Notes under the pieces: generated by a model | Database searches by the model: none | What the model saw: the letters and a program-made list of their open reading frames with translations, nothing else | Told to the model about the DNA's origin: nothing | In this document: piece by piece, positions 1-64,000 of the stretch | How positions within the stretch are numbered: position 1 is the first letter of the stretch | Layout of the letters: each line of letters opens with the position of its first letter | Assembly: GCF_050920415.1 (NCBI RefSeq) | Contig: NZ_CP169309.1 | Strand: one strand, 5' to 3' | From: Escherichia coli | GTDB lineage: Bacteria; Pseudomonadota; Gammaproteobacteria; Enterobacterales; Enterobacteriaceae | Length of the DNA: 64,000 nucleotides | Position numbers and translations under genes: made by a program

Positions 1-1739
1 ACGAAGGGGATAACCGTAAGGGCGTTAGTATTCGTGGTCTGGACAGCAGTTACACCCTGATTCTTGTCGATGGTAAACGCGTTAACTCCCGCAATGCCGT
101 TTTCCGCCATAATGATTTCGATCTGAACTGGATACCTGTCGACTCCATCGAGCGTATTGAAGTGGTCCGTGGCCCGATGTCGTCGCTGTACGGTTCCGAT
201 GCGCTCGGCGGTGTCGTGAATATCATCACCAAAAAAATCGGTCAGAAATGGTCGGGTACCGTTACTGTCGATACCACCATTCAGGAACATCGCGATCGCG
301 GTGATACCTATAACGGTCAGTTCTTTACCAGCGGACCATTAATTGACGGCGTGCTGGGAATGAAAGCTTACGGCAGCCTGGCAAAACGTGAAAAGGATGA
401 CCCACAAAACTCAACGACCACCGATACCGGAGAAACGCCGCGTATTGAAGGATTCTCCAGCCGCGACGGCAATGTGGAATTTGCCTGGACACCGAATCAA
501 AATCACGATTTTACCGCTGGATATGGTTTTGACCGTCAGGATCGTGATTCCGACTCGCTGGACAAAAACCGCCTGGAACGTCAGAACTACTCCGTTAGCC
601 ATAATGGGCGTTGGGATTACGGCACCAGCGAACTGAAATACTACGGTGAGAAAGTCGAAAACAAAAACCCTGGCAACAGCAGCCCGATTACTTCCGAAAG
701 CAATACGGTCGATGGTAAATACACGTTGCCACTGACGGCGATTAATCAGTTTGTTACGGTTGGCGGTGAATGGCGTCACGACAAACTTAGCGATGCAGTA
801 AACCTGACCGGAGGAACAAGCTCCAAAACGTCTGCCAGCCAGTACGCGCTGTTTGTGGAAGATGAATGGCGGATCTTCGAGCCGCTGGCGCTGACGACCG
901 GCGTGCGTATGGACGATCACGAAACCTACGGTGAACACTGGAGTCCTCGTGCCTACCTGGTTTACAACGCCACCGACACCGTAACGGTGAAAGGGGGCTG
1001 GGTGACGGCATTTAAAGCACCTTCTCTGTTGCAACTTAGCCCTGACTGGACGAGCAATTCCTGCCGTGGCGCATGTAAGATTGTGGGTAGCTCGGATCTG
1101 AAACCTGAAACCAGCGAAAGTTGGGAGCTGGGGCTTTACTACATGGGTGAAGAAGGCTGGCTGGAAGGGGTTGAATCCAGCGTGACCGTTTTCCGCAACG
1201 ATGTAAAAGATCGTATCAGCATCAGCCGTACGTCTGACGTCAATGCTGCTCCGGGCTACCAAAACTTTGTCGGTTTTACAGCGGACGGTGTGCCAGTATT
1301 CAGCTACTACAACGTTAACAAAGCACGTATTCAGGGCGTGGAAACCGAACTGAAAATTCCGTTCAACGATGAATGGAAACTGTCGATCAACTACACCTAC
1401 AACGATGGTCGTGATGTCAGCAACGGCGAAAACAAACCGTTGTCCGATCTGCCGTTCCATACCGCTAACGGTACGCTGGACTGGAAACCGCTGGCGCTGG
1501 AAGACTGGTCATTCTATGTTTCTGGTCACTATACCGGGCAGAAACGCGCCGACAGCGCGACGGCTAAAACTCCGGGCGGTTATACCATCTGGAATACCGG
1601 CGCGGCCTGGCAGGTGACCAAAGACGTCAAACTGCGTGCGGGTGTGCTGAACCTTGGCGACAAGGATCTCAGTCGTGACGACTACAGCTATAACGAAGAT
1701 GGACGTCGTTACTTTATGGCAGTGGATTATCGCTTCTGA
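1..1739 (+). CDS. cirA: TonB-dependent outer-membrane siderophore/colicin I receptor, 3' portion (5' end lies upstream of window)
   Basis: Frame is open from window start (translation [27 protein letters not shown]... continues into the 525-aa ORF) and ends with the aromatic C-terminal residue typical of TonB-dependent barrels (...DYRF*); synteny next to yeiG/folE. Confidence 0.85.
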
Positions 1740-1747
1740 TGCGAAGA

Positions 1748-1772
1748 TGCCCGGCGTGGATCCCGCCGGGCA
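1748..1772. terminator. GC-rich hairpin (gcccggcg-N7-cgccgggc) between convergent cirA and island transporter gene; possible bidirectional terminator
   Basis: Inverted repeat read directly in sequence; no strong U-tract on either side. Confidence 0.35.
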
Positions 1773-1797
1773 TAATCCCAGAAATTCGCTTCTGGCT

Positions 1798-3120
1798 TTA
1801 TAACCGATGAAATTTTGCCAGTAAGGCCAGTGAAAATGTTGTCAGCAAAATGGTAATGACTGCGTAAATATACACTCCTGACCATTCCCAACTGTTTTTC
1901 ACCATAATAACTGGAAGCCCTGCCATTGCCGCGCCTAAATAACTAAACAAGCCCCTGAATCCAGTAATGGAACCTGCCGCATCTTTATGCGTAACATCAA
2001 GACACCCGACAGCGAATAACATATGCGGTCCATACAATGCAAACCCCATGATTGTAAACAGAATAGCCGTTAATGTGTAGGAGACGTCCTGCACCAGCGG
2101 TACGAGAACGATGCAAATACATAAAGCGATGGCAAAGATTAATCCTGTCATCCAGCGGTTACTTTTAAACATGAAATCGGACAAGTACCCCGCCAGTAAT
2201 CCCCCAGCAAGTCCACCTGCTTCAAACCAGGATATAATGGAGTTCGCTTTAATCAGGCTCCAGTTATGAACCTGAGAATAATAAATTTGTGGCCAGTCAT
2301 TGAGGATGGTGCGTGCAATATAGACCGACATATCCCCGAGGATAATGAGCCAAACTAATGGGTTGGTAAGAATATATTTAACGAATATTTGCCAAAAACT
2401 GAGATCAACCGGACTTGCTTTAACTTGTGCAAGTTCTGTCGGGTCGTTGCGCCACTTACCGACGTTAGGCAAACCGAGCGTGCCGGGACGATCTTTTATC
2501 GTAAACAAGGCAACAATCCCCATAATCAGTGAGATTACACCCGGAACATAAAAGCCCATCTTCCAGCTGCCACTAAAAGCAATAGCAAAGCTTGTCAGGA
2601 GAGGCGCAAGACTACCGCCAATATTATGCGCAGCTTCAACAACTGCCCACCAGCGTCCGCGTTCATTTTTCGAGAACCACGAGGCCATAATTTTTGCCAT
2701 TGGCGGAAAACTGGTACCCTGGAGAATAGCATTAAGGCTATACAGGATATAGAACGCAGCAACGCTGTCTGAAAAACCGAAAAGAATGTTAACAATACCG
2801 ACGCCAATAAGTACGGGGCCAGTCATCGCTCGTGGGTTAATTTTATCGACTAACATGCCACCTACAAACTTCATGGAGCCATAAAGAATGTAAAAGACCG
2901 ACGACATGATAGCGAAATCTTGTGCGGTTAATGACGTATCCGTTAACATCGCTGGCATGGCCGCAGAGAAATTCTTGCGGGTTAAGTAAAATACGGCATA
3001 AGAGATAAATACAGAGGTGATGATTTCAATGCGAAATTTTTTATAAGTATGATCAACTTCTTCTTTTGGTTTGACCACCGGTTGGTCGGCCTGGCTGAAA
3101 ATAAATTTTTTCAAACTCAT
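1798..3120 (-). CDS. MFS transporter, organophosphate:phosphate antiporter family (UhpT/UhpC/GlpT/PgtP-like), 440 aa
   Basis: 440-aa polytopic protein with 12 predicted hydrophobic segments and motifs typical of sugar-phosphate/phosphoglycerate antiporters; not present at this position in the K-12 arrangement (cirA is directly followed by yeiG there). Confidence 0.75.
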   Translation of the reverse strand: MSLKKFIFSQADQPVVKPKEEVDHTYKKFRIEIITSVFISYAVFYLTRKNFSAAMPAMLTDTSLTAQDFAIMSSVFYILYGSMKFVGGMLVDKINPRAMTGPVLIGVGIVNILFGFSDSVAAFYILYSLNAILQGTSFPPMAKIMASWFSKNERGRWWAVVEAAHNIGGSLAPLLTSFAIAFSGSWKMGFYVPGVISLIMGIVALFTIKDRPGTLGLPNVGKWRNDPTELAQVKASPVDLSFWQIFVKYILTNPLVWLIILGDMSVYIARTILNDWPQIYYSQVHNWSLIKANSIISWFEAGGLAGGLLAGYLSDFMFKSNRWMTGLIFAIALCICIVLVPLVQDVSYTLTAILFTIMGFALYGPHMLFAVGCLDVTHKDAAGSITGFRGLFSYLGAAMAGLPVIMVKNSWEWSGVYIYAVITILLTTFSLALLAKFHRL

Positions 3121-3152
3121 TGTGAGTTTCCTTTTCTGTGAACCTTATGGCG

Positions 3153-4040
3153 CTATAATTTTTCTTCTATAAAAAAGAGAAGCGACTCGAAACCATTAAA
3201 ATTAATCTGGTCAGCAATTTTTTCCCGGGTTTTAGATTTTGCTTTCCATGCCACGCCATTTCCGGCATGCAAAAGCATAGGAATATCATTGGCACCATCT
3301 CCACAGGCAATGATGTTTTCACGGCAGATAGCTAACTCTGTCGCTAAATTTATCAGGGTTTGCTTTTTCTTTTCTGCATTCATAATAGGTAAGGTAATTG
3401 TATCAGTTAACAGATCTTCCTTAATGCGCACAGAGTTAGAAAATGCAAAATCAAGTTGATATTTTTCCTTCAATCGCTCAGTAAAAATATCCAAACCTCC
3501 AGATATAATTGCCGTCTTGAATCCTTTTTCTTTTAGTATGGGAAGAATAGTTTCAAGACCTGGTGAAAGAGTCATCTGTTCACAAACTTGATGCAATATA
3601 TCTTTATGCGTTCCTTTAAGCATGGCAATTCGCCGGGTAAAACTGGTATCAAAATCGATTTTCCCTTCCATCGCTTCACGGGTCAGTGCGGTGATTTTTT
3701 CAGAGATGCCGAGTCTACGGGCTATTTCATCGACACCTTCTTCTTCAACAAAGGTGGAATCCATATCAAAGGCAATAATTCCCTGATCCGGCAAGACCCT
3801 GGGTTTACGGAAAAAATCAAACTGATGATTATCAGCACGGTGACGTAAACCAGCATAAAAAGCAGGGTTGGTAACATCATCTGGTAATACTAGCTTTAGA
3901 TACTCTTTATTTATTTGCCCACTGTAATTCGTTGTTAGCGAAAACACCGAGGGGGAAATCTTTAAATGTTGCAGATAATCTTCCAGACATTTTTGGGTGA
4001 TGTCGATGCCTGTTGGCGACAAGAAATAAATAATCGTCAT
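3153..4040 (-). CDS. HAD-superfamily phosphoserine phosphatase (SerB-like paralog), 295 aa
   Basis: HAD motifs in translation: motif I 'AFDMDSTF', 'ISGGLD', motif IV 'CGDGANDIPML'; overall collinear with E. coli SerB catalytic domain. Confidence 0.8.
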   Translation of the reverse strand: MTIIYFLSPTGIDITQKCLEDYLQHLKISPSVFSLTTNYSGQINKEYLKLVLPDDVTNPAFYAGLRHRADNHQFDFFRKPRVLPDQGIIAFDMDSTFVEEEGVDEIARRLGISEKITALTREAMEGKIDFDTSFTRRIAMLKGTHKDILHQVCEQMTLSPGLETILPILKEKGFKTAIISGGLDIFTERLKEKYQLDFAFSNSVRIKEDLLTDTITLPIMNAEKKKQTLINLATELAICRENIIACGDGANDIPMLLHAGNGVAWKAKSKTREKIADQINFNGFESLLFFIEEKL

Positions 4041-4134
4041 TTACCGCTCCTTTTTATCTGCAATGATTATAATAAGATTTCATAGAGGCTGATGTATCTG
4101 ACAATCACAGTTGTGAATGTTAAATAAAAGATAA

Positions 4135-4195
4135 AAAAGTACTTTTTTTGATACTTTGAAATAATAAGATACTAAAAGTACCATTTTTGATATCT
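4135..4195. promoter_or_regulatory. Pair of ~20-bp direct repeats (aaaagtacYNtttttgatatc) in AT-rich divergent promoter region of the island
   Basis: Direct repeats at 4135-4155 and 4174-4195 seen in sequence; located between divergently transcribed SerB-like and serine dehydratase genes. Confidence 0.3.
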
Positions 4196-4250
4196 TTACC
4201 AGGATATAAAGAATAACTATTTTTCAACGTTGAAGGAATCATTTAAAAAT

Positions 4251-5603
4251 ATGGAAAGCTGCATAGATATATTCAAGATAGTTATTGGTCCATCCAGTTC
4301 CCGCACAGTCGGGCCAATGCGTGCGGCTTATAATTTTGTGTCACAATTGAAACAGCAAGAAATGTTACCTTTGTTGCGGAAAATTGATGTCGAACTTTAT
4401 GGTGCGCTGTCATTAAGCCGCAAGTGCCATAATGTTGATGTGGCGATTTATCTCGGTTTGCAAGGACACTTACCTGACAGCGTTGACATTCGCATGGAAA
4501 TGTCCGCCATCAGGCGTGCAGAAACTGAGGCGACGCTGGAAGTTATGCCTGGTGTCAACGTCAGTGTATCCATTCTTTCTAATCTACAAGCGCATCCGGG
4601 GCACCCTTATGCGATGACATTTCGTGCCAGAGATGACTGGTTTACACTTTATGAAGAAACCTGGTTTTCTATCGGCGACGGTCAAGTGCTAAAAGCAGGA
4701 GAGGCGATTATTCCTCCATCAGTCACTCCACATCCTTTTGAATTCCAGAACGCAAACGAATTATTAAAACTTTGTCAGCAAAATGGATTATCTGTCGCGG
4801 CATTAATGATGAAAAACGAACTGCACTGCCAGACAGCAGCTTTTTTGCATGACGATCTTCATAAAAAATGGGAAGTAATGAAGGATGCGGTTTATCGCGG
4901 GATGCATACAGAAGGATTACTTCCAGGTCCGTTTCAGGTTAACCGTCGTGCCTGTGCTTTATATAAATCGTTGCAGTCAAAGGGGTTTTCCAATGACTTC
5001 CTGACTACGCTCAATTGGGTCAATACTTTTGCCATTGCGGTGAGCGAAGAAAATGCTGCGGGTGGACGTGTCGTGACAGCACCCACCAACGGCGCGAGCG
5101 GTATTATCCCGGCTGTACTGTGCTGGTATGATAAATTCATTCACGAGCTTGATACATACTCCGTTACCCGCTTTTTACTGACCGCTGGTGCCATCGCCAT
5201 TCTGTTCAAAAAAAATGCCTCTATTCTGGGTTCTGAAGTTGGATGTCAGGGGGAAATAGGTGTTGCCAGTTCAATGGCGGCAGCAGGATTAGCAGAACTT
5301 ATGGGCGGGTCAGTGGCTCAGGTACTTAGCGCGGCAGAAATTGCGATGGAGCATCATTTAGGTTTGACCTGTGATCCAGTTGGCGGGCAGGTACAAATTC
5401 CTTGTATTGAACGAAATGCTATTTCAGCTGTGAAAGCTATCAACGCAACGACGATGGCGTTGAGTCGCATAAGCGAGCCGTGCATTACACTGGATGAGAT
5501 AATTTCCGCGATGTATGAAACCGGAAAGGATATGAGCGCTAAATACCGTGAAACTTATCATGGCTGTCTGAGCAAATTGCAGCCAAGAAAAAAGGATGCG
5601 TAA
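4251..5603 (+). CDS. L-serine dehydratase (iron-sulfur, SdaA/SdaB/TdcG family) paralog
   Basis: Translation aligns along its length with E. coli SdaA (e.g. '[12 protein letters not shown]', '[18 protein letters not shown]', '[19 protein letters not shown]', '[21 protein letters not shown]', '[14 protein letters not shown]'). ATG at 4251 matches SdaA N-terminus; an alternative TTG start at 4230 is possible. Confidence 0.85.
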
Positions 5604-5994
5604 GATGAAATATAATACGATGAATAACAACGAAATTATTTTATCACTGTGCGCTCGCATTAAAGAAACGCGTATCTCATTATCATTGACCCAACAGCAG
5701 TTAGCCGAGCGTGCATTGGTGGGCATAGCAACGGTCAAGCGGATTGAAAAGGGGGGAAGTTTAAATCTTGATACTCTCATTTCTCTTCTGCGCGCGCTGA
5801 ATAAATTGCAAAATCTCGATGCCATATTGTTCGAAGCAGAAATGCGTAATTTCAACGAAAATAGTTCCAGCGGCGAAGGGGCAGGGCGACTACAGGTACG
5901 CCAGCAACTGACAGATTTAAACCAGAAGTCTCCAGCCCCGCACGCAGATGACCATAATTTTAGTACGGCGCTGGAAAATACCCTCTGCTGGTGA
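5596..5994 (+). CDS. Small helix-turn-helix (XRE/Cro-like) transcriptional regulator with non-conserved C-terminal tail
   Basis: N-terminal segment 'ISLSLTQQQLAERALVGIATVKRIEKG' is a classic HTH_XRE signature; start overlaps serine dehydratase stop; stop codon abuts yeiG stop back-to-back. Confidence 0.55.
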   Translation: MRKMKYNTMNNNEIILSLCARIKETRISLSLTQQQLAERALVGIATVKRIEKGGSLNLDTLISLLRALNKLQNLDAILFEAEMRNFNENSSSGEGAGRLQVRQQLTDLNQKSPAPHADDHNFSTALENTLCW

Positions 5995-6864
<870 letters not shown>

Positions 6865-7088
6865 TCATCATACCGTTTATTCAATGTGCTGTGAGTAACT
6901 TTCACTTCCGTATATACATAACGATGTTTTAACATCTGCTGATGAAAGGCAGCGGCAATTACAATAATTATCGCTGTGAATACTGGATTATGTGCGCCGC
7001 CTCACGCACAATAATCAGGCTGTAAATCAGCTTAATAACTTTGCCCCCACGCAGGGCGGAGGCGTCACACCTGCAGGAGAAATCATAA

Positions 7089-7757
7089 ATGCCATCACTC
7101 AGTAAAGAAGCGGCCCTGGTTCATGAAGCGTTAGTTGCGCGAGGACTGGAAACACCGCTGCGCCCGCCCGTGCATGAAATGGATAACGAAACGCGCAAAA
7201 GCCTTATTGCTGGTCATATGACCGAAATCATGCAGCTGCTGAATCTCGACCTGGCTGATGACAGTTTGATGGAAACGCCGCATCGCATCGCTAAAATGTA
7301 TGTCGATGAAATTTTCTCCGGTCTGGATTACGCCAATTTCCCGAAAATCACCCTCATTGAAAACAAAATGAAGGTTGATGAAATGGTCACCGTGCGCGAT
7401 ATCACCCTGACCAGTACCTGTGAACACCATTTTGTTACCATCGATGGCAAAGCGACGGTGGCTTATATCCCGAAAGATTCGGTGATCGGTCTGTCAAAAA
7501 TTAACCGTATCGTGCAGTTCTTTGCCCAGCGTCCGCAGGTGCAGGAACGTCTGACGCAGCAAATTCTCATTGCGCTACAAACGCTGCTGGGCACCAATAA
7601 CGTGGCTGTCTCTATCGATGCGGTACATTACTGCGTGAAGGCGCGCGGCATCCGCGATGCAACCAGTGCCACGACAACGACCTCTCTTGGTGGATTGTTC
7701 AAATCCAGTCAGAATACGCGCCACGAGTTTCTGCGCGCTGTGCGTCATCACAACTGA
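7089..7757 (+). CDS. folE: GTP cyclohydrolase I, 222 aa
   Basis: Length and conserved motifs ('TSTCEHHFV', '[11 protein letters not shown]'); synteny with yeiB/galS. Confidence 0.95.
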
Positions 7758-7773
7758 TTAAAAGGCAGGAACC

Positions 7774-8931
7774 ATGGAGCGCAACGTCACGCTCGATTTT
7801 GTTCGCGGCGTCGCCATTCTGGGGATCCTGCTATTAAACATCAGCGCCTTTGGGTTACCAAAGGCGGCTTATCTCAATCCCGCCTGGTACGGCGCTATTA
7901 CGCCGCAGGATGCATGGACCTGGGCATTACTCGATCTCATCGGTCAGGTGAAATTCCTCACGCTTTTTGCGTTGCTGTTTGGTGCTGGCCTGCAAATGTT
8001 GCTACCCCGTGGCAAACGCTGGATCCAGTCGCGGTTAACACTGTTAGTCTTGTTGGGCTTTATTCACGGTTTATTGTTCTGGGACGGCGATATTCTGTTG
8101 GCTTACGGGCTGGTGGGCTTAATCTGTTGGCGGCTGGTGCGCGATGCGCCATCGGTAAAAAGCCTGTTTAATACCGGCGTCATGCTTTATCTGGTGGGGC
8201 TTGGCGTTTTGCTGTTGTTGGGGTTGATTTCAGACAGTCAGACCAGCCGCGCCTGGACGCCGGATGCATCGGCTATTTTGTATGAAAAATACTGGAAGCT
8301 TCATGGCGGCGTTGAAGCGATCGGTAACCGTGCCGATGGAGTTGGGAACAGTTTACTGGCACTGGGCGCACAGTATGGCTGGCAACTGGCAGGGATGATG
8401 CTAATTGGCGCGGCGCTGATGCGCAGTGGCTGGCTGAAAGGGCAGTTTAGCTTGCGCCATTATCGGCGTACCGGTTTTGTGCTGGTGGCGATTGGGGTGA
8501 TCATTAACCTTCCAGCGATCGCCCTGCAATGGCGGCTGGACTGGGCATATCGCTGGTGCGCCTTCTTACTTCAGATGCCGCGGGAACTGAGTGCGCCGTT
8601 TCAGGCGGTTGGCTATGCGTCGCTGTTTTATGGTTTCTGGCCGCAATTGAGCCGCTTTAAGCTGGTGCTCGCGATCGCCTGCGTCGGACGGATGGCGCTG
8701 ACCAACTATCTATTGCAAACGCTGATTTGTACCACGCTTTTTTATCACCTCGGTTTGTTTATGCAGTTTGACCGTCTGGAATTGCTGGCGTTTGTTATTC
8801 CGGTATGGCTGGCGAATATTCTTTTCTCTGTTATCTGGCTGCGTTACTTCCGTCAGGGGCCGGTGGAATGGCTCTGGCGTCAGTTAACTTTGCGTGCTGC
8901 CGGACCTGCATTATCTAAAACATCAAGATAA
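7774..8931 (+). CDS. yeiB: DUF418-family inner membrane protein, 385 aa
   Basis: Polytopic membrane protein of expected length immediately downstream of folE. Confidence 0.8.
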   Translation: MERNVTLDFVRGVAILGILLLNISAFGLPKAAYLNPAWYGAITPQDAWTWALLDLIGQVKFLTLFALLFGAGLQMLLPRGKRWIQSRLTLLVLLGFIHGLLFWDGDILLAYGLVGLICWRLVRDAPSVKSLFNTGVMLYLVGLGVLLLLGLISDSQTSRAWTPDASAILYEKYWKLHGGVEAIGNRADGVGNSLLALGAQYGWQLAGMMLIGAALMRSGWLKGQFSLRHYRRTGFVLVAIGVIINLPAIALQWRLDWAYRWCAFLLQMPRELSAPFQAVGYASLFYGFWPQLSRFKLVLAIACVGRMALTNYLLQTLICTTLFYHLGLFMQFDRLELLAFVIPVWLANILFSVIWLRYFRQGPVEWLWRQLTLRAAGPALSKTSR

Positions 8932-8979
8932 CGATCTGGATCACATTCATTAACAAAATGGTTGTAACCGTTTCCATTG

Positions 8980-8995
8980 CTGTGACTCGATTCAC
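8980..8995. promoter_or_regulatory. CRP-like site (TGTGA-N6-TCACg) upstream of galS; adjacent candidate GalR/GalS operator-like sequence gttgtaaccgtttccat at 8959-8975
   Basis: Motif match by eye to the TGTGA-N6-TCACA CRP consensus and loose resemblance to gal operators; galS is known to be CRP-dependent and autoregulated. Confidence 0.3.
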
Positions 8996-9072
8996 GAAGT
9001 CCTGAATTCAGTGCTGACAAAATAGCCGCCAGCAAGCAGGCATTTACTGCAATCTCATAACAGGTAGTGAAT

Positions 9073-10113
9073 ATGATCACCATTCGTGATGTAGCGCGTC
9101 AGGCTGGCGTCTCTGTGGCAACGGTTTCCCGGGTGCTCAATAACAGCACGCTGGTCAGTGCCGACACGCGTGAAGCAGTAATGAAAGCAGTGAGCGAGCT
9201 GGATTATCGGCCAAACGCCAATGCCCAGGCGCTGGCAACTCAGGTTAGCGATACCATTGGCGTGGTGGTAATGGACGTTTCTGATGCGTTTTTCGGCGCG
9301 CTGGTAAAAGCGGTGGATCTCGTCGCCCAGCAGCACCAGAAATATGTGCTAATAGGTAATAGCTATCATGAAGCGGAAAAAGAGCGTCATGCCATTGAGG
9401 TGTTAATTCGCCAGCGTTGTAACGCGTTGATTGTTCATTCAAAAGCGTTAAGCGATGATGAATTAGCGCAGTTTATGGATAACATTCCCGGTATGGTGTT
9501 AATCAACCGCGTTGTGCCAGGTTACGCCCATCGTTGCGTTTGCCTGGATAATCTCAGTGGTGCCCGAATGGCCACGCGCATGTTGCTCAATAATGGTCAT
9601 CAACGTATTGGTTATCTTTCTTCCAGCCACGGCATTGAAGATGATGCCATGCGCAAAGCAGGCTGGATGAGTGCGTTGAAAGAGCAGGATATTATTCCGT
9701 CGGAAAGCTGGATTGGCACTGGCACCCCGGACATGCCAGGCGGTGAGGCGGCGATGGTTGAACTGCTGGGGCGCAATCTACAACTTACCGCTGTATTTGC
9801 ATACAACGACAATATGGCCGCTGGCGCACTGACGGCATTAAAAGATAATGGTATTGCGATTCCGTTACATCTCTCAATCATCGGTTTCGATGATATTCCC
9901 ATCGCTCGTTACACCGACCCACAATTAACGACCGTGCGTTATCCTATTGCTTCGATGGCAAAATTAGCTACCGAACTGGCCTTACAAGGGGCAGCAGGCA
10001 ACATTGATCCTCACGCCAGCCACTGTTTTATGCCGACGTTAGTGCGTCGCCATTCTGTCGCAACGCGCCAGAATGCGGCAGCGATCACTAACTCAACAAA
10101 TCAGTCGATGTAA
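9073..10113 (+). CDS. galS: LacI/GalR-family transcriptional repressor of the mgl/gal regulon (isorepressor)
   Basis: N-terminal HTH '[25 protein letters not shown]', LacI-type periplasmic-binding fold, position upstream of mglBAC. Confidence 0.9.
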
Positions 10114-10125
10114 CCGCTTTCAATC

Positions 10126-10141
10126 TGTGAGTGATTTCACA
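10126..10141. promoter_or_regulatory. Consensus CRP binding site TGTGAgtgattTCACA in the galS-mglB intergenic region
   Basis: Perfect match to both CRP half-sites with 6-bp spacer, read in sequence. Confidence 0.5.
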
Positions 10142-10391
10142 GTATATTAACAATGCGATAGCTATGATTGCACCGTTTTAACGCTGTAACCTGCATGTAA
10201 CAGTGAATCATCACTTTCACCGAGGTAATAGCGTCATAACAACAATTAAAGCCTTTTCTGGAGCGTTACCGGGCATGGAAGAACGAATTTTAAAAAGTGA
10301 GCTTCGGCGTTCAGTAACACTTCATTAACTCTACTGCCCCGCCGAGCATTTATCTCAAGCACTACCCTGCATAAGAAAAACCGGAGATACC

Positions 10392-11390
10392 ATGAATAAG
10401 AAGGTGTTAACCCTGTCTGCTGTAATGGCCAGTATGTTATTCGGTGCCACTGCACACGCTGCTGATACCCGTATTGGTGTAACAATCTATAAGTACGACG
10501 ATAACTTTATGTCTGTTGTGCGCAAGGCTATCGAACAAGATGCGAAAGCCGCGCCAGATGTTCAGCTGCTGATGAATGATTCTCAGAATGACCAGTCCAA
10601 GCAGAACGATCAGATCGATGTATTGCTGGCGAAAGGGGTGAAGGCACTGGCGATCAACCTGGTTGACCCGGCAGCTGCGGGTACGGTGATTGAGAAAGCG
10701 CGCGGGCAAAACGTGCCGGTGGTTTTCTTCAACAAAGAACCGTCTCGTAAGGCGCTGGATAGCTACGATAAAGCCTACTATGTCGGCACTGACTCCAAAG
10801 AGTCCGGCATTATTCAGGGCGATTTGATTGCTAAGCATTGGGCGGCAAACCAGGATTGGGATCTCAACAAAGACGGTCAGATTCAATTCGTACTACTGAA
10901 AGGTGAACCGGGCCATCCGGATGCAGAAGCACGCACCACTTACGTGATTAAAGAGCTGAATGACAAAGGCATCAAAACTGAACAGTTACAGTTAGATACC
11001 GCTATGTGGGATACCGCTCAGGCGAAAGATAAGATGGACGCCTGGCTGTCTGGCCCGAACGCCAACAAAATCGAAGTGGTTATCGCCAACAATGATGCGA
11101 TGGCAATGGGCGCAGTAGAAGCACTGAAAGCACACAACAAGTCCAGCATTCCGGTGTTTGGTGTCGATGCGCTGCCAGAAGCTCTGGCACTGGTGAAATC
11201 TGGTGCACTGGCGGGCACCGTATTGAATGATGCTAACAACCAGGCGAAAGCGACCTTTGATCTGGCGAAAAACCTGGCCGATGGCAAAGGTGCGGCTGAT
11301 GGTACCAACTGGAAAATCGACAACAAAGTGGTCCGCGTACCTTATGTTGGCGTAGATAAAGACAACCTGGCTGAATTCAGCAAGAAATAA
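10392..11390 (+). CDS. mglB: Periplasmic galactose/glucose-binding protein, 332 aa
   Basis: Signal peptide followed by periplasmic-binding-protein sequence; conserved mglBAC order. Confidence 0.95.
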
Positions 11391-11398
11391 GACTGATT

Positions 11399-11428
11399 GG
11401 GCGCAGTCGTTTACTGCGCCCTTATTGT
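11399..11428 (+). terminator. Intra-operon hairpin (gggcgcagt-cgttt-actgcgccc) followed by T-rich tract between mglB and mglA; likely partial terminator/attenuator
   Basis: Perfect 9-bp stem with 5-nt loop read in sequence, then 'cttattgtat'. Confidence 0.5.
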
Positions 11429-11450
11429 ATGGCCAACAAGGTAAAATTAT

Positions 11451-12971
11451 ATGGTCAGCTCAACGACTCCGTCTTCCGGGGAATACTTGTTGGAAATGAG
11501 CGGTATCAACAAGTCTTTTCCGGGTGTTAAGGCACTTGATAACGTTAATTTAAAAGTCCGGCCACATTCTATCCATGCATTAATGGGGGAAAACGGCGCA
11601 GGAAAATCAACATTATTAAAATGCCTGTTTGGTATTTATCAAAAAGACTCCGGCACCATTTTGTTCCAGGGTAAAGAGATCGATTTCCATTCTGCCAAAG
11701 AAGCACTGGAAAATGGTATTTCGATGGTACACCAGGAATTAAACCTGGTATTACAACGTTCGGTGATGGACAACATGTGGCTGGGGCGGTATCCCACCAA
11801 AGGCATGTTTGTCGATCAGGACAAAATGTACCGCGAAACCAAAGCGATTTTTGATGAGCTGGATATTGATATCGATCCGCGTGCGCGCGTCGGCACATTA
11901 TCCGTTTCGCAAATGCAGATGATCGAAATCGCCAAAGCGTTTTCCTATAACGCGAAAATTGTGATTATGGATGAACCGACATCTTCGTTAACTGAAAAAG
12001 AGGTCAATCATCTTTTCACTATTATTCGTAAATTAAAAGAGCGCGGCTGCGGTATTGTTTATATCTCGCATAAAATGGAAGAAATCTTCCAGTTATGTGA
12101 TGAAGTCACCGTATTGCGCGACGGTCAGTGGATCGCTACCGAACCGCTGGCAGGGCTAACGATGGACAAGATCATCGCCATGATGGTTGGACGCTCTCTT
12201 AACCAGCGTTTCCCTGACAAAGAAAACAAGCCGGGCGAAGTGATTCTGGAAGTGCGTAATCTGACGTCGCTGCGCCAGCCGTCGATTCGCGATGTCTCGT
12301 TTGATCTGCATAAAGGGGAGATCCTCGGTATTGCCGGTCTGGTGGGGGCGAAACGTACCGATATTGTTGAGACGTTATTTGGTATTCGCGAGAAATCGGC
12401 TGGCACCATTACGTTGCACGGTAAAAAGATCAATAACCATAACGCTAACGAAGCCATAAACCACGGATTTGCACTGGTAACTGAAGAGCGCCGCTCAACG
12501 GGAATTTATGCCTATCTGGATATTGGCTTTAACTCGTTAATTTCCAATATCCGCAACTACAAAAATAAAGTTGGCTTGCTGGATAACTCGCGGATGAAAA
12601 GCGATACCCAGTGGGTAATTGATTCGATGCGGGTAAAAACGCCGGGACATCGTACGCAAATTGGTTCACTCTCCGGCGGTAATCAGCAAAAGGTAATTAT
12701 TGGGCGCTGGCTGCTAACGCAACCAGAAATATTAATGCTCGATGAACCAACGCGCGGTATTGATGTCGGAGCGAAGTTTGAAATTTATCAGTTAATTGCC
12801 GAACTGGCGAAGAAAGGCAAGGGGATTATTATTATTTCCTCCGAAATGCCAGAGTTGTTAGGGATAACAGACCGTATTCTGGTCATGAGCAATGGTCTCG
12901 TTTCCGGAATTGTCGATACAAAAACAACAACGCAAAACGAAATTCTGCGTCTTGCGTCTTTGCACCTTTAA
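11451..12971 (+). CDS. mglA: Galactose/methyl-galactoside ABC transporter ATP-binding protein (duplicated ABC domains), 506 aa
   Basis: Two Walker A motifs ('GENGAGKST' and second-domain equivalent), two LSGG signatures; sugar-ABC architecture. Confidence 0.95.
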
Positions 12972-12986
12972 GATTAGGGGCCTCCC

Positions 12987-13997
12987 ATGAGTGCGTTAAA
13001 TAAGAAAAGTTTTCTTACTTACCTGAAAGAGGGCGGTATTTACGTCGTTCTTTTAGTTTTGCTGGCGATTATTATTTTCCAGGACCCAACTTTTTTAAGT
13101 CTGTTGAACTTAAGTAATATTCTCACCCAGTCATCGGTGCGTATTATTATCGCGCTTGGTGTGGCAGGATTAATTGTCACCCAGGGGACCGACCTTTCTG
13201 CGGGACGTCAGGTAGGGCTGGCAGCCGTGGTGGCAGCGACGTTATTGCAGTCCATGGATAACGCTAACAAAGTATTCCCGGAAATGGCGACGATGCCGAT
13301 TGCGCTGGTAATTCTGATTGTCTGTGCCATTGGCGCGGTGATCGGTTTGATCAACGGCCTGATTATCGCTTATCTCAACGTGACGCCATTCATTACCACG
13401 CTCGGCACGATGATTATCGTCTACGGCATCAACTCGCTCTATTACGACTTTGTCGGGGCGTCGCCAATTTCTGGTTTTGACAGTGGCTTCTCTACCTTTG
13501 CTCAGGGCTTTGTTGCGCTGGGGAGCTTCCGTCTCTCTTACATCACTTTCTACGCGTTGATTGCGGTGGCATTCGTCTGGGTGTTGTGGAACAAAACCCG
13601 CTTCGGCAAGAACATTTTTGCCATTGGCGGTAACCCGGAAGCGGCGAAAGTTTCTGGTGTCAACGTTGGCCTGAACCTGCTGATGATCTACGCGTTGTCT
13701 GGTGTGTTCTATGCCTTTGGCGGGATGTTAGAAGCCGGACGTATCGGCTCTGCCACCAACAACCTCGGCTTTATGTATGAGCTGGATGCTATCGCAGCGT
13801 GTGTGGTGGGCGGTGTATCGTTCAGCGGTGGTGTAGGGACGGTGATTGGTGTGGTGACCGGGGTAATTATTTTTACCGTCATCAACTATGGCCTGACGTA
13901 CATCGGCGTAAACCCATACTGGCAGTACATCATCAAAGGGGCGATTATTATCTTCGCCGTAGCGCTGGATTCACTGAAATACGCGCGTAAGAAATGA
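12987..13997 (+). CDS. mglC: Galactose/methyl-galactoside ABC transporter permease, 336 aa
   Basis: Polytopic permease directly downstream of mglA. Confidence 0.95.
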   Translation: MSALNKKSFLTYLKEGGIYVVLLVLLAIIIFQDPTFLSLLNLSNILTQSSVRIIIALGVAGLIVTQGTDLSAGRQVGLAAVVAATLLQSMDNANKVFPEMATMPIALVILIVCAIGAVIGLINGLIIAYLNVTPFITTLGTMIIVYGINSLYYDFVGASPISGFDSGFSTFAQGFVALGSFRLSYITFYALIAVAFVWVLWNKTRFGKNIFAIGGNPEAAKVSGVNVGLNLLMIYALSGVFYAFGGMLEAGRIGSATNNLGFMYELDAIAACVVGGVSFSGGVGTVIGVVTGVIIFTVINYGLTYIGVNPYWQYIIKGAIIIFAVALDSLKYARKK

Positions 13998-14010
13998 TGT
14001 GAATGTGGGT

Positions 14011-14062
14011 ATTGCCGGATGCGCCGCATCCGGCAATCGGTGCCAAATGCCGGATGCGTCTC
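14011..14062. repeat. REP (repetitive extragenic palindromic) element between mglC and preA
   Basis: Characteristic gccggatgcg / cgcatccggc palindromic units. Confidence 0.6.
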
Positions 14063-14067
14063 TGATT

Positions 14068-15303
14068 TTACAACGTTACCGGGTGTTCTTTCTCTCCCTT
14101 CTTAAACTTCACTTCCCCGAGATCAATACAACCAACCGGGCAAACATGACCACAAAGCAGACAACCCACGCACTTCTCGGTATTACAATGCGGTGTGCGC
14201 GTTTTCTCGCTCCATTCCATCGCCTGGTGACCGCCGTCGTAACAGGAAATATAACAGCGTCCACAGCCAACACATTTATCGAGATTGATATGGGGATAGA
14301 CGATATAGCTACGGTCTAAATCTTCCGCCGGGACAATATTGTGATTCGCCAGACCTACCATCTCCTGCAACGAATCAAATCCCTGATCGGCGAGATAATG
14401 CGATAACCCGCTCGCCATATCTTCCACTATCCGATACCCGTACTGCATAATGCCGGTGGTCACCTGTAACGTTGCTGCGCCGAGCAATAAAAACTCTGCC
14501 GCATCTTCCCAGGTTTCAATACCGCCGATACCGCTGATCGGGAAATCGCGCAGCTCTGGATGGGTGCGCATTTGCTGAATAAAGCGTAGGGCGATCGGTT
14601 TTACCGCTTTACCGGAATATCCGGAAATACTCGATTTACCGTTAACGATCGGCATACCAATTTTCTGATTAAGATCGATATTGGTGATGGATTTAACGGT
14701 ATTAATCGCCGCAATGCCATCTGCGCCGCCGCGCTTCGCAGCCAGCGCCACTTCGCACATATCACCGATATTCGGCGTCATCTTCGCCAGCATCGGCAGC
14801 GTAGAACCACGTTTCACTGCCCGACAATATTTTTCTACCAGCTCCGGGCTTTGCCCGACATCGCTACCCATCGCATGAGAAGTCATTTGCGGACAGGAGA
14901 AGTTACACTCAATCATATCGGCACCAGCTTCTTGCACCAGGCGCGCCAGCTCTTCCCACTGCTGCTCATTTTCCCCCATGATTGAAGCTATCAATACTTT
15001 GTCCGGATAATCTTCTTTCAGCCGACGCAGGGCGGCCAGATTCTCCTCCAGAGGATGCTCGGCAATCTGCTCCATATTTTTGAAGCCGATAAAACCGGTA
15101 TCTTCTTTCACCAGATGATCAAAACGTGGTGAGACTTCGTTGGCGATAAAAAAGCCGATCGTTTTAAATACCACGCCACCCCAGCCCGTGTCGTAGGCTT
15201 TGGCGCACATCTCATAGCAGTTGCCTACCGGCGAAGAAGAGAGGCAGAACGGGTTGGGAAACTTCACGCCGCAAAAGGTAATCGAAAGATCTTTCGTTAA
15301 CAT
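14068..15303 (-). CDS. preA: NAD-dependent dihydropyrimidine dehydrogenase subunit PreA (dihydroorotate-dehydrogenase-like plus 2x[4Fe-4S] ferredoxin domain)
   Basis: TIM-barrel DHOD-like sequence with C-terminal ferredoxin cysteine clusters ('[11 protein letters not shown]', '[12 protein letters not shown]'); overlaps preT stop. Confidence 0.9.
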
Positions 15304-16535
15304 GAGCAAGCTCCCTCTAAATAGTGATGAATCGCCTCAGCGGCTTCTTTCCCGGTTTTCACGGCATAAACCACGGTTTTGTCACCCTCAACAATATCGC
15401 CAGCAGCAAAGACTTGCGGGTCGCGGGTCTGGTAATTTTGTGTTTTGATGGTGTTACGCTGCGGCTCTAACTCCGCAAAGGCATCCAGTCTGGCATGCTG
15501 ACCGACGGCGAGAATAATTTTATCTGCCGCCATCGTCAGTTCGCCCGGTAAGCGTACATGCTTAAACGTGACTTTATTGCCTTCCACGGCCACTGGTGTG
15601 AATCCATCGATGATCGAAACGCCCAACTCCCGGGCGCTGGCAAACTCTTTTTCGCTTGCCGGAAACTCATCTAACTCTTCACGTGCTACGCAGGTTACCG
15701 CCTGACAGCCGAGAACTTTCAGCGTGCTGGCAACGTCCATCGCGACATCACCGCCGCCGATAATTAATGCGCTTTGTGGAATGCTGATATCGCCCTGCGC
15801 CTGCCGTGCACGTTGCAAGAAGTCGACGGCAATCTCAACGTCGCTATGCTCAAACAGCGGTAGCCCGGAACCGCCCGACAACCCTACGGTGACAAGTACT
15901 GCGCGGTTTTCCGCTTTCAGTTGCTCCAGGGTGAGTACTTTACCGATTTCGTTATTGCACTTAATGGTCACCCCCATTTTTTCGATACGGGCGATCTCTG
16001 CATCCAGCACGGTTTGCGGCAAACGAAATTGCGGAATACCGTTACACAGCCAGCCACCGGGTTGCGCTTCTTTTTCATAAATAGTGACGTCGTACCCCAT
16101 ATTTGTCAGCGTCACGCTGGCCTGCAATCCAGCAGGACCTGCGCCAATAATGGCGACTTTGCCGAGCGTTTTAGTACCAGGCTGATAAATTTCCATCCCG
16201 GTTTGTTGTTCAAAATCAGTGATAAAACGCTGTAAGCGACCGATATCAATGGGATCATCAACACCGGCACGGGTACAACCGCTTTGACATAATTTCTCCG
16301 TTGGGCAAACTCTGGCGCATACAGCACCTAAGGCATTATTTTCGCGAATTGTCTCGGCAGCGCCTTTAAAATTACGAAAGTAGATTGAGCGAATAAATTT
16401 CCCCGGATCGGTTTGTGCCGGGCAAGCCTGACTACAGGGAGCGTCGTGACATAATAAACAGCGAGAGGCTTCTTTAATCGCCAGTAAAGGCGTAAAAGCC
16501 GGAGTGAGTTCATCCAGATAATTTTGTTGCGGCAT
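15297..16535 (-). CDS. preT: Dihydropyrimidine dehydrogenase subunit PreT (FAD/NAD(P)-binding, GltD-like), 412 aa
   Basis: Rossmann 'IIGAGPAGL' motif, N-terminal Cys-rich segment; operon with preA. Confidence 0.9.
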
Positions 16536-16577
16536 GTGATCTTCCTTAATGCTATGAGTAATTAAGGCGAACGCTAA

Positions 16578-16670
16578 ATATACTCGTCATACTTCAAGTT
16601 GCATGTGCTGCGTCTGCGTTAGCTCACCCCAGTCACTTGTCGCCTTCCTGCAACTCGAATTATTTAGAGT
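16578..16670. repeat. Short ERIC/IRU-like imperfect palindrome upstream of preT
   Basis: Shares 'actcgtcatacttcaagttgcatgtgctgcg ... ttcctgcaactcgaattatttagagt' ends with the longer element at 52933-53136. Confidence 0.6.
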
Positions 16671-16819
16671 AAATATTGCGTGCTGATATTAAGGCTAAGC
16701 GTGTGGGGAAATTTAAACTGTGAAAGAATTCACAAATAGCTGCGGTTCAGAATGTTATATCCGCAGCTTATTGACTGAAGTAATAATTATTCTCAATAAT
16801 TAACAGGGGAGGGACAATA

Positions 16820-18855
<2,036 letters not shown>

Positions 18856-18984
18856 GGCGTTGCCTCATAATCATGTAATGGGATAACAGTTTACGAACCC
18901 GTTATGGCTTTATATGTGATCTGAATCTCATTAATTGTGCAACGAATGAAACTTACATCAAAAATGCGCGACGTATCGCAAATT

Positions 18985-20111
<1,127 letters not shown>

Positions 20112-20205
20112 TTAATTCGTAAAACGTGCTACCGATCACATTAAGAATTCTCAGCATAGTTGAATTACAGGGAAGTAACATCGGGCGAGTGCCCAGTTCA
20201 GCACA

Positions 20206-21114
20206 CTAATTCTGCTGTAAAAAGTGCAGAAACTGACTTAAAGCATAAGAAGGCGTTTCGTTATTACGCCAAAACACACCGACGCTGCCTTTCTGTTCAA
20301 TCTTTGGCAGGTTGAGGATCACCAGTTGCCCCTGGCTGGCATAACGTTGCGCCAGGCGTAATGACAAAATAGAGATCATATTGCTGCTTTGTAACAGGTT
20401 GGTACTGACGTTCATCGACGCCGACTCAATCGTGTTTTCTGGCAGCATCACGCCGTGGTCTACCAGCGCATTATCAATGCTGATGCGGATGGGGGTACCT
20501 GTCGGCCAGACTATCCACCGCCAGTTAGCAAGATCATTCCAGCTGAGGGTGGCGTATTTCGCCAGTGGATGCTCAGGACGGGCGACAAAGCATACCGGCT
20601 CGGTGTAGAGCACGCGATAATTCAGCGGCAGCTGCAACGCGCGACCGCCAATTCGCCCAACCACCACATCGATAGAACCTGCCAACAGATCTTGCAGCAA
20701 TGGGGTCATCACCTTCTCTTCGATATTCAGGTGTAGAGTTGGCATCTCCTTGAGCAAATGCAAAATCGCCTGGGATACGCAGTCAGTGGCGACGGGAGAA
20801 CAGCCAATTTTCAGACTGCCGACCAGTCCACCTTGTTTAAAGCGAGCCAGTTCATATTGCGATCTTTCCATGTCATTGATTAACCGTTGGGCATGTTGCA
20901 ATAACAATTTGCCGCCTTCGGTCGGACGAAGCCCGTTGCTGTGCCGCTCAAAAAGTGTGAGTCCGATCTCATCTTCCAGTTGTGACAACCATTTCGAAAG
21001 CGCGGGTTGGGTGATATTCATCATCCGTGCGACATGGGTCAGATTACCCTGTTCACCCAGCGCCACCAGCATTTGCAGGTGATGTAGTTTTAGTTTTTGC
21101 GCCCAGTTCGCCAT
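20206..21114 (-). CDS. mhbR: LysR-family transcriptional regulator, divergent from the gentisate operon
   Basis: N-terminal HTH ('LHHLQMLVALGEQGNLTHVARMMNITQPALSKWLSQLE') plus LysR substrate-binding domain; divergent arrangement as in Klebsiella mhbR. Start at in-frame ATG 21114 (longer ORF to 21162 possible). Confidence 0.75.
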   Translation of the reverse strand: MANWAQKLKLHHLQMLVALGEQGNLTHVARMMNITQPALSKWLSQLEDEIGLTLFERHSNGLRPTEGGKLLLQHAQRLINDMERSQYELARFKQGGLVGSLKIGCSPVATDCVSQAILHLLKEMPTLHLNIEEKVMTPLLQDLLAGSIDVVVGRIGGRALQLPLNYRVLYTEPVCFVARPEHPLAKYATLSWNDLANWRWIVWPTGTPIRISIDNALVDHGVMLPENTIESASMNVSTNLLQSSNMISILSLRLAQRYASQGQLVILNLPKIEQKGSVGVFWRNNETPSYALSQFLHFLQQN

Positions 21115-21240
21115 TTGCCATAACCTCCAGGTTATCTCTCTGCCCGAAATGCCATTGTACATCTCATCTCTTTAATCACATTATCGCAACATATACAAAA
21201 CAAAAGAAACATCTACCTTACCTGCACTGAGGCATTTACT

Positions 21241-22599
21241 ATGACTCAACGACGTGATTTACAAGCACTTATCGATGCCGCTCCGGTCGGCAAGATGCAG
21301 TGGCGCGTTATCATCTGCTGTTTTCTGGTGGTAATGCTCGATGGTTTTGACACCGCGGCTATCGGCTTTATCGCCCCTGATATTCGCACTCACTGGCAAC
21401 TCACCGCAGGCGATCTCGCCCCGCTTTTTGGTGCGGGTCTGCTGGGTTTAACGGCAGGCGCACTGCTTTGTGGCCCGTTGTCTGACCGCTTTGGCCGCAA
21501 ACGGGTGATAGAGCTATGCGTCTTTTTATTTGGCGCGTTAAGTCTCGCCTCTGCGTTTTCACCAGATCTGCAAACGCTGGTATTACTGCGTTTTCTCACC
21601 GGCCTGGGGCTTGGCGGGGCGATGCCGAACACCATCACCATGACCTCGGAATATCTGCCTGCCCGTCGCCGGGGCGCGCTGGTGACGCTGATGTTTTGCG
21701 GCTTTACGCTGGGTTCGGCGTTTGGCGGGATTGTCAGCGCACAGCTGGTGCCGGTGATTGGCTGGCACGGCATTCTGGTGTTGGGGGGCGTGTTACCGCT
21801 GATGCTGTTTGTCGCACTGCTGGTAGTTCTGCCGGAATCGCCACGCTGGCAGGTGCGCCGCCAGCTACCGCAGGCGGTGATTGCGAAAACCGTCAGCGCC
21901 ATCACCCGCGAGCGTTATGTCGATACCCACTTTTATCTCATTGAATCAGCCTCCGTTACAAAAGGCAGCATTCGTCAACTGTTTATGGGACGTCAGTTAC
22001 CCATTACGTTGATGCTTTGGGTGGTGTTCTTTATGAGCCTGCTGATTATTTACCTGCTCTCAAGCTGGATGCCAACGCTGTTGAACCATCGCGGCATAGA
22101 CCTGCAACACGCGTCCTGGGTCACCGCCGCGTTCCAGATTGGCGGTACGTTGGGCGCGCTGGCGCTGGGCGTGCTGATGGATAAGTTCAATCCTTTCCGC
22201 GTGCTGGCGCTGAGCTATGCCGTAGGCGCTGTATGCATCGTGATGATTGGCTTAAGCCAGGATGGATTATGGCTGATGGCGCTGGCGATTTTCGGCACCG
22301 GCATTGGCATTAGCGGATCTCAGGTGGGGTTGAACGCGTTGACCGCAACGCTCTACCCAACGCAAAGCCGCGCCACGGGCGTGAGCTGGTCAAACGCCGT
22401 AGGCCGCTGCGGCGCGATTGTCGGCTCGCTTTCTGGCGGCCTGATGATGGCGATGAATTTCTCTTTCGACACCCTGTTTTTCATTATCGCTGTGCCCGCG
22501 GCGATCAGTGCGGTGATGTTAAGCCTGCTGATCACCGTGGTTCGCCAGTCGACCTCTGTCCCTGACTCACTGCCTCGCGCAGGCGTTGTGAACGAATAA
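21241..22599 (+). CDS. mhbT: MFS aromatic-acid:H+ symporter (3-hydroxybenzoate transporter-like), 452 aa
   Basis: 12-TM MFS with 'GRKR' loop motif; first gene of catabolic operon. Confidence 0.75.
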
Positions 22600-22610
22600 G
22601 GAGCATCCTA

Positions 22611-23639
22611 ATGACTGATAACAATCAAAAAAGCCGCGAGCAATTTTATCAGCATATTTCCGGGCAAAACCTGACCCCGCTGTGGGAGTCACTGCACCAC
22701 CTGGTGCCGAAAACGCCCAACGCCAACTGTGCGCCAGCGTACTGGAATTATCAGGAGATCCGCCCGCTGCTGCTGGAGAGCGGCAGCCTGATTGGCGCGA
22801 AAGAAGCTGTGCGTCGTGTGCTGGTACTGGAAAACCCGGCGCTGCGCGGGCAGTCTTCCATTACCGCGACTTTATATGCCGGTTTGCAACTGATCATGCC
22901 GGGCGAAGTGGCACCGAGTCATCGTCATAACCAATCGGCGCTGCGTTTTATTGTTGAAGGCAAAGGGGCATTTACCGCCGTTGATGGCGAACGCACGCCA
23001 ATGAATGAGGGCGATTTTATCCTGACCCCACAATGGCGCTGGCACGATCATGGTAACCCTGGCGACGAACCGGTTATCTGGCTCGATGGACTGGATCTGC
23101 CATTAGTGAACACTCTGGGCTGCGGTTTTGCCGAAGATTACCCGGAAGAGCAACAACCGGTCACGCGTAAAGAGGGGGATTATCTGCCGCGTTATGCCGC
23201 CAATATGTTGCCGCTGCGCCATCAGACGGGGAACTCCTCACCGATCTTTAACTATCGTTATGACCGTAGCCGCGAAGTGCTGCACGATTTAACCCGCCTG
23301 GGCGATGCCGACGAGTGGGATGGCTACAAAATGCGCTACGTCAACCCGGTCACCGGCGGCTATCCGATGCCGTCGATGGGCGCTTTCCTGCAACTGCTAC
23401 CGAAAGGGTTCGCCTCCCGCGTGGCGCGTACCACTGACAGCACTATCTACCATGTGGTGGAAGGTAGCGGACAAGTCACCATCGGCAATGAAATCTTCAC
23501 CTTTAGTGCAAAAGATCTCTTTGTGGTGCCGACCTGGCACGGCGTGTCATTCCAGACTACGCAAGATACCGTTTTATTCAGTTTTTCGGACAGACCGGTA
23601 CAAGAAGCCCTGGGGCTGTTCCGCGAAGCGCGTTATTAA
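22611..23639 (+). CDS. mhbD: Gentisate 1,2-dioxygenase (bicupin), 342 aa
   Basis: Two cupin modules with His triad ('[14 protein letters not shown]', 'WRWHDHGN'); length typical of gentisate dioxygenases. Confidence 0.8.
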
Positions 23640-23654
23640 TTTGGGAGAGAGAAA

Positions 23655-24356
23655 ATGACTCAATATGTATTCGAACCACAAGCGCCCGTTACCGTACCGG
23701 TTGTTGGCAGTGATGAACAATTCCCCGTGCGCCGCGTTTACTGCGTCGGGCGTAACTATGCTGCCCACGCCCGCGAAATGGGCTTTGATCCGGATCGTGA
23801 ACCCCCCTTCTTCTTCTGCAAACCAGCAGATGCCGTTGTTCCGGTCGCCGCTGGCGAAACGCTGGCGCTGCCGTATCCGGCGCAGACCGATAACTATCAT
23901 TACGAAATTGAACTGGTGGTGGCGATTGGTAAAAAGGGCAGCGATATCCCACTGGAAAAGGCCCATGAATATGTCTGGGGTTATGCCACAGGCCTTGATA
24001 TGACTCGCCGTGACCGTCAAATGGAAATGCGTCAGATGGGCCGCCCGTGGGAAATCGGCAAAGCATTTGATCTCTCGGCCCCCATCGCACCGCTGCACAA
24101 AGCCAGCGAAACTGGCGGTATTGATAACGCACCTATCTGGTTACAGGTTAACGGTGAAGATCACCAGCGCAGCGATATTCGCCATCTCATCTGGTCGGTG
24201 AATGAAACCATCAGCTACCTGTCAGGCTTCTTTGAACTGCAACCGGGCGATCTAATCTTTACCGGTACGCCGGAAGGGGTTGGCCCAGTAGTCAAAGGTG
24301 ATGTGATCACGGGCAACGTCGAGGGCTTAACCCCTATCGCGGTGAAGATCGTCTGA
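23655..24356 (+). CDS. mhbH: Fumarylpyruvate hydrolase (FAH family), 233 aa
   Basis: FAH-fold motifs ('[13 protein letters not shown]', 'GTPEGVGPV'). Confidence 0.75.
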
Positions 24357-24361
24357 GGTGC

Positions 24362-25009
24362 ATGATGAAGCTGTACAGTTTTTTTAATAGTTCAGCATCG
24401 TACCGGGTACGCATTGCGCTGGCGCTGAAAGGCATTAATTACCAGACCGAAGGGGTGAATATCCGTATTGGTCGGCAAAATGAACTGGCCTATCGGCGGA
24501 TGAATCCTGTCGGGCTGGTGCCGACGCTGCTGACTGACGAGGGCGAGTCACTCGGTCAGTCGCTGGCGATTATTGACTGGCTGGATCGTCACTACCCGCA
24601 AGTTCCGCTGGTGCCGCAGGAAGAACCGGCCCGCAATAAGGTGCTGGGAATTGTCTATGCCATCGCTTGTGATATTCATCCATTGAATAACCTGCGCGTG
24701 CTGCGCTATCTGACCGAAGAGCTGAACGTCAGTGAAGAAGAGAAAAAACGCTGGTATGCGCACTGGATCCAGCAAGGGTTAAGCGCGGTGGAACAGCTAC
24801 TGCGCCAGAGCCAGTCGGGGCAATTTTGTGTGGGTGAGACGCCGACGCTGGCAGACTGCTGCCTTGTTCCGCAGTGGGCGAACGCGCTACGTATGAACTG
24901 CGATCTGAGAGGATATCCGCGCTGCAAAGCGGTGTACGACGCCTGCACACAACTGCCAGCGTTCATTGCCGCAGCGCCAGAAAATCAACAAGATAAAATT
25001 TCAGCCTGA
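24362..25009 (+). CDS. mhbI: Maleylpyruvate isomerase (zeta-class glutathione S-transferase), 215 aa
   Basis: GST N-terminal thioredoxin fold ('KLYSFFNSSASYRVRIAL') and GST-zeta-like C-terminus; sits between hydrolase and hydroxylase. Confidence 0.7.
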   Translation: MMKLYSFFNSSASYRVRIALALKGINYQTEGVNIRIGRQNELAYRRMNPVGLVPTLLTDEGESLGQSLAIIDWLDRHYPQVPLVPQEEPARNKVLGIVYAIACDIHPLNNLRVLRYLTEELNVSEEEKKRWYAHWIQQGLSAVEQLLRQSQSGQFCVGETPTLADCCLVPQWANALRMNCDLRGYPRCKAVYDACTQLPAFIAAAPENQQDKISA

Positions 25010-25023
25010 CCAGGAGAACCATA

Positions 25024-26217
25024 ATGACTAAAGTGACACGCGCAGTAATTGTGGGAGGCGGGATCGGCGGTGCGGCAACTGCGCTGTCACTGGCCCGCCA
25101 GGGGATCAAAGTGGTGCTGCTGGAAAAGGCGCATGAGATCGGTGAGATTGGCGCAGGTATCCAGTTGGGGCCAAATGCGTTTTCGGCGTTGGATAGTCTT
25201 GGTGTTGGCGAAATCGCCCGCCAACGTGCGGTATTCACCGATCACATCACCATGATGGACGCGGTGAACGCCGAAGAAGTGGTGCGTATTGAAACCGGGC
25301 AGGCCTTTCGTGACCATTTCGGCGGCCCTTACGCGGTGATCCACCGCGTTGATATTCATGCCTCGGTGTGGGAAGCGGTACTGACGCATCCGGACGTGGA
25401 ATATCACACCTCCACCAACGTCGTGGATATTCGCGAGACGGAAGACGATGTCACCGTGTTTGACGATCGCGGCAATAGCTGGAGCGGCGATATTCTGATT
25501 GGCTGTGACGGTGTGAAATCAGTGGTGCGCCAGAGCTTATTGGGCGATGCGCCGCGTGTCACCGGACATGTGGTCTACCGTGCGGTTATCGATTGTGCCG
25601 ATATGCCGGAAGATTTGCGCATTAACGCACCGGTACTGTGGGCGGGGCCGCATTGTCACCTGGTGCATTACCCTTTGCGCGGCGGCAAGCAGTATAACCT
25701 GGTGGTAACATTCCACAGCCGCCAGCAGGAAGAGTGGGGCGTGAAGGATGGCAGTAAAGAGGAAGTGCTCTCTTACTTTGAAGGGATTCACCCCCGTCCG
25801 CGCCAGATGTTGGATAAACCGACTTCATGGCGACGCTGGTCAACCGCTGACCGTGAACCGGTGGCGAAGTGGGGAACGAAGCGCATAACGCTTGTGGGCG
25901 ATGCGGCCCATCCGGTGGCGCAATATATGGCGCAGGGAGCCTGTATGGCGCTGGAAGATGCAGTAACGCTGGGTAAGGCGCTGGCGCAGTGTGAGGGTGA
26001 TGCGGCGCAAGCCTTTGCGCTGTATGAGTCGGTACGAATTCCGCGCACCGCGCGCATCGTCTGGTCGACCCGTGAAATGGGGCGGGTTTATCACGCCGCA
26101 GGGGTAGAACGTCAGGTACGTAACCTGCTGTGGAAAGGGAAATCGCAGGCAGAGTTTTATCGCGGCATGGAGTGGCTGTACGGCTGGAAAGAAGATAACT
26201 GTTTGCAACCACGCTGA
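25024..26217 (+). CDS. mhbM: 3-Hydroxybenzoate 6-hydroxylase (FAD-dependent aromatic monooxygenase, salicylate hydroxylase-like), 397 aa
   Basis: FAD motifs 'VIVGGGIGGAATAL' and 'GDAAHPVAQYMAQGACMALEDA'. Confidence 0.8.
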   Translation: MTKVTRAVIVGGGIGGAATALSLARQGIKVVLLEKAHEIGEIGAGIQLGPNAFSALDSLGVGEIARQRAVFTDHITMMDAVNAEEVVRIETGQAFRDHFGGPYAVIHRVDIHASVWEAVLTHPDVEYHTSTNVVDIRETEDDVTVFDDRGNSWSGDILIGCDGVKSVVRQSLLGDAPRVTGHVVYRAVIDCADMPEDLRINAPVLWAGPHCHLVHYPLRGGKQYNLVVTFHSRQQEEWGVKDGSKEEVLSYFEGIHPRPRQMLDKPTSWRRWSTADREPVAKWGTKRITLVGDAAHPVAQYMAQGACMALEDAVTLGKALAQCEGDAAQAFALYESVRIPRTARIVWSTREMGRVYHAAGVERQVRNLLWKGKSQAEFYRGMEWLYGWKEDNCLQPR

Positions 26218-26375
26218 GCACTTCTTCACCCAATCAGGCGCACGGGCGGTCCCCTCGCCCCTTCGGGAGAGGGTTAGGGTGAGGGAAAAATCTTGCCCGA
26301 ATTAATCAGTAAGTCAGTTTGTCTGCAAACACCAGAGGCGCTAACATAGCGCCTCATTTTTTTGCGGGTGATGAT

Positions 26376-27323
26376 ATGCGTGTGTTACTGGCGCCGATGG
26401 AGGGTGTACTCGACTCTCTGGTGCGTGAATTGCTGACCGAAGTTAACGACTACGATCTGTGCATCACCGAGTTTGTCCGCGTGGTGGATCAACTGCTGCC
26501 GGTAAAAGTTTTTCATCGCATTTGCCCGGAGCTACAAAACGCCAGCCGAACGCCATCCGGTACGCTGGTGCGCGTGCAATTGCTGGGTCAGTTCCCACAA
26601 TGGCTGGCAGAGAACGCCGCCCGTGCGGTGGAGTTAGGTTCCTGGGGTGTGGATCTTAATTGCGGCTGTCCGTCGAAAACGGTTAACGGTAGCGGCGGCG
26701 GGGCGACACTACTCAAAGATCCTGAACTCATCTACCAGGGTGCAAAAGCGATGCGTGAAGCTGTACCGGCGCATTTGCCCGTCAGTGTGAAAGTGCGTCT
26801 GGGCTGGGACAGCGGTGAGAAGAAATTTGAAATCGCCGATGCGGTTCAACAGGCTGGCGCTACGGAGTTGGTGGTGCATGGGCGGACAAAAGAGCAGGGG
26901 TACCGCGCGGAGCATATTGACTGGCAGGCGATTGGCGAGATTCGCCAACGGCTGAATATTCCGGTGATTGCCAACGGTGAAATCTGGGACTGGCAGAGCG
27001 CGCAACAGTGTATGGCGATCAGCGGCTGTGACGCGGTGATGATTGGTCGCGGAGCGCTCAATATTCCCAATCTGAGCCGAGTGGTAAAATATAACGAACC
27101 GCGAATGCCGTGGCCGGAGGTGGTTGCTTTGCTACAAAAATATACCCGTCTGGAAAAGCAGGGCGATACCGGGTTATATCACGTTGCGCGGATTAAACAG
27201 TGGTTGAGTTATTTGCGTAAAGAATACGATGAAGCAACAGAATTATTTCAGCATGTTCGGGTGTTGAATAATTCCCCTGATATTGCAAGGGCTATTCAGA
27301 CCATTGATATCGAGAAACTCTAA
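26376..27323 (+). CDS. dusC: tRNA-dihydrouridine synthase C, ~315 aa
   Basis: Dus family TIM-barrel sequence; start chosen at [10 protein letters not shown] (ORF track allows 19 extra N-terminal codons). Confidence 0.85.
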
Positions 27324-27379
27324 GAAACCATAGTGATGTTTTTTGACAATGTGTTAGCTCTTTATCAATAGGCCGCACG

Positions 27380-27610
27380 GTTGTTTGGTGGCGTCAAAAT
27401 CGCCGAGGCGTTCCCTGAAGGCCGGGGCAGCCCACATGGATGTGGGCTGAGGGCGCGTTTTACAGGGATGTTACCTCGCGCCCGACCCGGTAGCCGTAAG
27501 GGATAAGCCGAGGGCACCGCGCAGCGGCGATTTTGTTCGCCAGAGCCCGGGGGTGCAGGGGGCGGCGGCGACTGGTCGCCCCCTGCGCGCTCCTTGCGCT
27601 AGTGATTATA
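27380..27610. other. GC-rich, highly structured intergenic element of unknown identity (multiple hairpins)
   Basis: Several strong inverted repeats (gcagcccacatggatgtgggctg; gggcgcg-N19-cgcgccc; gggggcggcggcgactggtcgccccc) read in sequence; no convincing ORF. Confidence 0.3.
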
Positions 27611-27695
27611 TGAAGCAATGTACATGACAGGAGCGCAACAGGATGAGAGACTGAAATATTCTCGTTATTTTCGGATCTGATGACGTTAATTAATT

Positions 27696-27779
27696 TTAAA
27701 ATATCATCTTAAATACGCCAGTCACCACCAGTAGTCCAATCAGGAAAATAATCAATACAGCCCAGAGTATAATTTTCAT
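27696..27779 (-). CDS. yohP: Small single-TM membrane protein, 27 aa (MKIILWAVLIIFLIGLLVVTGVFKMIF)
   Basis: Not in supplied ORF track (below length cutoff); translated by hand. Sequence and position between dusC and mdtQ match the known E. coli small protein YohP as I recall it. Confidence 0.65.
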   Translation of the reverse strand: MKIILWAVLIIFLIGLLVVTGVFKMIF

Positions 27780-28002
27780 TGGCGTTCCTTTATTTGTGAG
27801 TGTCGAATAAGTATAGGAAAAAACGAAGCCCTTTGCCGTTACTCATAAGTGATTAAGATAAATCGGAGAATATCATTCACTTACTGTATATTTTTCTGAA
27901 TATGTCGTTTTATTGCCACTGATGTATTGCCACGCGAAACTAAAAAATATATTGCATCACACGGTAATCTCCGCGCACCTTTTCTTACCTGACTATTCCT
28001 CC

Positions 28003-29439
28003 ATGAATCGTGATTCCTTTTACCCAGCCATCGCCTGTTTTCCTCTGTTACTGATGCTGGCCGGGTGTGCGCCTATGCATGAAACCCGCCAGGCGTTAAG
28101 CCAGCAAACACCCGCTGCGCAAGTTGACACCGCATTACCTACGGCGCTGAAAAATGGTTGGCCAGACAGCCAATGGTGGCTGGAGTATCACGATAATCAA
28201 CTCACTTCATTAATTAACTATGCACTGCAGAATGCACCGGATATGCAGGTGGCTGAACAGCGCATTCAGCTGGCTGAAGCCCAGGCGAAGGCAGTTGCCA
28301 CTCAGGATGGCCCTCAGATCGATTTTTCTGCGGATATGGAGCGGCAAAAAATGTCGGCAGAAGGGCTAATGGGGCCGTTTGCTCTGAACGATCCTGCCGC
28401 AGGTACGACCGGTCCGTGGTACACCAATGGTACTTTTGGCTTAACGGCGGGCTGGCATCTTGATATTTGGGGAAAGAATCGGGCGGAGGTTACTGCTCGC
28501 CTGGGTACAGTTAAAGCACGGGCGGCGGAACGCGAGCAAACCCGCCAATTGCTGGCTGGCAGCGTTGCCCGCCTTTACTGGGAGTGGCAAACCCAGGCAG
28601 CGTTAAACACTGTTTTGCAGCAAATCGAAAAAGAGCAGAACACCATTATCGCGACCGATCGCCAGCTATACCAGAACGGGATTACTTCTTCAGTTGAAGG
28701 TGTGGAAACCGATATTAATGCCAGCAAGACCCGGCAGCAGCTCAACGATGTCGTGGGAAAAATGAAAATTATTGAGGCACGGTTAAGCGCACTTACAAAT
28801 CACCAGATAAAGTCATTGAAGCTTAAACCGGTTGAGTTGCCGAAAGTGGCAAGTCAGCTTCCTGATGAACTGGGGTATTCATTGCTGGCACGGCGGGCAG
28901 ATTTGCAGGCAGCGCATTGGTACGTTGAGTCATCGTTAAGCACCATTGATGCGGCAAAAGCGGCCTTTTATCCTGACATCAACCTGATGGCCTTCCTGCA
29001 ACAGGATGCGTTGCACTTAAGCGATTTGTTCCGTCATTCCGCGCAGCAAATGGGCGTTACGGCAGGCCTGACGCTACCCATTTTCGATAGTGGTCGTCTT
29101 AACGCCAACCTCGATATTGCAAAAGCCGAAAGCAACTTGTCTATCGCCAGCTACAACAAAGCGGTGGTTGAAGCGGTGAATGACGTGGCGCGGGCAGCCA
29201 GTCAGGTTCAGACGCTGGCGGAGAAAAACCAGCATCAGGCGCAAATTGAGCGCGATGCCTTGCGTGTGGTAGGTCTTGCGCAGGCCCGCTTTAACGCGGG
29301 TATCATTGCTGGTTCCCGCGTCAGCGAAGCCAGGATCCCGGCGCTGCGTGAGCGGGCCAATGGCCTGTTATTGTAAGGGCAGTGGCTGGATGCCTCCATT
29401 CAACTCACTGGTGCGTTGGGCGGGGGTTACAAACGCTGA
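28003..29439 (+). pseudogene. mdtQ: Outer-membrane efflux channel (OprM/NodT family lipoprotein); reading frame interrupted by in-frame TAA at 29374-29376
   Basis: Lipoprotein signal 'LLLMLAGC'; OMF family body. After the TAA stop the same frame continues 'GQWLDASIQLTGALGGGYKR*', which carries the family-typical ALGGG(Y/W) C-terminal motif, so the stop is premature. Confidence 0.6.
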
Positions 29440-29491
29440 TGATATACGCCTTCTATACTTAACGTTTATTCAGCGTTAAGTGGAGAACTCG

Positions 29492-30253
29492 ATGGCACAG
29501 GTCGCGATTATTACCGCTTCCGATTCGGGGATCGGCAAAGAGTGCGCGTTATTACTGGCGCAGCAGGGTTTTGATATTGGTATTACCTGGCACTCAGATG
29601 AAGAAGGGGCAAAAGATACCGCGCGTGAGGTGGTTAGCCACGGCGTACGTGCGGAGATGGTGCAGTTGGATCTCGGTAAACTGCCAGAGGGGGCAATGGC
29701 GCTGGAGAAACTTATTCAACGGCTGGGGCGCATCGATGTGCTCGTGAATAATGCGGGCACAATGACCAAAGCGCCGTTTCTTGATATGGCTTTCGATGAG
29801 TGGCGCAAGATTTTTACCGTTGATGTTGATGGTGCATTTTTATGCTCGCAAATTGCGGCCCGCCAGATGGTGAAACAAGGGCAGGGCGGTCGCATCATCA
29901 ACATTACGTCGGTACATGAACATACGCCGCTGCCGGATGCCAGCGCCTATACAGCCGCTAAACATGCACTCGGTGGGCTAACCAAAGCGATGGCGCTTGA
30001 GCTGGTCAGGCATAAGATTTTGGTGAATGCAGTCGCGCCTGGGGCTATCGCCACGCCAATGAATGGCATGGATGACGGCGACGTGAAGCCCGACGCGGAG
30101 CCTTCGATTCCCCTGCGGCGTTTCGGCGCAACGCATGAGATTGCCAGCCTGGTGGCGTGGTTATGCTCTGAAGGCGCAAATTACACCACCGGGCAGTCGT
30201 TAATTGTCGATGGTGGCTTTATGCTGGCGAATCCGCAGTTCAACCCAGAATAG
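29492..30253 (+). CDS. yohF: Short-chain dehydrogenase/reductase (SDR), ~253 aa
   Basis: 'TASDSGIGK' cofactor-binding motif and 'YTAAKHAL' catalytic YxxxK. Confidence 0.85.
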   Translation: MAQVAIITASDSGIGKECALLLAQQGFDIGITWHSDEEGAKDTAREVVSHGVRAEMVQLDLGKLPEGAMALEKLIQRLGRIDVLVNNAGTMTKAPFLDMAFDEWRKIFTVDVDGAFLCSQIAARQMVKQGQGGRIINITSVHEHTPLPDASAYTAAKHALGGLTKAMALELVRHKILVNAVAPGAIATPMNGMDDGDVKPDAEPSIPLRRFGATHEIASLVAWLCSEGANYTTGQSLIVDGGFMLANPQFNPE

Positions 30254-30297
30254 CGCAGTGAGGTGCGTGGTTGTTTCAATGGGTAATCTTTGGTAGG

Positions 30298-30370
30298 TAT
30301 GATAAGACGCATAAGCGTCGCATCAGGCATGGTGCGACGGATGTCGGATGCGGCGCAAACGCCTTATTCT
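30298..30370. repeat. REP element(s) between yohF and yohD
   Basis: gcatcaggcatggtgcgacggatgtcggatgcggcgcaaacgcc palindromic units. Confidence 0.5.
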
Positions 30371-30381
30371 AGGCAATGGTT

Positions 30382-30960
30382 TTACGCCTGATTATCCGGC
30401 TTTTTCTTCCCGCGTCGTTTCAGCCACCAGCGCACGCCTACCACCAGAACCACGACCAGAATCAACCAGACCCAGTGCTTCAAATGCTGGTCGAGATTGT
30501 GCAACCACGGCGCAATCACCTGACCACCAGCGTAACCGATAGTGGTAAAAATCAACGCCCAGGCAAATGCGCCAAGGATATTCAGTGGCAGAAAGATTTT
30601 CGGCGGCAGCTGGCTGGCACCAATCAGCGTCGGGCCAATCACCCTAAAGCCATACATAAAACGCGTACCAATGACAAACAGATACGGATGGCGTTGGATA
30701 AGTTTCTGCGCCCGCTCAATTTTATCCTGATGTTTCGAGAAACGGCGTAATAGCTTGCCGCCAAAGCGCCGCCCGCACAGATAAAGCACCTGGTCGCCAA
30801 TCATGCCGCCAAGCGCCACAGAAAGTACCACCAGCGGGAACTTTAATAGTCCCTGATGTGCCGCAACGCCTCCCAGCAAAGTCACGGTTTCACCTTCCGC
30901 CAGGCTACCGATCACCAGCGCGGCATAACCATATTGTGAGATGAGTGTATTGAGATCCAT
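30382..30960 (-). CDS. yohD: DedA-family inner membrane protein, ~192 aa
   Basis: DedA/SNARE-associated fold; start chosen at MDLNTLISQYGY. Confidence 0.8.
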   Translation of the reverse strand: MDLNTLISQYGYAALVIGSLAEGETVTLLGGVAAHQGLLKFPLVVLSVALGGMIGDQVLYLCGRRFGGKLLRRFSKHQDKIERAQKLIQRHPYLFVIGTRFMYGFRVIGPTLIGASQLPPKIFLPLNILGAFAWALIFTTIGYAGGQVIAPWLHNLDQHLKHWVWLILVVVLVVGVRWWLKRRGKKKPDNQA

Positions 30961-31129
30961 AGGCCAGTCTGTCTCCCTTTGGTTGCCTGTAAGCATACAC
31001 CCTGTGAATAGTTAACGCTGAAAAAGGACATACATCAGACGGTGCAAATTACATGAGCGAACAAAAAATAATCACAAGCTGACTTATACTTGAACTGTCA
31101 GGTTCATGAACTCACAACAAGGGGGCGGT

Positions 31130-31717
31130 ATGAGCCATGTCTGGGGACTGTTTTCCCATCCCGATCGTGAAATGCAGGTGATTAATCGCGAAAACGAAAC
31201 GATTTCTCATCACTACACCCACCACGTTTTGCTGATGGCGGCAATTCCGGTGATTTGCGCCTTCATTGGCACCACACAAATTGGCTGGAATTTTGGCGAT
31301 GGCACCATCCTGAAGTTATCCTGGTTTACCGGACTGGCGCTGGCTGTCTTGTTTTATGGCGTTATGCTGGCTGGGGTCGCGGTGATGGGGCGGGTCATTT
31401 GGTGGATGGCACGCAATTACCCGCAGCGTCCGTCGCTTGCGCACTGTATGGTCTTCGCGGGCTACGTTGCGACGCCGCTGTTTTTAAGCGGTCTGGTGGC
31501 GCTTTACCCGCTGGTCTGGTTGTGTGCGCTGGTCGGCACGGTGGCGCTGTTTTACACCGGCTACCTGCTTTATCTCGGTATTCCAAGCTTCCTGAATATC
31601 AACAAAGAGGAAGGCCTTAGCTTCTCCAGTTCGACGCTGGCGATTGGCGTGCTGGTACTGGAAGTGCTGCTCGCCCTTACCGTTATACTATGGGGTTACG
31701 GTTATCGTTTGTTCTAG
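31130..31717 (+). CDS. yohC: Yip1-family inner membrane protein, ~195 aa
   Basis: Polytopic; start chosen at MSHVWGLF. Confidence 0.75.
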   Translation: MSHVWGLFSHPDREMQVINRENETISHHYTHHVLLMAAIPVICAFIGTTQIGWNFGDGTILKLSWFTGLALAVLFYGVMLAGVAVMGRVIWWMARNYPQRPSLAHCMVFAGYVATPLFLSGLVALYPLVWLCALVGTVALFYTGYLLYLGIPSFLNINKEEGLSFSSSTLAIGVLVLEVLLALTVILWGYGYRLF

Positions 31718-31890
31718 AAAGTTCTTTTGTGTTGCATTGCTGGCGTAAATGTCAGCAATGCAGCATTTCCTCACGATTCTCCTTTGACGATCGCACTTTT
31801 TGCTCGTTATGATGGCGTCGCTAGCCTCAGTAAATCCTTACTCCGGCGGTGCGCAACCCGTGCGCGTGAACCACTATCTGAATGCTCATC

Positions 31891-32823
31891 ATGCCGAAAT
31901 TTCGAGTTTCTTTATTTAGCCTGGCCCTGATGCTGGCTGTGCCTTTTGCACCGCAGGCCGTTGCGAAAACGGCAGTCGCTACCACCGCTTCACAGCCGGA
32001 AATTGCCTCCGGTAGCGCGATGATTGTTGATCTGAATACCAACAAAGTGATCTATTCGAACCACCCGGATCTGGTGCGTCCGATTGCGTCTATCAGCAAA
32101 TTAATGACCGCGATGGTTGTGCTGGATGCACGATTGCCGCTGGATGAAAAACTGAAAGTGGATATCAGCCAGACGCCGGAGATGAAAGGGGTCTATTCGC
32201 GCGTACGACTGAACAGCGAAATCAGCCGTAAAGAGATGCTGTTGCTGGCGCTGATGTCTTCAGAAAACCGCGCGGCGGCAAGCCTTGCGCACCATTATCC
32301 CGGTGGTTACAAAGCCTTTATTAAGGCGATGAATGCGAAAGCGAAATCGCTCGGAATGAACAACACGCGCTTTGTTGAACCGACCGGATTGTCGGTGCAT
32401 AACGTTTCAACCGCTCGTGATTTAACCAAACTGCTTATTGCCAGCAAACAATATCCATTGATCGGGCAGTTAAGTACTACCCGGGAAGATATGGCAACCT
32501 TCTCTAACCCGACGTATACGCTGCCGTTCCGCAATACTAACCATCTGGTGTATCGCGATAACTGGAATATTCAGTTAACCAAAACCGGTTTTACCAATGC
32601 GGCGGGCCATTGTCTGGTGATGCGCACGGTTATCAATAATAAACCGGTGGCGCTGGTAGTGATGGATGCGTTTGGCAAATATACCCATTTTGCCGATGCC
32701 AGCCGCCTGCGTACCTGGATTGAAACCGGTAAAGTGATGCCTGTTCCGGCAGCAGCGTTGAGCTATAAAAAACAAAAAGCCGCCCAGATGGCGGCGGCGG
32801 GGCAGACGGCGCAGAACGATTAA
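31891..32823 (+). CDS. pbpG: D-alanyl-D-alanine endopeptidase (penicillin-binding protein 7), ~310 aa
   Basis: Signal peptide, active-site 'SISKLMT' (SxxK) and 'SSEN' (SxN) motifs. Confidence 0.9.
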
Positions 32824-32825
32824 GG

Positions 32826-33108
32826 GTAGGCAGGATAAGGCGTTTACGCCGCATCAGGCATTCGGAGCACAATGCCTGATGCGATGCTTGCGCATCTTAT
32901 CAGGCCTACAAACGTGACGCGTCCGTAGGCAGGATAAGGCGTTCACGCCGCATCCGGCATTCGGAGCACAATGCCTGATGCGATGCTTGCGCATCTTATC
33001 AGGCCTACAAACGTGACGCGTCCGTAGGCAGGATAAGGCGTTCACGCCGCATCCGGCATTCGGTGCACGATGCCTGATGCGATGCTTCTATTTGCATCAG
33101 GCATCCAG
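32826..33108. repeat. BIME: tandem array of REP units (three near-identical ~98-bp repeats) between pbpG and dld
   Basis: Unit 'ggcaggataaggcgttcacgccgcatccggcattcggagcacaatgcctgatgcgatgcttgcgcatcttatcaggcctacaaacgtgacgcgtccgta' recurs at ~32829, ~32927 and ~33025. Confidence 0.75.
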
Positions 33109-33114
33109 CCGTAT

Positions 33115-34830
33115 TTACTCCACTTCCTGCCAGTTTTTACGCTTACTGGTTTTACCGATCCCCGGATTCATGCTGTTGGTCGGATCGTTCTCGCGATAGA
33201 ACTTCTGCAACGTCTCCGGTGCTTTATACAAATGACCGACGTTATGCTCGGCAGGGTATTGCGCGCCGCGCTGCTGTAGCAGTTCCAGCATCTGTTCTTT
33301 CAACGCATGTACATCCACGCCTTTTTTAACGATGTAATCCTGATGGAAGACATAGCACATAAAATGGCCGTAATAGAGCTTGTGCACCAACTGACTGTCG
33401 ATCTCCGGCGGTAAATGCTCATACCACTCGGTGTCGTTACGCCGCAGAGCGATATCCAGCGCCAGAATATCTTCGACTTCATCGGAATGCACCGCCTGAT
33501 AACGAATTGCTGCGCCCGCAGCGGCGAAACGGTGTAAAAACGCTTTGCTGCCTTCCTCCGGCGTACAGACAAAGAAATCGCCCTCGGCCTGTTTGAAATA
33601 ATCCACCAGCCACGATTTTGCTTCACCGACGCCATCGCCCGCCATTTTTAACAGCAGATGATGTTCATATTTATCGCGCCAGCTTTTCATGCGCGGTGGT
33701 AAATGGCTGGGGAACAGGTGACCGAATTTTTGCATCGCACGGTCGGTAAAATGCGGACGGAAGAATTTCACTTTCTCCAGCATCGCATCGGTACGTCCCT
33801 TGAGATTAAAGAAGAACGGCATCTTGTCGGTGCCTAACTTATCAATCATCAGGAAGGTGTCTTTGCCGTATTTTTCCGCAATATCGTAGATATCCCGGTG
33901 CATATATTCCCCGGCAACCGGCAGATTTTCGAAATTAGCCAGAATATGACGGCGGATTTCGGTCAGTACTTCCGGCTGGTTGGTGCCGATATAAAACACC
34001 TGCTGATTTTTTTCTGCTTCGAAGGTATCAAGACGTACCGCAAAGACGGCCAGCTTCCCGGCGCAACCAGAAGATTCAAATAACCGATCCGGATCGGCGT
34101 TATAACGTGCGGGCGTGTCGGCTTCAATATCACGAACGCGGTGGACATAGTCATAATCGTGGGCGTGACGACCATCGTGGCGCACATCGTCATCTTTGAT
34201 GCGATCGTCATCCAGCTTGCTAAGGATCTGCTCCGGCGTTTCGCCCAGATCAATCCCCAGATGGTTCACCAGCGTCAGTTTTCCATCTTCATTTATACGC
34301 GCGAATAACGACATTTCGGTATACGCCGGGCCACGCTGCACCAGCGAGCCGCCGGAGTTGTTACAAATACCGCCGATGACCGATGCGCCTATACACGATG
34401 AGCCAATCACCGAGTGCGGTTCGCGTCCCAGCGGTTTGAGGGCTTTTTCCAGCGAATAAAGCGTGGTGCCCGGATAGGCCAGCACCTGTTCGCCCTTGCC
34501 AAGAACGTGCAGCTTGTCGAGACGCAGGGTGCTGATGATCACGATATCGCGATCATAGTCGTTACCGTTTGGCGTCGAGCCTTCGGTCAGACCTGTATTG
34601 GCAGCCTGCATCAGAATAATTTTGTCGGCGGTGACGCAGGCTTTCAGCACCCGCCACAATTCCAGTAGTGAGCCAGGGAAAACGACAGCCAGCGCGTCGC
34701 CCTGACCAGAACGGAAGCCCTTGCGATAGCGGGCCGTTTTTGCGGGATCGGTGAGCAGGTGTGAATGACCGACCAGACGGGCAAGTTCATTCAAAAAGGC
34801 TTTATTATCAGTTGTTGTCATGGAAGACAT
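33115..34830 (-). CDS. dld: FAD-dependent respiratory D-lactate dehydrogenase, ~571 aa
   Basis: Length and FAD-binding domain; start chosen at MSSMTTTDNKAFLNEL. Confidence 0.9.
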   Translation of the reverse strand: MSSMTTTDNKAFLNELARLVGHSHLLTDPAKTARYRKGFRSGQGDALAVVFPGSLLELWRVLKACVTADKIILMQAANTGLTEGSTPNGNDYDRDIVIISTLRLDKLHVLGKGEQVLAYPGTTLYSLEKALKPLGREPHSVIGSSCIGASVIGGICNNSGGSLVQRGPAYTEMSLFARINEDGKLTLVNHLGIDLGETPEQILSKLDDDRIKDDDVRHDGRHAHDYDYVHRVRDIEADTPARYNADPDRLFESSGCAGKLAVFAVRLDTFEAEKNQQVFYIGTNQPEVLTEIRRHILANFENLPVAGEYMHRDIYDIAEKYGKDTFLMIDKLGTDKMPFFFNLKGRTDAMLEKVKFFRPHFTDRAMQKFGHLFPSHLPPRMKSWRDKYEHHLLLKMAGDGVGEAKSWLVDYFKQAEGDFFVCTPEEGSKAFLHRFAAAGAAIRYQAVHSDEVEDILALDIALRRNDTEWYEHLPPEIDSQLVHKLYYGHFMCYVFHQDYIVKKGVDVHALKEQMLELLQQRGAQYPAEHNVGHLYKAPETLQKFYRENDPTNSMNPGIGKTSKRKNWQEVE

Positions 34831-35025
34831 TTTCCACTCCTTGTGGTGGCGAAAAAATATCACAAACTAGCATAGCGCCTTGTATGACAATTCAGCGAGT
34901 GAATATTTTGAAAATTCAGACAATAAACTGAGCATTCTTTTTCTCTCTCCATCATGCTTATGGCAAACTACGGTTTTTGCACCATTTTCGCTGCCTCGTC
35001 GGGCAACAGAGGAAGAATAATCCAT

Positions 35026-37323
35026 ATGAAATGGCTATGTTCAGTAGGTATCGCGGTGAGTCTGGCCCTGCAACCAGCACTGGCGGATGATTTATTCGGT
35101 AACCATCCATTAACGCCTGAAGCGCGTGATGCGTTCGTCACCGAACTGCTCAAGAAAATGACAGTTGATGAGAAAATTGGCCAGCTGCGCTTAATCAGCG
35201 TCGGCCCGGATAATCCGAAAGAGGCGATCCGCGAGATGATCAAAGACGGGCAGGTTGGGGCGATTTTCAACACCGTAACCCGTCAGGATATCCGCGCCAT
35301 GCAGGATCAGGTGATGGAACTGAGCCGCCTGAAAATTCCTCTCTTCTTTGCTTACGATGTGCTGCACGGTCAACGCACGGTTTTCCCGATTAGCCTCGGT
35401 CTGGCCTCGTCTTTTAACCTCGATGCGGTGAAAACGGTCGGGCGTGTCTCTGCTTATGAAGCCGCAGATGATGGCCTGAACATGACCTGGGCACCGATGG
35501 TCGATGTCTCGCGCGATCCGCGCTGGGGACGTGCTTCCGAAGGTTTTGGCGAAGATACGTATCTCACTTCGATTATGGGTAAGACCATGGTGGAAGCGAT
35601 GCAGGGTAAAAGCCCGGCAGATCGCTACTCGGTGATGACCAGCGTCAAACACTTTGCCGCTTACGGCGCGGTAGAAGGTGGTAAAGAGTACAACACCGTC
35701 GATATGAGTCCGCAGCGCCTGTTTAACGACTATATGCCGCCGTACAAAGCGGGGCTGGATGCAGGCAGCGGTGCGGTAATGGTGGCGCTGAACTCGCTGA
35801 ATGGCACGCCAGCCACCTCCGACTCCTGGCTGCTGAAAGATGTGCTGCGCGATCAGTGGGGCTTTAAAGGCATTACCGTTTCCGATCATGGCGCAATCAA
35901 AGAGCTGATTAAACATGGCACGGCGGCAGACCCGGAAGATGCGGTGCGCGTGGCACTGAAATCCGGCATCAACATGAGTATGAGCGACGAGTATTACTCG
36001 AAGTATCTGCCTGGGTTGATCAAATCCGGCAAAGTGACGATGGAAGAGCTGGATGACGCTGCCCGTCATGTACTGAACGTGAAATATGATATGGGGTTGT
36101 TTAACGACCCGTACAGCCATCTCGGTCCGAAAGAGTCTGACCCGGTGGATACCAATGCCGAAAGCCGCCTGCACCGCAAAGAAGCGCGTGAAGTGGCACG
36201 CGAAAGCCTGGTGTTGCTGAAAAACCGCCTTGAAACGCTGCCGCTGAAAAAAACGGCAACCATTGCGGTGGTAGGGCCACTGGCGGACAGCAAACGTGAC
36301 GTGATGGGCAGCTGGTCCGCAGCCGGTGTTGCCGATCAATCCGTGACCGTACTGACCGGGATTAAAAATGCCGTCGGTGAAAACGGTAAAGTGCTGTACG
36401 CCAAAGGGGCGAACGTTACCAGTGACAAAGGCATTATCGATTTCCTGAATCAGTATGAAGAGGCGGTCAAAGTCGATCCGCGTTCGCCCCAAGAGATGAT
36501 TGATGAAGCGGTGCAAACCGCGAAACAATCTGATGTGGTGGTGGCTGTGGTCGGTGAAGCTCAGGGGATGGCGCACGAGGCTTCCAGCCGTACCGATATT
36601 ACTATTCCGCAAAGCCAACGTGACTTGATTGCGGCGCTGAAAGCCACCGGTAAACCGCTGGTGCTGGTGCTGATGAACGGGCGTCCGCTGGCGCTGGTGA
36701 AAGAAGATCAGCAGGCTGATGCGATTCTGGAAACCTGGTTTGCGGGGACTGAAGGCGGTAATGCGATTGCCGATGTGTTGTTTGGCGATTACAACCCGTC
36801 GGGCAAGCTGCCGATGTCCTTCCCGCGTTCTGTCGGGCAGATCCCGGTGTACTACAGCCATCTGAATACCGGGCGTCCGTATAATGCCGACAAGCCGAAC
36901 AAATACACTTCGCGTTATTTTGATGAAGCTAACGGGGCGCTGTATCCGTTCGGCTATGGTCTGAGCTATACCACCTTCACCGTCTCTGATGTGAAACTTT
37001 CTGCGCCGACCATGAAGCGTGACGGCAAAGTGACCGCCAGTGTGCAGGTGACGAACACCGGTAAGCGCGAAGGGGCGACGGTAGTGCAGATGTACTTGCA
37101 GGATGTGACGGCTTCCATGAGTCGCCCGGTGAAGCAGCTGAAAGGCTTTGAGAAAATCACCCTGAAACCGGGCGAAACTCAGACTGTTAGCTTCCCGATC
37201 GATATTGAGGCGCTGAAGTTCTGGAATCAACAGATGAAATATGACGCCGAGCCTGGCAAATTCAATGTCTTCATCGGCACTGATTCCGCGCGCGTTAAGA
37301 AAGGCGAGTTTGAGTTGCTGTAA
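35026..37323 (+). CDS. bglX: Periplasmic beta-glucosidase (GH3), ~765 aa
   Basis: Signal peptide 'MKWLCSVGIAVSLALQPALA', GH3 N- and C-terminal domains; start chosen at MKWL. Confidence 0.9.
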   Translation: MKWLCSVGIAVSLALQPALADDLFGNHPLTPEARDAFVTELLKKMTVDEKIGQLRLISVGPDNPKEAIREMIKDGQVGAIFNTVTRQDIRAMQDQVMELSRLKIPLFFAYDVLHGQRTVFPISLGLASSFNLDAVKTVGRVSAYEAADDGLNMTWAPMVDVSRDPRWGRASEGFGEDTYLTSIMGKTMVEAMQGKSPADRYSVMTSVKHFAAYGAVEGGKEYNTVDMSPQRLFNDYMPPYKAGLDAGSGAVMVALNSLNGTPATSDSWLLKDVLRDQWGFKGITVSDHGAIKELIKHGTAADPEDAVRVALKSGINMSMSDEYYSKYLPGLIKSGKVTMEELDDAARHVLNVKYDMGLFNDPYSHLGPKESDPVDTNAESRLHRKEAREVARESLVLLKNRLETLPLKKTATIAVVGPLADSKRDVMGSWSAAGVADQSVTVLTGIKNAVGENGKVLYAKGANVTSDKGIIDFLNQYEEAVKVDPRSPQEMIDEAVQTAKQSDVVVAVVGEAQGMAHEASSRTDITIPQSQRDLIAALKATGKPLVLVLMNGRPLALVKEDQQADAILETWFAGTEGGNAIADVLFGDYNPSGKLPMSFPRSVGQIPVYYSHLNTGRPYNADKPNKYTSRYFDEANGALYPFGYGLSYTTFTVSDVKLSAPTMKRDGKVTASVQVTNTGKREGATVVQMYLQDVTASMSRPVKQLKGFEKITLKPGETQTVSFPIDIEALKFWNQQMKYDAEPGKFNVFIGTDSARVKKGEFELL

Positions 37324-37332
37324 TGCTTTAGT

Positions 37333-37365
37333 AAGGGCGCGACGTCTGCGCCCTTTAAGTATTTC
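37333..37365 (+). terminator. Rho-independent terminator after bglX (agggcgc-gacgtct-gcgccct followed by T-rich tract)
   Basis: Hairpin and downstream 'ttaagtatttc' read in sequence. Confidence 0.5.
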
Positions 37366-37471
37366 TCTGATTCTGCAATTGAATCCCTCCGCTCAGGCTA
37401 ACCCCGCCATTATCAACTATGCTTTTCTCTTAATTCGCTGAAAACAACAGTAAAAGAATGAGGAAAGCATC

Positions 37472-38389
37472 ATGCCACTCTCAAAGCTCTGGGCAGGTTC
37501 ACTGGTTTTGTTGGCAGCCGTGAGCCTGCCGCTACAGGCGGCTTCTGCCGTTAAAGTCGGTTCAAAAATCGATACCGAAGGCGCGCTACTCGGCAACATT
37601 ATTTTGCAAGTGCTGGAAAGCCACGGCGTACCGACGGTGAATAAAGTCCAGTTGGGAACCACGCCGGTGGTGCGCGGCGCGATCACTTCTGGCGAGCTGG
37701 ATATCTATCCGGAATATACCGGTAATGGCGCTTTCTTCTTTAAAGATGAAAATGATGCGGCGTGGAAAAATGCCGGACAAGGCTACGAGAAAGTCAAAAA
37801 GCTCGATGCAGAGCAAAACAAGTTAATCTGGCTAACGCCCGCGCCTGCAAATAACACCTGGACCATCGCCGTGCGTCAGGATGTGGCAGAGAAAAATAAA
37901 CTCACTTCGCTTGCCGACCTGAGTCGTTATCTGAAAGAGGGTGGCACCTTCAAACTGGCAGCCTCGGCTGAGTTTATCGAACGCGCCGATGCCTTACCCG
38001 CTTTTGAAAAAGCCTACGACTTTAAACTCGGTCAGGATCAGTTGCTGTCACTGGCCGGTGGCGACACGGCGGTGACAATCAAAGCTGCTGCCCAGCAAAC
38101 ATCCGGCGTTAATGCGGCGATGGCTTACGGCACCGACGGCCCGGTCGCGGCGCTGGGGCTGCAAACCTTAAGCGATCCGCAAGGCGTGCAACCTATCTAC
38201 GCGCCTGCACCAGTGGTGCGTGAATCGGTGTTGAAGGAGTATCCGCAAATGGCACAGTGGCTACAGCCAGTCTTCGCCAGCCTCGATGCAAAAACATTGC
38301 AGCAACTGAATGCCAGCATTGCTGTGGAAGGACTGGATGCCAAAAAAGTGGCTGCCGACTACCTGAAACAAAAAGGGTGGACGAAGTAA
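37472..38389 (+). CDS. osmF: Glycine betaine/osmoprotectant ABC transporter periplasmic binding protein, 305 aa
   Basis: Signal peptide plus OpuAC-type binding protein; first gene of osmF-yehYXW operon. Confidence 0.85.
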   Translation: MPLSKLWAGSLVLLAAVSLPLQAASAVKVGSKIDTEGALLGNIILQVLESHGVPTVNKVQLGTTPVVRGAITSGELDIYPEYTGNGAFFFKDENDAAWKNAGQGYEKVKKLDAEQNKLIWLTPAPANNTWTIAVRQDVAEKNKLTSLADLSRYLKEGGTFKLAASAEFIERADALPAFEKAYDFKLGQDQLLSLAGGDTAVTIKAAAQQTSGVNAAMAYGTDGPVAALGLQTLSDPQGVQPIYAPAPVVRESVLKEYPQMAQWLQPVFASLDAKTLQQLNASIAVEGLDAKKVAADYLKQKGWTK

Positions 38390-38395
38390 TTTCCC

Positions 38396-39553
38396 GTGAC
38401 TTATTTCCGTATTAATCCTGTTCTGGCGCTGCTGCTGTTGCTGACGGCAATCGCAGCGGCGCTGCCGTTTATCAGTTACGCGCCTAATCGTTTAGTCTCG
38501 GGTGAGGGGCGTCATCTCTGGCAGCTGTGGCCGCAAACGATCTGGATGCTGGTGGGCGTTGGTTGCGCCTGGCTGACCGCCTGTTTTATTCCCGGTAAAA
38601 AAGGCAGCATTTTTGCACTCATTCTGGCGCAATTCGTCTTCATATTGCTGGTGTGGGGCGCGGGAAAGGCGGCGACACAACTGGCGCAAAATGGCAGTGC
38701 GCTGGCGCGTACCAGCCTCGGCAGTGGTTTCTGGCTGGCTGCGGCGCTGGCACTGCTGGCCTGTAGCGATGCCATCCGCCGAATCTCCACGCATCCGCTG
38801 TGGCGCTGGTTGTTGCATATGCAGATTGCCATTATTCCGCTGTGGTTGCTGTATTCCGGCGCGCTTAACGATCTCTCGCTAATGAAAGAATACGCCAACC
38901 GTCAGGATGTGTTTAATGACGCGCTGGCGCAACATCTGACGTTGCTGTTTGGTGCGGTGCTGCCTGCGTTAGTGATTGGTGTGCCGCTGGGCGTCTGGTG
39001 CTACTTTTCCACTGCGCGGCAGGGGGCGATTTTTTCTCTGCTGAATGTCATTCAGACCGTGCCTTCGGTGGCGCTCTTTGGCCTGTTGATTGCGCCGCTT
39101 GCCGCGCTGGTTACGGCCTTTCCGTGGCTGGGAACGCTCGGCGTAGCAGGAACCGGAATGACACCCGCACTGATTGCCCTGGTGCTCTATGCCTTGCTGC
39201 CGCTGGTGCGCGGTGTGGTAGTCGGCTTGAACCAGATCCCGCGCGATGTGCTGGAGAGCGCCAGAGCGATGGGCATGAGCGGGGCGCAGCGATTCCTGCA
39301 TGTTCAGTTACCGCTGGCGTTACCGGTATTTCTGCGCAGCCTGCGGGTGGTGATGGTGCAAACCGTCGGCATGGCGGTGATTGCGGCGTTAATCGGCGCA
39401 GGTGGTTTTGGTGCGCTGGTTTTCCAGGGGCTGCTAAGCAGTGCCATTGATTTAGTGTTGCTGGGGGTGATCCCGGTAATCGTACTGGCGGTGCTGATCG
39501 ACGCACTGTTCGATCTGGTTATCGCACTGCTGAAGGTGAAAAGTAATGATTGA
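38396..39553 (+). CDS. yehY: Osmoprotectant ABC transporter permease, 385 aa
   Basis: Polytopic permease; position in operon. Confidence 0.8.
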
Positions 39554-40472
39554 ATTTAGCCATGTCAGCAAACTGTTCGGCACACAAAAAGCCGTTAACG
39601 ATCTCAACCTCAATTTTCAGGAAGGGAGTTTCTCGGTGCTGATTGGTACATCAGGCTCCGGTAAATCCACCACATTGAAAATGATCAACCGTCTGGTAGA
39701 GCATGACAGCGGAGTGATCCGCTTTGCCGGAGAAGAAATTCGCTCGCTGCCAGTGCTGGAGTTACGCCGCCGGATGGGCTATGCCATTCAATCTATTGGC
39801 CTGTTTCCCCACTGGAGCGTGGCGCAAAACATTGCTACTGTGCCGCAATTACAAAAATGGTCGCGGGCGCGGATCGACGACCGTATCGACGAATTAATGG
39901 CGCTACTGGGGCTGGAGCCAAATTTGCGTGAGCGTTATCCGCATCAGCTTTCCGGTGGTCAGCAGCAACGTGTGGGAGTGGCCCGCGCGTTGGCTGCCGA
40001 TCCGCAAGTCTTACTGATGGATGAACCTTTTGGCGCACTGGACCCGGTAACGCGTGGTGCGTTGCAACAAGAGATGACGCGTATTCACCGTTTGTTAGGG
40101 CGCACCATTGTGCTGGTCACTCATGATATTGATGAGGCGCTACGGTTGGCAGAACATCTGGTATTGATGGATCACGGTGAAGTGGTGCAGCAGGGCAATC
40201 CTCTGGCGATGCTGACTCGTCCGGCGAATGATTTCGTCCGCCAGTTTTTTGGCCGTAGTGAACTGGGGGTCCGCCTGCTTTCGTTACGTAGCGTGGCGGA
40301 TTATGTGCGCCGCGAAGAACGGGCAGAAGGTGAGGCACTGGCAGAAGAGATGACGCTACGCGATGCGCTCTCCCTGTTTGTCGCGCGGGGATGCGAAGTG
40401 CTGCCGGTGGTGAACACGCAGGGCCAGCCTTGCGGCACGCTGCATTTTCAGGATCTGCTGGTGGAGGCGTAA
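39546..40472 (+). CDS. yehX: Osmoprotectant ABC transporter ATP-binding protein with C-terminal CBS-like region, 308 aa
   Basis: Walker A 'GTSGSGKST', signature 'LSGGQQQRV', Walker B '[11 protein letters not shown]'. Confidence 0.85.
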
Positions 40473-40476
40473 GCGT

Positions 40477-41208
40477 ATGAAGATGTTGCGCGATCCGCTG
40501 TTCTGGCTCATTGCTCTGTTTGTGGCACTGATTTTCTGGCTGCCTTACAGCCAGCCGCTGTTTTCTGCCTTGTTCCCACAACTGCCACGCCCCGTTTATC
40601 AGCAAGAAAGTTTTGCTGCTCTGGCACTGGCTCATTTCTGGCTGGTGGGAATTTCGAGTTTGTTTGCGGTGATCATTGGCACAGGTGCCGGAATTATTGT
40701 TACTCGCCCGTGGGGCGCGGAATTTCGCCCACTGGTGGAAACTATTGCCGCCGTTGGGCAGACTTTTCCGCCCGTTGCGGTGCTGGCGATTGCCGTTCCG
40801 GTGATTGGGTTTGGTCTGCAACCGGCGATTATCGCCTTGATCCTGTACGGTGTGCTGCCCGTCCTGCAGGCGACACTTGCCGGGCTGGGAGCGATTGATG
40901 TCAGCGTGACAGAAGTTGCGAAAGGTATGGGAATGAGCCGTGGTCAGCAACTGCGTAAGGTCGAGCTACCGCTGGCGGCTCCGGTGATTCTGGCGGGCGT
41001 GCGAACTTCGGTGATTATCAACATTGGTACGGCGACGATCGCCTCAACGGTAGGGGCCAGCACGCTGGGTACGCCCATCATCATCGGGCTTAGCGGATTT
41101 AATACCGCGTATGTGATCCAGGGGGCGTTACTGGTGGCACTGGCGGCGATCATCGCAGACCGCCTGTTTGAAAGGCTGGTGCAGGCGCTTAGCCAGCACG
41201 CAAAATAA
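40477..41208 (+). CDS. yehW: Osmoprotectant ABC transporter permease, 243 aa
   Basis: Polytopic permease closing the operon. Confidence 0.85.
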
Positions 41209-41296
41209 AGGTATAACCTGCGAGCATGACGCCACCAATTCCGCCTAACGCCATAAAAAGGAACAGGGCGATGACCCCAATTTTAGCTATGCGCAT
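41189..41296 (-). CDS. yohO: Small membrane protein, 35 aa ([35 protein letters not shown])
   Basis: Not in ORF track; hand-translated. GGAG Shine-Dalgarno-like motif upstream; overlaps 3' end of yehW on opposite strand; matches the known small protein YohO as I recall it. Confidence 0.6.
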
Positions 41297-41355
41297 AATG
41301 CACTCCTTATGTTAACGAAAGGATTGTACAGTAAAGCGCATTTGTTAACGAATCA

Positions 41356-42087
41356 TTAAATGCCGAGTGGGAAAATATCATGGCCTTGTTCCTGCCAACT
41401 GGTAAGTTGCTGCTGTTGGGCAGAGGTTCGATTTTCACCGCACCACACCAGCAATGTACGGCCTTCGAACAGTTCTGGGCGTAGTTGATTGAGCGAGTGG
41501 GCGAGGACATCAATGCGCCATCCTTGTTGACTGGCAATCCAGCCCTCTAGCCACAGACGGGTGGTATCCTGAATATTCCAGCCAACCACTAGCGCATCTT
41601 TACCCTGTTTTTTACGTGCCGAAGCCAGACAAATGGCGATGTAGTTGATCAGTACGCCGTCGAGGATCGCCAGCAGCGCCTGGAGAGTCGGTTGTTGGCA
41701 CTGAAGCCGTCGGCGCAGAGGAATAAACAGGTGCGTGGTGAGTGTCTGGGCGGGGTAATCCTGACCGCGCTCTTTGATCCACGTTCGCAGGCTATGCAGA
41801 TTGCCGCTTTGCAGGTAAGTCAGTAATGTTTCTTGCTGATCGCGCCAGCCGTTCTGCACATCAACATTTTCATTACTGAGCAGCATTTTAACTTTGCTGA
41901 CCTGCACGCCGTTGTCGATCCAGCGTTTGATCTCGCGGATCCGGTCAATATCGGCATCATTGAACAGCCGATGACCGCCGTCTGTCCGTTGCGGTTTCAG
42001 CAATCCGTAACGCCTCTGCCACGCGCGTAACGTGACAGGGTTAATATCACAAAGCAACGCCACTTCACCAATTGTGTAAAGCGCCAT
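41356..42087 (-). CDS. mlrA: MerR-family transcriptional regulator (curli/csgD activator MlrA), 243 aa
   Basis: N-terminal MerR HTH 'MALYTIGEVALLCDINPVTLRAWQRRYGLLKPQRTDGGHRLF'. Confidence 0.85.
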   Translation of the reverse strand: MALYTIGEVALLCDINPVTLRAWQRRYGLLKPQRTDGGHRLFNDADIDRIREIKRWIDNGVQVSKVKMLLSNENVDVQNGWRDQQETLLTYLQSGNLHSLRTWIKERGQDYPAQTLTTHLFIPLRRRLQCQQPTLQALLAILDGVLINYIAICLASARKKQGKDALVVGWNIQDTTRLWLEGWIASQQGWRIDVLAHSLNQLRPELFEGRTLLVWCGENRTSAQQQQLTSWQEQGHDIFPLGI

Positions 42088-42308
42088 CGTCTCACCCTTG
42101 CTCGCGAGGTCCCAGTTTAACTTTAGACGCAGTTTTGCGAACCAGGTAGTTTTGCCCGTTTTTTGTTCATCTATAGGGTGATTTTATTTTTGCCAGGCGA
42201 TTTTGAGTGATCGTACTCACGAATTCTCATTTTTCTGCAAGAGTTCAAAGAAAGTTAAAGGCAGGCAATGTATGTTACGCGTTTTAAAGGGAAGTGTGGT
42301 TTGCGGGT

Positions 42309-43994
42309 ATGTACGATTTTAATCTGGTGTTGCTGCTGCTTCAGCAGATGTGCGTTTTTTTAGTCATTGCGTGGTTAATGAGTAAAACGCCATTATTCAT
42401 ACCGTTAATGCAGGTCACGGTTCGTCTGCCGCATAAATTTCTCTGCTACATCGTCTTTTCCATCTTCTGCATCATGGGCACCTGGTTTGGGCTGCACATT
42501 GACGATTCTATTGCCAATACCCGTGCGATTGGTGCGGTAATGGGCGGCTTACTCGGCGGTCCGGTCGTCGGTGGGCTGGTTGGTCTGACCGGCGGGTTAC
42601 ATCGATATTCGATGGGGGGCATGACCGCGCTAAGTTGCATGATCTCGACCATCGTTGAAGGATTGCTCGGCGGCCTGGTACACAGCATCCTGATCCGTCG
42701 CGGGCGTACTGATAAAGTCTTTAATCCCATTACCGCGGGTGCCGTCACGTTCGTCGCTGAAATGGTGCAAATGCTGATCATCCTGGCGATCGCCCGACCT
42801 TATGAAGATGCGGTGCGTCTGGTGAGTAATATTGCTGCGCCAATGATGGTCACCAATACCGTCGGCGCGGCGCTGTTTATGCGTATATTGCTCGATAAAC
42901 GCGCGATGTTTGAAAAATACACTTCGGCTTTTTCTGCTACTGCGCTGAAAGTGGCTGCCTCGACGGAAGGCATTTTGCGCCAGGGGTTTAACGAAGTGAA
43001 CAGCATGAAAGTGGCACAGGTGCTGTATCAGGAGCTGGATATTGGTGCAGTCGCGATTACCGATCGAGAGAAATTGCTGGCTTTTACCGGAATTGGTGAC
43101 GACCACCATTTACCCGGCAAACCGATTTCTTCGACTTACACCTTAAAAGCGATTGAAACCGGTGAAGTGGTCTACGCCGATGGCAACGAAGTGCCTTACC
43201 GTTGCTCGTTGCATCCGCAATGCAAACTGGGTTCGACGCTGGTGATTCCGTTGCGTGGTGAAAATCAGCGGGTGATGGGCACCATCAAATTGTATGAAGC
43301 CAAAAACCGTTTGTTCAGTTCAATCAATCGCACGCTGGGCGAGGGGATTGCGCAACTGCTTTCGGCGCAGATCCTCGCCGGGCAATATGAGCGGCAAAAA
43401 GCGATGCTCACCCAGTCAGAGATCAAACTGCTTCACGCCCAGGTGAACCCCCATTTTTTGTTTAATGCGCTTAACACCATTAAAGCGGTGATCCGCCGCG
43501 ACAGCGAACAGGCCAGCCAGCTGGTGCAGTATCTTTCCACTTTTTTCCGTAAAAACTTAAAGCGGCCTTCGGAGTTTGTTACTCTCGCCGACGAAATTGA
43601 ACATGTGAATGCTTATCTGCAAATTGAAAAGGCGCGCTTCCAGTCGCGGTTGCAGGTCAACATTGCTATTCCGCAAGAATTATCCCAGCAGCAATTGCCC
43701 GCGTTTACCCTGCAACCGATAGTGGAAAACGCTATTAAACATGGGACATCACAACTGCTCGATACAGGGCGAGTGGAAATCAGCGCCCGACGTGAGGGGC
43801 AACATTTGATGCTGGAGATCGAAGACAATGCCGGTTTGTATCAACCGGTAACCAATGCCAGTGGGCTGGGGATGAATCTGGTGGATAAGCGTTTACGTGA
43901 ACGGTTTGGCGATGACTATGGGATAAGCGTCGCCTGTGAGCCTGATAGTTACACCCGAATAACGTTACGACTACCATGGAGGGACGAGGCATGA
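42309..43994 (+). CDS. btsS: LytS-type sensor histidine kinase (pyruvate-sensing BtsS/YehU), ~561 aa
   Basis: 5TMR-LYT membrane domain, GAF, His_kinase ('[17 protein letters not shown]') and HATPase domains. Confidence 0.85.
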
Positions 43995-44710
43995 TTAAAG
44001 TCTTAATTGTCGATGATGAGCCGTTAGCACGGGAGAACCTGCGCGTATTTTTGCAGGAGCAGAGCGATATTGAAATCGTTGGTGAGTGTTCAAACGCCGT
44101 AGAAGGGATCGGCGCGGTGCATAAACTGCGCCCGGACGTGCTGTTTCTCGATATCCAGATGCCGCGTATTAGCGGTCTGGAAATGGTGGGGATGCTCGAC
44201 CCGGAACATCGTCCGTATATCGTTTTTCTCACCGCGTTTGACGAATACGCCATTAAAGCCTTTGAAGAACATGCATTTGATTATCTCCTGAAGCCAATTG
44301 ATGAAGCGCGGCTGGAGAAAACGCTGGCGCGTTTGCGTCAGGAGCGCAGCAAGCAGGATGTTTCGCTGTTACCGGAAAATCAACAGGCGCTGAAATTTAT
44401 CCCTTGTACGGGGCATAGTCGGATTTATTTGCTGCAAATGAGAGATGTAGCATTTGTCAGCAGTCGGATGAGCGGTGTCTACGTTACCAGCCACGAAGGG
44501 AAAGAAGGTTTTACCGAACTGACATTACGTACCCTGGAGAGTCGTACACCACTACTACGCTGCCATCGTCAGTATCTGGTTAACCTCGCGCATTTACAGG
44601 AGATTCGTCTGGAAGATAACGGCCAGGCCGAGTTGATTTTACGTAATGGCTTAACTGTTCCGGTCAGCCGCCGCTATCTGAAAAGTTTAAAAGAGGCGAT
44701 TGGCCTGTAA
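43991..44710 (+). CDS. btsR: LytTR-family response regulator (BtsR/YehT), ~239 aa
   Basis: Receiver domain ('[16 protein letters not shown]', 'LDIQMP') and LytTR DNA-binding domain; ATGA overlap with btsS. Confidence 0.85.
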
Positions 44711-44756
44711 AAGACTGCTAAAATGGTTTTTTGCCTCATCAACACCTGAAGGCCTC

Positions 44757-45227
44757 ATGCTAAGTAACGATATTCTGCGCAGCGTGCGCTACATTTTGAA
44801 AGCCAATAATAACGACCTGGTGCGCATTCTGGCGCTGGGTAATGTCGAAGCCACTGCGGAACAGATCGCCGTCTGGCTACGCAAAGAAGACGAAGAAGGG
44901 TTTCAGCGTTGTCCGGACATTGTTCTGTCTTCATTCCTGAATGGCCTGATTTATGAAAAACGTGGCAAGGATGAGTCAGCTCCGGCACTGGAGCCGGAAC
45001 GTCGCATTAATAACAACATCGTGCTGAAAAAATTACGTATCGCGTTTTCGCTGAAAACTGATGATATTCTGGCGATCCTTACTGAACAGCAGTTCCGCGT
45101 TTCGATGCCGGAAATTACGGCGATGATGCGTGCACCGGATCATAAAAACTTTCGTGAATGCGGCGATCAATTCATGCGTTATTTTCTGCGTGGGCTGGCA
45201 GCGCGCCAGCATGTGAAGAAAAGCTAA
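44757..45227 (+). CDS. yehS: DUF1456-family protein, ~156 aa
   Basis: Internally duplicated DUF1456 repeats; start chosen at MLSNDILRSV. Confidence 0.7.
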   Translation: MLSNDILRSVRYILKANNNDLVRILALGNVEATAEQIAVWLRKEDEEGFQRCPDIVLSSFLNGLIYEKRGKDESAPALEPERRINNNIVLKKLRIAFSLKTDDILAILTEQQFRVSMPEITAMMRAPDHKNFRECGDQFMRYFLRGLAARQHVKKS

Positions 45228-45235
45228 GGCGGGTA

Positions 45236-45263
45236 TGGCGGCCATGCGAAGAACATGGCCGCC
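45236..45263. terminator. Hairpin (atggcggccat-N8-atggccgcc) between convergent yehS and yehR; possible bidirectional terminator
   Basis: Inverted repeat read in sequence; weak U-tracts. Confidence 0.35.
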
Positions 45264-45269
45264 GACAGA

Positions 45270-45731
45270 TTATTTCACTTCTTTAAAACCAGCGGCTTTC
45301 ATCACCAGTTCCATTTGCGCCATAGTGATACCTTTTTTGGCATCTTCAGCAGAAACGTTGATACCTGAAATACCCTGCAGGGCTTTAAAATCAACTTTTT
45401 CCATATCGATAGTCACGTTTTCCTGAGCATAGGTATCGGTAAAGGTTAATTTTTCTTCAACGCCAGGGATGTTTTTATATTTGGCACTTAACGGCTCAAG
45501 TGTCTTGGCAGCATCTTCTTTGGTGGTTGCACCAATGGAGGCAAATTGAATTTTGGTTTCAGAAGATTGCTTAAGAACCTTGTCACCTTTGTAGACATAG
45601 GTAATAGCAATTTCAGTACCGTTCAGATTAGCGCTAAATTTCTTCGATTCTTCTTTGTCACCGCAGCCAGCAAGAGAGAAAACCAGAACAGATGCAACAA
45701 CAAGGGAAAACAGCTTATTGAAAGCCTTCAT
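45270..45731 (-). CDS. yehR: DUF1307-family lipoprotein, ~153 aa
   Basis: Lipobox 'VFSLAGC'; start chosen at MKAFNKLF. Confidence 0.75.
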   Translation of the reverse strand: MKAFNKLFSLVVASVLVFSLAGCGDKEESKKFSANLNGTEIAITYVYKGDKVLKQSSETKIQFASIGATTKEDAAKTLEPLSAKYKNIPGVEEKLTFTDTYAQENVTIDMEKVDFKALQGISGINVSAEDAKKGITMAQMELVMKAAGFKEVK

Positions 45732-45862
45732 GTAAAACTCCATTTTATTTAATCAAGGAACTGGTGACCACACCAGGGGCCATATAGGATATGCCTAATA
45801 CCTTGGCGTGAGCAGTCCGGAACTGGAGTAGAACTCTTTGTAAAAAGCACTATTTGTCCTTG

Positions 45863-47854
45863 TTACTCAAGCAAGGTTAATAATTGTTCGCAAAGCAAAA
45901 CGCAGTTATTCATTGCTTCTCCCCGTGCCTCGCCTTCTGTATTACGAAATTGTCCCAACACATGTGCCAGCCGATAAAAACCCATCGCGGTGAGTTCATT
46001 GACCAGCAACTCTGACTGACTAATGGCACTCTGTTCCTGATAGCGCCAGCCATTATGGAGCAGTTGAATAAGCAACGCCTGACAGCGCATCAGTAACTGA
46101 TGAGTGGTAGACGGTACAGGCAGAACGCTGGCAGAAGGTAGCGGTGCCACAGGCGCAGTTTCTGCGTCCAGTGCCCAGGCGCGGGTTTTTGTCATCATCA
46201 CCCGTGGTTCCAGTGTCAATTGCCCCTCAGCAAAATTGATAAACCCAGAAACCAGACTAACGGGATCTTCTGTTTGTTGTAACAGAGCTGCCATGCGTTC
46301 AACAGCAAAGGGCGCACTGGCTGAAGCTGGCAGTGATAACGTCAGCACATTATCTTCACCTTCGCCACTGATTACCTGCGCATCCAGTGTCTGCCGACTG
46401 CTGTCCCAACCGAGTGAAATGCACTCTTCTACTGGCAGAATAAATAAGTTATCGACCTGGTTAAGCGGTCGTATGGCGGCTGGCGGACGTTGGCGTAAAT
46501 ATTCCCGCAAAGCCACAATGCCCGGCTGGCGCAGTGGTGCGCTCAACATTTGCCAGGCATCAGGCGACAGCGGAACAACACTGCTTAAGCGGTTGCGGGT
46601 AGCTAACAGCAACTCGCCATCGGCACTGCGTTTTGCTGCTTGTGAAACAATTTGCCCACCCGCCAGCGCGCCAGCCTGAAAACTAAACAGCCGCCGTTTT
46701 GCCGCTGGAGAGTTATCCTGTTCACTTCTCGGCCAACTGCGCGAAAGATGCAAAATACTGCCGGTGTCGGGATCGGTGAACCAGATGCGTAAACCATACC
46801 GCTCATTATCCTGCCAGCAACGCATACCTAGTGACACCAGCCGCAAATGATCAAGCTTTGCTTCGCCAGCAATGCCTGCGCCAACGACCGTGCGCCACGG
46901 TATGGGCGGTACTTCACCGACACTGTCACGTCGCGCTATCTCTTGTGCACTGTTCAAGCGACTGGTTAACGCCGCAAGCTGGCACAAGCATTTTCCGGCA
47001 TGATAGTGGCTGGCGCGGGCGTGGAAGGCATCAACGCTTGCCCGTAGCTGTCGTAGTGATTCACTTACCCAACGCCAGTTGCAGCGTTCCGCCGCTTGCT
47101 GCGCGCGGCTGAAAGCGGCCTCGTAGTGGATTGACGGTTGGCTGATCCCGCCCAGCCATAATGCCTGACTTAATTGCTGAACATATTGACGACATGCTTT
47201 ACCTTCGTCGCTGGAAAACGGATCGTCAGATGATGTGACGTGTTCACTGTGCATCTGCCAGATCAAATGAGTAAATTCCGCTTGTTGATTTTTGGCCTCG
47301 ACGAAGGCCTGCACAGCCAGTGCTACGTGTTCACACAGCGTTCCTTCAATACAATCACAACGGGCGAAACGAATGCTGCTGCGGGAATAAAAACGCACAT
47401 CGCTCATCGGTAAGCGGGCAGAGGGAATTTCGCCCGGTGTGCAGAACAACTCAATGGTGATGCCTTTAGCGACCAGCGCCTGCGCGCGTTTACGCGTGGT
47501 ATTGGGCAGGGTAGCCAGTTCTTCCTGCCAGATTGCCGGATCCCACTCTTCTTCTTTTTCCGTAGGCTGGGCGGTGGCACAAAGTCGTTGATAACTTAAC
47601 ACCAGCATCACGCGATGACGGCACATGCCGCTGGCCCCGCAGCTACATTGAGCCTCTTTCAGTGCCTGACTGTTCGCCAGCCGGGTACGGACACCGTCAC
47701 TGAAGGTGGCGATTAAAGCGCCGTTCTCATGGCAGATTTCCGGGACATTGCCATTTTCCAGTTCCTTAAGGCTGCGCTTCACAAAACCAGCATTGCTTAA
47801 CGCCGTCAGGGCCTGCGGTGTCAGTTCTAATAATTCCGGACGTAGTGAATTCAT
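45863..47854 (-). CDS. yehQ: SWIM zinc-finger domain protein, ~663 aa
   Basis: SWIM CxC...CxH signature ('CSCGASGMCRHRVMLVL'); start chosen at MNSLRPELLEL, giving a 4-nt ATGA overlap with the yehP stop. Confidence 0.75.
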   Translation of the reverse strand: MNSLRPELLELTPQALTALSNAGFVKRSLKELENGNVPEICHENGALIATFSDGVRTRLANSQALKEAQCSCGASGMCRHRVMLVLSYQRLCATAQPTEKEEEWDPAIWQEELATLPNTTRKRAQALVAKGITIELFCTPGEIPSARLPMSDVRFYSRSSIRFARCDCIEGTLCEHVALAVQAFVEAKNQQAEFTHLIWQMHSEHVTSSDDPFSSDEGKACRQYVQQLSQALWLGGISQPSIHYEAAFSRAQQAAERCNWRWVSESLRQLRASVDAFHARASHYHAGKCLCQLAALTSRLNSAQEIARRDSVGEVPPIPWRTVVGAGIAGEAKLDHLRLVSLGMRCWQDNERYGLRIWFTDPDTGSILHLSRSWPRSEQDNSPAAKRRLFSFQAGALAGGQIVSQAAKRSADGELLLATRNRLSSVVPLSPDAWQMLSAPLRQPGIVALREYLRQRPPAAIRPLNQVDNLFILPVEECISLGWDSSRQTLDAQVISGEGEDNVLTLSLPASASAPFAVERMAALLQQTEDPVSLVSGFINFAEGQLTLEPRVMMTKTRAWALDAETAPVAPLPSASVLPVPSTTHQLLMRCQALLIQLLHNGWRYQEQSAISQSELLVNELTAMGFYRLAHVLGQFRNTEGEARGEAMNNCVLLCEQLLTLLE

Positions 47855-48987
47855 GACTGAAGATTCTCCGCAAGCCAGGTAGCCAGTTCGCCTGGCGTCA
47901 TCGCGGCTATTTGTGCGCCGACATTTACCAGCGCCTGGGCTGTATCGCGGTCGTAGCAAGGTGTTGCGGTGCTATCGAGCGCTGCCAGTCCCAGCACTTT
48001 GATGCCGCTCTGGACACACTTTTTCACCTGATGCGTCAGCAAAGATGATGAACCCCCTTCATAAAAATCGCTCACGAGTATGATGACGCTTTTCGCTGGT
48101 TGTTCAATAAGTTGCCGACCATATTCCACGGCACTGGCGATATTGGTCCCGCCGCCCAATTGTACTTTCATTAATAACTCTACCGGATCGGCAACGTCGG
48201 CAGTGAGATCGACGACGTTAGTGTCAAAAGCGACCAGATGGGTACGAATGCCGGGTAACTGCCATAAACAGGCCGCCATCACCGCTGAGTGGATCACCGA
48301 GTCAACCATCGATCCGCTTTGATCAACCAGTAACACCAGCTGCCATTGTTCGCTATGGCGCTTAATGCGACTGTTAAAGCGGGGGGATTCGATATACAAC
48401 TTGCCGTGTTGCGGGTGCCAGTGTTGCAGGTTGGCGCGCAGAGTACTTTTGAAATCGAAATTACGCGCCAGTGGAATAAATGAGCGGCGACGGCGATCGC
48501 GGACACCAGAAAAAGCCTGACGAACTTCCTTTGCCAGTCGCGCCATAATTTCTTCAACAACCTGGCGCACTATCCGGCGGGCGGCAGCCAGCACTTCGGG
48601 ATTCATCAGATGTTTGGTGTGCAAAACGGCGCGTAACAGGCTTTCAGAGGGCTGCATACGTTCCAGCACGTCGAGATTTGTCACTACATCTTCAATGCCA
48701 TAGCGCAGTACAGCATCGCTTTCCAGCCGCTCAATCACCTGTTGCGGAAACAGCGTGTGAATACTGTTGATCCAATCAGGGGTGGTGAGATTTGAGCCAC
48801 CTAATCCACCGGAGCGTTCACCACGCTGGAGCCGTTCAGGATCGCGCCCGTACAGCCACTCCAGCGCGTGGTCCATCCGCCGGGCGTTGTCATCCAGCCC
48901 ACAAAGCGTCGTTTCTGCCGCTTCGCCAAGAATTAATCGCCAGCGTTGTAGCTCACGAGTGGTCAGAAGATCGTTCAGTTCAGACAT
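47851..48987 (-). CDS. yehP: von Willebrand factor A (VWA) domain protein, 378 aa
   Basis: MIDAS motif 'LLVDQSGSM'; start at MSELNDL overlaps the 3' end of yehM by 8 nt. Confidence 0.85.
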   Translation of the reverse strand: MSELNDLLTTRELQRWRLILGEAAETTLCGLDDNARRMDHALEWLYGRDPERLQRGERSGGLGGSNLTTPDWINSIHTLFPQQVIERLESDAVLRYGIEDVVTNLDVLERMQPSESLLRAVLHTKHLMNPEVLAAARRIVRQVVEEIMARLAKEVRQAFSGVRDRRRRSFIPLARNFDFKSTLRANLQHWHPQHGKLYIESPRFNSRIKRHSEQWQLVLLVDQSGSMVDSVIHSAVMAACLWQLPGIRTHLVAFDTNVVDLTADVADPVELLMKVQLGGGTNIASAVEYGRQLIEQPAKSVIILVSDFYEGGSSSLLTHQVKKCVQSGIKVLGLAALDSTATPCYDRDTAQALVNVGAQIAAMTPGELATWLAENLQS

Positions 48988-51259
48988 GGAAAACTCCCCA
49001 GTGTTGCAGTGATGCCAGTGCCTGCTGTTCGAGCTGTTGATGATGTGCAATGGCTTGCGGTGGGCAATGCAACGGCATTTGCAGCGCCGAAACGGGAAGC
49101 TGAGCGAGCTGGTAATGCTCAAGCACCTGATGCGCCAGCGTCCCGCGTTCTCGTGGCGGTAGCCAGGCCATCGCCGCGCGCAAATCGGGCAGGGCGTTAA
49201 TAAAATCGGCGTCACTCAGTTGATTCAAATGGCTGCTGAAACCGGCGATAAATGCAGGCTGACTGGCCAGTTGATGGCGGGCTAATGCCAGCAAACCGTG
49301 CAGCGCCTCGCCAGATTGTGCCGGGGATAATTGTGCCAGCATCGTCAGCGCCGCTTCGGCACTGGCGTTGGGATGTTCCAGACGCATCAGCGCGCCAAGG
49401 GCCGCACCGCGATCCAGCGCTGGGGCATGAATCGCCTGACTGCGACGTTCCAGTAAGGCTACCGCCGCAGAAAGCGAAACGCCGGGTAAATTAACGCCGC
49501 TATTTAGATCGCGCAGGATATGGCAAAGCGCCTGCCAGCTATGCAGGTGAGCGTGAAACTCCTTCTCATCCGGCCTGCCGTTGGATTCACATAGCCACAG
49601 TGTGCGATCGATAGCCGCGTATAACGTCGTCTGTAATATCTGCGCGCCTTGCATACCGCTGATTTCATCGAGCTGCCACAAGGCGTAAAGCACTTCCAGC
49701 GCCTGGCCCATTTCGGCAAACTGATTTTCCTGGGCGATTAATAATGTGAGTTGTTCCAGTAATTGCTGACTGAAGGACGCCAGACCCGCTAACGCTGCCT
49801 GGCTAAGACATGTGGTGATGCCGCTGATTCCACCCGCGTCCAGCATATCGGCTTCTAATTTATTGCGTGCGGCCTCCTGGAGGGTGGCACCAAAGCAGGC
49901 GGCTTCAATCAATGCCGCATGTTGGCTAAGTGGCTGGGTTAATGTCCAGCGTTCTTCACCGTTGCCCGCCAGCGTCAGTGTACTTCCGTGCTGGCGCACA
50001 ATGCCGGGAATCTCCAGTATTGCCAACCGATGTAGCACCTGACTTTGCGCCAGTCCATCGGGGGGAAAGCGATTTAAGGTAAGCTCCGCCGGAAGAGAGA
50101 TTCCGGTACGTTCCAGTTCGCAGGTGACATCTTTTGGCAGAGGTGGCTGTGGCGTCGAGGGGGCAAGTTTACCGAATCCGTCACCTGCTAATGTGTCTAT
50201 CAACGTTACCAGTATCGGATCGGTATCGGGATGAATAACGCCGCGATAGCTCCACGGCAACGGCGCGTTCAGGGCTTCTTTGATCAGCGAGCCTGCTATA
50301 GCATCCAGCCAGTCAGTGCGTAACGGTAGTGTATGACCGCGCAACTGTGCCAGTGCCATCGCATGCAGATGAGCGGCAGCCATATCCGCTGTTGAAGCAG
50401 GCAAGTGGTGCTGGCGCAAACGGGTAAGAACCGTTTTTAGTAGTTGTTCACCTGCCTGCTGCAAGCCCCACCGCCAGCACCAGTTTTGCCAGACCGGGGC
50501 AGGCATTCCTGAAAGGTATCCTGCCAGCACATCAAGGCGCTTTTCACTGTATGGCGTGAGATAGCAACCTGTAACGGCATCTGCCAGCGAAGGCAATTCT
50601 GGCTTGTTCATTTCTTGCAAACATTCGCGCCACATTTTTGCCAGTGCCGGAGCGTGCCAGCCACCACAGACGACTAACACGCCGCCATTGTTTTGCTGCA
50701 TCGCCCATGCAATCCAGTGGGCCATAAAGGCTTCGCGCTGACGATTGAGCGCATCGCCGGGGTAGTCGCCCCGCAGTTGGGCAAAATAGTGCGCCAGTGC
50801 ATAGGGTAATATAGTTTGCTGGCTTTCATCTTCGAACAGGTGATCCCACAGGGTGTCGCTGTTATCCATACGAGTGGCACGCAGCAACAAAGCCTGGCTT
50901 TCCTCTTGCGTACCGGGTGACTCGTCCTCTTCTTCACTCTGCGCCCAGCAAGGCAAATCAATAAAGTAAGTTTGTGCCTGAATATGACGTGCGGTTTGTA
51001 GCGCCTGCCACTCCGGCGAAAATTCAGCAAATGGCGTCCAGGCGCCACGTCCGGGGGCAGCACCGTCCTGATACTGGCAATAACTGTAAATCGCCACCGG
51101 AAGCTGGTGGGCTAAAAACAGTTCGTCTATCCGGTCATTAAAATCCGCCGGGCCTTCAATCAACACGTATCGCGGCCGCTGGTTTTCGATTAACGATTTC
51201 ACCAGTCGGGCGCAGGCCGGGCTATGATGCCGGATGCCGACAATTAACGGCTCGCTCAT
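48980..51259 (-). CDS. yehM: Large uncharacterised protein of the YehM family, ~759 aa
   Basis: No recognisable catalytic motif; start chosen at MSEPLIVGIRHHSPA, immediately after yehL stop with embedded GAGGAAAG Shine-Dalgarno. Confidence 0.75.
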   Translation of the reverse strand: MSEPLIVGIRHHSPACARLVKSLIENQRPRYVLIEGPADFNDRIDELFLAHQLPVAIYSYCQYQDGAAPGRGAWTPFAEFSPEWQALQTARHIQAQTYFIDLPCWAQSEEEDESPGTQEESQALLLRATRMDNSDTLWDHLFEDESQQTILPYALAHYFAQLRGDYPGDALNRQREAFMAHWIAWAMQQNNGGVLVVCGGWHAPALAKMWRECLQEMNKPELPSLADAVTGCYLTPYSEKRLDVLAGYLSGMPAPVWQNWCWRWGLQQAGEQLLKTVLTRLRQHHLPASTADMAAAHLHAMALAQLRGHTLPLRTDWLDAIAGSLIKEALNAPLPWSYRGVIHPDTDPILVTLIDTLAGDGFGKLAPSTPQPPLPKDVTCELERTGISLPAELTLNRFPPDGLAQSQVLHRLAILEIPGIVRQHGSTLTLAGNGEERWTLTQPLSQHAALIEAACFGATLQEAARNKLEADMLDAGGISGITTCLSQAALAGLASFSQQLLEQLTLLIAQENQFAEMGQALEVLYALWQLDEISGMQGAQILQTTLYAAIDRTLWLCESNGRPDEKEFHAHLHSWQALCHILRDLNSGVNLPGVSLSAAVALLERRSQAIHAPALDRGAALGALMRLEHPNASAEAALTMLAQLSPAQSGEALHGLLALARHQLASQPAFIAGFSSHLNQLSDADFINALPDLRAAMAWLPPRERGTLAHQVLEHYQLAQLPVSALQMPLHCPPQAIAHHQQLEQQALASLQHWGVFHV

Positions 51260-51269
51260 GCATCTTTCC

Positions 51270-52358
51270 TCACGGCAGGCGGTGGCGAGCTTGATAATAA
51301 GCCTGCCAGTGAGCTTCTTTATGTGTAGCGACACGTTGTTCGAAGTAACGGCGCAGACGTGCGCGATCTTCTTCGTTATCTTTGACGATGGTTCCGGCAA
51401 TACAGTCCACCAGGTCGGCTGGCTCCCCCGCGCGATTCGCTAAAAACCAGGCGCGGACGCCCACAGCGTGGGCCACGTTCACGGCTTCAGCGGTGGACAT
51501 AATCGCTGTCAGTGTATCCATTGACGTTTTCTTTTCGCCGTTGGCACGCAGATCGCGGAAGGTGCGTACCAGTAACTCAAGTACCGCGTCAGGCACTTTA
51601 TGCGGAATACCGCTATGGGCCAACAAACGCGCCGAAGCACTGGCGACCAGTTCCAGCTCCTGAGCAAAATCCATAATCGGAAAGACAGTTTCAAAGTCGA
51701 ATCGGCGTTTTAGTGCCGCGCTCATTTCATTAACGCCGCGATCGCGGGTATTGGCGGTGGCAATAATATTAAAGCCTTCCCGCGCATAGAGCTGACTGGC
51801 TTCACCAGTGAGTTCCGGCACCGTCATAACCCTGTCAGAAAGCATACCTAACAGACAGTCTTGTACTTCCAGTGGTGTACGCGTTATCTCTTCAAAACGG
51901 ACAATTTTGCCGTCGCGCATTCCTTGGTAGAGCGGGGCAGGGACCAGCGCTTCCGTTGACGGACCATGATTAATAAGCAGGGCGTAGTTCCAGCCGTACT
52001 TGATTTGATCTTCGGTGGTAGATGCGCCGCCCTGGATAGTTAACCCAGCATCGCCGCTAATAGCGGTTGCCAGTAATTCAGACAGGAGAGATTTTGCGGT
52101 GCCAGGTTCCCCCACCAACATCAAACCGCGCCCGGTAGCAAGAGTGACTAACATGCGTTCGACAGCGGAGGGACTAATCACGACTTTACGGCTGATATTT
52201 TGCGCGCTATCGCCAAGAATAAAAGAACGGGCCGCAGGCAAACTTAACTGCCAACCGGGCGGGCAAGGTGCGTTATCATTTTGCTTTAATTTTGCCAGTT
52301 CATCGGCGTATAACACAGCGGCAGGCGGACGCTGCAGATGATTATTCTGCGGTGACAT
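51270..52358 (-). CDS. yehL: MoxR-type AAA+ ATPase, 362 aa
   Basis: Walker A 'GEPGTAKS', AAA_5-like architecture. Confidence 0.85.
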   Translation of the reverse strand: MSPQNNHLQRPPAAVLYADELAKLKQNDNAPCPPGWQLSLPAARSFILGDSAQNISRKVVISPSAVERMLVTLATGRGLMLVGEPGTAKSLLSELLATAISGDAGLTIQGGASTTEDQIKYGWNYALLINHGPSTEALVPAPLYQGMRDGKIVRFEEITRTPLEVQDCLLGMLSDRVMTVPELTGEASQLYAREGFNIIATANTRDRGVNEMSAALKRRFDFETVFPIMDFAQELELVASASARLLAHSGIPHKVPDAVLELLVRTFRDLRANGEKKTSMDTLTAIMSTAEAVNVAHAVGVRAWFLANRAGEPADLVDCIAGTIVKDNEEDRARLRRYFEQRVATHKEAHWQAYYQARHRLP

Positions 52359-52467
52359 ATATTCATCCCTGAAATGTATTAATCAAATAAACGATATTTT
52401 ACGCGCAATAAATGTTTGGCGCATTAGTTGTTTGAGCGGAAAATATCTGGAAAGCAATCACAGTAAA

Positions 52468-52551
52468 TAAAAAAACCTGCTGGTGAGGCAGGTTCTTTTA
52501 TTTACTACTTTCAGGCCTAACACCACGGCCTGTGCAACATCGTGTTCCAAC
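52468..52551 (-). ncRNA. Candidate cis-encoded/divergent antitoxin sRNA (OrzO-like) with sigma70-like promoter and intrinsic terminator
   Basis: Minus-strand -35 TTGCAA (52586-52581), 17-bp spacer, -10 TATAAT (52563-52558); minus-strand terminator stem aacctgc/gcaggtt (52474-52494) followed by a T-run on that strand. The 5' part of the predicted RNA is complementary to a 20-nt segment (52698-52717) in the leader of the downstream toxin ORF (19/20 match to plus-strand 52532-52551). Ends are estimates. Confidence 0.4.
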
Positions 52552-52789
52552 GAACGAATTATAACCATCGGTGGACCCCGTTGCAATTAAGATAATGAGA
52601 TTTATAATCCTGACTGTTGGGACGTTGCGCCGGATCGAACCCATTTCAAGTCCTGGCTACCGGACGGGTGGTGCCGCAGGTAGTGCCCTGATCCGGAGTG
52701 CAACATCGTGGTCCAACATACGTAAACCAGTATCGACAGGCAGTGTAAGGGTAAGATGCTGGTGTTGCGCTCCTTAATAAGGAGAGCGG

Positions 52790-52879
52790 ATGGACACGCT
52801 GACACAAAAGTTAACCGTGCTCATTGCCGTACTGGAGTTATTAGTGGCTCTGTTACGGCTGATTGATTTGTTGAAGTAA
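52790..52879 (+). CDS. zorO: Type I toxin-like small hydrophobic peptide, 29 aa (MDTLTQKLTVLIAVLELLVALLRLIDLLK), ZorO-like
   Basis: Not in ORF track; hand-translated. GGAGAG Shine-Dalgarno 4 nt upstream; single amphipathic/hydrophobic helix ending in Lys, like TisB/ZorO class toxins; long structured 5' leader with plus-strand -10 TATAAT at 52613-52618. Gene symbol assigned from memory of the O157:H7 zor-orz locus, not from a search. Confidence 0.55.
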   Translation: MDTLTQKLTVLIAVLELLVALLRLIDLLK

Positions 52880-52932
52880 CGGGCAAATTGAAACGCATCT
52901 AAGGGGGAATACCGTCTCCCTCTTTAATAAAG

Positions 52933-53136
52933 CTATACTCGTCATAATTCAAGTTGCATGTGCTGCGACTGCGTGTTATTCGGCCCATCCATGGACCTCA
53001 CCCCTTACGGGGCCGCTGCAAGTAGCGTTCAAATCCGCTCCATGCGGATTTGTCGTTCACCCCAGTCACTTACTTTAGTAAGCTCCTGGGGATTCACTCG
53101 CTTATCGCCTTCCTGCAACTTGAATTATTTAGAGTA
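52933..53136. repeat. ERIC (enterobacterial repetitive intergenic consensus) element, long variant
   Basis: Contains reverse complement of the ERIC core 'gtgaatccccaggagcttactaaagtaagtgactgggg' flanked by the terminal inverted repeats 'aagttgcatgtgctgcg ... ttcctgcaacttgaattatttagagt'. Confidence 0.65.
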
Positions 53137-53138
53137 TA

Positions 53139-53456
53139 TTATTCTATTTCTTGGTTGAATATATTCTGTAGTTCACGATTAAAAATAGCGATTACAGTTT
53201 CAGGTGATTCACCTCGTAATTTTCGCTCATCAATAAATTCATCTCTTATATAAATCAACGCATCATTTATTAGCGGGTCGGCATCATCTCTATCACGTTG
53301 ATGAAATGTTGGACGTAGCCGGAATCGTTCCTGTCGATAGACGGAACCTGTAAATAATTCAGAGCATTTATGGATCTCAAGTCTGAAGGAAAACGGATCT
53401 TCAGGTACAGGGACTTCATAATCATAAGTAGCGACCAGCTCTTTTTGCACGATCAT
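53139..53456 (-). CDS. yehK: Small uncharacterised protein, 105 aa
   Basis: ORF of expected size in conserved position between yehL locus and yehI. Confidence 0.65.
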   Translation of the reverse strand: MIVQKELVATYDYEVPVPEDPFSFRLEIHKCSELFTGSVYRQERFRLRPTFHQRDRDDADPLINDALIYIRDEFIDERKLRGESPETVIAIFNRELQNIFNQEIE

Positions 53457-53516
53457 CGCTTTTCCCGGTGGTAAGTCGTGTTGATAACGGGCAGTCGCAT
53501 CACTGCCCGCTGTGTT

Positions 53517-56500
53517 TTAATGGAAAATGACGTCAGGTGCGCTTAACGCTTCACTCAAATCAAACGTATCGAGTTCGGCAAAAGTGACAGATTTATTGTC
53601 ACGGTACACTCGAAGAGAACGGAAGCTCATTAGCGCTTTGCTATCAGCACTGTAGTGGTTAAAACCGGGTGAAAACTTAAGGACCAGCCGATACTCGCCC
53701 AGGTCATAGACACATGCGTCCTCAAAACCTGACTCCCAGCCTTTGTATCGCATTCCCATAAGTTGCCCAACGGTTGCGGATTTACCTTCCCAGCGAGTCA
53801 GGCTGTTACTGGCTGACTCGTCAGGTGTGAGCAGCACTGTGCGCCGCATCAACTGGCGAAAAGGCTGCATAATTTCGTAATCGGCAAAAACCTGTGCAAA
53901 TTCACTGCGCATTTCTGCTGTCATTTCTAACGGGTGGGCAATGCCAATCAGAGCATCCGCAGGCAGGTCAATTGGCTCATCTTGTGCGTTGCAGAACTCC
54001 CCCTCAGCGGCCACACGAAAGGCGTTGAGTAAACGACGCGGTTCATTTGCCGGATAAACCGCCCATATTAATCGCTGAGTAACCAGGCGAGTAAAGGGAT
54101 GATTAACAAACAGAGAATGAAAATCTGCCAGCGACCAGCGTCGGGTGGTGCGTAGGGCAGTTTCAAGACGCGGGAGCAGGTTTTTGCTCACCTGAGTGGC
54201 ATCTTTTTTTAGCCCTTTTAGTCGGGCCAGTGCCTCGGGCGCTTTCAGTTGATCGTCATCGGCGCGCAACCGGGGAACACTTTTCTGGCGAACGTTTTGC
54301 TGATCAAAGATAACCGGGTTGAGGTTTTCATCGAAGCGAACGGTAAACTGCCGGGGACCAAAATCAAATATCAACGCCTGCGGATCATCCAGGCCCAGTG
54401 TTGGGACTAATCTGTCCGCTAACTCTTCCTGGCTTAGTCCACGATTTTCTGCGACCACCTGAAGAAATTCCGCCGCGTTATCACGTAAGGGACGGGATTT
54501 CGCCCGTTGCGATATATGATGCAGCTGTATCAGTGCCATATCATTATTCATCTGAGTAAGTATATTCAGACCACTGACAGCACGGGCAGATTTGCCCTCT
54601 TGAGGCCAGGCAAGGATCTGTGTCGTCAGATTCCGAGCCGTGCTTTCGTCACCAAAGAGACTTAACGCCAAAAAAGCCCAGTTGTCTTTTGCGGGGGCGC
54701 CAGCCTGTTGCCAGGCGGTGAAGAGATCCCAGGCAAAAGCGGCCAGCGTTTGTGGCTGGCAGAACGTTTTCAGTTGTTCCAGCCCGCAATAAAAACGTCC
54801 GCCCTGGGTAAAGCGCAGCATTTCGCCAATAATTTCCAGAGCGTCATCAGTAACAGGTTGATTATTCGTGATAAGTCTCGGCCTGGACCACATTGCCGGA
54901 TGCCAGAAATCAGGGGCTTTGGGAATGCGTGCCGGGTAAATCTCTATTGGACTCTGTTTAAGTAATTGCTCCAGGGCAGGCCATACATCTGTACGCTGCC
55001 AACGATTGGCTACAGTTTGTAGCAATTCGCCATGTCCTTGTTCATACAGTAAACGCAGAGCATTGAGTGCCGCTTCGCTGTTATCGCCAGACCTGGCAAA
55101 GATTAATGGGATCAGCGCCGTAGCCGTATGCTCCGGCCATTGTAAAATCCACTGGCGAGCCAGATTACGCTGGCCCGCAAAACGATGCCAGACGCGGGCA
55201 ACGGGCAGCGCCAGTTCTGTTGCGCCAAAATGAATCAGCAGCGGAAATATCTCTTTGGGATGTCGGGCAAAGGCGGTGATTAATCCGGGCAAAGCATCGG
55301 TACCCAGCACACTTAACAGATATTCCACCCCGGTGTAATGAAAATCAGCCGCGACAATTTGTTGCCAGCACGATACTGCCATTTCGCGCGGCATTTGCGC
55401 GATAAGGTACAGATTCCACACTCCCCAACGCTTTTCATCAGTGTAATTAAATTTGCGTTGGAAAGTTCGCCACCCCTCCATCAACGCAACGCTATCTTGT
55501 GCCAGTAATGCGCTGGCGGCCTCTTCCCGGTAGTGTTTATTTTCAGTCTGTTTTGCCTGATAATTGAGCAATCTTCCTAATGAAGTATGTGTCTCTAGTT
55601 GATCGGTATCCAGAGCATCCAACTGTCCTGTGAGAATAAACTCATTAAACTTCCACCTGTGATCTTCAAAACCTAATTCCCGCAAGAAGGTATCGGTTCC
55701 TCTGCTAGCGAGACGTTCGTCAAAAGGCATGGCGCTAAAATGGCTGATTGTAGTTTGTTGTTCCTGCGTCCAGTGTTCCTGGGACGACCTGTACGCTTGC
55801 GGTACAAGCGTAAGTTCAGGTAGCGAAAAGTGAGTTATGGAAGTCTTTTTTCTGCCACGCCACGGTGGCGAAACGAGGATTTCAGGCAGACTGCTGTTAT
55901 CGGTGCTATCAATAACCGGTTTTGGCGAAGCCGATAAATAACTATTCACCACTGCCCGGGCTTGAGTACTTAACCACGGCATCACCTCTTCTGCCAGTTG
56001 TGGCTGCGATGCCATCAGCGTTTGTAACAGCGTATGCCAGTATTCATCACGTGCTTTTTGCTGTGCAGGCAGCTTTTTGTCTTCGATGATAGGATAACCA
56101 GGGCGCGCAGGGGGTTCTTTTAACGCCAGTAGTTCTGCCAGTGCGGCGAGCGTCGCATGGGGAAAGTTTTTACTGTATTTAGCCACACGTTGCAGGCTGG
56201 GTTTGTTTTTATCGGCAACTAACAGCAAGATGCGAATAACTTGCGGATGGTTAATTTGTACCAGCAGGCTACCGCAATCTTCTTTATGGGCATACATCGC
56301 GAGGCGTGGAACGGCTGCAATTCCCTGTTCGCGCAAAAGGGCGGCGCAGGCCGCGTAGCCGAAGTGGTTTTCATGCGACATGTAGCTGGCTTCGCGATCG
56401 CTAAATATATCCTGGCTCCAGTAGCGTTCGAGTTTTCTCACCGCTCTGGGGTCATTAGCAACAACTTTTAACCACTCCTTAGAATGAAAATGAGTCCGCG

Positions 56501-57167
56501 GGCATTCAAGGCCTACCAACTCATTGGCGATTTCTGGTTTCTCCGGGAGGATGAGTGCAATAAAAGGACGGCGAACTTTGGGTATTCCTGGCAGTGCGGC
56601 AATGAGTTTGTCGGCGCAACGCTGCCAGCAGCTTTCCTCTGCCAGAGAGAGATGCTTACGCAGTCGGAGATCGAATTCGTTATAGGTTTCTGAGCGATAA
56701 CCATAGCCATAACCATCGTCCTCGTTCTGATACTGCAATGTTACTACCAGAGGATCACTCTCATAACACCGTACAATAAACTGGCGTGCAATCACCACTT
56801 CAGTCGCATATTCCAGTCCCTCTTGTTGGACGATTTCATCGAGCAACTGTTGGCTATCATTTTGCGCGATACAGGCTAGCGCCGCCATTGTCCGGGCCGG
56901 AATTGAGGGGTTGTGCTCGCCTATCAAGTTGATGGCTTGCGTAATGGCCGACTGCCACTCCAGTGAAAAATTTTCATAACGCCAGACGATGTTTTTTTTC
57001 TTCTCAGCAATGTGTAGCAATTTATCACCCAGTGTCTGGATGAGGCTTTCAGTGATAACAGGCACCGGTTCGCCCGGCCAATTGCGATGGCTGAGTGGTG
57101 TTTTGCCTTTTTTATATTTCAGTTCCAGTTGGGCGTTATCCGCTAGCCACGGTAATTCCTTGTCCAT
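53517..57167 (-). CDS. yehI: Giant DUF4132-domain protein, 1216 aa
   Basis: Length (~1210 aa class), shared internal blocks with the upstream paralogs (e.g. 'LRLRKHLSLAEES.WQ.CA.KLIAA.P', 'ILPEKPEIA.E'; 'FTAWQQAGAPAKDNWAFLALSLFGDESTARNLT'). Confidence 0.8.
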   Translation of the reverse strand: MDKELPWLADNAQLELKYKKGKTPLSHRNWPGEPVPVITESLIQTLGDKLLHIAEKKKNIVWRYENFSLEWQSAITQAINLIGEHNPSIPARTMAALACIAQNDSQQLLDEIVQQEGLEYATEVVIARQFIVRCYESDPLVVTLQYQNEDDGYGYGYRSETYNEFDLRLRKHLSLAEESCWQRCADKLIAALPGIPKVRRPFIALILPEKPEIANELVGLECPRTHFHSKEWLKVVANDPRAVRKLERYWSQDIFSDREASYMSHENHFGYAACAALLREQGIAAVPRLAMYAHKEDCGSLLVQINHPQVIRILLLVADKNKPSLQRVAKYSKNFPHATLAALAELLALKEPPARPGYPIIEDKKLPAQQKARDEYWHTLLQTLMASQPQLAEEVMPWLSTQARAVVNSYLSASPKPVIDSTDNSSLPEILVSPPWRGRKKTSITHFSLPELTLVPQAYRSSQEHWTQEQQTTISHFSAMPFDERLASRGTDTFLRELGFEDHRWKFNEFILTGQLDALDTDQLETHTSLGRLLNYQAKQTENKHYREEAASALLAQDSVALMEGWRTFQRKFNYTDEKRWGVWNLYLIAQMPREMAVSCWQQIVAADFHYTGVEYLLSVLGTDALPGLITAFARHPKEIFPLLIHFGATELALPVARVWHRFAGQRNLARQWILQWPEHTATALIPLIFARSGDNSEAALNALRLLYEQGHGELLQTVANRWQRTDVWPALEQLLKQSPIEIYPARIPKAPDFWHPAMWSRPRLITNNQPVTDDALEIIGEMLRFTQGGRFYCGLEQLKTFCQPQTLAAFAWDLFTAWQQAGAPAKDNWAFLALSLFGDESTARNLTTQILAWPQEGKSARAVSGLNILTQMNNDMALIQLHHISQRAKSRPLRDNAAEFLQVVAENRGLSQEELADRLVPTLGLDDPQALIFDFGPRQFTVRFDENLNPVIFDQQNVRQKSVPRLRADDDQLKAPEALARLKGLKKDATQVSKNLLPRLETALRTTRRWSLADFHSLFVNHPFTRLVTQRLIWAVYPANEPRRLLNAFRVAAEGEFCNAQDEPIDLPADALIGIAHPLEMTAEMRSEFAQVFADYEIMQPFRQLMRRTVLLTPDESASNSLTRWEGKSATVGQLMGMRYKGWESGFEDACVYDLGEYRLVLKFSPGFNHYSADSKALMSFRSLRVYRDNKSVTFAELDTFDLSEALSAPDVIFH

Positions 57168-57176
57168 GCTCTTTCC

Positions 57177-60100
57177 TTATTCAAACAGGGCTTCAATATC
57201 GTTAATCAACTCGCTGGCGGTGATGTCATCGAGTGCGGAGAACTGCGCTTCCTGTGTTGAATGACTCCCCCAGCCATAGCTTTCTGCTTTGCCTTCCCAT
57301 AGCCACAGCTTGCTTAAGAGTTGCTCGGCACTGAGTTCGGCTGGCGACATACCAACTGCAAATCCTTCATCGATTTCCATGATTAATGACCAGCGGCCCA
57401 GAGGTTTGATCATCCAGCCGATCCAGCCACCGTCCTGCGGTTCACCACGCATCCAGCCTTTATTCGCCAGCCCCATTACCCGACCGCTCGGGCATTTTCT
57501 GCCTGCCCAGCGGGTCAATTCGCTGGCATTGCGCTCGGTTTCTGTCAGGGCATAACTGTTGCGGTCGAGCTGGCGGAACGGCGGTAACAGCTCGTAGTCG
57601 GCAAAAAGCTGACCAAAGGCGGCGGCATCCGTCGGTGATATTTCCAGAACGTGAGGAATACCAATAGAGATATCGCCTTCCGGCAGGGTGAAAAGATCAT
57701 CGTCAGCGGTGCTGTAGCTGTTATCTTCCGCCACACGGAAGCACGCCAGTAACTGGTTGTCTGCGCTATAAATGCCCCAAATCAGACGGCGGGTTAAGTG
57801 GCAGACCAGCGGATGCTCAACCAGAAAGAGCTGAAAGTTTTCCGGCGACCAGCGGCGGCGCAGGCACATGGCGGATTCCAGCCTTGCCACCTGCTGGGCG
57901 GCAACGGTACGCGCATCTTTTTTCAGCAGTTTGTAGCGGTTAACTGCATCGTTCGCTTGGGTTTCATCATCGCTTTTGTTCGGTTTAGGCAAGTCTTTCA
58001 GGCGGCTGCCGGAAACATCGCGCACAAACGGTTTTAAGGTTTCATCAAAGCTGACGGTGAACTGCCGTGGGCCAAAATCCAGCAGCAGCGAACCGTTATC
58101 ATCCAGACCGAGATCCGGTGCTAACCGGTCTTCAAGCTCCGCCACCGTGAGTTCGCGGCTCTCGGCAATGTCGGCAATTTTTTCTTTTGCCCGCTCCTGT
58201 AATGCTTTGAATTTCAGTTTCTGGGCGATGCCGTTAAGCTGCATCAGGGCGATATCACTACCGATAGCAGCGAGGATATCCAGCCCGACGGTGGCGCGTT
58301 TATGCTGGGATTCACCAGGCCAGGCGCGGATTAATGGCGTCAGTTTGCGGGCGGTGTCATCGTTGCCAAGAACACCTAATGCAGTGAACGCCCAGCTCTC
58401 TTTCGACGGCGCGCCAGCGGTCTCCCAGGCGGTAAACAGATCCCAGGCAAACTCAGCCAGTGAGTCGGCAGTACAGGCGTCTTTCACCTGTAATAACCCC
58501 GGATACAGCGTATCTTCCTGAGGGAAGCGAAGCATTTCACCGAGGTGGAAGAGGGCGCTATCTGGCAGTGATTGGGCGTTTGCTTTTAATACCGGGCGCG
58601 TCCAGAGCGATGGCTGATAAAAGGCCGGAAGAGTGGGGATTTTTGTCGGGTGATTATCTAAGGGATCGAGCGCTAGCAGAGCGTTCACCGCGTCTGTTAC
58701 TTCCGGCTGGTTATAACGCCGGGCGATTTCTTGCAATAATGGCTGATGACCGTTTTCTGTAAGCATACGCAAGGCAGCGCGGGCGTTGTCCTGCGCTTCA
58801 CCGGCTTTGCCGAGCGCCGCGGGCAGCAGGCCGGTAATGGCGTGTTCCGGGTATTTCAGCAGCCAGCTACGGGCGTCTTGTCGTAGGGTTTTGAGTTTGT
58901 TGAAGGCGCGGGCGACGGCAGGAGCCAGCTCACTCGCTGCGAAGTAATTCGTTATGGGCAAGGCTTCCTGTGGATAGCGTGCAAGTGAGTTTACTAACCC
59001 AGGTAATCCTTTGAGTCCAAAATGTAACATGGCGTATTCGGTATCGGTATGCGGAGATACAGTAAGGGCATTCCATGCTCTTATTGCTTTCTCCAGCGGC
59101 AATGTTGTCAAAATCCCCAAATGCCAATAATGCCCGGTAGGTGAATGAAACACCTTAAATTCACTTATTAAGGTTGCATAATCTTCATTTAGCCATGCCT
59201 CAACTACCGCTTCGGGAGCTTTAATATATGTACCAGCGATCCGTCGTTGAAAACCCATCCTTGCCAACAGATTGGCAGTACTTTCTTCATGACTAACCGT
59301 GATGTGTTTTGAATACCAGATATATTTCGCCAAAAGTTGATTACTGATTTCTTCTGTCAGATAACTGATTGGCTCAATGCCTAATGGTGCTAAATCAAGC
59401 ACCGGAATCGACGATTTTTTCTTTTTCGAAAGCCATGGTGGGGAGACTACTATGGCCGGCAGTAGATCGGTGCTGGCATGGTTTGAGGGCTGTGTCAGTT
59501 GTTGCTGGCATGATTTCAGCACTGCAGCTGCGGGTGTCGAAAGCCAGGGAATGACCTGTTCTGCCAGTGCTGGTTGCGAGATAAGCATCGTCATTAGCAT
59601 AATGCGCCAACTATTCTCTTCTTTTTGCACTAGAAGTTCCGCCAGTGCTGCCAGTGCTGCGTGTGGGAACGCAGCGCAGGCTTTCGTCATTCGATCGTGA
59701 CAGCGTTTAGTATGCCCGGCTACACGTATAAGCAGTGTTAATGCGAACGGATGATTGATATGACGCAACACATCGGCGCAGTAGTCACTTGCGGCATAGG
59801 GAGCAAATCGGGGCAGGGCTGCAACACCTTGCTCCTGTAATACGGTGGCTGACCATATCGCACCACAATAGTAATCATCAAAAATGGCATATGGCTCGTG
59901 ATATTTTTCTAATGAGGCAAGAATGTGCTCATCAGTCGCCACTATTTTTAGCCACTCAAGCGAGGGTAATTTTTTTTTCCCCAGTAGACGCTGGGCAATT
60001 TCATGTGCAATTTCTGGTTTTTCGGGTAATAACATAGCAATTAATGGTTGCCGCCATTCTGGAATATGTGGAATTGCGGCAATAAGTTTTTGTGCACATT

Positions 60101-60971
60101 TTTGCCAGAGAGACTCTTCCGCCAGTGATAAATGTTTCCGTAGGCGTAATTCAAAACTGGAATATTGCTGCAAGTTATCAGGTGCAATGCCAGACGGCAG
60201 AATAATAATGATATTATTCGCATAATTCCATTCAATATCAATCTGTTGAAGGTGTATTATTACATCAGTAGCATATTCCAGACCGCCTTCCTGAATGATC
60301 TGATCCATAACATCCTCACGCACTTTATATCTTGTGCATTTCATTTCAAGTGCCGTGAGTACAGCCATTACTGGTGATGGTAACTGTGTTGTTTTCAGGC
60401 AGTCGATCTGACTGATCGCCTGGGCGACGGTGTTTTGCCATACTAAAGAACAGGCGCTGAAGTCAAATGTGGCTGTTTTATTATCCCGTTGCGACACGCT
60501 ACAGGCTAAGCGACGTAACTGGGTCAAGTTGTCTGCTTGCTGAACAGGAACTCCGGGAAAGCGGCGATGGCTTAACGTGGTGTGTACAACTTCGGGCGGA
60601 AAAACGACAGCAATATCTTTCGCCAGCCACGGTAAAACATCATCTGTATTTTTGTCAGCCACACGGGCTTCTGCTACGCAAAAGGGTTGTTCCTGAATAA
60701 TGGTGGATAAGGCCGCTACCTTGAGAGAATCCGTTACCGTTTGGGAAGGTTGCAAAGAATTATCCTTCGCTTGCTCCACATACCCCTTCTTCACCTTCTC
60801 CGCAATCAGCCTCAGTTCCGCTTTTTCCGCCGCCGCAGCATCAGCAAAGCTTTTTACCTGGCTTTGCCCGTTGGTACTGACTTTGCCCCAACTAATATGC
60901 AGCTCGTTTCCCTGTTGCTCCACTGCCCAGAATTTATGTGATTTTTCGTCCTGATAAATATAGGTTTTCAT
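57177..60971 (-). CDS. molR: Giant WGR-domain + DUF4132 protein (MolR-like), 1264 aa, apparently intact
   Basis: N-terminal WGR-like block 'MKTYIYQDEKSHKFWAVEQQGNELHISWGKV'; DUF4132 body; C-terminus '...LDDITASELINDIEALFE' shared with the next paralog. Assignment to molR versus a strain-specific paralog is by length (1264 aa) only. Confidence 0.7.
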   Translation of the reverse strand: MKTYIYQDEKSHKFWAVEQQGNELHISWGKVSTNGQSQVKSFADAAAAEKAELRLIAEKVKKGYVEQAKDNSLQPSQTVTDSLKVAALSTIIQEQPFCVAEARVADKNTDDVLPWLAKDIAVVFPPEVVHTTLSHRRFPGVPVQQADNLTQLRRLACSVSQRDNKTATFDFSACSLVWQNTVAQAISQIDCLKTTQLPSPVMAVLTALEMKCTRYKVREDVMDQIIQEGGLEYATDVIIHLQQIDIEWNYANNIIIILPSGIAPDNLQQYSSFELRLRKHLSLAEESLWQKCAQKLIAAIPHIPEWRQPLIAMLLPEKPEIAHEIAQRLLGKKKLPSLEWLKIVATDEHILASLEKYHEPYAIFDDYYCGAIWSATVLQEQGVAALPRFAPYAASDYCADVLRHINHPFALTLLIRVAGHTKRCHDRMTKACAAFPHAALAALAELLVQKEENSWRIMLMTMLISQPALAEQVIPWLSTPAAAVLKSCQQQLTQPSNHASTDLLPAIVVSPPWLSKKKKSSIPVLDLAPLGIEPISYLTEEISNQLLAKYIWYSKHITVSHEESTANLLARMGFQRRIAGTYIKAPEAVVEAWLNEDYATLISEFKVFHSPTGHYWHLGILTTLPLEKAIRAWNALTVSPHTDTEYAMLHFGLKGLPGLVNSLARYPQEALPITNYFAASELAPAVARAFNKLKTLRQDARSWLLKYPEHAITGLLPAALGKAGEAQDNARAALRMLTENGHQPLLQEIARRYNQPEVTDAVNALLALDPLDNHPTKIPTLPAFYQPSLWTRPVLKANAQSLPDSALFHLGEMLRFPQEDTLYPGLLQVKDACTADSLAEFAWDLFTAWETAGAPSKESWAFTALGVLGNDDTARKLTPLIRAWPGESQHKRATVGLDILAAIGSDIALMQLNGIAQKLKFKALQERAKEKIADIAESRELTVAELEDRLAPDLGLDDNGSLLLDFGPRQFTVSFDETLKPFVRDVSGSRLKDLPKPNKSDDETQANDAVNRYKLLKKDARTVAAQQVARLESAMCLRRRWSPENFQLFLVEHPLVCHLTRRLIWGIYSADNQLLACFRVAEDNSYSTADDDLFTLPEGDISIGIPHVLEISPTDAAAFGQLFADYELLPPFRQLDRNSYALTETERNASELTRWAGRKCPSGRVMGLANKGWMRGEPQDGGWIGWMIKPLGRWSLIMEIDEGFAVGMSPAELSAEQLLSKLWLWEGKAESYGWGSHSTQEAQFSALDDITASELINDIEALFE

Positions 60972-60983
60972 TGCTAAATCCTT

Positions 60984-63900
60984 TTAATCAAACAATGATT
61001 CAATGTCGTTAATCAGCTCGCTGGCGGTGATGTCGTCGAGCATGGAAAAAGTAAGTAAAGGTTGTTTACCGTAGCGATCATCTGGCGAGGTGATTTTTAC
61101 GCTTTCAACAGGTAACAGGTCGCCATAACCTGTTTCACCATAAATTAATGAAAAATGTTCTGTTTCAAGTTCGAGATCGCCATAAGGGGTAGATTTGCGC
61201 ATCGCATAGACGCTGCCGCTTTCTTCCAGACGTTGCCAGCCTCGGCGCTCTAGCCCGACAATACGTCCGGCCTGACAGAGCTGTCCTTGCCAGCGTGTCA
61301 GGTCGTGGGTATTCCGTTCATTATCAGCAAGACGATAACTACCACGATCGAGCTGTTGGAAGGGGGGAAGCAGTTCGTAATCAGCGTAAATTTGCCTGAA
61401 TGCAGCGGCAGATTCAGGGGGGATCTCCAGCACATGCGGTATACCGATGTTTCCTGCTGGCAGCGTGAATAACTCATCCTGCGCATCGCTGTAAGTGCTG
61501 TCTTCTGCGACCCGGAAGCAGGCAATCAGCGTGTTTTCCTCAGTATATACTCCCCATAACAGCCGTCGGGTTAAGTGACGTACCAGCGGATGCTCCACCA
61601 GAAACAGGCGGAACTGTTCTGCCGTCCAGCGTCTGCGCTGGCACATAGCCTGCTCCAGACGATCAATCTGCTGACTGGCAATGGCGCGCACATCTTTCTT
61701 CAATTGTTTGAAGAGGTTAACGGCGTCAGTTGCCAGTGTTTTATCATCGCTCTGATTTGGTTTGGGTAAATCTTTCAGGACTTTGCCGTTTGCATCGCGC
61801 ACTACAGGTTTTAAGGTTTCGTCAAAAACAACGGTGAATTGACGTGGGCCGAAATCCAGTATCAGCGAGCCACTGCTATCAAGCCCTAAATCTGGAGCCA
61901 GGCGGTCTTCCAGTTCAGCCATAGTCAGCCCACGGTTTTCAGCAACTATGTTGATTTTCTCGCGGGCATGTTCCTGTAATGCAACGAATTTAATCTTTTT
62001 CGCAATGCCATTAAGCAGCATTAGCGCAACATCGCTGCCAATATCAGCTAATACATCCAACCCGGACACCGCCCGTTTATGCTGTGATTCCCCAGGCCAG
62101 GCACGGATAAGCGGGGTTAATTTACGCGCGGTGTCGTCATTGCCTAAAATCCCCAGCGAAGTAAATGCCCAGTTTTCTTTTGCGGGTGCGCCAGCTTCTG
62201 TCCAGGCGGTATACAGATCCCAGCCAAAGTCAGCCAGTGATTCGCGAGTGAAGGTTTCTTTGATGATCTCCAGCCCAGCGTAGGCGGTAATGTCGCGAGG
62301 AAAGCTCAGCATAGTGCCCAGGTGGCGCATAGCGTCATCTGGTAGAGGCAGGTTGTTACTTTTAAGCCGTGGTCTGCGCCATAAGGTGAACTGATAAAAG
62401 CCGGGCAGTGGGGCGATTTTTGCGGGATATTCTTCCAGAGGATCGCTATCAAATAATGTTGCCAGCGCAGCTAAAACATCAGGTTGATTATATCCTTGCG
62501 CGATTTTCTCAATCGTTTCTCGCTGGTTTAATTTCACTAGCAGTCGGAGCGCCTGGCGGGCATATTCCCGATTTTGGCACGGTTTGCCCAGCGCCAAAGG
62601 CAGTAGCCCGGCGGCGGCATGGCGCGGGTTATTTGCCAGCCAATTAACGGCATCCTTGTAAGCCATTTTTTTCTGTAACCGCTGCGCCATTGGTAAGGCT
62701 AGTTCACTGGCCCCAATAAAGAGGGTGAATATCCACAGTCGTTGATGATCTCGTTGCAAGCAGGTCATAAACGCAGGAATGGCCGTACTACCAAAAACTG
62801 CCAGAATCTCTTTCTCACCTGAATATCGCTCCTCAATGATTATTTGGTTGAGAAATGAAATCGCCTGTTGTCCCGGTAAGTAACAAAGCGCAGATAAATT
62901 CCAGCTTTTGTTGGCATTGTTGTGATATTTCGCAAACTCAGCTTTTAGTGCTGGAAAATCAAAGCGCAACAAGGCATCAACAGCGCTTTGCGGTATGTGT
63001 TTTTTTTCATGTAAGTCATCTTCGCAATGCAGCCATTCATTAAAACCTAATTGCCAAAGGATTTGTTGTTCTGGTGTAAAAGGAATGAAAGATGTCTCCC
63101 AGCTTTCTTTTTCAATTAGTGGTAGGTCGGTAAATAAGGTTTGCTGTGATGCCTGATATTTCGCGATTTCACTGAATCTGGATATGTCAGTGTGACTGAT
63201 TAACTCTGTAATTCCAGGTGTGATGTCAGTGACGGAAGGGATGGGAAGTACCGGTAAATCAAATACGGGTATTACATTCTTTTTCTTATTTATTGCCCAC
63301 GGTGGAGCGACAAGCAGCTCTGGCAACATATCCGCAGTGGCATACTCATATTCTTCAGCTACTGACTGAGGACGACATTCAGATAAGATGCCTGCCGCTT
63401 TAGCATTAACCCAGGGAATGACGTCGCGTACTAATTCTGGCGTGACGGTAATCAGTTTGACAAGCGCTTTACGCCACTCTTTGTCTTCATGTATTGCCAG
63501 CAAAGTAGCATAAGCGGCAATAGCCGCAGCGGGATGTTTTTGGCAGGCTTTGCTTAAGTATTCCAGGTGCTTTTTCTTGCCATTTACACCGAGGATCAGA
63601 ATTTGAATCGCATCCGGGTGATTCGTTTTCCATAGCCATTTGACAAGATCTTCAGTCTCGCTGATGCGCTCGAAGAGATAAGTGGGATTGTCAGAATGCT
63701 CTTCCACAAACTCAGTAAGTATCCGGCTTACACCGCGCCCCCCATTATTTGCCAGCAACATTGCCAGATAAGCGCGAAAATCACGATACAACGGTGGGAA
63801 GTCGTATTTTTCTGCTGTAGTCAGAGCTATATCATCGGTTACTACCAGTCTTAACCAGGTTATCGCCGGAACGTTTTGGTCTGCATAATGTAGCGCCATA

Positions 63901-64000
63901 GCATTGGCAATATCCGGGCGTTCAGGGAGCAGTAACGCGGCAAAAGGTTGCCGTGCTGGGGATAGCGTCGGAATAGCAGTAAGCACTTTATCCACACAGC
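60984..64000 (-). CDS. Third giant DUF4132 paralog, 3' portion (N-terminus lies beyond window end)
   Basis: ORF open to the window edge; near-identical blocks to the 1264-aa paralog ('FTAWTEAGAPAKENWAFTSLGILGNDDTARKLTPLIRAWPGESQHKRA', C-terminal 'LDDITASELINDIESLFD'). Confidence 0.75.
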   Translation of the reverse strand, partial: CVDKVLTAIPTLSPARQPFAALLLPERPDIANAMALHYADQNVPAITWLRLVVTDDIALTTAEKYDFPPLYRDFRAYLAMLLANNGGRGVSRILTEFVEEHSDNPTYLFERISETEDLVKWLWKTNHPDAIQILILGVNGKKKHLEYLSKACQKHPAAAIAAYATLLAIHEDKEWRKALVKLITVTPELVRDVIPWVNAKAAGILSECRPQSVAEEYEYATADMLPELLVAPPWAINKKKNVIPVFDLPVLPIPSVTDITPGITELISHTDISRFSEIAKYQASQQTLFTDLPLIEKESWETSFIPFTPEQQILWQLGFNEWLHCEDDLHEKKHIPQSAVDALLRFDFPALKAEFAKYHNNANKSWNLSALCYLPGQQAISFLNQIIIEERYSGEKEILAVFGSTAIPAFMTCLQRDHQRLWIFTLFIGASELALPMAQRLQKKMAYKDAVNWLANNPRHAAAGLLPLALGKPCQNREYARQALRLLVKLNQRETIEKIAQGYNQPDVLAALATLFDSDPLEEYPAKIAPLPGFYQFTLWRRPRLKSNNLPLPDDAMRHLGTMLSFPRDITAYAGLEIIKETFTRESLADFGWDLYTAWTEAGAPAKENWAFTSLGILGNDDTARKLTPLIRAWPGESQHKRAVSGLDVLADIGSDVALMLLNGIAKKIKFVALQEHAREKINIVAENRGLTMAELEDRLAPDLGLDSSGSLILDFGPRQFTVVFDETLKPVVRDANGKVLKDLPKPNQSDDKTLATDAVNLFKQLKKDVRAIASQQIDRLEQAMCQRRRWTAEQFRLFLVEHPLVRHLTRRLLWGVYTEENTLIACFRVAEDSTYSDAQDELFTLPAGNIGIPHVLEIPPESAAAFRQIYADYELLPPFQQLDRGSYRLADNERNTHDLTRWQGQLCQAGRIVGLERRGWQRLEESGSVYAMRKSTPYGDLELETEHFSLIYGETGYGDLLPVESVKITSPDDRYGKQPLLTFSMLDDITASELINDIESLFD

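Follow-up and report, generated by a model that had tools for sequence, protein, structure and literature searches.

A four-gene cluster between cirA and yeiG of Escherichia coli: a candidate module for phosphoserine uptake and catabolism

Gene content and boundaries of the cirA-yeiG segment

The window analyzed here is a 64,000-nucleotide stretch of an Escherichia coli chromosome (NZ_CP169309.1), in which four intact genes that are absent from K-12 lie between cirA and yeiG (Table 1). In blastn comparison with K-12, homology stops at 1756 and starts again at 6003, and in K-12 cirA and yeiG are convergent with 31 bp between their stops, confirming the adjacency of their 3’ ends given in the original prediction. 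As that prediction also described, the four genes fill this gap as two divergent pairs on either side of an AT-rich promoter region; the gene calls and the GC profile bear this out, and the RefSeq annotation of the identical record agrees with our gene calls. The segment is AT-richer than its surroundings, with a GC content of 0.32-0.47 vs ~0.50-0.56 in the flanks and the minimum over the divergent promoter region. At the distal end, the stop codon of the regulator gene (TGA, 5992-5994) directly touches that of yeiG (TTA on the + strand, 5995-5997), as had been noted. At the proximal end, a GC-rich stem-loop separates the convergent 3’ ends of cirA and the transporter gene; K-12 has a shorter form of it, there is no T-run 3’ of the stem, and the stem-loop was not among the calls of the terminator scan.

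Table 1. Features of the segment and its flanks (window coordinates)
Feature	Position	Strand	Basis or remarks
cirA, 3’ part (flank)	to 1739	+	
GC-rich stem-loop (GCCCGGCG-TGGATCC-CGCCGGGC)	1749..1771		between convergent cirA/MFS 3’ ends; read from sequence
Non-K-12 segment	1757..6002		4246 bp; absent from K-12-type E. coli
MFS transporter, OPA family, predicted phosphoserine:Pi antiporter, 440 aa	1798..3120	-	NCBIfam and residue comparison
SerB-type HAD-IB phosphoserine phosphatase paralog, 295 aa	3153..4040	-	TIGR00338 and residue comparison
AT-rich divergent promoter/operator region	4041..4250		GC 0.32-0.34
Palindrome ATCACAGTTGTGAAT (core TCACA-N2-TGTGA)	4104..4118		conserved
Operator-like repeat 1 (AAAAGTACTTTTTTTGATA)	4135..4153	+	19-nt direct repeat
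Operator-like repeat 2 (AAAAGTACCATTTTTGATA)	4174..4192	+	19-nt direct repeat
Single-chain Fe-S L-serine dehydratase paralog, distinct subfamily, 450 aa	4251..5603	+	TIGR00720
XRE-family HTH regulator, predicted local repressor, 129 aa	5605..5994	+	weak XRE/HipB-type matches
yeiG (flank)	5995-6831	-	

Distribution and age of the cluster

Presence or absence at the cirA-yeiG junction, a check proposed with the original prediction, was surveyed across 5426 complete genomes of E. coli. Of these, 89 (~1.6%) matched the segment, 85 near full length (≥80% of the segment), always on the chromosome and in one copy, and non-carriers matched ~11-12% of the 4.8-kb query, in two flank pieces. This rarity, together with a GC content below that of the flanks, would fit the accessory insertion originally proposed, in which a genomic island recently entered the junction by horizontal transfer in a minority of E. 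coli. We consider such an origin very unlikely. The same gene order adjoins yeiG in Escherichia whittamii, Salmonella and eight Citrobacter species; dS vs E. whittamii is 0.29-0.61 for the cluster and 0.36-0.60 for the flanks, and against Salmonella synonymous sites are saturated for the cluster genes and yeiG alike; the divergence among E. coli alleles reaches 5%, much as in the flanking DNA; and no integrase, IS, tRNA, or flanking or direct repeats were found at the junctions. Because of this synteny, the flank-like divergence and the lack of mobility signatures, the cluster appears to be long established in the Escherichia-Salmonella-Citrobacter clade and was probably lost by most E. coli, which would amount to a clean deletion of an ancestral locus. 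All four genes show dN/dS of 0.05-0.15, indicating purifying selection. The phosphatase and dehydratase subfamilies are limited to E. coli, E. whittamii, Salmonella and Citrobacter, plus Scandinavium.

The encoded proteins and the shared promoter region

The assignment of the transporter to the organophosphate:Pi antiporter (OPA) family of the MFS held in the NCBIfam comparison, in which the best match is UhpC at 426 bits (cutoff 564), followed by the PgtP subfamily model (343, cutoff 408), GlpT (279) and UhpT (198), all below cutoff. UhpC-type proteins are its closest relatives, and with UhpC as the best-scoring curated family the protein might be a UhpC-like membrane sensor instead of a transporter. 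This is extremely unlikely in our judgment, because the score is under the UhpC cutoff, the cluster has no UhpA/UhpB-type partners, its sole regulator being a cytoplasmic XRE protein, and the pocket positions differ from those of UhpC-type proteins. At the two TM11 positions of UhpT selectivity, the latter have Thr and Val, whereas the cluster transporter combines Thr with Arg, which leaves the cation uncompensated.

The transporter keeps the equivalents of the Pi/substrate-binding residues R45, K80, H165 and R269 of GlpT, and adds family-specific ones, namely R389 at the position of UhpT K391, T386 at that of D388, and E162, D263 and H366. UhpT lacking D388, in which K391 is unpaired, changes its selectivity from glucose-6-P to PEP or 3-phosphoglycerate (summarised in PMC12483993), and the uncompensated Arg at the K391 position thus predicts a phosphoester with a carboxylate as the substrate. 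The Arg signature fits phosphoglycerate or PEP equally well. E162 is invariant in the family, three residues ahead of the substrate-binding His165, and M145, the corresponding TM5 residue of human G6PT1, lines the pocket; judging from its position, E162 could pair with a substrate amino group.

The same Arg, as a PEP/3-phosphoglycerate signature, and the 343 bits of the PgtP subfamily model would also suit a PgtP-like phosphoglycerate/PEP carrier, with the phosphatase and dehydratase paralogs either loosely linked to it or serving an internal route (3-phosphoglycerate through SerA/SerC to phosphoserine, serine and pyruvate). We regard this as distinctly unlikely, since the protein scores 217 against the PgtP equivalog cutoff of 750 and is nearer UhpC, PgtP is present in Salmonella anyway (PMC10715179), 3-phosphoglycerate feeds straight into glycolysis and would need neither a phosphatase nor a dehydratase of its own, and the extra pocket Glu, E162, is unfavourable for an all-anionic substrate.

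The transporter has a dN/dS of 0.05 and occurs without the other cluster genes in three Gallibacterium species. Photobacterium lutimaris encodes a 68%-identical transporter and, 58 bp further on, a SerB-type phosphatase (TIGR00338, 243 bits) with 35% identity to the cluster phosphatase and 50% to K-12 SerB. This P. lutimaris SerB is either a second copy or the housekeeping gene.

The phosphatase gene lies upstream of the transporter gene on the same strand, with a 32 bp gap. Its product, predicted to be a SerB-like HAD phosphatase, scores 205.8 bits with TIGR00338 (cutoff 144) and keeps 12/12 catalytic and phosphoserine-specificity residues of M. jannaschii PSP, which supports the prediction: D92, D94, E101, M124, F130, R137, S180, G181, K225, D248, N251 and D252 correspond to PSP D11, D13, E20, M43, F49, R56, S99, G100, K144, D167, N170 and D171. 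The protein matches PDB 4EZE over its full length (E 8.5e-117, 185/295 identical), and 4EZE is identical to the Salmonella cluster phosphatase at 290/295 positions, identifying it as the Salmonella ortholog; it also keeps the 12-residue set, including the E20 and R56 equivalents. We take 4EZE to be t0658 of S. Typhi, a target of the Enzyme Function Initiative; no published function for it was found in the literature. Identity to K-12 SerB is 41% and confined to the catalytic domain; the 85-aa N-terminal domain was found only in E. coli, E. whittamii, Scandinavium, Salmonella and Citrobacter.

The predicted Fe-S L-serine dehydratase was likewise recovered, with 547 bits for TIGR00720 (L-serine ammonia-lyase, cutoff 345) and all three cluster Cys kept (GCQGE, TCDP and PCIERN motifs, shared with 4RQO); it falls under the SdaA/SdaB equivalog cutoffs. 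Its ATG at 4251 is kept across genera, and an alternative start is possible at TTG 4230. In the homolog search, identity falls from ≥67%, in the same taxa only, straight to ≤54%. Because otherwise conserved motifs are altered in this clade, with SSSRT in place of SSSHT and SRKCHNVD in place of TGKGHHTD, the substrate or regulation of the enzyme may differ from that of the canonical ones. These non-canonical motifs, and a transporter pocket that predicts only phosphate and carboxylate, possibly amine, leave some room for the same scheme acting on another phospho-amino acid, such as O-phospho-L-threonine, O-phospho-D-serine, phosphohomoserine or a related compound. We think this improbable, given the full L-phosphoserine recognition set of the phosphatase, in which M43 and F49 (PSP numbering) pack against the serine side chain, and a dehydratase score far above the L-serine ammonia-lyase equivalog cutoff.

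The regulator gene is translationally coupled to the dehydratase gene. PF01381 matches its Salmonella ortholog, and the protein itself matches the transcriptional regulator 4GHJ (E 9e-5). It is present in all syntenic clusters at 68-95% identity, with a dN/dS of 0.08. The Salmonella ortholog, STM2195 (t0660), is a ‘putative DNA-binding protein’ without a K-12 counterpart, in which transposon insertions are under-represented in LB (PMC3487940).

Alignment of the promoter region revealed blocks conserved in Escherichia, Salmonella arizonae and Citrobacter. The palindrome is almost invariant in 11 orthologous intergenic regions and unique in the window, and the two operator-like repeats, spaced by 39 bp and conserved across genera, account for 2 matches in the window vs 0.03 expected. 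Two sigma-70-like sites point toward the dehydratase gene (4156-4184 and 4187-4214); repeat 2 overlaps the second hexamer of the former and the first hexamer of the latter. The region contained no Pho box at ≤3 mismatches, no CRP site at ≤2 mismatches and no Rfam match. Because there is no Pho box, nothing points to Pho-controlled use as a source of phosphorus.

A candidate phosphoserine route and its relation to known systems

Taken as a whole, the sequence evidence leads us, with about even confidence, to read the cluster as a complete catabolic module under local control that serves a phospho-amino acid from outside the cell, O-phospho-L-serine being the likeliest one. The Pi-linked antiporter would swap cytoplasmic Pi for external phosphoserine, the co-transcribed phosphatase would convert this to L-serine and Pi, the Pi feeding more exchange, and the divergently encoded dehydratase would turn serine into pyruvate and ammonium. 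The XRE regulator, made from the dehydratase transcript, would bind the two 19-nt repeats between the operons and probably keep both repressed until an inducer appears. The originally proposed route, from a phosphorylated substrate through L-serine to pyruvate and ammonia, agrees with each sequence-level test that was run, namely the specificity residues, the charges of the transporter pocket, the Photobacterium pairing and the purifying selection; the transported substrate, the way the flux runs, the inducer and a repressing role of the HTH protein are inferred.

We counted for the phosphoserine reading the independent transporter-SerB pairing in P. lutimaris, the co-inheritance of the four genes, with their order unchanged, across E. 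whittamii, Salmonella and the eight Citrobacter species, and the conserved, statistically unexpected promoter motifs. Counted against it were the equal fit of the Arg signature to phosphoglycerate or PEP, the altered dehydratase motifs, the lone transporter in Gallibacterium, the chance that the P. lutimaris SerB is simply its housekeeping copy, and periplasmic phosphatases, which could cleave phosphoserine ahead of uptake. The genes might also form no single pathway, the SerB and SdaA paralogs being condition-specific isozymes that stand, by chance or through shared regulation, beside an organophosphate carrier for a different substrate. The resident serB and three serine dehydratases of E. 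coli, the solitary Gallibacterium transporter and UhpC as the closest model for the carrier would all agree with this. It is nonetheless unlikely, as the order is fixed in three genera with phosphatase and dehydratase subfamilies restricted to the same taxa, the transporter and phosphatase genes are closely spaced on one strand, a transporter-SerB pairing recurs independently in Photobacterium, and the conserved motifs are shared in the divergent promoter region.

No characterized operon of this composition, and no functional study of the cluster, was found in the literature. The locus itself is already on record, with a Salmonella counterpart whose phosphatase structure has been solved (4EZE), but a route of phosphoserine import, dephosphorylation and serine breakdown is not known to have been described. 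The cluster presumably corresponds to Salmonella STM2195-STM2198 and S. Typhi t0657-t0660; among these, STM2195 = t0660 is confirmed in the literature.

Compared with the enteric antiporters UhpT, UhpC, GlpT and PgtP (TC 2.A.1.4), the transporter shares the 12-helix MFS family and the Arg/Lys/His/Arg phosphate-binding set, and would be expected to exchange an external phosphoester for internal Pi. It differs in lying under all four curated cutoffs, in pocket residues invariant within its own family (R389 with T386, E162, D263, H366), in its co-transcription with a phosphatase, and in its XRE control, whereas the known antiporters are under UhpABC, GlpR or PgtABC. A 2023 Salmonella study counted only three such antiporters, GlpT, UhpT and PgtP (PMC10715179).

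The phosphatase has the HAD-IB fold, DXDST nucleophile motif and phosphoserine-recognition residues of SerB (E. coli b4388; M. jannaschii PSP, PDB 1F5S), but its N-terminal domain is unrelated to that of K-12 SerB and its context is catabolic, whereas that of the housekeeping enzyme is biosynthetic. PDB 4EZE, deposited as a ‘haloacid dehalogenase-like hydrolase’, is a direct ortholog, but a Salmonella protein, not an E. coli one. The dehydratase shares the beta+alpha single-chain Fe-S architecture and the three cluster-binding Cys with SdaA, SdaB and TdcG of E. coli and with Legionella 4RQO, but is only ~51% identical to these (51% to K-12 SdaA), has its own SSSRT and SRKCHNVD motifs, and ends in a tail (…QPRKKDA) without the Cys of SdaA’s …VQCD; in the Legionella enzyme, the C-terminal Cys reportedly acts as an intrinsic inhibitor. 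The Salmonella enterica cluster has the same four genes in the same order at the same cirA-yeiG site, with protein identities to the window of 92% (transporter), 64% (phosphatase), 72% (dehydratase) and 75% (regulator).

The four-gene cluster between cirA and yeiG

The original prediction placed four genes between cirA and yeiG, and this arrangement was borne out by the ORF listing and by comparison with K-12. RefSeq agrees with our listing in how it annotates an identical record, that of E. coli MFDS1022581. Only 31 bp separate the cirA and yeiG stop codons in K-12; homology to K-12 stops at 1756 and picks up again at 6003, and therefore the extra DNA spans 1757-6002. As had been noticed, the segment is AT-richer than its surroundings (GC 0.32-0.47 within, about 0.50-0.56 outside) and, from reading the sequence, the TGA stop of the regulator gene directly adjoins the yeiG stop. 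At the segment junctions we saw no integrase, transposase or IS element, tRNA/att site, or flanking repeats.

Features of the cirA-yeiG cluster, its promoter region and a second segment absent from K-12
Feature	Position	Strand	Remarks
cirA, 3' part	ends 1739	+	ORF listing
MFS transporter gene	1798-3120	-	440 aa; ORF listing
SerB-like HAD phosphatase gene	3153-4040	-	295 aa; 32 bp upstream of MFS gene, same strand
AT-rich spacer	4041-4250	.	210 bp
Palindrome ATCACAGTTGTGAAT	4104-4118	.	Hardly varies between the orthologous promoters of Escherichia, Salmonella arizonae and Citrobacter
19-nt direct repeats AAAAGTAC(N)TTTTTGATA	4135-4153, 4174-4192	+	Spaced 39 bp
L-serine dehydratase gene	4251-5603	+	450 aa
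HTH protein gene	5605-5994	+	129 aa; start 1 bp past dehydratase stop
3-hydroxybenzoate/gentisate degradation genes	20148-26330		LysR regulator, mhbT, gtdA, FAH-family hydrolase, maiA, 3-hydroxybenzoate 6-monooxygenase (annotation)

A presence/absence survey of E. coli, proposed with the original prediction, found a match to the segment in 89 of 5426 complete genomes (near full length in 85), always as one chromosomal copy, with allele groups at ≥99%, 97.1%, 96.3% and 94.9% identity. IS1 interrupts a few copies. Of NZ_CP073939.1, NZ_CP026929.2 and NZ_CP172867.1 (hits H83-H85), one has a disrupted dehydratase gene and two lack part of the cluster, which shows that decay of the cluster is ongoing in some lineages. 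Outside E. coli, the protein-database transporter cluster nearest to the window MFS protein carries the label Salmonella enterica, and the contig of that protein shows the identical four-gene order flanked by yeiG and cirA. The regulator there is STM2195, and the neighbouring tags of the cluster are presumably STM2196-2198. STM2195 (= t0660, a ‘putative DNA-binding protein’) has no K-12 counterpart (PMC3487940). In a scan of species-representative genomes, the cluster adjoins yeiG, with its gene order unchanged, in Escherichia whittamii, in S. enterica subsp. arizonae and diarizonae, and in eight Citrobacter species. Beyond the transporter, seven of the eight Citrobacter loci (L012, L013, L015-L017, L022, L024; about 9035-10720) carry a different TonB-dependent receptor, which lies on the opposite strand and shares only 33-37% identity with CirA; cirA is kept at that place in Citrobacter sp. 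18056 (L018) and Salmonella.

The original prediction regarded the cluster as an inserted island, and this part was not supported. Between E. coli and Salmonella, protein identity is 92% for the MFS protein, 64% for the phosphatase, 72% for the dehydratase and 75% for the HTH protein, and 86%, 87%, 96% and 85% for the flanking cirA, yeiG, folE and yeiB products. Against E. whittamii, dS is 0.29-0.61 for the four cluster genes and 0.36-0.60 for the flanks, with dN/dS of 0.05 (MFS), 0.15 (phosphatase), 0.11 (dehydratase) and 0.08 (HTH). By these values the cluster and its neighbours have diverged at a similar pace, and the cluster is under purifying selection. Against Salmonella and Citrobacter, the synonymous sites of the cluster are saturated or nearly so, and likewise those of yeiG. 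The lower GC is common to all cluster orthologs and is therefore no sign of recent transfer. On synteny, dS and the anatomy of the junctions we reject a recent insertion or mobile island. The most economical explanation is that the cluster was already present in the ancestor of the Escherichia-Salmonella-Citrobacter group and was then cleanly lost from most E. coli. In evolutionary terms the locus is a clear case of a long-standing presence/absence polymorphism: sister genera and 1.6% of E. coli keep it under purifying selection, and it is lost elsewhere.

The remainder of the window also differs from K-12. Positions 1-60445 are about 95-96% identical to it (86%-99% in 1-kb bins), and the haplotype recurs at ≥99% identity in only 14-17 of the 5426 complete genomes, implying that either this part of the chromosome or the lineage as a whole has diverged unusually far. 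Megablast against the K-12 region gave no match for two further short stretches (52646-53116 and 55231-55846). A 6.2-kb segment in the yohJ-dusC interval, not in K-12, is annotated as a 3-hydroxybenzoate/gentisate degradation cluster and may be a second locus common to Salmonella; STM2178, given as a ‘putative 1,2-dioxygenase’ (PMC3487940), is a possible link.

Phosphatase and dehydratase

NCBIfam profiles agreed with the proposed families, placing the MFS protein in the organophosphate:Pi antiporter (OPA) group, the phosphatase with the SerB equivalog and the dehydratase with the L-serine ammonia-lyases. The phosphatase passes the SerB equivalog TIGR00338 (205.8 bits, cutoff 144.15) and fails the model for enterobacterial full-length SerB, NF008350 (196.9 bits, cutoff 413). 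K-12 SerB is 41% identical to it over the catalytic domain only, leaving the N-terminal 85 aa unaligned, and in the homolog search this 85-aa domain was found only in E. coli, E. whittamii, Scandinavium, Salmonella and Citrobacter. Over its full length the phosphatase matches PDB 4EZE (‘haloacid dehalogenase-like hydrolase’, E 8.5e-117), a chain identical to the Salmonella cluster protein at 290/295 residues and to the window phosphatase at 185/295. We take 4EZE to be S. Typhi t0658, an Enzyme Function Initiative target, which is consistent with t0660 being the regulator. All 12 positions of the M. jannaschii phosphoserine phosphatase (PSP) checked in the alignment are identical in the window phosphatase, 4EZE and the Salmonella ortholog, comprising the catalytic D11, D13, S99, K144, D167 and D171 and the serine-moiety positions E20, R56, M43, F49, G100 and N170 (M. 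jannaschii numbering; roles as assigned from 1F5S/1L7P). The cluster enzyme is predicted to be a SerB-type HAD-IB phosphoserine phosphatase.

The dehydratase passes TIGR00720 (547 bits, cutoff 345) and fails both the SdaA and SdaB equivalogs, NF011614 and NF011598 (511 bits, cutoff 873; 465 bits, cutoff 942). The Fe-S cluster ligands C332, C374 and C385 are kept in comparison with SdaA and the Legionella L-serine dehydratase (4RQO), and the protein is predicted to be of the single-chain Fe-S L-serine ammonia-lyase type. Whereas SdaA-type enzymes have GPSSSHT and TGKGHHTD, all cluster orthologs have GPSSSRT and SRKCHNVD, and whereas the SdaA tail (…VQCD) has a Cys, the basic C-terminal tail of the orthologs (…QPRKKDA) has none. 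Homologs are at least 67% identical in E. coli, E. whittamii, Citrobacter, Scandinavium and Salmonella and then at most 54% identical, these being ordinary SdaA-type proteins; the sharp drop suggests a dedicated subfamily co-inherited with the cluster. Relatives of SerB and SdaA would also be present if the four genes were an unlinked set of paralogs with no single pathway, an explanation that we regard as unlikely next to this co-inheritance and the gene order kept across genera.

Transporter specificity and relatives

R48 (TM1), K84 (TM2), H165 (TM5) and R270 (TM7) of the MFS protein correspond to R45, K80, H165 and R269 of GlpT and show no variation when aligned with GlpT, UhpT and UhpC. 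The phosphate-binding set (Arg, Lys, His, Arg) is also kept in comparison with GlpT (1PW4) and human G6PT1, and PF07690 is present on the MFS homologs. The protein belongs to the OPA family and is predicted to exchange an organophosphate for Pi. The database homolog P0013, which has many residues replaced by I, L, F and V over its full length and looks like a sequencing or assembly artefact, was left out of the transporter alignments. Unlike UhpC, UhpT, GlpT and PgtP, the MFS protein fails the curated score of each characterised subfamily, with bits (cutoffs) of 426 (564) for UhpC, 198 (497) for UhpT, 279 (633) for GlpT, and 217 (750) and 343 (408) for the PgtP equivalog and subfamily models.

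Further differences concern TM11, where the family motif GSITGFRG has an invariant Thr and Arg (T386 and R389) at the positions of UhpT D388 and K391. UhpT has a compensated Asp388-Lys391 pair there, the mark of UhpT-type hexose-phosphate specificity, and the MFS family lacks this pair. At the same positions, the UhpC-type proteins, which are the nearest relatives (~40% identity), have Thr and Val, and GlpT has Ala and Thr. When D388 is removed and K391 left without its partner, the preference of UhpT moves from glucose-6-P towards PEP or 3-phosphoglycerate (work of Hall and Maloney as summarised in PMC12483993), and the unpaired Arg of the MFS family therefore predicts a carboxylate-bearing phosphoester. 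A PgtP-like carrier of phosphoglycerate or PEP would fit this prediction as well; set beside the scores below both PgtP cutoffs and a second family-specific charge, it seems to us improbable.

That second charge is E162, an invariant Glu three residues ahead of the substrate-binding His165, where GlpT, UhpT and UhpC have Asn; D263 and H366 are further invariant residues of the family. In GlpT, N162 probably contacts the glycerol moiety; a role for E162 is proposed from its position. Since human G6PT1 M145, aligned with His165, lines the substrate pocket, E162 plausibly faces the substrate, where the extra negative charge would favour an amino group. We infer that the extra cation and extra anion together match the need of the zwitterionic end of phosphoserine. 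A different phospho-amino acid would place the same demands on the pocket, and beside a predicted phosphoserine phosphatase and L-serine dehydratase we give such a substrate only a small chance. A UhpC-like sensor is rejected on the absence of UhpA/UhpB-type partners.

Relatives were found in other bacteria. Photobacterium lutimaris has a 68%-identical transporter and, 58 bp beyond it, a 300-aa SerB-type phosphatase (TIGR00338, 243 bits), which is 35% identical to the cluster enzyme and 50% to K-12 SerB; two different SerB lineages thus pair with this transporter family. About 1.36 kb upstream of the pair (L003 5637-7000) contains no convincing ORF and may hold regulatory or RNA elements. In three Gallibacterium species (L019, L020, L023; 7001-8320), the transporter stands alone and is 77-82% identical to that of E. 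coli. This seems high for a membrane protein common to Enterobacteriaceae and Pasteurellaceae, and together with its solitary position suggests that the gene was transferred by itself between the two families. Gallibacterium is a bacterium of the avian reproductive tract, and one may speculate that its stand-alone transporter hints at the same phosphoserine niche. A 53%-identical relative, P0014 (L005 1993-4385), has Lys and Asn at the two pocket positions, and its gene, surrounded by genes that we take to resemble those of an epsilonproteobacterium, is divergent from and adjacent to a D-2-hydroxyacid dehydrogenase gene (NF006263, 458 bits). This neighbour suggests a different carboxylated organophosphate, and P0014 may have another substrate than the cluster MFS protein.

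Control region and the proposed phosphoserine route

The HTH regulator has only sub-cutoff, XRE-type NCBIfam matches, with PF01381 precomputed on its Salmonella ortholog and a match to PDB 4GHJ (E 9e-5). The top NCBIfam match is a HipB-type antitoxin; we reject a toxin-antitoxin reading, as the regulator is inherited along with the metabolic genes in every genus and a toxin ORF is absent. The spacer contains sequence blocks conserved across three genera in the intergenic alignment (row Salm_L002 left out). Its palindrome has the half-site order reversed relative to a CRP site, and the 19-nt repeat, which matches twice in 64 kb where 0.03 matches are expected, is placed around two promoter-like sites facing the dehydratase gene. 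Both elements are candidate operators of the putative XRE-type regulator. The Pho box CTGTCATAWAWCTGTCAY has no match at ≤3 mismatches in the whole window, no CRP site was found in the promoter region, and no Rfam family was found in 1500-7200 at E up to 0.1. Local, substrate-specific control is therefore expected rather than Pho-regulon scavenging, which a promoter lacking the box does not indicate. A terminator scan gave no convincing intrinsic terminators. Transposon insertions in STM2195 are under-represented in LB (PMC3487940), which fits, weakly, a repressor whose loss is costly. Incidental mentions in the literature are that deletion of STM14_2709 improves growth under iron restriction and that STM14_2710 carries a silent SNP.

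The functional idea of the original prediction, phosphoserine uptake and breakdown, is the best-supported reading from sequence comparison, and we put it at about an even chance. A literature search covering phosphoserine transport, the Salmonella locus tags, 4EZE and UhpT/GlpT selectivity found no functional study of the cluster and no described bacterial transporter for a phospho-amino acid, in line with the earlier remark that no characterised operon of this composition was known to its author. The full proposal, to which we assign slightly less than an even chance, is that the MFS protein would represent a fifth, overlooked OPA specificity class, a phosphoserine (phospho-amino-acid):Pi exchanger, and would form with the phosphatase, dehydratase and repressor a complete route for free phosphoserine in Salmonella, Citrobacter and a minority of E. 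coli. Speculatively, phosphoserine might be released when phosphoproteins like casein and egg-yolk phosvitin are digested, or be supplied by host serine biosynthesis. If true, the proposal would show by what route a phospho-amino acid can serve as a nutrient and give a function to the orphan crystal structure 4EZE. Engineered incorporation of phosphoserine into proteins needs phosphoserine to enter E. coli, and a dedicated importer could be a useful tool for it. The finding amounts to a plausible new substrate class inside a known transporter family, within a small conserved operon. A 2023 study of organophosphate use by Salmonella lists three such antiporters, GlpT, UhpT and PgtP (PMC10715179), and the phosphoserine reading, if true, would assign a substrate to a fourth Pi-linked Salmonella antiporter left out of that work.

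Follow-up and report, generated by a model that had tools for sequence, protein, structure and literature searches.

The closest described relatives of the candidate switch considered here are small helix-turn-helix proteins that bind dyad-symmetric operators. The restriction-modification controller C.Esp1396I is a small five-helix dimer that occupies two adjacent dyad operators before its own operon, activating and then repressing transcription according to its concentration. The C-boxes recognized by such proteins directly adjoin one another, spanning about 35 bp in all, and a tetramer binds them. HipB recognizes an operator of the form TATCC-N8-GGATA, and its disordered C-terminal tail ends in a conserved Trp that constitutes a Lon degron (PMC3376134).

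Here we present an analysis of a divergent control region in Escherichia coli, found in a stretch of 64,000 nucleotides of contig NZ_CP169309.1 (hereafter the window), in which two repeats lie between a pair of operons, one of them containing the gene for an XRE-family regulator. The arrangement joins a well-known kind of switch to an uncharacterised regulator subfamily and to an undescribed putative phosphoserine cassette. From the comparison of this region with its relatives we derive a testable candidate operator, GTATC-N6-GATAC, which occurs in pairs 39-40 bp apart, together with a candidate regulon logic for the uncharacterised regulator. Serine catabolism matters for enteric fitness, both in the inflamed gut and in the urinary tract, and a strain-variable, separately regulated serine route could be physiologically relevant.

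A serine dehydratase cassette and its putative regulator

The cassette consists of four genes flanked by cirA and yeiG. On the minus strand, the first gene of the operon encodes a SerB-like phosphoserine phosphatase (3153-4040, start codon at 4040-4038; TIGR00338, 205.8 bits with a cut-off of 144) and is accompanied by a gene for an MFS transporter of the organophosphate:phosphate antiporter type, UhpC/PgtP/GlpT-like (1798-3120), whose matches to the UhpC subfamily model NF008661 (E = 1.7e-127) and to TIGR00881 (E = 1.8e-102) both score under the curated cut-offs. On the plus strand, the operon starts with an L-serine ammonia-lyase (dehydratase) gene (4251-5603; TIGR00720, 547 bits with a cut-off of 345) and continues with the XRE-family regulator (5605-5994, 129 aa; Pfam HTH_3, PF01381, E = 3.5e-9), the candidate binder of the repeats. 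Phosphatase and lyase both exceed the NCBI equivalog cut-offs. Family membership by itself would predict a set for phosphoserine uptake and catabolism, in which phosphoserine or a related organophosphate is imported, dephosphorylated and then deaminated to pyruvate. A literature search, within the searchable library, on the cassette, the STM2195-2198 genes, phosphoserine transport and XRE regulators with sdaC returned nothing relevant apart from a Tn-seq table entry for STM2195.

The cassette is strain-variable in E. coli. Its intergenic region was found in 86 of 5426 complete E. coli genomes, 85 of which hold at least 80 % of a 3.9-kb stretch spanning the cassette; the region is 100 % identical to that of NZ_CP169399.1. 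The GC content of the cassette is 36-47 %, against 51-53 % in the flanks. The same cirA/yeiG position is used by the cassettes of Scandinavium, Citrobacter koseri, C. freundii, another Citrobacter and Salmonella enterica, including S. enterica subsp. diarizonae. The S. enterica regulator corresponds to UniRef entry Q8ZNL4_SALTY, which groups 176 Salmonella sequences, and S. bongori is a carrier as well. The regulator is core in Salmonella and C. koseri and rare in E. coli, and it has paralogues in Pantoea-like and Klebsiella-like bacteria.

The earlier note, made from the sequence alone, had described a 132-aa regulator. The gene is confirmed but the length is not, since that count used the ATG at 5596 whereas RefSeq and all orthologues start at MKY (5605), giving 129 aa. 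In the AlphaFold2 model, residues 8-86 form a five-helix domain (pLDDT above 84 over residues 11-70), residues 84-129 are disordered, and no ligand-binding or sensor domain is predicted. The suggestion that the region is inducer-responsive is therefore an assumption. The nearest solved folds are 4ghj, HipB of Shewanella and Legionella, ClgR and C.Esp1396I, all of them XRE-type and small dimeric operator-binding proteins. The recognition helix, GIAT(I/V)KRIEKG, hardly varies among the cassette orthologues. Although the tail is variable, an Arg-rich stretch is retained in it, as is a Tyr/Phe...Trp motif whose Trp lies at or close to the C-terminus; in the cassette orthologues this Trp is the last or second-last residue.

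Judging by the LT2 gene order, STM2195 would be the cassette regulator of S. Typhimurium; the regulator protein itself is present in LT2. STM2195 has been listed as a 'putative DNA-binding protein' without a K-12 orthologue, and transposon insertions in it were scarce when S. Typhimurium was grown in LB, which placed it at the 15-17th percentile compared to about the 36-65th in Typhi (PMC3487940). If STM2195 is the regulator, this pattern is a weak hint of a repressor.

Dyad-symmetric repeats in two promoter contexts

The divergent control region between the SerB-like/MFS and dehydratase/XRE operons, as delimited by the open reading frames and the RefSeq annotation, extends from 4041 to 4250 and ends at the dehydratase ATG at 4251. 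The earlier note had located this gap correctly, although its length is 210 bp rather than the 190 bp claimed; the GC content is 25 %. Within it, the two direct repeats of about 20 bp that the note had reported are indeed present, at 4135-4156 (AAAAGTACTTTTTTTGATACTT, hereafter R1) and 4174-4195 (AAAAGTACCATTTTTGATATCT, hereafter R2). Positions 4135-4153 and 4174-4192 match at 17 of 19 places with an offset of 39. Dinucleotide-preserving shuffles of the control region gave a 17/19 repeat once in 2000 and an 18/22 repeat 12 times in 2000, so that the repeat pair is beyond chance, even for AT-rich DNA.

Comparison of ten orthologous control regions (from E. coli, Citrobacter, Salmonella and Scandinavium, with regulators 64-76 % identical to that of E. 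coli) reveals four islands of conservation: ATTATAAT (4066-4073), ATCACAG (4104-4110), R1 and R2. Column identity is about 30-60 % outside the islands and about 80-95 % within R1 and R2. Positions invariant in all ten are T4145-4149, T4152 and A4153 in R1, and A4176, G4178, T4185-4188 and A4190-A4192 in R2, including the A.G of AAGGTAT. Common to both sites are four or five consecutive T and, in GATA(C/T), the ATA. The distance from centre to centre is 39 bp in E. coli and 40 bp in the C. freundii group, and stays at 39-40 bp throughout the orthologues. In five diverged copies from E. coli, which share 93-96 % identity here, substitutions almost wholly avoid both cores.

Each site is an imperfect palindrome of 16-22 bp, (A)AGTATC-N6-GATAC(CT), with half-site centres 11 bp apart. 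The consensus of the 20 cassette sites is AAAAGTATC(G/A)TTTTTGATAC(C). The core of R1, GTACTTTTTTTGATAC (4139-4154), combines a weak left half-site with a strong right half-site, GATAC, around the invariant T-tract; the left half is degenerate, reading GTATTG and, in E. coli, GTACTT. The core of R2, GTACCATTTTTGATAT (4178-4193), becomes GTATCATTTTTGATAT in other genera, which is TATCA-N4-TGATA. In E. coli both left half-sites contain GTAC, and the regulator carries the substitutions Q38L and I44V. A position weight matrix (PWM) for the half-site, with the consensus AAGGTATCA for the facing half-sites, detects facing half-sites in R1 and R2 of E. coli, and one or both in the other orthologues. 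The direct repeats are thus two copies of one dyad-symmetric site, which is the form expected of the target of a dimeric helix-turn-helix protein. As for a structured RNA, Rfam covariance models run on both strands of 3900-4400 gave no match at E <= 1, and the GTAC/GATA pairing of E. coli leaves C-A mismatches in both putative hairpins. The missing Rfam match and the opposite orientation of the sites in the second locus type described below argue against an RNA element.

A 22-bp PWM was built solely from the 20 cassette sites, of which E. coli R1 scores 24.7 and R2 27.8. On both strands of the 64-kb window, R1 and R2 are the only matches scoring at least 10, and the fetched loci outside the cassette and Pantoea types, about 0.9 Mb in all, yield only three isolated matches of at least 14. 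The K-12 dehydratase loci sdaA, sdaCB and tdc, which have no adjacent XRE regulator, contain no match of at least 11. Among cassette loci with the intergenic region on the contig, both sites were found in all, with only R2 above threshold in Logan locus L066.

Full-length distant relatives of the regulator were collected by an exhaustive profile search, and they extend the association to a second promoter context. A Pantoea relative, 47 % identical over the matched stretch and 38 % in a later alignment, adjoins a different operon, in which an sdaC-like serine/threonine transporter gene is followed by a serine dehydratase gene. The 10.4-kb Pantoea locus contains only two PWM matches of at least 8, with scores of 20.0 and 16.9, both of them within the 491 bp that precede the transporter gene and with starts 36 bp apart. 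The observed second-best score of 16.9 compares with a maximum of 7.6 among 1000 shuffles of these 491 bp. A metagenome scan with an alignment of the relatives retrieved 46 loci of this second type, whose paralogous regulators are about 40-47 % identical; the dehydratase gene is convergent to the regulator gene in all 41 with enough sequence. When at least 230 bp precede the transporter gene, a match of at least 14 is found 100-260 bp upstream of it in 30 of 31 loci, or 24 of 25 distinct sequences, L120 being the locus in which the motif was not found. The T-tracts of the two sites in these loci have opposite orientations. Klebsiella-like loci show a strong distal and a weak proximal palindrome, and the proximal site of Pantoea-like and Klebsiella-like loci keeps mainly TTTTGAT(A/G)C, with (T/G)ATAAA 15-16 bp downstream. 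The recognition helix is kept across both locus types, reading GTATIKRAE in Pantoea, which fits a shared half-site. Two further relatives were set aside: the GC-rich P0059 (36 % identity, locus L069), encoded just downstream of a dehydratase gene, has no AT-type motif on its contig and is uninformative about the operator, and P0049 (49 % identical, locus L068) comes from sequence devoid of cytosine, an assembly of bisulfite-converted reads.

R1 and R2 are therefore real, under selection and dyad-symmetric, and they co-occur with one regulator family in two unrelated promoter contexts. The comparative evidence strongly supports reading the repeats as operators, and we consider it probable that the protein acting on them is the co-encoded 129-aa XRE regulator. 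Several features of the sites call for caution. Conservation is strongest in the central T-tract and not in the half-sites, which would also fit a promoter, an UP-like element or the target of an architectural protein. The 39-bp spacing amounts to about 3.7 helical turns, a non-integer number, so that simple cooperativity on one face of the helix is not obvious. The right half-sites contain the -35-like TTGATA, and part of their conservation could belong to a promoter rather than to an operator. Since both contexts share the dehydratase as well as the regulator, the binder might conceivably be an unlinked serine-responsive factor.

The ATCACAG box and candidate promoters

The earlier note had also proposed a TCACA-GT-TGTGA palindrome as an operator. 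The palindrome exists, at 4105-4116, but by itself it has no significance in the shuffle test of the control region: palindromes with 5-bp arms containing G/C are expected 0.36 times per shuffle, and the two observed were equalled or exceeded in 7 % of shuffles. Only its left arm and one further base are conserved, as ATCACAG (4104-4110; CTGTGAT on the minus strand), with T4105-A4109 unchanged throughout the orthologues and 90 % conservation at G4110. Salmonella and two metagenomic orthologues have other bases in place of the right arm, TGTGA, so the symmetry of the palindrome is incidental. Of the elements that the note had seen as possible XRE operators, the repeats are upheld by their footprints, their dyads and their co-occurrence with the regulator; the short palindrome is better read as a conserved asymmetric box within a putative module of fixed geometry.

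Read on the minus strand, this module consists of R2, 39-40 bp, R1, 39-40 bp, CTGTGAT, 31-32 nt, TATAAT, about 25 nt and the ATG, the distances in E. coli being 40 bp from R1 to the box and 32 nt from the box to TATAAT. Loci of the second type have a corresponding module directed toward the transporter gene: a distal site, 38-39 bp, a proximal site, 39-40 bp, TGTGATCGC, 32 nt, TAAAAT, 75-81 nt and the ATG. Since the two control regions are otherwise unalignable, the common geometry argues for one functional module. As to the nature of the box, a third half-site was considered and rejected, because the half-site PWM does not flag it; the exception is the neighbouring CAGATATCA in Salmonella. 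Nor does the box have the form of a CRP site (TGTGA-N6-TCACA), its arms being reversed around a 2-bp spacer, and the sequence 6 bp away from CTGTGA on the minus strand agrees with TCACA at 0 of 5 positions in cassette loci and at 2 of 5 positions in the second locus type. Inspection by eye of box and repeats for sites of CRP, ArgR, Cra, Fis or IHF, or for a pho box, produced no fit, which excludes them weakly.

The TATAAT at 4066-4071 on the minus strand, part of the self-complementary octamer conserved at 4066-4073, is the candidate -10 element of the SerB-like/MFS promoter. This promoter has the top summed score of either strand and is the strongest conserved promoter signal. TATAAT, TACAAT, TATGAT or TACACT occupies the -10 column in all ten orthologues, with weak and variable -35 hexamers and no conserved -35 element. 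If transcription starts about 7 nt past TATAAT, at a predicted position near 4059, the box would span about -50 to -45, and the palindromes would be located near -87 and -126.

Consensus scoring of the plus strand across the ten orthologues did not find a robust promoter. The best sigma-70-like candidate for the dehydratase/XRE operon is TTGAAA-17-TACCAT at 4156-4184, in which the putative -35 (4156-4161) is not conserved in other genera and the putative -10 (4179-4184) coincides with the left half-site of R2. An alternative candidate, TTGATA (4187-4192)-16-AAGAAT, would use the right half of R2 as its -35 element. R2 thus overlaps the best plus-strand candidates, and their -35 and -10 partners vary across the orthologues.

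A candidate switch and its relation to known systems

We propose that dimers of the XRE protein would occupy R2, the better palindrome, and cooperatively R1, and that the array may act as a bidirectional switch in the manner of lambda OR. Because R2 covers either plus-strand promoter candidate, protein bound there would hinder RNA polymerase; occlusion of the promoter of its own operon could repress dehydratase and regulator and thereby produce negative autoregulation. For the opposite operon, the array would stand upstream of the -35-less phosphatase/transporter promoter, where it might activate or, through higher-order complexes, repress. Which protein binds, whether it raises or lowers transcription from either promoter and what it senses are all inferred, and a signal received by the conserved tail, through partner binding or proteolysis, is speculation. 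The mechanism as such is a conventional repressor/operator arrangement, with two less conventional features in the lack of a sensor domain and the conserved third box.

The most serious competitor, tentative but possible, keeps the same protein and sites and makes the protein an activator, the two upstream palindromes and the box recruiting RNA polymerase to the -35-less transporter-side promoter, with repression of the dehydratase operon absent or secondary. In its favour, the minus-strand -10 is conserved without a -35, the module of both locus types points to the transporter-side operon with box and sites at the upstream positions given above, and the strong-distal/weak-proximal palindromes of Klebsiella-like loci are the usual activator layout. 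Those positions, however, depend on a predicted transcription start, and R2 overlaps the best plus-strand promoter candidates; the low tolerance of STM2195 to insertions (PMC3487940) also fits a repressor better, although both the gene identity and the effect are weak evidence. We find it improbable that the repeats are promoter DNA conserved for RNA polymerase, whether as an UP-like T-tract with a TTGATA -35 element or through left halves resembling a -10, TAT(C/T)(A/G)T. TTGATA does occur in the right half of both repeats, the scans use R2 as a -35 or a -10, and the proximal site of the second type retains mainly TTTTGAT(A/G)C with (T/G)ATAAA 15-16 bp further on. Yet the G of a -35 hexamer is normally among its best-conserved positions, and here it varies (12 G, 5 A and 3 T in 20 sites) while the flanking ATA and GTAT are conserved. 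Moreover, no -10 is conserved 16-18 bp after either repeat across the ten orthologues. In the second locus type the distal site, a near-perfect palindrome, has the opposite orientation and is too distant from any -10, and the dyad symmetry would go unexplained.

It is still less probable that a general nucleoid or global protein such as IHF, Fis, H-NS or Lrp binds the sites while the XRE protein acts elsewhere. Such proteins would suit a region of 25 % GC with A/T tracts in a cassette whose GC content falls below that of its flanks, as is often so in horizontally acquired targets of H-NS, and each site has on its reverse strand TATCAA, the six bases with which the IHF core WATCAANNNNTTR begins. 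Against this, R1 and R2 lack the TTR part of that core, and conservation is sharp and site-specific amid equally AT-rich unconserved DNA; neither the remainder of the window nor the sdaA, sdaCB and tdc regions of K-12 contain the motif, which recurs only beside this XRE regulator family. That the repeats arose by chance in low-complexity AT-rich DNA and have no function is scarcely conceivable: AT-richness does inflate short repeats and palindromes, as the insignificance of the 5-bp-arm palindrome illustrates, but the rarity of the 17/19 repeat in shuffles (1/2000), conservation in four genera, near invariance in diverged E. coli copies and recurrence at a second locus are all contrary to it. 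Operators of the co-encoded XRE protein are the reading that we retain. A bolder version of it, which we hold to be doubtful, would make this protein the founding member of an unstudied XRE subfamily for L-serine dehydratase modules, sensing through its tail and working a three-element, lambda-OR-like switch with 39-40-bp spacing in phosphoserine scavenging. Such a subfamily would cover Enterobacterales, where two or three gene arrangements were seen, always beside a dehydratase. Tail sensing might then take the form of docking onto the dehydratase as a 'trigger enzyme', or of regulated proteolysis as in HipB, and the scavenging route for external phosphoserine, hitherto undescribed, would run from antiporter to phosphatase to deaminase.

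Among known systems, sdaA, sdaCB and tdcABCDEFG of E. coli K-12 involve the same enzyme family, and the second locus type even has the sdaC-sdaB gene order; unlike the cassette, however, these K-12 loci have neither an adjacent XRE gene nor a copy of the motif. C.Esp1396I is a structural neighbour of the regulator, but no restriction-modification genes are present here and the sequences are unrelated.

The likeness to HipB is closer in some respects. Among NCBIfam models the regulator matches the HipB-type Y4mF family best; its fold neighbours include HipB of Shewanella and Legionella, with 37-38 % identity over about 55 residues, and the operators share a TATC/GATA core. The distance within that core is nevertheless 6 bp here compared to 10 bp in HipB, and hipBA has four sites where this locus has two. 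We rejected membership in the HipB family because of this different operator spacing and for three further reasons: there is no HipA kinase or any other toxin gene near the regulator, whose neighbours are the dehydratase and yeiG; the score against the HipB family model TIGR03070, 41.2 bits, is below its cut-off of 71.65; and pairwise BLASTP against an E. coli HipB sequence gave a non-significant E = 0.97. The tail Trp and the TATC/GATA core are a resemblance only.

The Cro and C1 proteins of phages lambda and 434 differ from the present regulator in several ways. No phage is found here, and the operators are 39-40 bp apart instead of adjacent (about 23-24 bp). The present locus has two clear sites and an unrelated box, the half-site GTATC is unrelated, and a long disordered tail takes the place of the C-terminal domain for oligomerisation and RecA cleavage. 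On the other hand, this locus too has a small HTH_3 regulator, for which 434 Cro is a PDB sequence match (E = 0.0011), and its operators are likewise dyads whose half-sites are separated by about one helical turn, with an A/T-rich centre that is non-contacted in lambda and 434. As in lambda OR, several unequal operators are placed between divergent promoters, and the regulator is expressed from one of these.

The serine dehydratase cassette and its distribution

The control region lies within a four-gene accessory cassette (1798-5994) located between cirA and yeiG. Its genes encode an MFS transporter of the OPA type, a phosphatase resembling SerB, an L-serine dehydratase and a regulator of the XRE family. 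The predicted role of this cassette is the import and catabolism of phosphoserine. Its flanks are higher in GC than the cassette itself, and its synteny is kept in Salmonella, Citrobacter and Scandinavium. The cassette intergenic region was found in 86 of the 5426 complete E. coli genomes; a literature search for the four-gene cassette returned no report. In E. coli strain 90-3040, the annotation marks the cassette's serine dehydratase (NZ_CP027459.1, 647012-648365) as a frameshifted pseudogene; the control region of this copy is intact.

Spacing of control elements and half-site variation

The cassette control region is unrelated to that of the Pantoea-/Klebsiella-like sdaC-dehydratase loci, yet the two share the same module spacing. 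In both, 31-32 nt separate the TGTGAT box from the -10 hexamer, and the steps from box to palindrome and from palindrome to palindrome measure 39-40 bp. The module elements are located at 4066-4073 (the octamer containing the candidate -10) and 4104-4110 (the conserved box) in the window, and at 8222-8480 in the comparison locus L071. Separately, the 9-mer ATCACAGTT, an exact match to window 4104-4112 at the conserved box, is also present in the region upstream of sdaC in E. coli K-12, at a distance of about 440 bp from the gene (L079, 5789-5797), with a chance expectation of roughly 0.005 for this match. The K-12 upstream region lacks both the XRE gene and the R1/R2-type palindromes, and the orientation of the 9-mer relative to sdaC is reversed compared with the Pantoea-type loci.

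Within the cassette, the left half-sites of R1 (4139-4142) and R2 (4178-4181), the candidate operators, read GTAC in E. coli but GTAT in other genera. The E. coli regulator (5605-5994) differs from most other orthologues by Q38L and I44V, which affect the turn and the recognition helix; both substitutions also occur in one metagenomic orthologue (P0005). The E. coli combination could reflect co-variation of operator and regulator, or it could be the result of conversion between the repeats. A perfect 12-bp palindrome, TTCAACGTTGAA (4223-4234), a short distance upstream of the ribosome-binding site for the dehydratase, is unchanged across six E. coli copies and shows no conservation in other genera.

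Regulator relatives, database records and the regulator tail

A GC-rich metagenome contig from a high-GC organism (L069, 1-2129) carries a regulator relative with 36% identity directly downstream of a serine dehydratase gene, so the linkage of the two genes is not confined to Enterobacterales. The 290 bp of upstream sequence present on this contig show no AT-type motif. Another contig, L068 (Logan SRR8137538, protein P0049), has zero cytosines and is evidently an assembly of bisulfite-converted reads; the 'divergent' proteins derived from it in the public protein collection are artefacts. In the 90%-identity protein collection, the cluster that holds the 129-aa Salmonella regulator (L136, 4001-4387) is represented by a serine dehydratase of 455 aa, which suggests fusion or mis-clustering of the adjacent dehydratase and regulator genes in some records.

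The C-terminal third of the regulator (residues 84-129) is predicted to be disordered. Across the family, this tail retains a stretch rich in Arg and a Tyr/Phe...Trp motif whose Trp lies at the C-terminus or close to it, and is reminiscent of the Lon-degron tail of HipB, which ends in Trp88 (PMC3376134).

Follow-up and report, generated by a model that had tools for sequence, protein, structure and literature searches.

The galS-mglBAC control region of Escherichia coli: a GalR/GalS operator, a CRP-dependent promoter, a long leader and an mglB-mglA hairpin

REP elements are a repeated family of sequences that have no U tail and serve as barriers to exonucleases. Stem-loops of this family reportedly lie between the cistrons of binding-protein operons, at malE-malF and hisJ-hisQ, as is said to have been found by Newbury et al. 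in 1987. As in mgl, the gene for the binding protein comes first in these operons and a stable hairpin follows it, the upstream mRNA accumulates, and the binding protein is in excess over the membrane components. The malE-malF and hisJ-hisQ hairpins are the closest analogues of the hairpin between mglB and mglA, and would serve the same purpose. The mgl hairpin differs from them in being unique in the stretch analysed here, in having no REP motif and in carrying a U-rich tail with an RNA 3' end inside it. The galETKM operon is a second relative, with its GalR/GalS operators, CRP at galP1 and Spot 42 on galK. In gal and mgl alike CRP activates, GalR/GalS repress, the CRP-repressed Spot 42 acts after transcription, and expression within the operon is discoordinate. 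However, gal has two operators (OE and OI) with HU-dependent looping, whereas mgl has one operator beside the CRP site. Spot 42 acts on the third cistron in gal and on the leader of the first cistron in mgl, and the TGTAAC half-sites that mgl carries at +11 to +27 are without a right half. The mglBAC control region of K-12 itself is said to have been described by Hogg et al. in 1991, by Weickert & Adhya in 1993 and in EcoCyc under mglBp.

The window, which is the whole 64,000-nucleotide stretch of DNA analysed here, is by its sequence a piece of the E. coli chromosome that includes galS-mglBAC, and the region studied is the native mglBAC control region. Of 5426 complete E. coli genomes, 5425 have a match to positions 9900-11600, where galS, mglB and mglA are annotated. 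The gene order is that of K-12: folE, yeiB, galS, mglB, mglA and mglC, followed by the convergent preA and preT. Over 10050-11480 the window is 97% identical to K-12 MG1655. The operator, CRP site, -10 hexamer, Spot 42 block, ribosome-binding site and hairpin stem are all identical to those of K-12. The differences are seven substitutions in the first 69 nt of the leader, where the predicted fold is kept, a 1-bp deletion at about 10253, and the loop of the mglB-mglA hairpin, which is CGTTT in the window and CTATT in K-12; the 148 nt of leader that follow the first 69 have no substitutions. Among the 5426 genomes, 5 match 9900-11600 at at least 99% identity and 5419 at 95-99%; the best match, at 100%, is strain MFDS1022581. 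Because only 5 of 5426 genomes reach 99% over this 1.7 kb, the window comes from an uncommon E. coli lineage. For conservation we used the mglB locus from 80 Enterobacteriaceae species, and the identity figures come from the 75 non-Escherichia sequences among them.

The features discussed below are as follows; the -10 hexamer, the A-rich stretch and the Shine-Dalgarno element were read directly from the DNA.

9073-10113: galS, ending in the stop codon TAA at 10111-10113
10108-10123, no strand: GalR/GalS operator of mgl, ATGTAACCGCTTTCAA, overlapping the galS stop codon
10126-10141, no strand: CRP site TGTGAgtgattTCACA, centre 10133.5, exact consensus
10163-10168, plus strand: -10 hexamer TATGAT of mglBp
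10175, plus strand: probable transcription start, a G (+/-2 nt), placed from the position of the -10 hexamer
10175-10391, plus strand: 5' untranslated leader of mglB, about 217 nt
10175-10243, plus strand: 5'-terminal imperfect stem-loop predicted by folding, pairs spanning 10175-10240 (66 nt)
10351-10370, plus strand: predicted Spot 42 pairing site (UAUCUC...UACCCUGC), pairing with Spot 42 nt 1-16
10373-10381, plus strand: A-rich stretch AAGAAAAAC
10383-10386, plus strand: Shine-Dalgarno GGAG, with the mglB start codon at 10392-10394
10392-11390, plus strand: mglB, periplasmic galactose/glucose-binding protein, 332 aa
11399-11430, plus strand: mglB-mglA intercistronic hairpin with its tail TTATTGTAT; stem 11399-11407 / 11413-11421, loop CGTTT
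11451-12971, plus strand: mglA coding sequence, with ribosome-binding site AAGGT at 11438-11442
12987-13997, plus strand: mglC, 3' of mglA

The intergenic region between galS, which ends at 10113, and mglB, which starts at 10392, is 278 bp long. The best overall explanation of the locus combines the operator, a class II CRP promoter, a leader with a Spot 42 site and the mglB-mglA hairpin, and we put its probability at about 85%. Everything central in this control region is already known; only the 5' stem-loop and the short RNA that ends behind it are uncharacterised. A preliminary description of the window had treated 10114-10391 as one long leader. This holds for the transcribed part, about 10175-10391, while the first ~61 bp are operator and promoter. 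To its account we add three elements: a GalR/GalS operator over the stop codon of galS, a Spot 42/Hfq site in the leader, and the 5' stem-loop, which is followed by a 3' end of its own.

The operator ATGTAACCGCTTTCAA has two mismatches to GTGNAANCGNTTNCAC, both at the outermost positions. It fits the 16-bp dyad GTGNAANC.GNTTNCAC with the central CG intact, a pattern that by itself is not significant in the window (5 matches against 3.05 expected). The sequence is that of the K-12 GalR site TTGAAAGCGGTTACAT at 2240618-2240633, which was bound by GalR in ChIP-chip (PMC5110547). Derepressing mutations selected in chemostats strike the central CG of the operator, 3 bp past the end of galS, which by our own coordinate conversion is 10115/10116 in the window. 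Adaptive mutations of the 280-bp region concentrate in the first 20 bp after galS (PMC12366229). Operator identity to the window is 96% over the 75 non-Escherichia species; as baselines, identity is 45% in the 16 nt of galS that precede the operator and 60% at mglB third codon positions. The operator centre is 18 bp from the centre of the CRP site and would lie at about -59.5 from the probable start. When galactose is absent, GalS or GalR would repress at this single mgl operator.

Several other operator-like sequences occur at the locus. Two galS operators known from K-12 ChIP-chip, TTGTAACCGTTTCCAT and GTGGCAACGGTTTCCC, are present at 8962-8977 and 9115-9130, one upstream of galS and one just inside it. 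TGTAAC, the left half of the operator, occurs in two direct copies 11 bp apart at 10185-10201 (+11 to +27), and ATGTAAC is almost invariant in the 80 species. A second operator in the leader was considered at ATGTAAC 10195-10201 and rejected; the right half-site is missing, and the centre of ATGTAAC lies out of helical phase with the operator, 87 bp away. Deeper in the leader, at 10265-10269 and 10314-10318, are a further GTAAC and its complementary GTTAC. A predicted GalR site inside mglB, at 11193-11208, reads GTGAAATCCGGTGCAC in K-12 and GTGAAATCTGGTGCAC in the window, so that the window strain has TG in place of the central CG, on which operator function critically depends.

The CRP site TGTGAGTGATTTCACA lies 266 to 251 bp upstream of the mglB ATG. 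A consensus CRP site at 10126-10141, about 250 bp upstream of mglB, had already been pointed out in the preliminary description; the match is exact and the coordinates are right. The distance of about 250 bp to the ATG arises because the 5' UTR lies between. The exact palindrome TGTGA-N6-TCACA occurs twice in the 64-kb window, against 0.02 expected from shuffles. The second copy, TGTGAAAGAATTCACA, is at 16719-16734, 184-199 bp upstream of the minus-strand start of preT (yeiT), and yeiT has been listed among the known CRP targets from genomic SELEX (PMC3105977). At mgl the palindrome is perfect in all 80 species, 237-268 bp from the ATG, with differences confined to the 6-bp spacer; identity of the whole site to the window is 88% over the 75 non-Escherichia sequences. 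The palindrome at 10126-10141 is the annotated CRP activator site of mglBp. The mgl promoter shows cAMP-dependent reporter activity (PMC2516365), and footprints at mglBp from a massively parallel reporter assay (MPRA) place the CRP and RNAP sites side by side (PMC13228646). The catabolite control of mgl proposed earlier is supported, acting through the site at 10126-10141, by this annotation, the reporter and footprint data and the perfect palindrome in 80/80 species. The dependence of mgl on CRP and on GalS is known from the cited work.

The promoter sits close to the CRP site; a distant promoter, which would have contradicted the earlier reading, is not what the sequence shows. The -10 hexamer is 99.6% identical to the window across the 75 non-Escherichia sequences, and the first base of this almost invariant element is 29.5 bp downstream of the CRP centre. 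There is no -35 element; CAGTAT at 10140-10145 matches TTGACA at only one of six positions. The spacing and the missing -35 together point to class II geometry, with the CRP site at about -41.5, and predict a start at G10175. A consensus promoter scan of 9900-11600 found no promoter-like site, as expected of an activator-dependent promoter, and it lends no support either. Three published observations agree with a start near 10175. The '+30' position of the MPRA study, where a -10 is one mutation from consensus (PMC13228646), reads AATAAT in K-12 and corresponds to 10206-10211 in the window. An RNA 3' end stays in the 5'-UTR list of Adams et al. (2021) if a dRNA-seq transcription start lies upstream of it, farther than 20 nt but within 200 nt, and a leader 3' end corresponding to window position 10243 is in that list. 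The mglBAC 5' UTR is about 250 nt according to Csiszovszki et al. (PMC3119520). In the proposed mechanism the CRP site would stand in for the missing -35 of a sigma-70 promoter with -10 TATGAT, cAMP-CRP would activate as at a class II promoter, and transcription would start near 10175. A GTGA-N4-TCAC palindrome at 10203-10214 was considered as a second CRP site and rejected for its wrong spacing.

The preliminary description had also noted a strong hairpin with a T-tract between mglB and mglA. The hairpin is there, as GGGCGCAGT-cgttt-ACTGCGCCC at 11399-11421, with nine pairs, seven of them G-C, and a 5-nt loop, and the tail TTATTGTAT follows the stem directly; the T-tract is interrupted, with 5 T in 8 and a longest run of 2. 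The 71-nt hairpin region folds at -20.4 kcal/mol (z = -2.1). By itself a loose terminator scan is not significant (4 matches against 2.0 +/- 1.5 expected). We take the hairpin as real because it is conserved with compensatory changes and coincides with a mapped RNA 3' end in K-12. It is present in essentially all 80 species. An alignment of 38 species gives nine consensus pairs, five of which have compensatory double changes. The lower stem GGGCG/CGCCC is fixed and the upper pairs co-vary (AGT/ACT, AAT/ATT, GAT/ATC, TATT/AATA and AAC/GTT).

In the K-12 Term-seq data of Adams et al., the 'primary' 3' end of mglB is at 2239314, with 147,960 reads in LB at OD 0.4 and 77,439 in LB at OD 2.0. This position corresponds to 11426 in the window, 5 nt past the stem and inside the U-rich tail. 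Comparison with Term-seq after mglB had been suggested as a check, and the published data do hold a strong 3' end there, seen in LB and missing from the M63-glucose sheet; its loss in glucose medium is expected of a catabolite-repressed operon. In the same study the internal 3' end in mglA has 24,034 reads and that in mglC 38,353, so the mglB end has 4-6 times as many. The differential expression proposed for mglBAC, with mglB above mglA and mglC, is supported by the strong K-12 3' end 5 nt after the hairpin and by the compensatory conservation.

A Term-seq end looks alike whether it comes from termination or from processing; in the most likely reading the hairpin would act as a partial terminator ('attenuator') and also protect the 3' end. 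Any termination can only be partial, since neither mglA nor mglC has its own promoter. The hairpin and its U-rich tail would stop part of the polymerases and then shield the 3' end from exonucleases. An mglB-only RNA of ~1.25 kb would then outnumber the full mglBAC message, and the binding protein would be in excess over MglA and MglC. Termination and 3'-end protection are not exclusive.

In the alternative that survives best, the hairpin is not a terminator at all. Read-through would be full, the RNA would be cleaved within the intercistronic region or past it, and the hairpin would block 3'-to-5' exonucleases, so that the mglB segment outlives mglA-mglC as at the malE-malF REP hairpins. The interrupted U tract, with no run above 2 in the window, fits this reading, and so does a 3' end just 5 nt from the stem, where trimming to a barrier would leave it. 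To Adams et al., a 3' end that is not Rho-dependent and not intrinsic probably stems from processing. Several species also keep the hairpin without U's after it, among them E. albertii (AAATTGTAT) and S. enterica arizonae (TGAAACTG), suggesting that termination is not the sole conserved role. However, most species have U's immediately behind the stem. The commonest tail, TTTTATAAC, has four straight after it, and 62 of 68 species have at least 3 T in 8, a pattern that selection for termination would retain. The mapped 3' end also falls within the U-rich tail. Nor is the hairpin a REP element; it occurs once in the window and lacks the REP motif GCCGGATG...CATCCGGC, of which 26 REP-like examples are found elsewhere in the window. 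We regard protection without termination as possible but somewhat unlikely, and prefer partial termination followed by protection.

At the other end of the operon, a REP-like palindrome, TTGCCGGATGCGCCGCATCCGGCAA, follows mglC at 14011-14035, with another GCCGGATG at 14049. The stretch from mglC to the convergent preA (13995-14068) has no U-tract terminator, and the mglC-preA spacer is 70 bp in the window against 243 bp in K-12. The ORF-internal sRNA 'mglC int' has its K-12 3' end at 2237260 (Adams et al. 2021). Its 3' end region is present at ~13455-13483 (3' end about 13480), identical over the 29 nt compared.

The leader is 200-220 nt long in 79 of the 80 species (median 216). Its 3' part is strongly conserved; 10373-10394, covering the A-rich stretch, the Shine-Dalgarno element and the start codon, has 89% identity across genera, and the block ACTACCCTGCAT, which contains the Spot 42 pairing site, is almost invariant. 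The best Spot 42 duplex in the leader, -16 kcal/mol at 10351-10370, is near the ribosome-binding site. This value comes from seed-restricted scans, as full-length duplex folding gave meaningless whole-molecule duplexes. In Salmonella, Spot 42 represses mglB by base pairing with a conserved 5' UTR site; the site is downstream of an Hfq CLIP peak, and compensatory mutants confirm the pairing (PMC5207318). Spot 42 regulation of mglB is thus validated in Salmonella and predicted for the window strain. The leader would serve as a platform for post-transcriptional control, on which Spot 42 with Hfq would lower translation and stability next to the ribosome-binding site. CRP acts positively on mgl and negatively on spf, which completes a CRP/Spot 42 feed-forward loop.

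The middle of the leader, 10244-10350, has 71-72% identity across genera, above the 60% baseline, and is predicted to be unstructured (z about 0). RNAalifold found no consensus structure for the whole leader in 81 sequences, and an Rfam covariance-model scan of 9900-11700 gave noise only, even at E <= 10, and no match near any gathering score. An invariant CUUCGG at 10302-10307 is complementary to CCGGAG in the Shine-Dalgarno region (10381-10386) and to GCCGA at 10341-10345, upstream of the Spot 42 site, and these pairings could be alternatives. All partners are invariant and so carry no covariation. Comparing every alignment column with every other for conserved helices in the leader gave a large number of 4-bp matches between invariant blocks, indistinguishable from chance, and the CUUCGG/Shine-Dalgarno pairing is one of them. 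The leader also holds a 17-codon ORF, MEERILKSELRRSVTLH, at 10275-10328 with GGAG 11 nt upstream. As a conserved upstream ORF it was rejected, for its ATG is found only in Escherichia and other genera have CACGGAAGA. No support emerged for Rho-dependent attenuation in the leader either; the 3' part of the leader is C-rich (C/G about 2), yet the published Rho score is 0.44.

The first part of the leader shows a different pattern, with a stable predicted fold and a sequence that drifts. The 5' stem-loop has a minimum free energy of -20.1 kcal/mol in the window (z -3.9), and z is -4.5 in K-12; in each case 0 of 200 shuffles folded as well. Over 81 sequences the mean z is -2.1 for leader nt 1-70 and -0.1, +0.3, -1.1 and +0.9 for later windows, and the untranscribed region of the CRP palindrome likewise has a mean z of -2.1, so a DNA palindrome can mimic this fold signal. 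The named structure is 76% paired across sequences, compared with 34-55% when it is slid along them, and its basal GUUU/AAAC and apical GUGA/UCAC helices are about 90% paired. The predicted pairing begins exactly at the probable mgl +1 in 79 species. Sequence identity is 58% across genera, against 60% at mglB third codon positions, which is about neutral. Covariation is weak, as the number of double-change pairs is not above shuffles. RNAalifold on the first 76 nt of the leader found no consensus structure, and covariance-model re-alignment to the named structure did not raise the pair counts. The stem-loop is therefore a prediction, supported by a stable fold with weak covariation.

The stem-loop is followed closely by a discrete RNA 3' end. 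In the K-12 Term-seq data of Adams et al. this end is at 2240498, with a read count of 92,182 in LB at OD 0.4, a Rho score of 0.44 and an intrinsic-terminator score of 1.47 (threshold 3), and it is classed as 'orphan'. It corresponds to 10243 in the window, leader position +69, 3 nt past the hairpin. Its abundance is on a par with that of the mglB 3' end and it has no terminator signature. By the general view of Adams et al. on ends that are neither Rho-dependent nor intrinsic, it is most likely a processing product. The short RNA may also be a decay intermediate. We offer tentatively, and as a rather doubtful proposal, that the first ~69 nt of the mglB leader are a functional RNA element in their own right, whose fold and position are kept despite neutral drift. 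The 5' leader of ompA offers a comparison. It has a 5'-terminal stabilising stem-loop, and mgl resembles it in a structure predicted from the first transcribed nucleotide, a long leader and an abundant mRNA. The mgl element differs in that its imperfect hairpin is long (66 nt) and closely followed by a discrete 3' end, and is known from a predicted fold.

The 3' end and the stem-loop might instead mark the end of the galS mRNA and serve galS rather than the mgl transcript. The end is on the same strand, 130 nt past galS, and there is no terminator-like site between the galS stop at 10113 and 10243, so galS would have no terminator of its own; the 'orphan' class of the end is in line with this as well. 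However, the end stays in the 5'-UTR list of Adams et al., which demands a mapped start upstream, its 92,182 reads are in the range of the mglB 3' end, and the predicted pairing starts at the probable mgl +1, and not elsewhere, in 79 species. We find a galS role unlikely, and galS and mgl origins of the 10243 end could coexist.

It is highly improbable that expression, or the excess of mglB, comes from extra promoters, be it a second start in the leader with CRP at a distance or an internal promoter before mglA; the K-12 leader is indeed one mutation from a consensus -10 at about +30 (AATAAT), where MPRA mutants start, and TAAAAT lies at 11442-11447 just before mglA, but the +30 element fires only after mutation and is weaker in the window (AATCAT), TAAAAT is so close to the mglA ATG (4 nt) that a transcript from it would have no ribosome-binding site, the scan of 9900-11600 holds no promoter-like site, the MPRA RNAP footprint is beside CRP, and the invariant -10 stands at class II spacing.

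If the 5' element is functional, it could govern how stable the mgl mRNA is, be the site of a regulated early stop or cleavage, or work as a small RNA or sponge. It might then, with the conserved sequence in the middle of the leader, account for the length of 200-220 nt across the family. In chemostats, adaptation to limiting glucose targets the mgl locus above all. Within 1.4 kb the mgl locus is a textbook case of layered control of a high-affinity sugar transporter, combining its specific repressor with CRP as global activator, a feed-forward loop through an sRNA and control of stoichiometry within the operon.

Follow-up and report, generated by a model that had tools for sequence, protein, structure and literature searches.

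The degradation of 3-hydroxybenzoate by an mhb pathway was demonstrated in Klebsiella pneumoniae M5a1, where a divergent LysR-type regulator gene is accompanied by genes encoding, in order, a transporter, a dioxygenase, a hydrolase, an isomerase, and a 6-hydroxylase (mhbRTDHIM), with the same names and roles as used here (PMC3572157). Klebsiella DNA alone conferred growth on 3-hydroxybenzoate on Escherichia coli K-12 (Robson et al., 1996, as cited in PMC3572157). With Cupriavidus necator H16, the gtdR-gtdA cluster comprises genes for a LysR regulator, a gentisate dioxygenase, a hydrolase, MaiA, a 3-hydroxybenzoate 6-monooxygenase, and an MFS transporter, and the effector of its regulator was shown to be 3-maleylpyruvate (PMC11603403); its gene order differs from that of mhb, the transporter gene being last. 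The pathway is thus a known one, and its locus in E. coli is also already known, as the gentisate cluster of O157:H7, the dioxygenase of which (PDB 2D40) is credited with gentisate activity (Adams et al., 2006, as cited in PMC4585797). The same three steps from gentisate to fumarate and pyruvate, involving a glutathione-dependent isomerase of the zeta class, are encoded by nagIKL of Ralstonia sp. U2. These nag genes belong to a naphthalene/salicylate operon with a salicylate 5-hydroxylase, and they are not known to include a 3-hydroxybenzoate hydroxylase, an MhbT transporter, or an MhbR-type arrangement.

A stretch of 64,000 nucleotides of E. coli DNA (the window) carries, between yohJ and dusC, a divergent LysR regulator gene and five co-directional genes, mhbT-D-H-I-M (20206-26217; Table 1). 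The intergenic gaps within mhbTDHIM are 11, 15, 8, and 14 nt, and such short spacing fits a single operon. Together, the six genes constitute a known and complete route for degrading the plant phenolics 3-hydroxybenzoate and gentisate. A preliminary description of this DNA had proposed a complete gentisate pathway, and its gene content, order, and pathway assignment are borne out by the open reading frames, NCBIfam matches, and solved relatives; the proposed likeness to the Klebsiella gene order likewise holds in a comparison of loci across genera. In K. michiganensis, K. grimontii, and K. spallanzanii, the cluster is likewise flanked by yohJ and dusC, encodes proteins of 83-91% identity to those of the window, and has an operator-like palindrome in common with it; in contrast to these species, the window has a longer mhbM-dusC spacer with a dispersed repeat. 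These close Klebsiella species served as stand-ins for M5a1, a strain now placed in the oxytoca group. O157:H7 has the same locus, six genes, and long spacer as the window, and the six proteins together are ~98% identical, whereas the nucleotides are only ~95.4% identical; by sequence, the window is from a divergent lineage, and at this locus only one of 5426 complete genomes reaches at least 99% identity. The preliminary description had not linked the cluster to the one already studied in O157:H7.

Table 1. Features of the yohJ-dusC region, with coordinates as positions in the 64,000-nucleotide window.
Feature	Position	Strand	Basis
yohJ, left flank	19677..20075	-	
Left breakpoint relative to the K-12 'empty' allele	20149..20160		K-12 homology weakens from ~20149 and is gone by 20159/20160
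mhbR, LysR-type transcriptional regulator, 302 aa, divergent from operon	20206..21114	-	ORF list and PGAP start
Palindrome ATAACCTCCAGGTTAT, 7-bp arms, 2-bp centre; candidate MhbR operator	21120..21135		5 nt upstream of mhbR start codon
Invariant CCATTGTAC in mhbR-mhbT spacer; minus strand TACAAT, candidate -10 of mhbR	21152..21160		Cross-genus alignment
mhbT, aromatic acid/H+ symporter (MFS), predicted 3-hydroxybenzoate uptake	21241..22599	+	Sub-cutoff family matches, PGAP name, motifs
mhbD (gtdA), gentisate 1,2-dioxygenase, cupin	22611..23639	+	TIGR02272 equivalog and PDB 2D40
mhbH, FAH-family hydrolase, predicted fumarylpyruvate hydrolase	23655..24356	+	Generic FAH matches, solved relatives, operon position
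mhbI (maiA), zeta-class GST, predicted glutathione-dependent maleylpyruvate isomerase	24365..25009 (alternative start 24362)	+	TIGR01262
mhbM, FAD-dependent 3-hydroxybenzoate 6-monooxygenase	25024..26217	+	NF006021 equivalog
Long mhbM-dusC spacer variant, common to O157:H7, with ~55-bp dispersed intergenic repeat (26236-26290)	26218..26330		Alignment
Hairpin GAGGCGCTAACATAGCGCCTC followed by T-run; candidate mhb operon terminator	26335..26363	+	20 nt before dusC ATG
dusC, right flank	26376..27323	+	

All six open reading frames are full length relative to homologues from more than 20 species, and none of the six genes carries a pseudogene flag in a near-identical RefSeq genome. The enzymes can be assigned to families from their sequences. 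Thus, MhbD passes the gentisate 1,2-dioxygenase equivalog TIGR02272 (599.7 bits, cutoff 442.1), differs from 2D40 of O157:H7 at 8 of 342 residues (~98% identity), and carries His104, His106, and His145, which places the enzyme among the gentisate dioxygenases as initially described. MhbM passes the 3-hydroxybenzoate 6-monooxygenase equivalog NF006021 (759.7 bits, cutoff 459); relative to its top solved relative, 4BJY/4BJZ (E 6e-79), it keeps the residues aligned to Y105, H213, Y217, and Q301, and Arg169 is present. The isomerase had been described as glutathione-dependent, consistent with MhbI being a zeta-class GST that passes TIGR01262 (305.6 bits, cutoff 171), has the zeta motif SSASYRVRIAL at residue 9, and matches the structures of the maleylpyruvate isomerase NagL (2V6K and 2JL4) with E ~1e-47. 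MhbH gave generic FAH-family matches only, under the equivalog cutoffs of NCBIfam; its top solved relatives are 6J5Y (E 1.9e-113) and 4MAQ, a 'putative fumarylpyruvate hydrolase' (E 2.3e-73), and the place of its gene in the operon suggests fumarylpyruvate as substrate. For MhbT, the matches to PcaK (425 bits) and the AAHS subfamily TIGR00895 (378.5 bits) both fall under cutoff, PGAP assigns the name 'mhbT' to a 99.8% identical gene, and the DGFD motif at residue 34 and a second motif of 10 residues at residue 78 are those of the AAHS family (PMC5566891); 3-hydroxybenzoate is its predicted substrate. Family matches of MhbR all lie under equivalog cutoffs (top, PcaQ with 186 bits, cutoff 303.8). 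The protein is 81-90% identical to its positional counterparts in Citrobacter, Klebsiella, and Raoultella, and only 37-42% identical to the regulators of Alcaligenaceae/Burkholderiales at the scanned loci, C. necator not being among them. PGAP places the mhbR start at 21114 in a 99.9% identical genome, and the CAT complement of this start codon is invariant across genera; this is likely the true start, and the 318-aa frame reaching to 21162 an over-extension.

In the proposed pathway, MhbT would import 3-hydroxybenzoate, which MhbM would hydroxylate at C6 to gentisate using FAD, NAD(P)H, and O2. Cleavage of the ring by MhbD (Fe2+) would yield maleylpyruvate, from which MhbI would produce fumarylpyruvate with glutathione, and MhbH would hydrolyse the latter to fumarate and pyruvate. 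MhbR, acting at the palindrome, is predicted to repress mhbR and, on sensing an aromatic or ring-cleavage compound, to activate the operon; the identity of this effector is uncertain, given that the homologous LysR system of C. necator answers to maleylpyruvate and not gentisate (PMC11603403). The substrates of the transporter and hydrolase, the regulation, and growth on these compounds are predictions, and no paper reporting growth of any E. coli strain on 3-hydroxybenzoate or gentisate was found in the searchable literature. Each of these points would also suit an operon that is intact but cryptic in E. coli or that serves another substrate, in which case the strain would be no 3-hydroxybenzoate user; variants of this reading invoke other substituted salicylates or gentisates, or detoxification in place of growth. 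This is judged improbable, however, as the proteins are 81-94% identical to those of clusters in Klebsiella and its relatives, with a common operator palindrome, the pathway operates in K. pneumoniae M5a1 itself (PMC3572157), and K-12 requires only Klebsiella DNA for growth on 3-hydroxybenzoate (Robson et al., 1996, in PMC3572157). Moreover, the conservation of all six genes in intact form between lineages 5% diverged is indicative of purifying selection.

The preliminary description noted correctly that K-12 has yohJ next to dusC and that the cluster is strain-variable. The K-12 spacer between the two genes measures 238 bp, and of 5426 complete E. coli genomes, 611 have the cluster. The further view of that description, that the cluster is a catabolic island acquired horizontally and inserted at yohJ-dusC in the lineage of this strain, with the K-12 state being ancestral, was not upheld and is now considered very improbable. 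Such an insertion would accord with the absence of mhb from ~89% of these genomes, with the GC3 of its genes (0.56-0.67), which slightly exceeds that of the flanks (0.51-0.60), with the lack of any recognisable remnant of the cluster in K-12, and with the occurrence of the 6.1-kb module in IS-rich islands and plasmids of other E. coli, which indicates that the module can move. Against these stands the order yohK-yohJ-mhbRTDHIM-dusC, which is common to more than 10 enterobacterial genera among the best 80 of 590 matches retained from the genome scan, species missing there not being informative; it was found in E. albertii, the divergent 'E. coli' E69, five Citrobacter, three Klebsiella, Raoultella, Pseudocitrobacter, Pluralibacter, Kluyvera, Shimwellia, and others. 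Across 22 loci, pairwise protein distances of the cluster correlate with those of its flanks (Pearson/Mantel r 0.93, slope 0.95, intercept 0.004), with none of 2000 permutations giving a correlation as high, and the nucleotide identities of the individual mhb genes follow those of the flanks. Relative to O157:H7, the cluster shows the same degree of divergence as the whole window, and its borders at yohJ-dusC lack terminal repeats and any integrase, IS, or tRNA.

We consider it probable that mhb is an enterobacterial LysR-regulated operon for the aerobic breakdown of 3-hydroxybenzoate by way of gentisate, at an old, vertically inherited yohJ-dusC locus, and that the K-12-type allele is a derived deletion. 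The K-12 state is best read as a deletion, which reverses the polarity proposed earlier. The empty allele has a single structure, with a 95-bp single-copy filler of 95-100% identity in 4920 of 5426 genomes, and this one common filler points to an old loss. It has no significant similarity to the mhb cluster, and the deletion thus left no recognisable scar; the K-12 spacer does retain a 16-nt stretch that in E69 lies directly 3' of the mhbM stop codon, 14 nt of which match in E. albertii. The K-12-type arrangement (~91% of complete E. coli) would accordingly have arisen by replacement of ~6.1 kb with the filler, and the strain of the window would represent a divergent Escherichia lineage that retained the locus.

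There is a small chance that the locus, although old in the family, was lost early in E. coli and that some lineages, perhaps that of the window too, later recovered it from another Escherichia lineage, with homologous recombination taking place in the conserved yohJK and dusC flanks. Regain would be in keeping with the patchy distribution of the locus within E. coli, where there are at least two native alleles, one with the long spacer (365 genomes) and one with the short. Between some genera, e.g., Pluralibacter and Pseudocitrobacter, the clusters are more alike than the flanks, and some lateral exchange at the locus thus takes place. Relative to 24A16CRGN010, the flanks of the window are 99.4-99.6% identical but the cluster genes only 95.9-99.2%, suggestive of mosaic recombination inside the locus. 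On the other hand, over 50 kb the window matches K-12 and O157:H7 alike at an even ~95-97% identity, with no step at the cluster borders, and any import would therefore have been far larger than the locus or have come from the strain's own lineage.

Several non-coding elements accompany the operon. The ends of the palindrome ATAACCTCCAGGTTAT, ATAAC/GTTAT (5 bp), are near-invariant in 14 loci of ~10 genera while the spacer around them varies, with single changes in the arms or centre in one or two loci each; its LysR-box form suggests that it is the MhbR operator. A promoter role for CCATTGTAC is possible, and a consensus promoter scan returned no more sites than expected by chance. Downstream of mhbM, the long spacer, present whole in 365 genomes, stands in place of the 18-nt CACTTTAATCCGCTGACC of short-spacer alleles. 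Its ~55-bp repeat is found at 16 places in the median E. coli genome. At 26314-26331, the 3' end of mhbM recurs in inverted orientation. The hairpin GAGGCGCTAACATAGCGCCTC, a putative terminator, hardly varies among the six genomes aligned, one of which is K-12 with its lack of mhb; in two of the six, one base differs.

About 100 of the 611 carriers have secondary copies of the cluster, located either within islands rich in IS elements or on large plasmids. The one plasmid copy that was inspected sits close to an ST enterotoxin gene.

The six open reading frames that the preliminary description had placed between yohJ and dusC were recovered at the same positions in an ORF listing of the window (see table), and the gene content and order claimed for them were confirmed by the ORFs together with NCBIfam profiles and RefSeq annotation. 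A divergent LysR gene is followed by co-directional genes for transporter, dioxygenase, hydrolase, isomerase and hydroxylase, an order identical in approximately 30 enterobacterial loci, and the intergenic gaps among the five plus-strand genes are only 8-15 nt. On either side of the cluster an NCBIfam profile search identified yohJ, which scored 218 bits with PRK01821 (cutoff 124), and dusC, which scored 696 bits with NF007838 (cutoff 395). All six genes are annotated as intact in NZ_CP169399 (strain MFDS1022581), a RefSeq genome 99.9% identical at the cluster; RefSeq names already attached to cluster genes are mhbT, gtdA, maiA and 3-hydroxybenzoate 6-monooxygenase.

Features of the window, with positions and the basis of each assignment
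Feature	Position	Strand	Remark or basis
UhpC/PgtP-like MFS transporter	1798-3120	-	
SerB-like phosphoserine phosphatase	3153-4040	-	
L-serine ammonia-lyase	4230-5603	+	
LysR-type regulator (mhbR), ORF	20206-21162	-	RefSeq start in NZ_CP169399 at window 21114
Palindrome ATAACCTCCAGGTTAT, candidate MhbR operator	21120-21135		5 nt from mhbR start codon; spacer alignment
CCATTGTAC, no variation in 14 loci	21152-21160		mhbR strand reads TACAAT; spacer alignment
MFS transporter (mhbT)	21241-22599	+	ORF listing
Cupin dioxygenase (mhbD, gtdA)	22611-23639	+	ORF listing
FAH-family hydrolase (mhbH)	23655-24356	+	ORF listing
GST isomerase (mhbI, maiA), ORF	24362-25009	+	RefSeq start in NZ_CP169399 at 24365
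FAD monooxygenase (mhbM)	25024-26217	+	ORF listing
Dispersed repeat, ~55 bp, GC-rich, intergenic (…GGTCCCCTCGCCCCTTCGGGAGAGGGTTAGGGTGAGGG…)	26236-26290		inside long mhbM-dusC spacer
Hairpin GAGGCGCTAACATAGCGCCTC with T-run	26335-26363		20 nt upstream of dusC ATG; alignment
Peptidase-S11 RNA	31806-31886		upstream of pbpG; Rfam scan
naRNA4, two copies	32829-33005		Rfam scan
OrzO-P antitoxin RNA	52469-52544	-	Rfam RF02083, 98.9 bits

The cluster is of the same locus type as mhbRTDHIM of Klebsiella M5a1, the gene roles of which are set out in PMC3572157, where primary work including Jones and Cooper (1990) and Lin et al. (2010) is cited. That source also cites Robson et al. (1996), in which Klebsiella DNA gave K-12 growth on 3-hydroxybenzoate, and Goetz and Harmuth (1992) for Salmonella. 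The E. coli O157:H7 cluster is likewise the same locus, and the O157:H7 dioxygenase has been crystallised. The operon is real, intact and well understood, the pathway, the Klebsiella prototype, the O157:H7 structure and the RefSeq annotation being already known; the correction brought here is an evolutionary one, that of a retained ancestral operon, and carries little new biology.

Annotated genomes, relatives of known structure and curated models were sufficient to assign the cluster proteins to families. MhbM scored 759.7 bits with NF006021, the equivalog model for 3-hydroxybenzoate 6-monooxygenase (cutoff 459), and among solved structures it matched 4BJY/4BJZ best (E 6e-79), the 3-hydroxybenzoate 6-hydroxylase of Rhodococcus jostii. 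MhbM has kept the equivalents of 4BJY Y105, H213, Y217 and Q301 and also possesses Arg169, residues that have functional roles in 3-hydroxybenzoate 6-hydroxylase. MhbM is accordingly predicted from sequence to be a 3-hydroxybenzoate 6-hydroxylase, a para-hydroxylating flavoprotein of group A. With MhbD, a possible membership among homogentisate or other cupin dioxygenases, which would have undermined the pathway proposed in the preliminary description, was ruled out by a score of 599.7 bits with TIGR02272, the gentisate 1,2-dioxygenase equivalog (cutoff 442.1), and by ~98% identity (8 of 342 residues differing) to PDB 2D40, the enzyme of E. coli O157:H7; the protein groups with the gentisate 1,2-dioxygenases. 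His104, His106 and His145, the 3-His Fe2+ site of the bicupin, are present, and the 2D40 enzyme is an Fe2+-stimulated gentisate dioxygenase according to PMC4585797, citing Adams et al. (2006).

MhbI scored 305.6 bits with the zeta-class isomerase model TIGR01262 (cutoff 171), matched the maleylpyruvate isomerase NagL (structures 2V6K and 2JL4) with E of about 1e-47, and carries the zeta motif SSASYRVRIAL (pattern SSxSxRVRIAL); its gene context suggests that it would prefer maleylpyruvate over maleylacetoacetate. MhbH is a member of the FAH family that fell below every NCBIfam equivalog cutoff, and the chains of known structure closest to it are 6J5Y and 4MAQ, the latter a 'putative fumarylpyruvate hydrolase'. 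MhbR is of the LysR type and received no specific family assignment in the profile search. The NCBIfam AAHS and PcaK scores of MhbT were below cutoff, the name mhbT coming from PGAP annotation of a 99.8% identical gene, and it possesses the motifs DGxD and GxxxD(R/K)xGR(R/K), both of which are AAHS motifs (PMC5566891). MhbT would be an aromatic acid/H+ symporter with 3-hydroxybenzoate as its predicted substrate, specificity not being readable from sequence. Taken together, the proteins would provide a complete route from 3-hydroxybenzoate through gentisate, maleylpyruvate and fumarylpyruvate to fumarate and pyruvate, and the earlier reading of the cluster as a 3-hydroxybenzoate/gentisate pathway is judged right as to gene content and function. 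The strain, like the roughly 11% of complete E. coli genomes that carry the cluster, is predicted to use both 3-hydroxybenzoate and gentisate; literature searches found no growth or transcription phenotype of E. coli on either compound.

The regulatory anatomy of the locus was examined by alignment of the mhbR-mhbT spacer from 14 loci representing about ten genera. The palindrome ATAACCTCCAGGTTAT is nearly invariant among them, its 5-bp ends ATAAC/GTTAT being kept and single changes occurring in one or two loci, and its layout has the form expected of an autoregulating LysR operator. Lin et al. (2010) reportedly identified this 16-mer as the Klebsiella MhbR site. With the homologous LysR system of Cupriavidus necator, the effector is 3-maleylpyruvate and not gentisate (PMC11603403). 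A scan with the sigma-70 consensus returned two promoter-like sites compared to 4.9 in shuffled sequences, and because this is fewer than expected by chance, promoters were not assigned from it. At the distal end, the hairpin GAGGCGCTAACATAGCGCCTC could serve as the terminator of the mhb operon. Its sequence hardly varies in any genus examined, Klebsiella through to K-12, with or without mhb, and the position of such a terminator-like hairpin so near the dusC start codon suggests a role in regulating dusC expression. An Rfam scan of the whole window gave no match between 20 and 27 kb.

The preliminary description had regarded the cluster as an accessory island inserted between yohJ and dusC. 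The two genes are indeed neighbors in K-12, separated by a spacer of 238 bp, and the presence of the cluster is strain-variable: it was found in 611 of 5426 complete E. coli genomes, and the filler, a 95-bp sequence that occupies the K-12-type empty site, in 4920. This patchy presence fits an island. No tRNA genes were found in 15-32 kb, no pairs of terminal direct or inverted repeats bound the cluster, and no integrase or IS ORF lies between yohJ and dusC, where every ORF is a pathway gene. The cluster is slightly GC-richer than the neighboring genes, with overlapping ranges (GC 0.51-0.58 and GC3 0.56-0.67, compared to 0.48-0.55 and 0.51-0.60, respectively).

The history of the locus was followed through a scan with MhbM, taking one genome per species (the best 80 of 590 matches), and then by tblastn with all window proteins. 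Among the matches listed, the order yohK-yohJ-mhbR/mhbTDHIM-dusC was present in five Citrobacter, four Kluyvera, three Pseudocitrobacter and three Klebsiella (K. michiganensis, K. grimontii and K. spallanzanii), and also in Raoultella terrigena, Pluralibacter, Pseudenterobacter, Shimwellia, one further enterobacterium and E69, a divergent 'E. coli' with a short mhbM-dusC spacer. The yohK-yohJ-mhb order was present in E. albertii, the contig stopping just past mhbM with dusC beyond its end, and the dusC side of the arrangement was seen in Salmonella diarizonae. In Serratia, Xenorhabdus and Leminorella the R-TDHIM order is retained within other gene contexts, and in the Alcaligenaceae both gene order and regulator differ.

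With the 22 loci possessing all nine genes, pairwise distances of the six Mhb proteins were compared to those of YohK, YohJ and DusC. The two were strongly correlated (r 0.93, slope 0.95, intercept 0.004), and none of 2000 Mantel permutations gave a value as high; between the window and Citrobacter the cluster and flank distances were 0.091 and 0.093, and between the window and K. michiganensis, 0.122 and 0.125. Per-gene nucleotide identities followed those of the flanks, in agreement with the protein distances. With its O157:H7 counterpart the cluster shares ~95% identity, which is the level of the window background: when 50 kb of the window (1-50000) was compared in 1-kb tiles to K-12 and to O157:H7, identity was 95-97% in both cases and showed no jump where the cluster begins or ends. 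Local import by recombination was considered as the source of the 95% identity and rejected, the whole window being equally diverged. Since the divergence of mhb from O157:H7 equals that of the chromosome, the cluster is argued to have been present in the common ancestor of this strain and O157:H7. The insertion that had been proposed was not borne out; synteny, distances and background divergence favor loss in K-12. The cluster is best read as an ancestral enterobacterial operon at yohJ-dusC that has since been deleted by most E. coli, and hence its presence marks retention and not acquisition. Occupancy of the yohJ-dusC site provides a simple lineage marker. The uniform 95-97% identity of the window, coupled with only one of the 5426 complete genomes (MFDS1022581) reaching at least 99% identity at the mhb locus, places the strain in what seems to be a rare, divergent Escherichia lineage; that this is a cryptic clade is possible, as a guess.

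The empty allele was delimited at both edges. On the left, K-12 homology is gone by window 20159/20160, and on the right TTTAATCCGCTGACCA is still found in the K-12 spacer. In E69 this 16-mer comes directly after the mhbM stop codon, and E. albertii matches it at 14 nt, these last 16 nt of the K-12 spacer being the sole stretch of the spacer that matches sequence just past the mhbM stop codon. Origin of the filler by decay of the cluster was rejected, as its Smith-Waterman scores against three cluster alleles did not stand out from the shuffled null (equalled or exceeded by 99, 29 and 16 of 200 shuffles, respectively). The filler, which lies between the two edges in K-12, is single-copy, at 95-100% identity in the genomes that carry it, and the cluster-less genomes among the matches listed share an identical 1238-bp span across the junction. 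With one filler and one span, the empty state is therefore one allele. Its simplest origin is a single event in which about 6.1 kb was deleted or replaced, and most genomes now have it.

Where the native site is occupied in E. coli, two forms are found. The long mhbM-dusC spacer, the form of the window, occurs in 365 genomes, including O157:H7 and O55:H7, and the short E69-like spacer in about 140, as estimated from an evenly spaced sample of matches. The ~55-bp repeat within the long spacer, which may be of the 'Box C' class, is dispersed through E. coli genomes, with a median of 16 places in each. One native locus (L086, from 24A16CRGN010) carries an IS200/IS605 transposase gene between mhbM and dusC; its flanks are 99.4-99.6% identical to the window and its mhb genes 95.9-99.2%, which hints at mosaic recombination inside the locus.

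The module has also moved. A 6.1-kb unit (window 20154-26272) is found in IS-rich chromosomal islands, and the homology of these island-borne copies to the window ends mid-repeat, at 26272. The island module adjoins efa1/lifA in strain 99-3311 and Flp/tight-adherence pilus genes in O145:H28 RM13516, lies amid IS256/ISEc60 remnants in a bovine strain, and in NCTC9100 is reduced to a 186-nt relic of mhbM beside IS30. Loci L003 and L088 represent islands of the O145:H28 type; in the chromosomes of O145:H28 and related STEC the module adjoins either efa1/lifA or the pilus genes. Plasmid-borne mhb was detected at 25 places in the surveyed E. coli genomes. In the one plasmid context inspected, that of the 225-kb pOkiPb01709_1 (L004), it lies amid IS elements, with sta1, a gene for heat-stable enterotoxin, ~5 kb away. 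In PLSDB, 18 records cover at least 80% of the cluster, including a chromosome-sized record of 4.9 Mb. Given that 506 genomes (5426 minus 4920) lack the filler compared to 611 with the cluster, we infer that roughly 100 carry the module elsewhere with the native site empty. 3-Hydroxybenzoate and gentisate derive from plant phenolics, and plant polyphenols are broken down in the ruminant gut. Repeated capture by IS-rich virulence islands and ~225-kb plasmids in ruminant-associated pathotypes might then reflect positive selection for 3-hydroxybenzoate/gentisate catabolism as a trait of ruminant-gut colonization, with the operon a niche-fitness factor travelling with virulence genes; we consider this unlikely, and if true, it would make the operon more than a relic.

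A 9.2-kb contig (L005) filed under a Collinsella metagenome-assembled genome encodes MhbR, MhbT, MhbD and MhbM at 84-99% protein identity to the window; mhbH and mhbI were not found on it, and the contig almost certainly comes from Escherichia and was mis-binned into an actinobacterial assembly. Elsewhere in the window, a second accessory segment (1760-5990) between cirA (162-1739) and yeiG (5995-6831) is without a counterpart in the syntenic 50-kb region of either K-12 or O157:H7. It carries the transporter, phosphatase and ammonia-lyase genes that open the table, and looks like a module for phosphoserine uptake and catabolism. The mdtQ ORF (27913-29376) matches positions 1-457 of the 478-position MdtQ profile and is truncated at its C-terminus; the gene is a pseudogene according to PGAP in the near-identical genome, a frameshift pseudogene in K-12, and intact in O157:H7. 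Finally, the OrzO-P RNA indicates a zor-orz type I toxin-antitoxin locus.

Follow-up and report, generated by a model that had tools for sequence, protein, structure and literature searches.

What is the GC-rich, hairpin-dense sequence that follows dusC in this Escherichia coli genome, and where does it come from? In the window, i.e. the whole stretch of 64,000 nucleotides analysed here, it lies between dusC (+ strand, stop codon TAA at 27321-27323) and the small gene yohP (- strand); the two genes are convergent, and the element is intergenic, palindromic and located at their 3' ends. The yohP-dusC spacer bears no annotation in the curated record of MG1655. A preliminary description had called the sequence unexplained, had proposed a structured 3' UTR, an sRNA, a riboswitch-like leader or the decayed remnant of a mobile or repeat element, and had named Rfam, BLASTN and covariation among the checks.

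The compositional and structural part of that description was confirmed. The core (27385-27600) has a GC content of 68.5% versus 51% for the whole window, and folding of the + strand as RNA gave -133.8 kcal/mol compared to -110.2 +/- 4.4 for dinucleotide shuffles (z = -5.33, none of 200 shuffles being as good), with z = -3.65 for the - strand. As single-stranded DNA, the two strands are nearly equal, with -77.7 kcal/mol (z = -6.93) for the + strand and -72.6 kcal/mol (z = -6.83) for the - strand. Comparison with an alternative E. coli allele (see below) further indicated that the whole element spans ca. 27321-27693 and is wider than the 27380-27610 interval first described. As had been stated, no plausible ORF occurs, the only ones overlapping the element being mechanical ORFs of 41-52 aa. 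The short internal 'ccgagg' repeats that had been pointed out are present, but only as a bare 6-mer occurring twice (27403-27408 and 27508-27513, read from the sequence) that the repeat finder did not report; the meaningful repeat is ACATGGATGT / ACAGGGATGT, which was detected by the repeat finder and corresponds to the loops of hairpins 1 and 2 described below.

A palindromic intergenic sequence at the 3' ends of convergent genes might be an ordinary degenerate REP/BIME or ERIC cluster, or the terminators of dusC and yohP. The REP-derived Rfam family naRNA4 has no match at the element but has two elsewhere in the window (32829-33005), and no REP or ERIC consensus was seen on reading the sequence; REP/BIME and ERIC were rejected on these grounds, in line with the preliminary description, in which neither was obvious. 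An intrinsic terminator was rejected as well, a hairpin followed by a T-run being absent from both strands, with 0 terminator-like sites in 27100-28000 in either direction. Moreover, the unit measures 270-370 bp and has a specific covarying multi-helix fold, and a REP, ERIC or terminator origin is regarded as extremely improbable. At gathering thresholds, the Rfam search returned nothing at the locus.

Identity with RRS-dusC and organisation of the element

The element is RRS-dusC, one of the two already known 'Replication Risk Sequences' (RRS) of E. coli (Rudd's TRIP1), and calling it unexplained was therefore wrong, since this published sequence has an experimentally shown effect on replication at the DNA level. 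The window copy is 98.28% identical over 291 nt to that of MG1655 (NC_000913.3), and its identity to the lysO copy is 93% over 272 nt, the two cores being almost the same; its position between dusC and yohP is the same in the best-matching genome and in MG1655. RRS have been described in Pham et al. (NAR 2023, PMC10287960; NAR 2024, PMC11194060) and in Kusi-Appauh et al. (bioRxiv 2026). According to PMC11194060, RRS-dusC and RRS-lysO are two near-identical 222-bp GC-rich repeats, each ca. 650 kb from dif, which Rudd listed in 1999 as TRIP1 together with a third partial copy; the same paper quotes the G-quadruplex (G4) motif GGGGGTGCAGGGGGCGGCGG on the sense strand. In the window, the element is organised as follows:

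27321..27693, + strand: whole element, RRS-dusC and flanking remnants, i.e. the 373-bp segment that differs between two E. coli dusC-yohP alleles
27321..27384, + strand: left remnant and A/T-rich leader, starting at the dusC stop TAA
27385..27606, + strand: GC-rich RRS core of ca. 222 bp, 98.3% identical to MG1655 RRS-dusC over 291 nt
27395..27535, + strand: TwoAYGGAY-like domain, a long closing stem around two hairpins (Rfam RF01731, 30.2 bits, E = 0.01, gathering score 43)
27395-27410 / 27520-27535, + strand: closing stem with 16-nt arms (inverted repeat I1, 88% complementary)
27428..27449, + strand: hairpin 1, stem CAGCCCAC / GTGGGCTG, loop ATGGAT at 27436-27441, 10-nt perfect arms (repeat finder, fold)
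27451..27483, + strand: hairpin 2, outer stem GGGCGCG / CGCGCCC, inner pairs AC/GT, loop AGGGAT at 27464-27469
27549..27568, + strand: G-quadruplex-forming motif GGGGGTGCAGGGGGCGGCGG, an exact and single match in the window (0 expected by chance)
27553..27590, + strand: GC-rich hairpin whose 5' arm holds most of the G4 motif, arms 27555-27564 / 27577-27586, 100% complementary (I4)
27587..27636, + strand: terminal stem GCGCTCCT / AGGAGCGC, arms 27587-27594 / 27629-27636 (I8), enclosing a variable A/T-rich loop of ca. 34 nt
27637..27693, + strand: tail and decayed right inverted end (..ATCTGATGACGTTAAT), aligning to the tail and right inverted end CTTAACTGACCAGCATTA of intact relatives

The outer limits were obtained by comparison with strain GW-AmxH19, in which homology to the window ends at 27319 and restarts at 27694, with 272 bp in between that match in inverted orientation at 87.5% identity. 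The right boundary falls within ca. 6 nt of the position of the right inverted end in intact relatives (hairpin +109 +18), and the leader (..GCTCTTTA..A.A.ACCGCAC..) is common to paralogous copies in E. coli and Kluyvera. The three or more strong stem-loops announced in the preliminary description correspond to hairpins 1 and 2, the GC-rich hairpin and the closing and terminal stems. The runs of the G4 motif are G5, G5, G2 and G2, short of the canonical four runs of >=3 G, so that only a two-tetrad quadruplex is possible.

Effect on replication and orientation in the window

In K-12-like orientation, the action of RRS is established and consists of a lagging-strand stall followed by a gap. In vitro, the G4 strand is a block to Pol I, II and IV, and in vivo it slows Pol III (RRS papers); polymerase stops were reported at the G4 site (PMC11194060). 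In K-12, RecA and SSB accumulate on the lagging strand over ca. 2 kb starting at RRS (PMC10287960, PMC11194060), and these peaks are lost on RRS deletion and gained wherever an RRS is inserted (RRS papers). With single molecules, a gap was seen nearly every time when the G4 strand was on the lagging template and more rarely when the element was inverted (Kusi-Appauh et al. bioRxiv 2026); these rarer gaps fit the near-equal folding of the complementary DNA strand mentioned above.

The + strand of the window has a GC skew of +0.029 over 64 kb, positive in 6 of 8 sub-windows, and a + strand with positive skew carries the leading-strand sequence, which is the lagging-strand template. The G-rich strand of the element, which is the dusC coding strand here as in MG1655, is thus predicted to be the lagging-strand template, as in K-12. 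Based on the 98% identity and the same orientation, the window copy would be expected to stall lagging-strand replication as its K-12 counterpart does. Upon fork passage, the G-rich strand would serve as lagging-strand template and fold into very stable hairpins and a two-tetrad G-quadruplex (27549-27568); lagging-strand synthesis would halt at the fold and resume downstream, and the post-replication gap of up to ca. 2 kb left behind would be bound by SSB and RecA.

Copies and alleles in E. coli

In the published hypothesis, RRS are 'topological relief valves' of the host or boundary markers of the Ter macrodomain, with a selected function that depends on position (ca. 650 kb on either side of dif) and on the G4 strand being the lagging template. 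This is supported by published data: the two RRS cannot both be removed without compensating amplification of a large region, RRS deletion or inversion changes supercoiling genome-wide, and the two copies are symmetric about dif. Two comparative observations also speak in its favour, namely the presence of a copy at dusC in ca. 5411 of 5426 complete E. coli genomes and the near-identity of the two MG1655 cores despite different flanks. In total, megablast searches found the element in 5425 of the 5426 genomes, at a median of three places per genome, with a second copy between lysO and aqpZ and a partial third copy between efeU and putP.

Other features of the same genomes argue against the host hypothesis. 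The dusC intergenic segment (27320-27693) occurs as two alleles that carry the element in opposite orientations with unchanged flanking genes; queries spanning the junctions assigned 3409 genomes to the orientation of the window and 2002 of the 5426 (37%), including strain 536 and O157:H7, to the inverted one. Moreover, 1668 of the 5426 genomes contain one more complete copy, located between alx and sstT, where K-12 keeps only remnants. In that copy, the G strand would be the leading-strand template, and its site is presumably ca. 1.6 Mb from dif on the K-12 map. Finally, the putP-efeU remnant of E. coli is inverted relative to the Kluyvera copy found in the same spacer. An empty site or target duplication was sought at alx-sstT and at dusC and no clean one was found: both are allele replacements and not simple insertions, and at alx-sstT the K-12 allele retains right-end remnants and is therefore not a clean empty site.

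A dispersed family with a covarying fold

Recurrence extends to other genera, as the BLASTN check shows: a single K. pneumoniae chromosome has the element at 13 places, and K. aerogenes and Citrobacter contain more copies. When species-representative genomes were scanned for the exact pattern of the hairpin core, 87 stretches were obtained, distributed over Kluyvera, Enterobacter, Pseudocitrobacter, Klebsiella, Escherichia, Erwinia, Hafnia, Ewingella and Rahnella; frequently a genome had several of them, and frequently they lay at the end of a contig. The phage collection searched with the element gave no match. One viral contig matched and was uninformative.

An alignment of 44 copies has 67 consensus pairs, with 98.9% of cells paired. 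Changes on both sides affect 23 of these 67 pairs versus 14.1 +/- 1.7 in shuffles (none of 500 reaching 23) and 0-6 for slid partners. The fold is supported by covariation and is under selection. Compensatory changes affect 7 of the 12 pairs of helix 1 (closing stem) and four pairs of helix 10 (GC-rich hairpin), and a compensatory C-G to U-A change is found in helix 11 (terminal stem) of Enterobacter copies, the loop of which varies in sequence among copies. The inverted allele of GW-AmxH19 provides a case of double compensation, GGGGGAGGAGG pairing with CCTCCCCC in the G4-bearing hairpin. In hairpin 1, the loop core CA.GGATG is invariant in the 44 copies while the closing A-U is replaced by G-C in 19 of them; in hairpin 2, the core CA.GGA.G is invariant and an inner A-U becomes G-C in 16 of 44. 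Wobbles on the G-rich + strand amount to ca. 49 G-U cells versus ca. 9 A-C cells, as tallied from the pair table. In Kluyvera, an IS110-family IS was observed inserted in the loop of hairpin 2.

The multiplicity of copies, 13 in one chromosome, argues against a function tied to two positions around dif. Orientation points the same way: at other loci and in other genera, the G strand was on the lagging-template side in only 27 of 74 copies according to local GC skew, a noisy proxy whose sign is correct for the known E. coli loci. With this proxy, the view that the G strand is always on the lagging template is not supported.

Membership in TwoAYGGAY and a possible RNA role

The domain enclosed by the closing stem resembles TwoAYGGAY (RF01731), an orphan motif of Weinberg et al. 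(2010) that Rfam places in clan CL00106 with CsrB. The Rfam check was informative once relatives were included: the window copy scores 30.2 bits, under the gathering threshold of 43, and its relatives 44.6-53.1 bits, over it. The Kluyvera copy L089 reaches 44.6 bits, and Kluyvera, Pseudocitrobacter and Erwinia elements have a second TwoAYGGAY unit on the opposite strand with 49.2-53.1 bits (49.2 for the left units of L088, L025 and L089, 53.1 for L048 in Erwinia). The RRS family thus belongs to TwoAYGGAY, the window copy itself being sub-threshold. Loop 1 (AUGGAU) fits AYGGAY, and loop 2 (AGGGAU) departs from it by a G in place of Y; loops of the form CAGGGAC are likewise present in the original alignment, in Psychromonas (Weinberg et al. 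2010).

This membership brings in an RNA reading, in which the domain, transcribed by dusC read-through or from its own promoter, would offer two CsrA-type hairpins to one CsrA dimer and act as a CsrA sponge or a CsrA-controlled 3' UTR. Indeed, both loop regions (ACAUGGAUGU, UACAGGGAUGU) agree with the SELEX consensus of CsrA, RUACARGGAUGU, with 11 of 12 positions for UUACAGGGAUGU and 9 of 12 for CCACAUGGAUGU by our own count, both GGA triplets being in loops; they are ca. 28 nt apart, inside the 10-63 nt bridging range. The CA.GGA.G cores stay invariant while the stems covary, G-U wobbles outnumber A-C on the + strand, CL00106 holds both TwoAYGGAY and CsrB, and the scan found no terminator between dusC and the element. 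The stem of hairpin 1, however, has 9 bp where SELEX ligands mostly have <=4 base pairs, the long form of the element bears its second unit on the opposite strand, and the promoter scan found no conserved signal, a perfect TTGACA at 27343 being flank-specific and followed by no usable -10. In the integrated table of Potts 2017, dusC and ybjE have 'No' in all four Yes/No columns, which we take as CLIP-seq/binding calls in which intergenic peaks may lack gene assignment, and their expression is marked 'NS' (not significant). Among the copies in tandem intergenic regions, 22 are sense and 18 antisense to the flanking genes, i.e. without bias, as determined by an ORF heuristic that misses small genes such as yohP. 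Overall, the CsrA reading would account for the invariant loops but is considered quite improbable.

The proposals made at the outset can be revisited in this light. A riboswitch-like leader is unsupported, since the element lies downstream of dusC and none of 72 family members is in a divergent, promoter-bearing intergenic region. A structured 3' UTR or an sRNA is conceivable, though no CsrA CLIP signal is listed for dusC/ybjE (Potts 2017) and a sense bias is absent. The decayed mobile or repeat remnant fits best of the four, given the dispersed family and the relatives described next.

Transposon ends in intact relatives

Intact elements of 591-633 bp were found in Kluyvera and Pseudocitrobacter. 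This long form is composed, in order, of a left end, a GC-rich hairpin, a bottom-strand TwoAYGGAY unit, the leader and the RRS part. In L088 and L025 (633 bp each) and in the second copy of L066 (591 bp), it is bounded by perfect or near-perfect 18-bp inverted ends, TAATGCTGGTCAGTTAAG, that are identical at 16 of 18 positions to each end of IS4 in MG1655 (TAATGCCAGTCAGTTAAG and TAATGCCGATCAGTTAAG). Direct repeats abut these ends, namely CCCCCGTAAGGGA (13/13), CGCTGAG(G/T)GCG (11 nt, one mismatch) and CATCAG.C.GT (11 nt, two mismatches); the duplication around IS4 of MG1655 measures 12 bp. Ends of the form -AATR--------WTW and repeats of 10-13 bp define the IS4 subgroup, and both the ends and the repeats of the intact relatives fit this signature. 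The insertions of L088 and of the second L066 copy, at least two of the three, lie in terminator hairpins, whereas no such hairpin could be recognised at the target of L025.

In alignments, the E. coli copies correspond to derivatives of the long form with an internal deletion, decayed ends and no left unit. The alx-sstT copy keeps 13 of the 18 right-end positions, at the expected distance. The window copy is more degraded: compared with the IS4 signature, both ends have decayed to about half of the positions, with ca. 8 of 18 matches (by eye) on the left and only about half kept on the right, and inverted repeats or a target duplication are undetectable because the ends are too decayed. It is small (373 bp) and devoid of a transposase gene, in a family that is multi-copy in many genera. 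Similarity to IS4 is confined to the ends, the interior showing none. The long form was searched for a gene separating its two halves, as expected of an autonomous version, and only the unrelated IS110-family IS was found; no matching autonomous IS4-type element or cognate transposase was identified. The end sequences TAATGCTGGTCAGTTAAG matched no paper in a literature search, and the RRS papers (Pham et al. 2023, 2024; Kusi-Appauh et al. 2026) mention neither transposons, MITEs nor Rfam.

These comparative data suggest a MITE origin for RRS: very probably, the element is RRS-dusC and, by descent, a fixed, decayed and internally deleted copy of a non-autonomous transposon (MITE) whose ends are of the IS4 type. 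As cargo, this transposon would carry the covariation-supported fold of the TwoAYGGAY class, and the two K-12 copies may later have been put to host use.

Host function or inherited transposon

The transposon ends of intact relatives, together with the inverted dusC alleles, the alx-sstT copies and the inconsistent orientation, weigh against RRS having been built by the host for its Ter region, a hypothesis that we regard as possible though doubtful. It is compatible with a domesticated mobile element and incompatible with a mere relic. Conversely, selection at the level of the host is suggested by the near-identity of the two K-12 copies and by their conditional essentiality in the published work, and both count against a purely selfish origin. 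A wider and rather unlikely scenario, advanced here tentatively, would equate RRS, TwoAYGGAY and an IS4-type MITE: the replication-stalling fold might aid propagation, either by programming a gap in the lagging strand or by binding a protein, e.g. CsrA, E. coli would have inherited and perhaps domesticated two decayed copies, and the arrangement flanking Ter would be a lineage-specific accident.

How RRS act in K-12-like orientation is settled; why they exist is less so, and the data fit descent from an IS4-type transposon that was non-autonomous and carried a structured cargo, with two old copies fixed in E. coli that may have been co-opted. The present analysis adds a probable MITE origin, membership in TwoAYGGAY and a natural inverted allele, all of which are directly testable. 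The origin as a decayed MITE is probably new, and neither covariation support, the TwoAYGGAY link of the family, an inverted-allele count nor many-copy genera lacking a consistent orientation were found in the RRS papers. RRS are the first bacterial sequences shown to programme post-replication gaps and have been proposed as a model for some eukaryotic G-quadruplexes. Should they prove to be miniature transposons of the IS4 type that have decayed, conservation of position and orientation by design would have to be tested again, because the family occurs in many genera and many copies with no consistent orientation (by the GC-skew proxy) and is inverted at dusC in more than a third of complete E. 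coli genomes. Strains with the natural inverted allele are ready-made test cases. For TwoAYGGAY, an orphan since 2010, the link to RRS provides a first experimentally documented phenotype.

Comparison with known systems

RRS-dusC and RRS-lysO share with the window element locus, sequence, the exact G4 motif and orientation relative to replication, without any essential difference. Whereas the 222-bp core is the unit used in the publications, the allele comparison defines a larger one (27321-27693), and the published view is that of a host element conserved in position, without transposon ends, Rfam motif or natural inverted allele. The G-quadruplex at pilE of Neisseria gonorrhoeae likewise triggers gap formation and is cited by the RRS authors as the only other bacterial example; by comparison, the RRS motif combines two G5 and two GG runs and is embedded in a covariation-supported hairpin of a multi-helix element.

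Like TwoAYGGAY, the window element has a long closing stem around two hairpins, with loops of AYGGAY type of which the second (AGGGAU) deviates in the window. In the alignment of Weinberg et al., members from Psychromonas are multi-copy too, and have the domain followed by a strong hairpin, the same layout as in RRS. The window element is GC-rich whereas most TwoAYGGAY seed sequences are AT-rich, and the motif was proposed as an RNA whereas the only demonstrated RRS activity is at the DNA level. RNAs of the CsrB/RsmZ type also have GGA hexaloop hairpins fitting the CsrA consensus and belong to the same Rfam clan. CsrB carries about 18-22 CsrA sites; RRS has only two conserved sites and is a dispersed repeat, not a single regulated gene.

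With respect to mobility, the intact relatives resemble IS4, and MITEs mobilised in trans by an IS transposase, in their 18-bp ends (16/18 identical to those of IS4) and their 11-13-bp repeats (12 bp for IS4). They differ from IS4 in an unrelated interior and a large structured cargo composed of two inverted TwoAYGGAY units, each with a GC-rich hairpin. REPIN doublets offer a looser analogy. As with IS-moved MITEs, the intact relatives have no transposase, occur in many copies and insert into terminator hairpins.

Deletion or replacement derivatives of the element in E. coli

In the K-12 alx-sstT spacer (L099, MG1655-type, 710-1109), the RRS core is absent but right-end remnants of the element are kept, together with CCCTCTCCC...GGGAGAGGG-type repeats that we believe to be Box C-like. 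The right-end remnants show that this allele arose by deletion or replacement and rule out its reading as an empty site. Internal deletions between short direct repeats also occur in some strains (sequences L001 and L075). In the lysO copy of E. coli TUM11352 (L001, 5960-6165), both AYGGAY hairpins are gone, but the two arms of the closing stem remain, as does the G4 hairpin, and such natural variants could serve to map the gap-causing part of the element.

In the Kluyvera intermedia assembly (L066), the GC hairpin is the precise site of Ns and of a G/C homopolymer artefact (about 6600-6700), and many Kluyvera contigs terminate within the element (contig ends of L011-L017 and L063-L066). Both observations agree with the comment in the literature that RRS are refractory to standard sequencing.

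Long-form loops and additional outer ends

In the long-form relatives, the left, opposite-strand unit presents on the RRS strand a hairpin with an AUCCAU loop (L088, 5670-5733, with equivalents in L025 and L089). Since this loop is perfectly complementary to the AUGGAU loops in the right unit, the two units could conceivably form a loop-loop interaction within a single strand. In copies of the Kluyvera cryocrescens type, the left-unit loop position reads GUCCU and the loops are AGGGA(U/C).

Some copies further possess extra outer ends, CTGTCTCTTATACACAAATTCGTGG, found at the following positions:
L082, about 640-1230
L090, about 11700-11760
L031, about 2290-2340

These are identical at 17 of 19 positions to what we take to be the Tn5/IS50 outside end, and in L082 an imperfect 9-bp repeat flanks the copy (CTCCCCAAG / CTCCCATAG). 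They would be a second type of IS4-family end, external to the IS4-type ends.

Genomic neighbourhood of RRS-dusC

Directly upstream of dusC, the window (about 22000-26300) contains a gentisate / 3-hydroxybenzoate catabolic cluster encoding GtdA, a FAH-family hydrolase, MaiA and a 3-hydroxybenzoate 6-monooxygenase (example ORFs 24362-25009 and 25024-26217). The equivalent position in MG1655 is instead occupied by yohJ-yohK, indicating a strain-variable islet adjoining the RRS. The window also has mdtQ as an uninterrupted ORF (27913-29376, 487 aa); in MG1655 this gene is a pseudogene, and the annotation of the closest genome marks it as incomplete.

Rfam matches above threshold elsewhere in the window were:
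31806-31886, plus strand, Peptidase-S11 RNA motif
32829-32906 and 32928-33005, plus strand, two units of naRNA4 (REP325)
52469-52544, minus strand, OrzO-P antitoxin RNA

Insertion of an IS110-family element in the hairpin 2 loop

Two distinct copies of the element in Kluyvera genomosp. 3 YDC799 each contain a 1.38-kb insertion sequence:
L031, 723-2104, copy one
L032, about 1522-2904, copy two

The insertion point is identical in both and falls within the hairpin 2 loop (..ACAGGGA|T..). The IS product is an IS110-family RNA-guided transposase (NF033542 match, 319.8 bits), and the RRS-type repeat appears to serve as the target of this IS. In this apparent use of a repeat, the IS resembles IS621, which targets REPs.
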